Assembly (NCBI GenBank): GCA_963715985.1
Contig: CAVQSP010000019.1
Span: 1-18,618 of the forward strand
Length of the DNA: 18,618 nt
Direction: 5' to 3'
DNA from: an uncultured Thermoleophilia bacterium
GTDB taxonomy: Bacteria > Actinomycetota > Thermoleophilia > UBA2241
Shown here: in pieces, positions 1-18,618 of the stretch
Numbering within the stretch: the first letter of the stretch is position 1
Layout of the letters: each line of letters begins with the position of its first letter
The notes under the pieces: generated by a model
Database searches by the model: none
What the model saw: the letters and a program-made list of their open reading frames with translations, nothing else
What the model was told of the DNA's origin: nothing
Position numbers and translations under genes: made by a program

Positions 1-470
1 TACAGAATGTCAAACCAGTCGGTCTTGAGACGCTTCCGCGACGCGGCAGAGACGCTTCGGCTTCGTCGAGAGTGTCCGCCCACACCTTGGTGGCCAACAC
101 GATGTCCTTGCGATGTGCGCCAGCGCTGTCCTATCACTTCCTCGGACTTGCCGTATTTCGGGGCCGTGTCGACGAAGTTGACCCCGGCCTCGAGCGACTC
201 ACGGACGATCTGCACGCCTTCCTCGAACGGAACATCATCGGCAATACCAAAAGGCGCCGCGCCCACGTCATGATCGTCACATCAACCGCGGTGCGGCCGA
301 GGGTCCGGCGGACCAGCTCGCCGCCCGCCGGAGCGGAGAACCCAGGGGCAGGCGGAAGCACGGAGCCCACGCTGTCGCCCGGTCAAAGCTCCAGCAGCCC
401 GAAGGAATTTGCGGCGGGACACGGGCGATGAGGCAGCGGATTCCTGGTTCATGGGTGGTTGATTCAACAT
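1..470 (-). pseudogene. Aldo/keto reductase with Tat-type signal peptide; several frameshifts (decay or sequencing error), runs off the left edge
   Basis: Stitching minus frames gives ...VSRRKFLRAAGALTG / GELVRRTLGRTAVDVTIMT / VGAAPFGIADDVPFEEGVQIVRESLEAGVNFVDTAPKYGKSEEVIG / RKDIVLATKVWADTLDEAEASL / KRLKTDWFDIL. These are the AKR motifs (RxLGRT, GxNxxDTAxxYGxSE, xxxATK, RLxTDxxDxx). Start could be 470 or 452. Confidence 0.8.
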
Positions 471-778
471 GGAATCGATCCTTAAGACAAATCACGGTTT
501 GATCAACAGTTGAGATGTCAGCTCATTATAACGGAAACCGGATTGCACGGTTCGGCCCGCGCCCAGCCGAGCCGGTTGCGTTGTGCGTAACTTGACTCCT
601 CACCTCCGATTGCGTGATGTGCTCGAAACGCGTTCTGCGCGAGCCTCGGAAAGTCCGGCGGGAAAGGAGAGATGTCCAACCGCCGGGGCTTTTTTTACGA
701 TTATTCGACCCGCAGAATACGCTGCAGGAATAGTCGCTCACCGTCTTTTTCGCCGATTTCGGCGTAATTCGTTGGCCA

Positions 779-1009
779 CCGCCACTTCAATGTCGCCGGG
801 ACACCGCCACTTCCCTTTGCCTGGGACACGACCACTTACTTGTCGCCGGGACACCGCCACTTACTTGTCGCCGGAAAAGGCGCTACGCACAGTTACTTAC
901 TTGTCGCCGGGACACCGCCACTTACTTGTCGCCGGGACAGCGTTACTTACTTGTCGCCGGGACAGCGTTACTTCACTTTGCCCGGGCCAGCGCCATTTCC
1001 CTTTGCCCG
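779..1009. repeat. Tandem array of a 25-bp unit (consensus CCGCCACTTACTTGTCGCCGGGACA), 8 full copies plus one partial
   Basis: Units start at 779, 804, 829, 854, 890, 915, 940, 965 and 990 (partial), with one 11-bp interruption at 879-889. No unique spacers. Confidence 0.9.
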
Positions 1010-1074
1010 CCGTCGGGCTTGCCCGACGGAGGCGGCGCTTGCACCTACCGCCGAACCTGCCCACTCCACCCTTT

Positions 1075-1121
1075 CCCTTCTTTCCACGTCCGCCGCTTTG
1101 CGGCGGACGTGGAAAGAAGGG
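1075..1121. repeat. Perfect 22-bp inverted repeat with 3-nt loop
   Basis: CCCTTCTTTCCACGTCCGCCGC-TTT-GCGGCGGACGTGGAAAGAAGGG. Confidence 0.9.
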
Positions 1122-1299
1122 TTGAGATTCGAGCGTCGCGGGTAGCGGCCAGTCTTCGCTCCCGCCGGACAAGCCCGACGGAGGCGAGCGTGACGTGATT
1201 GCCGTCAATCCAAGTACGAACCACGCAACGCCTGAGCCAAACCTCTTGAAAACACAGCACTTAAAAGCTGCACCACTTCCGAAGGAGGTTGTGCAGACT

Positions 1300-1670
1300 G
1301 TCCGATAGGGGAAAAGACCATCGGCTACAGAACTCGCCACGGGCGGCGCGTCCCCCATCGGCTTGTCCAATGGGGAGTTCAGACGGCAGGTTTCTTGGCA
1401 CTTCGGGTGTCGCCCGGTGCGGAGCGTCCGCGTAAGCTTCGCGGTTTGGGCTTCCCATCGGGCAAGCCGATGGGGGAGCTGGGAGCCAGTATTGGCTTCC
1501 AGGTAGCCGATGATCTTCGGTCCCATCGGCAAGCCGATGGGGGCCGGTCGCATGGGTGCGGAGCGTCGGCGTTCGCTTGATGGCCTGGCTTCCATCGGGC
1601 AAGCCGATGGGGGCTGATCGCGTGGATGCGGAGCGGCGGGGTTAGCGGATGATCTTGCGTCCCATCGGAC
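1300..1670. repeat. Cluster of REP-like palindromes (GTAG-type and CCCATCGG(G)CAAGCCGATGGGG units)
   Basis: Type A GTAGCCGATG..CATCGG at 1300-1328 (reverse), 1503-1529 and 1642-1670 (degenerate). Type B CCATCGG(G)CAAGCCGATGG at 1352-1375 (reverse, degenerate), 1454-1476, 1522-1543 and 1592-1613. Shared linker G(G/A)TGCGGAGCG near 1416, 1555 and 1625. Confidence 0.75.
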
Positions 1671-1844
1671 ACGCTGCACGACTGGGGCGCTTCCCGCTCC
1701 AGCAAACGTCGACATCGGCCTCACCTTCCCGCCCACGGTGTCCAGCAGGATGCGACCGGCGAGTCGGCCGTGGGACCGGCATTGGTGTGCGGGGCGGTTT
1801 TCAGCCCGACCAGAATGTCGCCGGAGTCTGCCAGGCTAACCGGA

Positions 1845-2333
1845 ATGATGTCTCTCCACCGAGCCTTGTTGGGCGGTGCCGCGTCCTGGCTGTTCGCCGC
1901 GTCACCCGCGTTGCCCGCCAACACCAGTGGCTTCTTCCACACCGCACGACGCGGTGGCCGCTGGTGGTTGATCGCCCCGAAGGCGACAGTGTCTACCGCA
2001 CCAGAAACCGGGAAGCCCGTGCTGCTGGCCGATCACCCCGCCGTGATCAGTCACCCCGACGGGCTGCTCAGTCACGATGGCGCCGGCTATGCCAGGATGC
2101 CGGAAACCCTCCGCCAGATTCCCGGCTGCATCGGCTATCATCTCTGTGGCACCTACCCCCGCAACGAGACTCGCCAGCGTGTGCGGAATCATCGAGAAAC
2201 CGGACTCCGAAGCACTGAAATCCATCCAAGAGGCCAACCGGGCTGCCGCGGAGTGGATGGCCCGAGACAGAATGATGGCAACCAGTTCCCGCTGGGACGC
2301 GATGGCGTTTCCAACGTGGAACTCCGTCCTTAG
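1845..2333 (+). pseudogene. Agarase-like glycoside hydrolase remnant (signal peptide, large internal deletion, frameshifts)
   Basis: A signal-peptide-like MMSLHRALLGGAASWLFAASPALPA precedes SGFFHTARRGGRWWLIAP, which resembles the GFF..RWWLxDPEG motif of beta-agarase-like proteins. It is joined almost directly to C-terminal-type TGKPVLLAD...IPGCIGYHLCG. The probable tail EKPDSEALKSIQEAN is in another frame. Confidence 0.55.
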
Positions 2334-2503
2334 ATTGACTTCCATGCGCTTTCCCCGGGTTGACTTGTCAAAGGACGATACCCCAAGTCAGGATGGGCCG
2401 AGCCGTGGAGGGGGCCGACGTTGGGGCCACAGGGACGGAAGAATAGGGCCCTGAAGACTGGATTCGACGCGAAGGGGCCGTCGGCGTGTCAAGCGGAGTG
2501 GGA

Positions 2504-2925
2504 GTGGAGATCGTCGAGGACTTTGCGAGACGTTGGTCGATTGTCGGCGTCTGTATGTCGAAAGCGGACGACGGTGTGCGGTGGACGATCCCGACCTGCT
2601 CACGAAGTCCCCCAGCGCTTTCGTGGAATGGATGGACGATCTGCACCGCGGCTTGCTCGTCAAGATCTACTTCGACGTCGCCTTGGCCGATCAGCGGTGG
2701 CGCCGGTGGGGCGCGAGCTCGCTCAGCGGCTACTGGAACACGTCGGGGACGGCGACTTGCCGGCGAGGAACTGAAAGAGGTTGCCATTGGCCTGTGTGAG
2801 CGTGTGGCGTGTGTGTCGCTTTACAGTCTGATTCGTCCCTTCGCCGAAATCGCTCCGCTGCGTGATCACGTCGCGGAGCTCGAGACCGTTGTGATGCGCA
2901 GTCGCAATTGTGTCGCCAAGGCTGA
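2504..2925 (+). pseudogene. Truncated, frameshifted N-terminal region of a probable planctomycete-type AAA ATPase (SpoVK/CbxX-like)
   Basis: Protein-like text across three frames: MEIVED / LVDCRRLYVESGRRC...FVEWMDDLHRGLLVKIYFDVALADQRW / PVGRELAQRLLEHV / GRRLAGEELKEVAIGL...YSLIRPFAEIAPLRDHVAELETVVMR..CVAKAD. Family assigned from recall only; no Walker motifs are present because the gene is cut. Confidence 0.5.
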
Positions 2926-2980
2926 CCTCGGGGTGCGTGCCGTCGCTCATGTTCGGGTCAGACAGGATATAGCTCGCCAT
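2920..2980 (-). pseudogene. 5' stub of a gene truncated at the ~2925 junction
   Basis: Strong SD GAGGAGG directly upstream of ATG at 2980 (MASYILSDPNMSDGTHPEV...). Beyond ~2920 the frame is antisense to the ATPase-like fragment. Confidence 0.45.
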
Positions 2981-3209
2981 TGATCCTCCTCACCGGGCCG
3001 GGACGTTGGCCCTCATTGTCCATGGGACCGCGCGCAAACGGGCCTCCCCCTTTCGCGTCGCACGACCTGTACACGTGTCGCACACGGTACCCGGGTCGCG
3101 ACGAGGCTAGTCGGGTCGAACGTCGGGTCCCATACCGGGTACACCGGATGCCCGTTCGCAGTCGGCAGTGGATTGTGACGACTGCGGGCACGGGTCTAGC
3201 ATGAGAGCG

Positions 3210-3377
3210 ATGGACGAGCAGCCACACGCCCCGGAGCCCGCGCGGCCGGCAGCCGTGCCCGCCACGCGGTGGGAGGCCCTTCTCTATCGCCTGATGCTCG
3301 TCTGGGGCTTCCTGCTGATAGCGGCCATCATCGTCGGCATCGTCGGCTTCCTCATCCATTTCTTCGCGCTGCAGTAG
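3210..3377 (+). CDS. Small single-pass membrane protein, hypothetical
   Basis: MDEQPHAPEPARP...LMLVWGFLLIAAIIVGIVGFLIHFFALQ; clear hydrophobic helix and GC3-rich codons. Confidence 0.7.
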   Translation: MDEQPHAPEPARPAAVPATRWEALLYRLMLVWGFLLIAAIIVGIVGFLIHFFALQ

Positions 3378-3589
3378 CCGGCGCGCCCGGCTGACCACAC
3401 GCGCTACGCCGGCAGCACGGGCAGACGGCGAAGTGGGATCATGACTGCCACAGGAGGTTTCACGCCACGTCATGCCTCGGGACTCTTCCTGCTCAACGCC
3501 ATTTCGCTCGATGCCCCGGCGGCTCAGACGCATGGGGTGACGAGGGATTGTCACCCGGCGTGACACCCGCTTTCGCGTGACGGCCCGGT

Positions 3590-3916
3590 CTAGTGACCGG
3601 GTCGCCGGCGACAGAGGCCACACGTGCAGGCGTTTGCGTGGCGCCAGCCGTGCTCGATGCCGATGGCGTGCTCGAGGACGGCAGGCGGAAGCGCCGTCGG
3701 ATCGACCCCGGTCTGCAGGGCGTCGCCCCAGTCGTGGATGTCGAAGAGCTCGTCGTCCCAGTAGACCAGCGATTCGCCGTAATCGAAGAAGAAGGCCGGA
3801 AGGCCGCTCTCGCGCACCTGTGCTAGAGACAGCAGCACGGGTGGTCTGACGGCCCGCCAGACGACTTGGTGCAAGTGGGCCCTGCGAGCCTTAGCGTTGT
3901 CCCCCGGCGCGGCCAT
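3590..3916 (-). CDS. Hypothetical protein with C-terminal HxxxCxCxxC putative metal-binding motif
   Basis: Protein-like composition (FFFDYGESLVYWDDELFDIHDWGDAL), ends GWRHANACTCGLCRRRPGH. Start uncertain. Confidence 0.6.
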   Translation of the reverse strand: MAAPGDNAKARRAHLHQVVWRAVRPPVLLSLAQVRESGLPAFFFDYGESLVYWDDELFDIHDWGDALQTGVDPTALPPAVLEHAIGIEHGWRHANACTCGLCRRRPGH

Positions 3917-4382
3917 TGTCCCTGCATTCTGGACCCGCGCGCGAACGGCGTCTATGAGTCGCGCCGTTTCACCGTCCTGGCACCCCGGGGCCTTCAACGT
4001 TGACTCGTGACGGCGCCGCTGCGGAGTGGTCGCCCCAACCGTGCAGAGCCACTACGGCCGGTCGCGATTGCTCCTGCGGCCCGTGCTGCCCCTTGGTCGC
4101 TCCCCTGCGGGCCCCGCCGATCGCTTCTCGCTATCTGGACCAGGGTCTAGACGAATGGCCCTCTCGTCTCCGCAACGTCTTCATACGACAGTGTGAAGTG
4201 AGGGAGGCTCGCCCCTTCCTCGCCGATGGCCCCGGCGATGCTTGCACCGCCGGGGCCGCTTCGCGTGGCCGGCGCATCGGCCGACCGTGGGGCTTCTACA
4301 CGGCCCATTCAGCGCCTCTCAGCCCGCGGCAGGGTAGTCCCAGGCCACCCGCTTCATGCGGGGTGCGTGAGCGGCGATGCAC

Positions 4383-4652
4383 TCACCGGGGCCGTTGTGT
4401 CATGCGTATCGCCTTGAGCGCGGGATTGTCCGCGTCGTCGCTGTCGACCTTCGGTACGACGTGGCGGCCGCGATCCTCAAGCGTGGGCCCGAAGGCGGCG
4501 AGTCCTTTGCTCACGCGCTCTATGCTCGTCTGCGAGAGCATCATGCTCGGGTTGCGCACGAGCTCGCGGTCGGCGCGGCTGGACTCGATCATGACGCCGC
4601 GCTTGTGCAGGTCCCCGTGGGCGGCCTGCGCCAGCTCCCACGCCTGGCAGAC
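4383..4652 (-). pseudogene. Phage terminase small subunit (P27 family-like) remnant, N-terminus missing
   Basis: CQAWELAQAAHGDLHKRGVMIESSRADRELVRNPSM...LAAFGPTLEDRGR fits the P27 TerS pattern (C..a....a...l...G..i......v.NP....fGLTP..R), with GLTP degenerated to GPTL. Confidence 0.65.
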
Positions 4653-4655
4653 CTC

Positions 4656-4775
4656 GACCTGCGTCACAGCTTGGGCACGATCCAGATGGCGGCCGGCGCC
4701 TCACCCAGGGCGGTAGCCGAGGCGATGGGCCGTTCTGACGCCGGTGTCACCCTACGCACCTGCGTGCACGCGGGC
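4656..4775 (+). pseudogene. C-terminal fragment of a tyrosine recombinase/integrase, catalytically degenerate
   Basis: DLRHSLGTIQMAAGASPRAVAEAMGRSDAGVTLRTCVHA matches box II HxLRH...LGH...T..Y, with GH changed to GR and the catalytic Tyr to Cys. It lies next to the tRNA-Met 3' end. Confidence 0.8.
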
Positions 4776-4797
4776 ATTGGGGAGAGGCGGAAGAGAC

Positions 4798-4874
4798 TGG
4801 TAGCGGCGGTAGGACTCGAACCTACGACACGCGGATTATGATTCCGCTGCTCTGACCAGCTGAGCTACGCCGCC
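4798..4874 (-). tRNA. tRNA-Met (CAT), elongator type
   Basis: GGCGGCGTAGCTCAGCTGGTCAGAGCAGCGGAATCATAATCCGCGTGTCGTAGGTTCGAGTCCTACCGCCGCTACCA; anticodon stem GCGGA/TCCGC, loop ATCATAA, encoded CCA; lacks initiator features. Confidence 0.93.
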
Positions 4875-4887
4875 ACGGCGGATGCAT

Positions 4888-4916
4888 AAGGTATCACAGG
4901 CGCATAGGGGGCTCAA
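4888..4916 (-). promoter_or_regulatory. Sigma70-type promoter for tRNA-Met
   Basis: TTGAGC-17 bp-TACCTT on the minus strand, 13 bp upstream of the tRNA. Confidence 0.6.
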
Positions 4917-5024
4917 TCCTGCACCCAAGGCGGTCCGGCGGGCCTCCGCCGCGACCGGCGCGCACCGTCCGCTCCGCCTGTTCGTGCCTTCTTCAGAGGA
5001 CTCCACGAAGGCCTCTTCAGTCGG

Positions 5025-5053
5025 TTGAAAGCCTCACCTCTTTCCTGTAGCCT
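5025..5053 (+). promoter_or_regulatory. Sigma70-type promoter for tRNA-Tyr/tRNA-Thr
   Basis: TTGAAA-17 bp-TAGCCT, 13 bp upstream of tRNA-Tyr. Confidence 0.65.
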
Positions 5054-5066
5054 CTTGCGCGCTCCC

Positions 5067-5150
5067 GGGGGAGTGCCCGAGTGGTTAAGGGGGCGGACTG
5101 TAAATCCGTTGGCGCAGCCTACCCAGGTTCAAATCCTGGCTCCCCCACCA
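5067..5150 (+). tRNA. tRNA-Tyr (GTA)
   Basis: Acceptor stem GGGGGAG/CTCCCCC+ACCA, anticodon arm GCGGA-CTGTAAA-TCCGT, long variable arm, T-loop GGTTCAAATCC. Confidence 0.96.
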
Positions 5151-5154
5151 GCAG

Positions 5155-5230
5155 GCCCGGTTAGCTCAGTCGGCAGAGCACCTCCATGGTAAGGAGGGGG
5201 TCCGCGGTTCGAATCCGCGACCGGGCTCCA
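5155..5230 (+). tRNA. tRNA-Thr (GGT)
   Basis: GCCCGGT/ACCGGGC+TCCA acceptor, anticodon arm CCTCC-ATGGTAA-GGAGG, T-loop GGTTCGAATCC. Confidence 0.96.
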
Positions 5231-5373
5231 GCCTCTTCTCCTCCCCATTCGCGCAGGATCCCCGCCTCCATGGCGCCGAGCACCTGCCGCCCTTCCCCCG
5301 GGTCCTCCGCAGTCGCCCGACCATGTGGGCCTACACCAGGACGCAGCCCCCCCTGAATCAGGTGCGCTCCCAT

Positions 5374-5393
5374 ATTGTGACGGCTTTCGCAAT
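5374..5393. promoter_or_regulatory. Putative Rex operator or CRP/FNR-family binding site upstream of the hydrogenase operon
   Basis: ATTGTGACGGCTTTCGCAAT: 12/14 match to Rex TTGTGAA-N4-TTCACAA and 9/10 to CRP TGTGA-N6-TCACA; AT-rich patch in GC-rich DNA. Confidence 0.5.
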
Positions 5394-5647
5394 CAGGTAG
5401 CCTGTCCCGCACATCCTGTACCAGCGGGCCCGAAAGGAGGAACCTGGCAAGCTTGCACGCTGCGAGCGCATTTCGCTGTGGAGCACACGCATGCCGCCGA
5501 CCTGACACCGCCGCTCACGACGCCAGCGCAGCACGGAATGCGTCTTCGTGCGCCGATTCCCGACGTTCTCACCGCAATGGGCCAGACCGTCCCCACCGGC
5601 CGCTCGCCCGCTGCAGGAGAGAGACGTGCTCAACCTAGCGAGGTCCG

Positions 5648-6676
5648 ATGACTGCCTCATTCATCCGGAGTGACGACTTTGCCGCGTTTGTGACCGCCAT
5701 GATCGAGGCGGGCCCGGTCTACGGACCGGTGGCCAAACGCTCGCGCTTTGCCTTCGAGCGCCTGGAGACGCCGGACGAGCTGCGGCTCGACTACGACGTC
5801 TCCATCCTGCCGCCGAAGAAGCTCTTCTTCCCGCCCACGCAGGACCTGGTCCAGTTCGACGGCAACGGGTTCAGAGCCCCGCTGGAGCCGACCGAGAAGG
5901 TCCTCCTCGGCGTCCACTTCTATGACGTCAAGGCGATCGACCAGACCGACCTCCTCTTCTCGGAGCGCAACTACGACGTCAACTACATGGCCCATCGCCA
6001 GACCACCACCATCGTCGCCTCGAACGTGCAGAACGTCTCCACGCGTGCGTTCTTCGCCACGGTCGGTGCGGACGTGCAGCCCAAGGGCCACGACGCCTTC
6101 ATGACGGCGATCGGCTACGGCTACGTGTTCGAGCCGCTGACCGAGCGCGGCGAGGCATTGCTGGAGCACGGCGCCTTCAATCCGGCCTCCGAGGCGCAGA
6201 TCAAGGAGGCGGCAGACGTGAACGCGGCGGCGCTCGAGCAATGCCCCGAGAAGCTGGAGCACAGCACCGAGGACATCGCCGCCAAGGTGCGCGCCGCCTT
6301 CGGCAACGAAGAGATGTGGGCGACCATGGCTGCCGACTGCTTCTCCTGCGGCACGTGCAACACGATCTGCCCTACCTGCTACTGCTTCGACGTGCAGGAC
6401 ACGTGGAACGTCGACCAGACGTCGGGGCAGCGCACGCGCTACTGGGACGGCTGCCTCACCGAGGACTTCGCCAAGTGCTCGCTCGGCGAGGGCGCCTGCG
6501 AGAACTTCCGTGAAGAACGGGCCTCGCGCTTCCGCCACCGCATGATGCGCAAGGCGACGTACCTGAACGAGAAGCTGGGCGGGCCGGCGTGCGTCGGCTG
6601 CGGCCGCTGCTCGGCCGGCTGCACCGCCGACATCGCCGACCCGGTGCGCATCATTGATCAGATCATGGCCTCGTGA
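5648..6676 (+). CDS. hydB: Group 3b [NiFe] hydrogenase (sulfhydrogenase) beta subunit, 4Fe-4S dicluster protein (AsrA/HydB-like)
   Basis: YGPV, PPKKLFFPP, CFSCGTCNTICPTCYCF, RxRxWDGC, CVGCGRCSAGC; first gene of the operon. Confidence 0.9.
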   Translation: MTASFIRSDDFAAFVTAMIEAGPVYGPVAKRSRFAFERLETPDELRLDYDVSILPPKKLFFPPTQDLVQFDGNGFRAPLEPTEKVLLGVHFYDVKAIDQTDLLFSERNYDVNYMAHRQTTTIVASNVQNVSTRAFFATVGADVQPKGHDAFMTAIGYGYVFEPLTERGEALLEHGAFNPASEAQIKEAADVNAAALEQCPEKLEHSTEDIAAKVRAAFGNEEMWATMAADCFSCGTCNTICPTCYCFDVQDTWNVDQTSGQRTRYWDGCLTEDFAKCSLGEGACENFREERASRFRHRMMRKATYLNEKLGGPACVGCGRCSAGCTADIADPVRIIDQIMAS

Positions 6677-6686
6677 GGAGCGACAG

Positions 6687-7529
6687 ATGAATCACCAGTG
6701 CCACTGGACAGAAGTCGAGAACATCTTTCTGCCTCGTGAGGCCACCATCGTCCGCAGCGCCCAGGTGACTCCGACGGAGACCCACTTCACGCTGCAGATG
6801 GCGGACGGGCAGCCCATGGAGTACGAGCCCGGCCAGATCGTCGAGCTCTCGTTGTTCGGCTACGGCGAGATCCCCATCGGCGTCGCCAGCTCGCCGACGC
6901 GCAAGCACACCTTCGACCTAGTGGTGCGCTCCGTCGGGCGCGTCTCCGGTGCGGTCACCAAGCTGGACAAGGGTCAGTCAGTCTACATTCGCGGCCCGCT
7001 GGGGAAAGGCTTCGACCTCACCAAGCTCCGCGGGCAGGACGTGCTCATCGTGGCGGGCGGCATCGGCCTGTGCCCCACGCGGAGCCTCATCCAGTACATC
7101 CTGGACCGTCGCGACGAGTTCAAGCGCTTCATCCTGTTCTACGGGGCGCGCGAGCCCAAGCTGCAGCTGTTCACGGACGATCTCGAGAAGTGGCGGACGA
7201 CCCACGACGTCGAGTTCTTCGAGACCGTGGATCACGGCGACCCGAGCTGGGCGGGCAACGTCGGCGTCATCACAACGCTGTTCCCCAAGGTCGAGCTGTC
7301 GCAGCACACGCGCGCGGTCATCTGCGGGCCGCCGATCTTCTACCGGTTCGTGGTCCGCGAGCTCGACATGATCGGCATCCCCCGCGACAACGTCTTCGTC
7401 GACCTCGAACGCCGCATGAAGTGCGGCGTGGGCAAGTGCGGCCACTGCCAGATCAATGACAAGTACGTATGTGTCGACGGCCCGGTGTTCTCGTTCGCCG
7501 ACGTCCAGGGTCTTGAGGAGGCGTTCTGA
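6687..7529 (+). CDS. hydG: Group 3b hydrogenase gamma subunit, FAD/NAD(P)-binding 2Fe-2S protein (AsrB/HydG-like)
   Basis: SD GAGGAG before ATG 6687; YEPGQ, RGPLGKGF, AGGIGLCP, CGPP, ERRMKCGVGKCGHC...CVDGPVF. Confidence 0.92.
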   Translation: MNHQCHWTEVENIFLPREATIVRSAQVTPTETHFTLQMADGQPMEYEPGQIVELSLFGYGEIPIGVASSPTRKHTFDLVVRSVGRVSGAVTKLDKGQSVYIRGPLGKGFDLTKLRGQDVLIVAGGIGLCPTRSLIQYILDRRDEFKRFILFYGAREPKLQLFTDDLEKWRTTHDVEFFETVDHGDPSWAGNVGVITTLFPKVELSQHTRAVICGPPIFYRFVVRELDMIGIPRDNVFVDLERRMKCGVGKCGHCQINDKYVCVDGPVFSFADVQGLEEAF

Positions 7530-8281
7530 TGGGCAAGCCTAAGGTCGCGTTCTTCGATTTCACCTGCTGCGAGGGCTGCCAGATCGAGTTCACCAACTAC
7601 GGTGACGCGGCGTTCCTCGAGCTCATCAAGCACGTCGACGTCGTCGAGTTCCGCGAGGCCATGTCGGAGAAGACCACGGAGCCCATCACCATCGCCTTCG
7701 TCGAGGGCAGCTTCACGCGTGAGGCCGACCGCGCGCGGCTCGAGCGGATCCGCGAGCGCGCCGCCATCGTCATCGCCTACGGCCAGTGCGCGGCCGGCGC
7801 CGGCATCAACGCACTGAAGAACCACCTCTCCGACTACAAGCAGTTCGTGTACGGCGAGGACGCCGATCAGCCCCAGCTCGACTCGCAGAAGGCGCAGCCC
7901 ATCTCGGCGGCCATCAAGGTCGACTACTCGGCCTACGGCTGCCCCGTGAACAAGTACGAAGTCCTGCAGATCGTCGCTCACCTGCTGCACGGCAAGGAGC
8001 CGGTGATCCCCAACTATCCGGTCTGTGTGGAGTGCAAGCGCCGCGAGACCGTCTGCCGCTTCGACGAAGACGACCACTGCATGGGCATGGTCGCGCGCGC
8101 CGGATGCTCGGCGCCGTGTCCCGCCTACGGCGTCCCCTGCGAGGCGTGCCGCGGGTTCGTCGACCACCCCAACGTGCCCGCCCTCGAACGGGTGTTGGTG
8201 CACCGCGCCGGGTTCTCGCAGAAGCGGGCGGCCGAGAAGGCGCTCATGTTCACTGCCATTGACCTGGAGGCTACCTCATGA
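7529..8281 (+). CDS. hydD: Group 3b [NiFe] hydrogenase small (delta) subunit
   Basis: FTCCEGCQ, VEGS, GQCA, GCP, then CVECK...C..CMG...GCSAPCP...CEACRG; no Tat signal; TGATG overlap with the previous gene. Confidence 0.92.
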   Translation: MGKPKVAFFDFTCCEGCQIEFTNYGDAAFLELIKHVDVVEFREAMSEKTTEPITIAFVEGSFTREADRARLERIRERAAIVIAYGQCAAGAGINALKNHLSDYKQFVYGEDADQPQLDSQKAQPISAAIKVDYSAYGCPVNKYEVLQIVAHLLHGKEPVIPNYPVCVECKRRETVCRFDEDDHCMGMVARAGCSAPCPAYGVPCEACRGFVDHPNVPALERVLVHRAGFSQKRAAEKALMFTAIDLEATS

Positions 8282-9594
8282 CCACGAGTGCTCGTATCCG
8301 CGTCGACCACCTGACCCGCGTCGAGGGCCACGGCAACATCGTCGTCAATATCGCCGACGGCGTGGTCGAGAAGTGCGAGTGGCAGGTGCCGGAGGCCCCG
8401 CGCTTCTTCGAGTCCATGGTCCGCGGGCGCCACTACTCCGAGGTCGCCCGCATCACGAGCCGCATCTGCGGCATCTGCTCCGTGGGTCACACGCTCGCCT
8501 CGGTGAAGGCCACCGAGGAGGCGCTCGGCATCGAGGTCAGCGAGCAGAGCTGGAAGCTCCGCGAGCTGCTCAAGCACGCCGAGAACTTCGACTCGCACGT
8601 TCTGCACGTGAACTTCCTCGCGGCCCCCGACTTCCTCGGCGCGCCGTCGGTGTTCCCGCTGGTCGCGACGCACGCCGACGTGGTGGCGCGTGCCCTGCGC
8701 CTCAAGAGACTGGCGCACGAGTGGGGCTCGCTCATCGGCGGGCGTACCACCCACCCGATGAGCGTCGTCCCCGGCGGCATGGCGGCTGTGCCGACCACCA
8801 AGGAGCTCAAGGAGCTGCGGGAGCGACTTCTGGCCGCCGTGCCCGAGCTCGAGGCCACGGTCGCCACGGTCATCGCGCTGGCGCCCAACGTGCCGGCCTT
8901 CGACCGGCCCACCGAATACATCGCCCTGTCCAACGACAAGGACTATGGCCTGTACGACGGCGACATCCAGTCGGTGCTCCCCGACGGCACGAAGCAGCGC
9001 TACCCGGTCGCCGACTACAAGCAGGTGACCAACGAGTTCGTCGTGCCGCAGTCCACGGCCAAGTACACCAGACACAAGCTGGACTCCTACGCGGCGGGCG
9101 CCCTGGCGCGCTTCAACAACAACTACGACAGGCTCCATCCCGAGGCGAAAAAGGTCGCGGAGGTGCTCGGCATCCAGCCGATCTGCACCAACCCGTACAT
9201 GAACACGGTCGCGCAGGTCGTCGAGATCGCCTCGGACGTCTACGAGTCGGTCGCCCTGCTGGACGAGCTCATCGCCGCCGGGGTCGAGCTCGAGCCGCTC
9301 GTCGAGCCCACCAAGTTCGGCTCCGGCGCGGGCGCCACCGAGGTGCCGCGCGGCATCCTCTTCCACGAGTACAGCTACGATGACGCCGGCATGTGCCTCG
9401 GCGGCAACTGCATCATCCCGACCAACCAGAACCACAACAACATCCAGCACGACTTCGAGAAGCTCGTGCCTGAACTGGTCGCGCAGGACAAGAGCGAGAA
9501 GGAGATGGAACTGGCGCTCGAGATGCTCGTGCGCTCCTACGACCCCTGCATCTCGTGCTCGACGCACTACCTGGCCGTCAAGTTCGTGCGCTGA
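8278..9594 (+). CDS. hydA: Group 3b [NiFe] hydrogenase large (alpha) subunit
   Basis: TRVEGHG, PRFFE, L1 SRICGICSVGH, EVPRGILFH, L2 RSYDPCISCSTH plus an 8-residue cleavable tail. Confidence 0.97.
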   Translation: MTTSARIRVDHLTRVEGHGNIVVNIADGVVEKCEWQVPEAPRFFESMVRGRHYSEVARITSRICGICSVGHTLASVKATEEALGIEVSEQSWKLRELLKHAENFDSHVLHVNFLAAPDFLGAPSVFPLVATHADVVARALRLKRLAHEWGSLIGGRTTHPMSVVPGGMAAVPTTKELKELRERLLAAVPELEATVATVIALAPNVPAFDRPTEYIALSNDKDYGLYDGDIQSVLPDGTKQRYPVADYKQVTNEFVVPQSTAKYTRHKLDSYAAGALARFNNNYDRLHPEAKKVAEVLGIQPICTNPYMNTVAQVVEIASDVYESVALLDELIAAGVELEPLVEPTKFGSGAGATEVPRGILFHEYSYDDAGMCLGGNCIIPTNQNHNNIQHDFEKLVPELVAQDKSEKEMELALEMLVRSYDPCISCSTHYLAVKFVR

Positions 9595-9599
9595 GCAGG

Positions 9600-10055
9600 G
9601 TGCGCTATCTGGTCGGTGTAGGCAACTACATGGCCGGCGACGACGCCGTCGGCCCGCGTGTGGTGGAGCATGTCACGGTAAACGGCCTCGACCGCGACTT
9701 CGAGGCCGTTGACCTCTCCACCGACGCGCTCAGGCTGGTGGCGTACCTGAACTCCGAGACCGAGGCGGTGCTGGTGATCGACGCGGCGCAGCTGGGTCTA
9801 CCCCCCGGCGACTACCGCTTCTTCTCACCGGACGAGGTGGAGACGGAGAAGGAGCTGAGCGGCCTGACGACTCACGAGGGCGACGTGCTCAAGGTACTGG
9901 AGCTGGCGCGTGACGCCGGCTACCCGATCCCGCCCGTCGCCATCATGGGCATCGAGCCGTACGACATGGAGAGCGGGATCGAGTTGTCCGAGTGTCTGGG
10001 CGAGCGCGTGCCGGTGTATGCCGCTGCGGCGATCGAACACCTGGCGGGGCTGTGA
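9600..10055 (+). CDS. Hydrogenase maturation endopeptidase (HycI/HybD family)
   Basis: GVGNYMAGDDAVG, VIDAA, TTH, IMGIEP motifs. Start is GTG 9600 or CTG 9591 overlapping the hydA stop. Confidence 0.92.
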   Translation: MRYLVGVGNYMAGDDAVGPRVVEHVTVNGLDRDFEAVDLSTDALRLVAYLNSETEAVLVIDAAQLGLPPGDYRFFSPDEVETEKELSGLTTHEGDVLKVLELARDAGYPIPPVAIMGIEPYDMESGIELSECLGERVPVYAAAAIEHLAGL

Positions 10056-10161
10056 GCGGCGAACCTTCGGCGCGCCGCTCCACGCCGGGCCTGCGGCGGG
10101 AATCGAGCGGCGGACCTTCGGCGCGCCGCTCCACACCGGGCCTGCGGCGGGGACCGAGCGG
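10054..10161. repeat. Two 51-bp tandem copies plus a partial third, each with a hairpin, between convergent genes
   Basis: GAGCGGCG(A/G)ACCTTCGGCGCGCCGCTCCAC(G/A)CCGGGCCTGCGGCGGG.. at 10054 and 10105, partial at 10156; GAGCGGCG/CGCCGCTC stem. Confidence 0.85.
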
Positions 10162-10180
10162 TCCTCGACAGCCCCTGCCC

Positions 10181-11239
10181 TCACGCCGTCGGCGCCTCCG
10201 GGACGGTCACGGTGAACACGCTGCCGTGCCCCTCCTCGCTCTCGGCCGTGAGCCCGAACCGGTGGAGGCCGGCGATCTCGCGGGCGATGGCCAAGCCCAG
10301 GCCGGCGCCGTCCTGGTGGTGCTTCACCGCGAGGTCGGCCCTGTAGTCCTCGTCGAAGATCCGCGGGAGGCAGCGCTCCGGGATGCCGATGCCGTGGTCG
10401 CGGATGGAAAGCGTGAGCCGGCCGTCCGACAGCGACGTGAGGGCGATCTCCACCAGGCCGCCGTCGTGGGAGTAGATCACCGCGTTCTCGACGAGCTCGG
10501 AGAGAAGCGCAACCGTCTTCTGGGGGTCGCAGTCCACCAGATCGGGTCCGCCGTGCGGCAGGACCCGGATCTCGATGTCGCGCAGGGCGGCCGCCTCGGC
10601 GTGGCGCGCCACCGCCTCGTCGGTCACTTCGCCGAGGCGGACGGTGCTCATCTCGAGGCCGTCGCGGTCGACGCAGCGCAGGTCGGCCAGCATGCGCCGC
10701 TTGGCGAGGGCACCGAGCGCCGCGTCGCAGCGGGAGTGGATCTTCTCGACGATGTCGCGGGTGCGCTCGGGGATCTCCCCGGTGTAGCCGCCGAGGATCA
10801 CGTTGACGTAGCTCTGGATCGAGGACAGCGGCGACTTGACCTGATGCGAGGCCTGCCTCAGGTAGCGGGCCTTCTCGAGGTTCGCACGCTCGCCGACGGC
10901 GTCGATCTCGGCGAGCAGGTGAGCGATGAAGCGCGTGCCGGCGGCGCCGATCAGGCAGCTGTCCGGGTGTGTGCTCGCCTCGAGCACCGCGAGCACGTCC
11001 GCGTCGCCGCCGGTCTCGAGGACGAGGTCGACCTCGCCGTCGCCGGTGAGTTCGTCGAAGCGACCGTCGGTCCGGCAACGGATGCCGTTGTCGCGGGCGA
11101 GTGTCACCCCCGGGGCCGCAGGGTCCGCGTCGAACACGTAGCGGACCTCGACCCCGGGTACGCCGAGGAGCGCCCTGAGGATCGCGAGGCCCTGATCTCC
11201 TGCGCCCACGAGGGCGATGATGTACGTGTCCTGTCCCAT
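10181..11239 (-). CDS. Soluble sensor histidine kinase with N-terminal Rossmann-like (Gfo/Idh/MocA-like) domain
   Basis: N-terminus IIALVGAGDQG...VRYVFDADPAAPG...VDLVLETGG; H-box ASHQVKSPLSSI; N-box ELVENAVIYS; G1 DHGIGI; G2 GAGLGL; no transmembrane helix. Alternative start at 11254. Confidence 0.9.
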   Translation of the reverse strand: MGQDTYIIALVGAGDQGLAILRALLGVPGVEVRYVFDADPAAPGVTLARDNGIRCRTDGRFDELTGDGEVDLVLETGGDADVLAVLEASTHPDSCLIGAAGTRFIAHLLAEIDAVGERANLEKARYLRQASHQVKSPLSSIQSYVNVILGGYTGEIPERTRDIVEKIHSRCDAALGALAKRRMLADLRCVDRDGLEMSTVRLGEVTDEAVARHAEAAALRDIEIRVLPHGGPDLVDCDPQKTVALLSELVENAVIYSHDGGLVEIALTSLSDGRLTLSIRDHGIGIPERCLPRIFDEDYRADLAVKHHQDGAGLGLAIAREIAGLHRFGLTAESEEGHGSVFTVTVPEAPTA

Positions 11240-11337
11240 CCTGTCCTGTTCCATCCTGTCCTGTCCCTGTTTGACGGCGGCTATGATAGCTGGGCCGGTG
11301 AGAGTGTCCGAGCCCGACATTCAAATGGAGGTATGTC

Positions 11338-11733
11338 GTGAAGCGAGTCTACGTCATCGACGATGAACCGAGCATCGTGGAGTCGGTCTCGATGGTCCTC
11401 GAGAGCAGCGGCTACGTGGTCGGGTCCCAGAACGACGACAAGGACGTCGTCGCCAACGTCGTGGAGTTCGGCGCCGACCTTGTGATCATCGACGTCATGC
11501 TCCCCGAGGACACGGGCGCCGGGTTCAAGATCGCGCGTGACCTTCAGGCCGACGAGCGCACAACGGCCCTGCCGCGCCTCATGCTCACCGCCGTCAACGA
11601 GGCCGGCATCTACGTCGGAAAGTTCACGAACAAGGACCTGGACGAAGCGTGGCTCCCCGTGCAGGAGTTCGTGGAGAAGCCGGTCGTCCCCGAGCTGCTT
11701 CTGGCGAAGGTCGAGGCTCTCTGCCCGAGCTGA
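11338..11733 (+). CDS. Single-domain response regulator (receiver only)
   Basis: SD GGAGGT then GTG; VIDDE, IIDVMLP (phospho-Asp), MLTA, EKP; no output domain. Confidence 0.93.
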   Translation: MKRVYVIDDEPSIVESVSMVLESSGYVVGSQNDDKDVVANVVEFGADLVIIDVMLPEDTGAGFKIARDLQADERTTALPRLMLTAVNEAGIYVGKFTNKDLDEAWLPVQEFVEKPVVPELLLAKVEALCPS

Positions 11734-11830
11734 CGGGCTGGGAGCCCCGCCGGCCTCGCGGGCGGCGCCACCGCTCGCCTGCTCACGGCGACTCCCGCCT
11801 CGAGCGCTCGGCCGGGTCTCCTCTGAGCCG

Positions 11831-13303
11831 CTAGGGCCGCCGAGGTTCCGTCGGCGAGCACGAGGCGGCCGCGCGACCGGCGTGTTCGCCGTCCGCGGCC
11901 GCCTCCGCAGCCGACCCGCAGCCCTTCGCGGCGCCGGCGAGGAAGAGGCGGGGGCCGTGCGCAGCGAGCACCGTCGTGGCAGCGGCGCCGTCGAGGGTCA
12001 CGGGCGCGAGCGCGAAGCGCCCCTCGGCAAGAGCCTGCCGGGCGAGCTCCGCGCCCGCACGCCCGCCGACGGCCATGCACACGGTGTCGCAGGCGATGCG
12101 CGCGGTCCGCGGCCGTGCGTGGTCGTCGTCCCGGAGTACGAGCGAGACGGCGCCCACAGACGTCCTGCCGTGCCCGATAATGTCGCGCAGGCCCGTGTGA
12201 AGCGGGATGCCCGACGACTCGAGGCCCAGACGCTCGTCCGCCGCCACCTGGCGCGCCGGGCGGCGATCGGCGACAGCCGCCACCGCCACACCGTGCGCCG
12301 TGAGCTCGGCCGCCAGGGCGTACCCGTCGCTGCGGTCGGTGACGAGCACGACGGCGCGCCCCGGTCGCACGCCGCCGCGAAGCAGCCTGCGGGCGGCGCC
12401 GGCGGCGATGACGCCGGGCAGGTCGCCGCCGCGGAACGGCAGAAGCAGCTCGTGCGCGCCGGCGGCCAGCACCACCGCCGCCGGCTCCATCAGCACGAGG
12501 TCGTCGCCGTCGGTCAGGGCGACCACGCCTTCGTCGTACCAGCCCGCCACCTCGGCCGGGGCGAGCACCTCCACGCGCGGATGCTGCCGCACGGCGCGCT
12601 CGAGGACCTCGACGCGACCTCGGCCGGAGCCCGTGGGGGCCGCCGCGCCGCCCAGAGCGGGGTGCCTCTCGGCGAGCACCACCTCAGCTCCGCCCTCGGC
12701 GGCCGCCAAAGCAGCGCTGAGACCGGCCGGCCCGCCGCCGGCCACCAGCACGCCGACACCGGCGCGCCGGCGCAGACGCGCCCCGGCCAGCCGCCGCGCC
12801 GCCTCGGCGCTCGGCAGGTCACCCTGGCCGGCGGCACGGGCCAGGAGACGCTCGGCGGTGCTCCAGAGGCGCGGCGACCGGCGGAACCAGCGGTAGTAGA
12901 AGCCCGCGTGCAGCAGCGGGGCGGCCAGCTCGCCGCCGCGCATCAGGTCGAACTCCGCCGACGGCCACGCGTGCTCCCGCTCCACGACCATGCCCTCCCG
13001 CACGGGCGTCACGCAGGTGCGCACCCCGGGGAGCCCGTCCACGCGCATGGCACAGCAGGAGCAGGTGCCGTTGCCGCAGCGCAGGCCACGGGGGCGGTGA
13101 TACTTGGAGCTGCGCCCGAACACGCGCACACCGTGCGCGACGAGCGCGGCAGCGACGGTGTCGCCCTCGAGGGCCACGATGGGGCGGTCGTCGAAGACGA
13201 AACGGACGGGCCGCCGCTCCGCTCCGGCCTCCCGCATGCGCAGGGCGCCGGACCCCTCACCGCGGGCCGGCCGGCCGGCCCCCGGATCCCGCCCGGTCTT
13301 CAC
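11831..13303 (-). CDS. Sarcosine oxidase alpha-like / proline dehydrogenase alpha-like subunit (2Fe-2S + dinucleotide-binding), no folate domain
   Basis: GDTVAAAL, GRSSKYHRPRG, CGNGTCSCC...RTC, AWPS.EFD, AGFYYRWF, VAGGGPAGLSAA; only 490 aa. Confidence 0.85.
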   Translation of the reverse strand: MKTGRDPGAGRPARGEGSGALRMREAGAERRPVRFVFDDRPIVALEGDTVAAALVAHGVRVFGRSSKYHRPRGLRCGNGTCSCCAMRVDGLPGVRTCVTPVREGMVVEREHAWPSAEFDLMRGGELAAPLLHAGFYYRWFRRSPRLWSTAERLLARAAGQGDLPSAEAARRLAGARLRRRAGVGVLVAGGGPAGLSAALAAAEGGAEVVLAERHPALGGAAAPTGSGRGRVEVLERAVRQHPRVEVLAPAEVAGWYDEGVVALTDGDDLVLMEPAAVVLAAGAHELLLPFRGGDLPGVIAAGAARRLLRGGVRPGRAVVLVTDRSDGYALAAELTAHGVAVAAVADRRPARQVAADERLGLESSGIPLHTGLRDIIGHGRTSVGAVSLVLRDDDHARPRTARIACDTVCMAVGGRAGAELARQALAEGRFALAPVTLDGAAATTVLAAHGPRLFLAGAAKGCGSAAEAAADGEHAGRAAASCSPTEPRRP

Positions 13304-14541
13304 GTGTCCTCACCCGTGCTCACGACCAGGGAGGGCTCGACGATGAGGTCGCCGCTGCGCAGGCGCTCGAGCCCGAAACGGGCGAGCAGCGCCGGCGCCC
13401 GGCCGGTGGCGATCAGCTCGCCCAGCAGAGTCGCGCCGGCCGGCGCACCCATGAACCCGTACACCCAGCCGCAGTCGAGCACCAGGCCCTCGAGCTCGGG
13501 TACCCACCCAAGCAGCGGGGCGGCATCCTCGGTCTGGGACACCACACCCGCCCACTGGCGCATCATGCGAGCACCGGCCAGCGCCGGGAAGATCTGCGTG
13601 AACTTCGCCGCCATGTCACGCGCTCCGGCGAGCGAGGCGCGCAAGCTCTGCCCCGCTCGCGCGCGCCGCGGCTCCGTGCCGCCGACGAACTCGCCGCGCG
13701 TCGTCTGGTGACAGTAGGCGAGGTGCGCGGGAGAGCTGACGGCGGGACGCAGAAACGGACGCAGCGGCTCTGTCACCATCGCCTCCAGGACGAAGCTCCG
13801 CAGCGGCAGCTCCACGCCGGCGAGGCGGGCGAGGTCCGCGGCCATGCCGCCGGCGGCATCAACGACGATCGGTGCAGCCACGTGGCCGCGTGGCGTGGAC
13901 ACGCCGGTCACGGCGCCGGCCGAGGTCTCCACGCCGGTCACCTCGGTGTATGGGTGGATCTCGGCGCCGAGCCGCGACGCGGCCGCGGCGTAGGCCCACA
14001 CCACGGCGTCGTGGTGGGCGAAGCCGGCGTCTGGCTGGTACATGGCGCCGCGGGCCAGGCCGGAGGCCAGGGCCGGCGCCGCCTCGCGCGTCTCGGCGGC
14101 GTCCAATACCCGGGTGCGCAGCCCCGACTCGTGCTGCCGGCGGACGTGCCCCCGGAAGGCGGCGAGCTCCTCGTCGCTTCCGGCAAGGACCAGGTAGCCG
14201 GACGGCGTGAAGAGCACGTTGAAGTCGAGCTCCGCCGAGAGCGTGCGCCAGCGCCGCAGGCTGTCGTCGAAGAGGCCGATCCACTCGGGAGAGGCGAAGG
14301 CGGAGCGGATGAGCTCGCCGTTGCGGCCGCTCGCCCCGGCGCCCGGATAGGCGGCGTCGAGCACCGCGACGCGCCCGATGCCGCGCCGCGCCAGGTCGTA
14401 CGCCAGAGCGAGACCCTGGACACCGGCGCCGACGATGACGACGTCGTAGGCGCGCCGGAGCTCGCGCGGGCAGGCGCCGGGGATCACCCGGCCGCGGGCG
14501 CAGCGTGGCGGCGCCCGCGGCAGGGCCGCGCCCTCCGTCAC
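13300..14541 (-). CDS. FAD-dependent oxidoreductase (DAO family), sarcosine oxidase beta-like
   Basis: YDVVIVGAGVQG, GASGRNGELIRS, QPDAGFAHHDAVVWAYA, RQWAG, CGWVYGFMGAP. Confidence 0.9.
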   Translation of the reverse strand: MTEGAALPRAPPRCARGRVIPGACPRELRRAYDVVIVGAGVQGLALAYDLARRGIGRVAVLDAAYPGAGASGRNGELIRSAFASPEWIGLFDDSLRRWRTLSAELDFNVLFTPSGYLVLAGSDEELAAFRGHVRRQHESGLRTRVLDAAETREAAPALASGLARGAMYQPDAGFAHHDAVVWAYAAAASRLGAEIHPYTEVTGVETSAGAVTGVSTPRGHVAAPIVVDAAGGMAADLARLAGVELPLRSFVLEAMVTEPLRPFLRPAVSSPAHLAYCHQTTRGEFVGGTEPRRARAGQSLRASLAGARDMAAKFTQIFPALAGARMMRQWAGVVSQTEDAAPLLGWVPELEGLVLDCGWVYGFMGAPAGATLLGELIATGRAPALLARFGLERLRSGDLIVEPSLVVSTGEDT

Positions 14542-14819
14542 TTCTCGGCGCCTGGCGCGGCGGCCGCCAGCGTGCCCAGCCGCACGGGCGAGAGGGGCGG
14601 CCGCACCGGCGGCGCCGGCACGTCCGCGAGCTCGCGACCGGTGAGCTCGGCCAGCAGGCGGCGCACGGCCTCGCCGCAGCTCTTGCCCTGGCAGGGACCC
14701 GTGAAGGCGCCGGTGAACCGCTTCAGCGTCTCCACGTCGGTGTAGCCGGCCGCCACGGCGCGACGCACGTCGCCGGCCGTGACGTCACGGCAGAGGCAGA
14801 GGATGACCCGGTCGTCCAT
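14538..14819 (-). CDS. Small BFD-like (2Fe-2S)-binding subunit
   Basis: MDDRVILCLCRDVT...ETLKRFTGAFTGPCQGKSC...RPPLSPV; overlaps the start of the beta-like gene. Confidence 0.88.
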   Translation of the reverse strand: MDDRVILCLCRDVTAGDVRRAVAAGYTDVETLKRFTGAFTGPCQGKSCGEAVRRLLAELTGRELADVPAPPVRPPLSPVRLGTLAAAAPGAEK

Positions 14820-14880
14820 CACGCCGGTCGCCGGCCTGCACGCGCGCGCCCGCGCCCTGCCCGTCCCACCGCGAACGCCG

Positions 14881-16075
14881 TCAGTACGCGCACGTCTGCG
14901 TGACGTCCACGTGGATGTCCCGGCGGTTGCACTCCGCGAAGTAGGCCTCCGGCGGGATGCAGGCCTCACCGCCGAAGGCGCCGCGCTCAGTGATGACCCC
15001 CGCCCCAGCAGCAGCACCGTGACGGCGGAGAGGAAGCCCACGGTGAACGCCCCGCACGACATCCCCCACGCCGGGTACGGGTGCTGGATGCTCTCCAGCC
15101 GGTAGTCCTGCACCTGCCCGTCCTTCGTGCCGCGCACGTCGACGCGGAGCACCTTGTGGTCGTCGGGCGGCGGCGGTGTGGACGGAAGCCGCCGCCGCCT
15201 CCCCGCCGCCGCCAGCGAGCGGTCCACCAGCGCCATCAGGACGTCACGCGGCACGACGGACGTCCGGCCGACCTGAAGCGCCTCCTTGTCCGCGAGGCCG
15301 AGGTCCACGACGAAGCGCAGCTTGTCCTCGAACGCCTTGGGCAGCGAAAGCTGGAAGCTGACCTCGCGGATGCCCTTGTCGCGGAACGAGACGGGGATCG
15401 TGTGCGGCTCCGAGTGGATGGTGTAGAAGCAGGTCTGCGTGCCGACCGGCTCGGGGAAGTCGATCACCTCGGCGCCGGAGAACGGCGTCATCTCCTGCCA
15501 GTCGCCGTCCTTGAAGATCCACGGGTTCATCATGAACTCGTTGAGCAGCGTATCGAGGGAGTACGGCGGTACGAGGGGAGCCCAGGCCGCCGCGAAGTTG
15601 ACGATGCCGTCCCTGATGCGCACCCACTCGACGGTGTCGAGGCGCAGGGCGGCGTATCTCGCCATGACGTTGACGATGCCGGGGGCCGAGCCGGAGCCGC
15701 AGACGGCGGTGAGCCCGGCGGCGGCGAAACGGTCGCTCATCGCGAGCTGCTTCTTGGCCCAGTGGAAGAGGCCGCCCATGTCGGTGTAGTGACAGCCGGC
15801 GGCGAGGCACGCCTCCATGATGCCCTCGTTGAAGTAGGGCAGCGTGGCGTTGAGACACACGTCGCAGCCGTCGAGAACGGCGGCCATCGCCGCGTGGTCG
15901 GTGACGTCCACGACCGCCTTCGAGACCTTGGCGGAGTCGAGCGACTCGCCACGCCGCGCAGCGCCGCGGCGTCCGCGTCGGCCAGCACGAGCGCCTCGAC
16001 CTCGTCGTGCTCGACGAACTCCCGCACGGCGCCCAGCGCCATCCTGCCGGCGCCGCCCATCACGCAGACCTTCAC
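14881..16075 (-). CDS. Saccharopine dehydrogenase-family NAD(P)-dependent oxidoreductase (two apparent frameshifts, ~15942 and ~15000)
   Basis: SD GGAGGAG then GTG; MKVCVMGGAGRMA / VDVTD..CLNATLPYFN..CHYTDMGG..GSGSAPGIVNV..HSEPHTIP / GVITERGAFGGEACIPPEAYFAECNRRDI*. Confidence 0.85.
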
Positions 16076-16251
16076 CGGCGCTCCTCCCCGCCCCGGCGGC
16101 CGGCGACCCGGTTCACCTCCCCGTGCCTGCTCTCACGCGTCGACCGCCCGGCGGCCGGGCCGGACCGGGCTCGACGCTGGCACCGGGCGCGATGACGGAC
16201 AAGGGGCGGGACGGAAGGCATGCCGACGAGCCCAACCACTGGCCCGGCGCC

Positions 16252-17323
16252 TCAGCAGATGCGCGGCAGCAACTCCCCCACCGGCATGTCGAGGACGCGG
16301 CGCGTGCCGAACGCCGTGCGAAGGGCCACGCGGCCGGGGTGCGCGGCCGTCACGAAGCCGATGCGCCGCGCCTCGACGCCGTACGGCGTACCCCGCATGG
16401 CCGAGACCACGGCATCGGCCGCCTCCGGCGCGACTACGGCGACCATCTTGCCCTCGTTCGCCAGCGAGTAGGGATCGTATCCGAGCAGTTCGCAGACCGA
16501 GCGCACGGCCGGCGAGACCGGGACGGCCGCCTCCTCGATCTCGACGCCGAGATCGGCCTCTTCGGCCAGCTCCGCAAGCACCGTGGTGAGGCCGCCGCGC
16601 GTCGGGTCGCGAAGGAACCGCAGGGCTGGGGCATCCACCTGGCCGCCGGCTGCAGACGCATCCGACGGCGGCGAGGCCCCGGCGTCGCGAGCTGCAGCCA
16701 CCGCCGCCTCGACGAGTCCCCACAGAGGGGCGCAGTCGCTGCGCACGTCGGCGGTGAAGCTTGAACTCGCCCCGTGCCGCCAGGACGGCCACAGCGTGGT
16801 CGCCGATACCGCCGCTCAGGACGACCGCGTCGCCCTCACGGACCGCGGTCGCTCCCAGCCGGTGCCGCACGACGACATCCCCCACGCCGGTCGTGGTGAT
16901 GAAGAGGCCGTCGCAGGCGCCGCGCTCCACCACCTTGGTGTCGCCGGTGACGATCGGCACGCCGACCTCGCGCGCGGTGTCCGCGATGCTGGCGCAGATG
17001 GCGTTCAAGCTGTCGAGAGCGAACCCCTCCTCGATGATGAAGGCGGCGGCGAGCGCCAGCGGCCGCGCCGCCGCCGTCGCCAGGTCGTTCACGGTGCCGG
17101 CCACCGCAAGGCGGCCGATGTCGCCGCCGGGGAAGGTGAGCGGCTGCACCACGTGGCTGTCGGTGGTGAAGGCGATGCGGCCGCCGGTGGCGAGCTCGGC
17201 CGCATCGTCCAGACGCTCGAGCACCGGATTGGCGAAGGCGCGTACGAAGACGTCCCGGACGAGGTCGCGGTACAGCCTGCCGCCACTGCCGTGACCCAGG
17301 AGGACGCGGCCGCCGTCAGTCAT
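16252..17323 (-). CDS. hypE: Hydrogenase maturation protein HypE (one apparent frameshift ~16760)
   Basis: LGHGSGG, FTTDSHVV, FPGGDIGRLAVAGTVNDL, VTGDTKVV / SDCAPL, RDPTRGG, ANEG, C-terminal GELLPRIC. Confidence 0.93.
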
Positions 17324-18380
17324 CGATGCCGCGGAAGCGATAGCGAGCGGCGCAGGCGCCCTCGCTGCTGACCATGCAGGCGCCCACGGGCGCCTGCGGC
17401 GTACAGCGAGTACCGAACAGCGCGCAGGCCGCCGGGTCCAGCACACCGCGCAGGACCTCGCCGCAGCTGCAGCATGCCGGCTCCTGCGGCGAGCCGGCGT
17501 CCACGGCGAAGCGGCGCCCGGCGTCCATGTCTTCGAACTCCCGGCTCAGCGCGAGCCCGGACTCGGGGATCACGCCCAGCCCGCGCCAGTCGGCGTCGGC
17601 CGGCTCGAACACCCGCTCGAGCAGCTGCTGCGCCACGACGTTGCCCTCGGGGCGCACCGCGCGGGTGTACTCGATCTCGACCGCCGGCCGAGTCTGGCGC
17701 ACGATCCTCAGCAGCGCCCGGAGGATGTCCCCCGGCTCGAAGCCCGCCACGACGCCGGCCACCCGGTACTCGCCGGCCAGGAACTCGTAGCAGGCGGTGC
17801 CGGTGATCACGCTGACGTGGCCGGGCAGCAGGAACCCGCCGATAGGCGTCTCACCGAGATCGAGCAGCGCCCGCAGCGCCAGCGGCATGGTCTTGTGCAT
17901 GCTGAGCACGGAGAAGTTGTGGACCCCGCTCGCACGAGCCTCCAGAAGGGCGGCGGCGACGGTGGGCGCCGTGGTCTCGAAGCCGATGCCGGCGAACACG
18001 ACTTCACGATCCGGCTCCGCGGCGGCGATGGCGACGGCATCCCGCGCCGAGTAGACGACGCGCACGTCGGCGCCCGCGGCGCGCTCCGCCGCAAGGGTGG
18101 TCGCCGAGGCGGGCACGCGGATGAGGTCACCGAACGTCGTCACGGTGACCTGGGGCAGGCGGGCGAGCGCGACCATCTGGTCGAGATCGGAGACGCACGT
18201 GACGCAGACCGGACAGCCCGGGCCCGAGATCAGACTCAGACCGGCCGGAAGAAGTTCGCGCAGCCCGTAGCGGGCGACGGCCATGGTGTGTGTCCCGCAC
18301 ACCTCCATCACGGTGAGAGCGGCGGGAGCGGCGGCCTGCAGCTCGGCCGCGAGGCCACGGAGGGTCTCAGTCTGGTCCAT
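17316..18380 (-). CDS. hypD: Hydrogenase maturation protein HypD
   Basis: MEVCGTHT, SGPGCPVCV, GFETTAP, PGHVS, CSCGEVLRG, CTPQAPVGACMVSSEGACAA. Confidence 0.96.
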   Translation of the reverse strand: MDQTETLRGLAAELQAAAPAALTVMEVCGTHTMAVARYGLRELLPAGLSLISGPGCPVCVTCVSDLDQMVALARLPQVTVTTFGDLIRVPASATTLAAERAAGADVRVVYSARDAVAIAAAEPDREVVFAGIGFETTAPTVAAALLEARASGVHNFSVLSMHKTMPLALRALLDLGETPIGGFLLPGHVSVITGTACYEFLAGEYRVAGVVAGFEPGDILRALLRIVRQTRPAVEIEYTRAVRPEGNVVAQQLLERVFEPADADWRGLGVIPESGLALSREFEDMDAGRRFAVDAGSPQEPACCSCGEVLRGVLDPAACALFGTRCTPQAPVGACMVSSEGACAARYRFRGIDD

Positions 18381-18618
18381 CGGCTGAGGCCTCATCCTCG
18401 CCGGTGAGCTCGTCGAGCGCGCCGATCTCGCGCAGGAGCTCGACGTCTCCAGCGCATCCGCCTCGTCGAGCACGCTGATGGCGTAGCCGGCGTGGACGAG
18501 CACGTAGTCGCCGATCCCCGCCTCGGGCACGAGCAGCACGTTGCACCGCTGCTCGAGGCCGGCGGCGGCGATCGTGGCCAGCGTGCCCTCGAGGGCGGTG
18601 ATGAGCATGGGTACTGCG
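18367..18618 (-). CDS. hypC: Hydrogenase chaperone HypC (start just outside the window; apparent frameshift ~18443)
   Basis: AVPMLI...IGDYVLVHAGYAISVLDEADALET / ELLREIGALDELTGEDEASADGPD*; the MCL start is expected a few bases beyond the edge. Confidence 0.9.
   Translation of the reverse strand, partial: RSTHAHHRPRGHAGHDRRRRPRAAVQRAARARGGDRRLRARPRRLRHQRARRGGCAGDVELLREIGALDELTGEDEASADGPD

Follow-up and report, generated by a model that had tools for sequence, protein, structure and literature searches.

The window analysed here, a stretch of 18,618 nucleotides from an uncultured Thermoleophilia bacterium, harbors the genes of a [NiFe] hydrogenase, followed by the gene of a histidine kinase and, divergently transcribed from the latter, by the gene of a receiver protein; a two-component system with an unnamed Rossmann-type sensor is thus located at a hydrogenase locus. 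The features of this region are the following:

5375..5403 (+): putative hyh promoter, TTGTGA-N17-TAGCCT, with an inverted repeat TGTGA-N6-TCGCA of CRP/FNR-like shape inside it
5410..5647 (+): conserved leader of about 240 nt upstream of hyhB (8-locus alignment)
5648-6676 (+): hyhB (Pfam, NCBIfam)
6654-7529 (+): hyhG (Pfam, NCBIfam)
7529-8281 (+): hyhS (Pfam, NCBIfam)
8278-9594 (+): hyhL (Pfam, NCBIfam)
9555..10055 (+): hycI-type hydrogenase maturation protease (Pfam HycI, E 7.8e-17)
10181..11239 (-): histidine kinase gene from its probable start, Met28 (352 aa; the ORF as called extends to 11320)
11240..11337 (no strand): intergenic region between the divergent kinase and receiver genes; palindrome GCTATGATAGC at 11280-11290
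11338..11733 (+): stand-alone receiver of 131 aa, with D8, D9, D52, T84 and K114 (Pfam Response_reg, E 1e-13)
11605-11658 (+): family-specific insertion of the receiver, residues 90-107 (gap versus RpaA/PhoB)

The hyh genes encode a four-subunit group 3b set, i.e., an AsrA-like Fe-S beta subunit, an FAD/NAD(P) gamma subunit, a small delta and a large alpha subunit, matching the Pfam families Fer4_22, FAD_binding_6/NAD_binding_1/DHODB_Fe-S_bind, Oxidored_q6 and NiFeSe_Hases, respectively. Since their best NCBIfam matches (sulfhydrogenase ShyB/C/D/A and HydB/G/D/A) all score under the equivalog cut-offs, they can be assigned to a divergent member of the group 3b [NiFe] hydrogenases. This is the sole hydrogenase of the window; a second NiFe large subunit is encoded on another contig (C9). 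In its exact form, the motif of the putative promoter precedes hyhB in the window and in 6 of 14 further loci that were scanned; variants of it can be seen in others, and a promoter role is suggested by its sequence. The leader that follows has a mean column identity of 71% over eight loci; RNAalifold folds it with 45 pairs, nine of which show compensatory changes (covariation term +1.33, weak), and no Rfam family matches it at E 1 or better, the Rfam scan of the whole window having returned three tRNAs and nothing else. The CRP/FNR-like repeat and the long leader indicate that other regulators may act at the hyh promoter, which weighs against the reading preferred below. Three matches over the cut-off to PF06971, the Rex-type DNA-binding domain, are present in the genome, on other contigs, and weigh in the same direction. 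Contigs from RNA libraries map on the hyh, kinase and receiver genes; being mostly 90-95% alike, they derive from relatives, and contigs of this kind cannot prove transcription; their lack of cover over 5300-5516 is an uninformative gap.

The kinase ORF (10181-11320, minus strand, 379 aa) matches HisKA (22 bits, E 1.6e-4, under the Pfam cut-off of 26.9) and HATPase_c (E 1.2e-21) over residues 150-376, and no Pfam family matches residues 1-167 even at E 10. The gene probably starts at Met28, giving 10181-11239 rather than an ORF start at 11320, because this position is the start in most homologues, an ATG or GTG is kept there across related loci, and residues 1-30 are modelled with a pLDDT below 50. 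It follows that the divergent intergenic region is 98 bp long. The palindrome GCTATGATAGC occurs once in the window, versus 0.07 matches expected; of the 13 aligned loci, 8 retain its core ATCATAGC, one of them with A for the leading G. On the receiver strand, the intergenic region includes TATGAT, a -10-like hexamer; its function would be a putative one. A second copy, on contig C6, is a strain variant, 97% identical over the whole locus, and not a paralogue. The kinase has no transmembrane segment, the maximum Kyte-Doolittle mean over 19 residues being 1.64 and falling on b1-aA of the Rossmann domain, in keeping with the cytoplasmic location that the preliminary description had assigned to it. 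Within the protein, the following features (numbered on the 379-aa ORF) can be recognized:

10949..11224 (-): Rossmann-type sensor domain, residues 33-124 (AF2, Foldseek, phmmer, conservation)
11189-11206 (-): GxGxxG motif (GAGDQG), residues 39-44
11129-11131 (-): Asp64, of the VFD at residues 62-64
10676..10945 (-): continuous signalling helix and DHp hairpin, residues 126-215 (AF2 helices 126-178 and 185-215)
10844-10846 (-): phospho-acceptor His159, followed by Gln160 (H-box alignment)
10199..10648 (-): CA (HATPase_c) domain, residues 225-374 (Pfam, AF2 model, invariant columns, alignment to VicK 4i5s)

A Rossmann-like domain as the only input of the kinase had been proposed from the sequence, with structure prediction and fold search as the way to check it, and both agree with the proposal. 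In the AF2 model of residues 28-150 (pLDDT 93.6), whose order is b1-aA-b2-aB-b3-aC-b4-aD-b5-helix, residues 33-124 form a five-stranded Rossmann domain. The best Foldseek match is 4lrt_B (E 3.6e-5, TMq 0.65), followed by 1nvm and 4jn6, all of them NAD domains of acylating acetaldehyde dehydrogenases, and then by Gfo/Idh/MocA enzymes solved with NAD. The sole phmmer match of the domain is 4lrs_B (E 1e-4, over domain residues 7-76), and VIA-align gives Z scores of 9-11 against many Rossmann domains (9.2 for 1lss_A, a KTN domain with NAD+). The domain has no NCBIfam match, and neither Pfam nor NCBIfam has a model of its own for it. A family of 72 members was compared, whose hallmark is an N-terminal domain of about 100 aa with G-x-G-x-x-G, an Asp after beta2, A-P-G, and E-x-T-G after beta4. 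The glycine loop and the Asp of VFD pointed out previously belong to this hallmark: G39 and D64 are invariant (72/72 each), G41 is found in 71/72, G44 in 63/72 and G105 in 67/71, and A69, P70 and G71 are present in 64, 62 and 62 of the 72 members; the window kinase departs from the family at T104 (62/71), where it has G, a point against a kept ligand site. As judged from its domain arrangements, the sensor is a recruited module placed before diverse signalling outputs, its relatives (134 representatives at E 1e-3 or better) being fused to MCPsignal, Sigma54_activat, GGDEF, GAF/PAS-HK and SpoIIE; the sigma-54 activators among them are best matched in NCBIfam by NifA, NorR and PrdR, over the AAA+ part only, rather than by the BkdR type that the preliminary description had brought up. 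A literature search covering few subscription journals found no account of kinases or chemoreceptors with an input domain of the Rossmann type, and the term "Rossmann" was not found in a 2021 review (PMC8063818).

The direct fusion of the sensor to HisKA/HATPase is borne out by the AF2 model, in which a single helix (residues 126-178) links the Rossmann domain to and through His159. When residues 28-150 were modelled as a homodimer, with NAD included but unscored, ipSAE was 0.84 in three runs (best control 0.00), with a contact agreement of at least 89% and a partner pLDDT of at least 91; of the solved homo-pairs used for calibration, 20 of 30 attained the mark, as did 1 of 23 single chains, counts that hold only roughly here. 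The predicted interface comprises the C-terminal helix and residues 3, 6, 27-30, 71-72 and 95. The kinase core matches VicK 4i5s (E 1.7e-27) and HK853 (E 1.2e-21), whose phospho-acceptor His lines up with His159, and it retains undamaged N, G1, F and G2 boxes, with N279, D308xGxG312, F322 and G338xGxG342 (N279, D308, G310, G312, F322, G338, G340 and G342 being invariant). It is known that, in the H-box motif H-E/D-x-x-T/N, an acidic residue directly follows the phospho-acceptor His, and that this residue is required for autophosphorylation in HK853/EnvZ-type kinases. In the window protein it is absent, the sequence reading H159-Q160-V-K-S163 (SHQVKSPL versus SHELRTPL in VicK and HK853), so that the H-box is indeed as atypical as first described. 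Twenty close homologues all share H159, Q160, K162 and P164, and an HQ(L/V)K(A/S)P H-box is widespread (475 relatives confirmed among 595 pattern matches of a metagenome scan); the HQ H-box is the mark of a wider kinase clade.

The partner of the kinase had been described as a divergently encoded, receiver-only protein with an insertion before the EKP motif, and this holds in each part. Response_reg alone covers residues 4-125 of 131, all the phospho-acceptor residues are kept, and there is no output domain, which assigns the protein to the CheY-like single-domain response regulators, as far as its sequence indicates. The stretch from alpha4 to EKP is 7-10 residues longer than in PhoB/RpaA. 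Homologues of the receiver were found in number (252; the best 120 of the 252 are 130-150 aa long), and the insertion motif is conserved also in receivers partnering distant kinases.

In Thermoleophilia-type MAGs, hycI-hyhLSGB lies at the 3' end of the kinase gene in 14/14 informative loci and the receiver is present in 13/13, the order hyhBGSL-hycI/kinase/receiver being kept across kinase identities of 51-85%; in a sample of 300 genomes of the class, the kinase stands beside hyh in 10. In a figure of PMC7325909, a "phoR" kinase gene, perhaps of another family, is drawn in a hydrogenase neighbourhood. Outside this lineage, the kinase-receiver pairs share 32-55% identity and almost never adjoin hydrogenases, whose genes are nearby in one of about nine informative distant metagenome loci and in none of six phylum-level loci; the receiver adjoins the kinase in 11/12 and 5/6 of these two sets of loci, respectively. 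The linkage to the group 3b enzyme put forward in the preliminary description thus stands for the window lineage and is rare beyond it; the pair is an old module, which in other lineages is found away from hydrogenases. The co-occurrence survey that had been proposed gave a similarly divided picture, since two genomes (G236 and G181, 92% and 90% complete) contain the same hydrogenase clade without such a kinase, whereas a third (G044) carries the pair beside msrAB and gave no HyhL match at an E-value of 1e-60 or lower. Some 50 genomes encode 3b enzymes that are more distant; with the window kinase as query, no kinase orthologue was retrieved from them, three of them (G111, G273 and G284) yielding only weak matches (about E 5e-6), on other contigs. 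Among other neighbours, the sox-like genes of the other flank were rejected as conserved partners, not being conserved with the pair (elsewhere, one weak SoxB-like match lies 9 kb away, in locus L015); in locus L032, a protein weakly resembling saccharopine dehydrogenase (29% identity, E 4e-28) is encoded some 5 kb past the receiver; and STAS proteins, found after the receiver in only 2 of the 10 loci examined, were likewise set aside.

Control of the hydrogenase by the pair might be proposed from this synteny, which is the evidence for it. On the other hand, the pair might be a general housekeeping regulator of the cytoplasmic state, whose place beside hyh would be inherited gene order without functional coupling. 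This fits with the two genomes having the hydrogenase without the kinase, with the separate transcription units of kinase and receiver (the former convergent with hycI), and with the unrelated genes that distant pairs adjoin: PknB/PP2C, DJ-1/GntR, sigma-70, MetRS, ABC transporters and msrAB. However, the block is kept while the outer flank past the receiver varies, being replaced in every locus examined; it persists over the whole range of kinase identities given above; and the kinase/hycI/NiFe arrangement recurs in an unrelated low-GC organism (L037), where HypA, HycI and a NiFe large subunit are encoded at the 3' end of the kinase gene. A housekeeping role without coupling is considered unlikely.

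As regards the ligand, an Asp after beta2 in Rossmann domains favors ligands with a free 2'-OH, e.g., NAD(H) and not NADP(H), and GxGxxG followed by such an Asp is the classic NAD(H) signature. The most likely ligand would thus be an adenine dinucleotide with a free 2'-OH, NAD+/NADH being the leading candidate; NAD(H) is plausible, and CoA is its main rival. The further claim of the preliminary description, that the kinase reads the pyridine-nucleotide pool used by the hydrogenase, is uncertain, because Asp64 suggests NAD(H), whereas group 3b enzymes are described as NADP-coupled in an excerpt of PMC7325909. It is also conceivable that the sensor reads CoA/acyl-CoA or another adenine nucleotide (FAD, ADP-ribose, F420-related cofactors), reporting the carbon/acyl-CoA status rather than the NADH/NAD+ ratio. 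The nearest homologues of the domain are acylating acetaldehyde dehydrogenases, and enzymes of this type reportedly accommodate CoA and NAD+ at one and the same site (Lei et al. 2008, as cited in an excerpt of PMC4762007); moreover, relatives of the sensor weakly match the Pfam families CoA_binding and F420_oxidored, and one distant pair (L040) stands beside genes for an enoyl-CoA hydratase and an ADP-forming acyl-CoA synthetase. Against this, the CoA hints are weak (E 1e-4 to 1e-6), the glycine loop and Asp64 make up the NAD(H) signature, and a pyridine-nucleotide-linked hydrogenase is encoded next door in the window lineage, so that a different ligand appears rather improbable. It is very improbable that the Rossmann domain has lost ligand binding, serving only for dimerisation or as a scaffold, or that the protein is mainly a receiver phosphatase: the reduction to five strands without the catalytic half of the enzyme relatives, the part taken in the predicted dimer interface and Gln160 in place of the catalytic acid would agree with it, but the invariance of the glycine loop and Asp64 in 72 sequences with many output domains is hard to explain without a ligand, and the commonness of the HQ(L/V)K(A/S)P H-box argues for working kinases.

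The reading preferred here, held with about even confidence, is that of a cytoplasmic NAD(H)-type-sensing kinase and a receiver acting by protein contact, which together tune the group 3b hydrogenase in the window lineage. To our knowledge, Rex-type repressors are the main bacterial example of direct pyridine-nucleotide sensing; the redox state is considered to reach two-component kinases indirectly, by way of haem, flavin, quinones, Fe-S clusters or thiols. In the window kinase, which lacks a membrane segment, a cut-down domain of the NAD-binding type is the sole sensor and may read a nucleotide cofactor directly. This non-catalytic sensor, which probably descends from that half of acylating aldehyde dehydrogenases which binds NAD+/CoA, would be carried by the kinase dimer, each copy packed on a parallel coiled coil that runs unbroken into the His159 helix; because of this continuity, ligand occupancy or redox state might tip the protein towards kinase or towards phosphatase activity. 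The adjacent 131-aa receiver would then take over the phosphoryl group and, having no DNA-binding domain, would have to act through protein contact, possibly via its conserved alpha4-beta5 insertion. As the module is locked beside an NAD(P)-linked group 3b hydrogenase in the Thermoleophilia lineage, H2 production or uptake might be tuned to the reducing-equivalent load of the cell. A bolder version, which must be regarded as doubtful, would make this the first histidine kinase to read the NADH/NAD+ (or acyl-CoA) pool directly by a Rossmann domain, with the phosphorylated receiver docking via its insertion on the hydrogenase or diaphorase subunits as a post-translational rather than transcriptional switch, and with the sensor of about 100 residues as a general, unnamed device by which chemotaxis, sigma-54 transcription, c-di-GMP and partner-switching pathways are coupled to the status of cofactors. 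The Rossmann/coiled-coil/kinase protein is a minimal soluble test object, with its cognate receiver and a candidate target enzyme encoded adjacently; if the ligand were confirmed, the sensor domain of many signalling families could be annotated, and a lead would be gained on the control of fermentative or NAD(P)-linked hydrogen metabolism in uncultured soil/wetland Actinomycetota.

The comparison with known systems places the window pair apart from each of them. The HoxJ/HupT-HoxA/HupR systems, which combine a sensory hydrogenase (HoxBC/HupUV, group 2b) with a PAS kinase and a regulator of the NtrC type, are likewise encoded with hydrogenase genes. Unlike them, the window has no sensory hydrogenase, Pfam finds no PAS, Sigma54_activat or HTH domain in the kinase and receiver, and the latter is outputless; the difference in architecture from these regulators had been correctly perceived. 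The HydDB table lists group 2b as histidine-kinase-linked H2 sensors. From WalK/VicK and HK853-type HisKA kinases, whose DHp and CA core is homologous, the window protein differs in its H-box (H-Q-x-K-S/A-P versus H-E-L-R-T-P), being in addition soluble and provided with a Rossmann sensor. In KTN/RCK proteins (TrkA, Kef, Mja218; Z 9.2-9.8), a Rossmann domain gates another protein as well, which is a channel rather than a kinase; TrkA_N of Pfam matches neither the window protein nor the 52 relatives scanned. The closest proteins by both sequence and structure are the acylating acetaldehyde dehydrogenases (DmpF 1nvm, HsaG 4jn6, T. curvata 4lrs/4lrt), with which the sensor has G-x-G-x-x-G ... D-P-x-x-x-G-L-x-R-A in common; in 4lrs, a Gly stands opposite the invariant Asp64 and the Asp of the enzyme opposite Asp66. 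Relatives of the sensor match TIGR03215/NF006157 at E 7e-6 to 8e-8. Since the window protein lacks the dimerisation/catalytic domain that bears the active-site Cys, the Rossmann domain ending at residue 124 and giving way to the kinase helix, no enzymatic role is expected. Finally, Rex uses a dimeric, non-catalytic Rossmann domain as a cytoplasmic sensor of a dinucleotide, as the window kinase may do, and it matches in fold (5zz5_A, Z 9.5, rmsd 5.1, 110 aligned; 3keo_A, Z 9.2). However, the Rex N-terminal winged helix (PF06971) has no Pfam match in the window kinase, whose sensor has aldehyde dehydrogenases as its sequence relatives, and the output differs: a winged-helix DNA-binding domain in Rex, a coiled coil leading to a HisKA kinase in the window protein.

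The kinase-receiver finding is real, and the architecture-level reading of the preliminary description was right. The gene order of the window, assigned with Pfam and NCBIfam, is the following:

4798-5230, both strands: three tRNA genes
5648-9594, forward strand: hyhB, hyhG, hyhS and hyhL (group 3b-type NiFe hydrogenase)
9555-10055, forward strand: hycI protease
10181-11320, reverse strand: histidine kinase
11338-11733, forward strand: receiver
11831-15911, reverse strand: sarcosine-oxidase/opine-oxidase-like cluster
16133-17446, reverse strand: hypE
17316-18608, reverse strand: hypC-hypD ORF

The GAGDQG loop, the VFD aspartate and the HQ H-box that had been ascribed to the kinase were found at residues 39-44 and 62-64 of the 379-residue ORF and within the H-box SHQVKSPL, respectively, and the N, G1, F and G2 boxes are all intact. 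The first 167 residues gave no Pfam match, even at an E-value of 10. No membrane segment was found in the kinase which, together with the AlphaFold2 (AF2) models, bears out its description as a cytoplasmic protein with a Rossmann-like input joined directly to the kinase core. The true start is probably Met28, since most of 28 close homologues start there, an ATG/GTG preceded by AGGA is kept in related loci, and residues 1-30 are modelled at pLDDT <50. Just upstream of this probable start (11240-11275) lies a 15-nt tandem duplication (GGACAGGATGGAACA-type), present in the window only and absent from 12 related loci.

Gln160 of the H-box is invariant across the close kinase family, and a wider motif, HQ(V/L)K(S/A)P..IQSY, is common to Rossmann kinases of about 395 residues sharing 32-45% identity; other Rossmann kinases carry ordinary HELRTPL H-boxes. 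A metagenome scan with the HQ pattern yielded 595 matches, 475 of which were confirmed as relatives, many without the Rossmann domain. The HQ box is therefore a subfamily trait rather than a defect.

The AF2 model of the sensor (residues 28-150, alignment of 72 sequences; pLDDT 93.6, pTM 0.85) consists of five beta-alpha units with a long helix after them. The fold search matched NAD-binding Rossmann domains, in agreement with the fold originally proposed: the top Foldseek matches were the NAD-binding domains of acylating acetaldehyde dehydrogenases (4lrt_B, E 3.6e-5, TMq 0.65; next 1nvm and 4jn6), with Gfo/Idh/MocA enzymes solved with NAD at lower ranks, and 4lrs_B was the sole phmmer match among all PDB sequences (E 1e-4). 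The Foldseek-independent VIA search returned many tied Rossmann matches (Z 9-11), Rex and KTN domains included; thus the fold is generic, and the sequence affinity is with the aldehyde dehydrogenase group. Rex-type domains are also encoded elsewhere in the genome containing the window. G39 and D64 are shared by all 72 aligned members, and G41, G44, A69-P70-G71, A75, T104 and G105 by nearly all; the window kinase has G at position 104 versus the T of the family.

The same sensor appears to be an input module in wide use. In an exhaustive search with HMMER, 134 representatives were retrieved at an E-value of 1e-3 or lower, and in the 52 scanned with Pfam the recognised outputs were MCP signalling domains (soluble receptors of about 285 residues), sigma-54 AAA+, GGDEF, GAF or PAS with kinase and receiver, and SpoIIE with an anti-sigma kinase. 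No NCBIfam model covers the domain; its ESM Atlas neighbours are labelled GFO_IDH_MocA, DapB_N, NAD_binding_3 or Semialdhyde_dh. As candidate ligand, NAD(H) is favoured ahead of NADP(H). Coenzyme A is a serious rival: several of the 52 scanned relatives have weak N-terminal matches which, besides GFO_IDH_MocA, DapB_N and NAD_binding_3, include CoA_binding.

In the full-length kinase model (pLDDT 78.9), an unbroken helix (126-178) begins directly after the last Rossmann strand and contains His159; it is followed by the second helix of the phospho-acceptor hairpin (DHp) and by the ATP-binding catalytic domain. Homodimer prediction of residues 28-150 with NAD included gave an ipSAE of 0.84 in three runs (best control 0.00), the ipSAE mark having been reached in calibration by 20 of 30 solved homo-pairs and by one of 23 single chains, counts only roughly valid here. 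Contact agreement was at least 89% and partner pLDDT at least 91. The prediction supports, but does not prove, pairing of the sensor fragments as a homodimer, through C-terminal helices paired in parallel and residues on the sheet's N-terminal edge. This helix-paired model fits a relay in which the state of the ligand, at the exposed C-terminal side of the sheet, would be transmitted to the DHp via the coiled coil.

The receiver possesses residues D8, D9, D52, T84 and K114, and the insertion reported before its EKP motif was recovered, this region being 7-10 residues longer than in PhoB or RpaA. The insertion motif (SAINE-G-Y-G-FS--D-D--WLPV--F-EKP) is kept throughout the distant receiver partners. 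The receiver would act on a protein: it lacks a DNA-binding domain while the region upstream of hyhB carries its own elements, which suggests that hyh transcription is handled by another factor. These elements (5375-5647) comprise a conserved promoter-like TTGTGA-N17-TAGCCT with an inverted repeat, TGTGA-N6-TCGCA, and a conserved leader of about 240 nt preceding hyhB, whose structure has weak covariation support and which matches no Rfam family. CTCGC/GCGAG elements of the leader could pair alternately with the Shine-Dalgarno region. In two of ten loci examined (L021, 8116-8760; L023, 8163-8576), a STAS-domain protein (anti-sigma antagonist type) is encoded downstream of the receiver, which hints at partner switching. 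Four RNA-labelled libraries contained contigs on hyhBGSL, kinase and receiver, whose similarity, mostly 90-95%, marks them as coming from relatives; they constitute neither proof of transcription nor a measure of levels.

Fifteen orthologous loci were compared in species-representative genomes (kinase identity 51-85%), four more with a catalytic-core match only being left out. hycI-hyhLSGB lies at the 3' end of the kinase in 14 of them, the fifteenth stopping at the kinase, and the receiver adjoins the kinase in 13, the remaining two starting inside it. The genes beyond the receiver vary (MFS, hydrolases, STAS, rpoB, CLC channel, inositol monophosphatase). In a 300-genome class sample, taken from the same collection and hence overlapping, the orthologue was found solely in the window's family and lies beside hyh by coordinates in eight genomes, as well as in G286 (a fragment at a contig end) and G291 (an entire, frameshifted locus). 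In the latter (L032, G291:C17:6000-25000), many frameshifts break the whole hyhBGSL-hycI-kinase-receiver block, a sign of either locus decay or an assembly rich in errors. The genes of G092, split across two contig ends, are compatible with the arrangement; G251 is uninformative. In G236 and G181 hyh-hycI is followed by unrelated genes in the kinase's place, and in G044 the pair adjoins msrAB, without hydrogenase. In some 50 genomes from other families, whose HyhL is 35-50% identical, this query found no kinase orthologue, three (G111, G273, G284) giving weak matches only, on other contigs. On the genomic sequences compared, the kinase-hydrogenase link is a robust synteny restricted to the lineage.

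Outside it, the receiver stands beside the kinase in five of six loci belonging to a different family of the phylum and, at 43-67% identity, in 11 of 12 distant, full-length metagenome loci (GC 0.32-0.68, kinase identity 32-55%). Among these distant pairs, L037 alone has hypA, hycI and a NiFe large subunit, arranged convergently as in the window. The remaining pairs have transporter, acyl-CoA, stress and housekeeping genes as their neighbours. The pair predates the hydrogenase linkage, and these unrelated surroundings make it look like a general-purpose module captured beside hyh in one lineage.

The window is the complete 18.6-kb contig C19 of a metagenome-assembled genome (4.35 Mb, completeness 88.8%, contamination 7.3%), which has a second NiFe hydrogenase on another contig (C9) and a strain variant (contig C6) 97% identical to positions 4798-18618. 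Their similarity breaks off precisely at the 3' terminus of tRNA-Met (4798-4874, reverse strand). The portion not shared (1-4797) has a lower GC content, six copies of a 25-nt-spaced repeat (777-1023), many hairpin repeats (1000-1650) and an ORF (4383-4667, reverse strand) matching a phage small terminase (Terminase_4, 25.1 bits versus a cut-off of 24.7); it is probably an element integrated at the tRNA. Between hycI and the 3' end of the kinase (10046-10160) there is a tandem duplication of about 56 nt, of which C6 is apparently one copy short, because BLAST segments overlap by 57 nt. The AIRS N-domain and AIRS_C of hypE are in separate frames in the window and in a single frame in C6, the frameshift being due to misassembly or else marking a pseudogene in one of the strains. 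The ORF at 17316-18608 has HypC at residues 2-56 and a complete HypD domain at 85-425, reaches the contig end and looks like a HypC-HypD fusion. The flavoenzyme cluster that separates the receiver from the hyp genes, for which the related loci probed with window proteins gave just two weak matches (L015, L032) at the thresholds used, is similar to opine or sarcosine oxidase systems. It encodes a Fer2_4 plus Pyr_redox_2 protein comparable to the SoxA N-terminal half, a DAO resembling SoxB, and a fusion of a saccharopine-dehydrogenase domain with an SO_alpha_A3/BFD 2Fe-2S domain.
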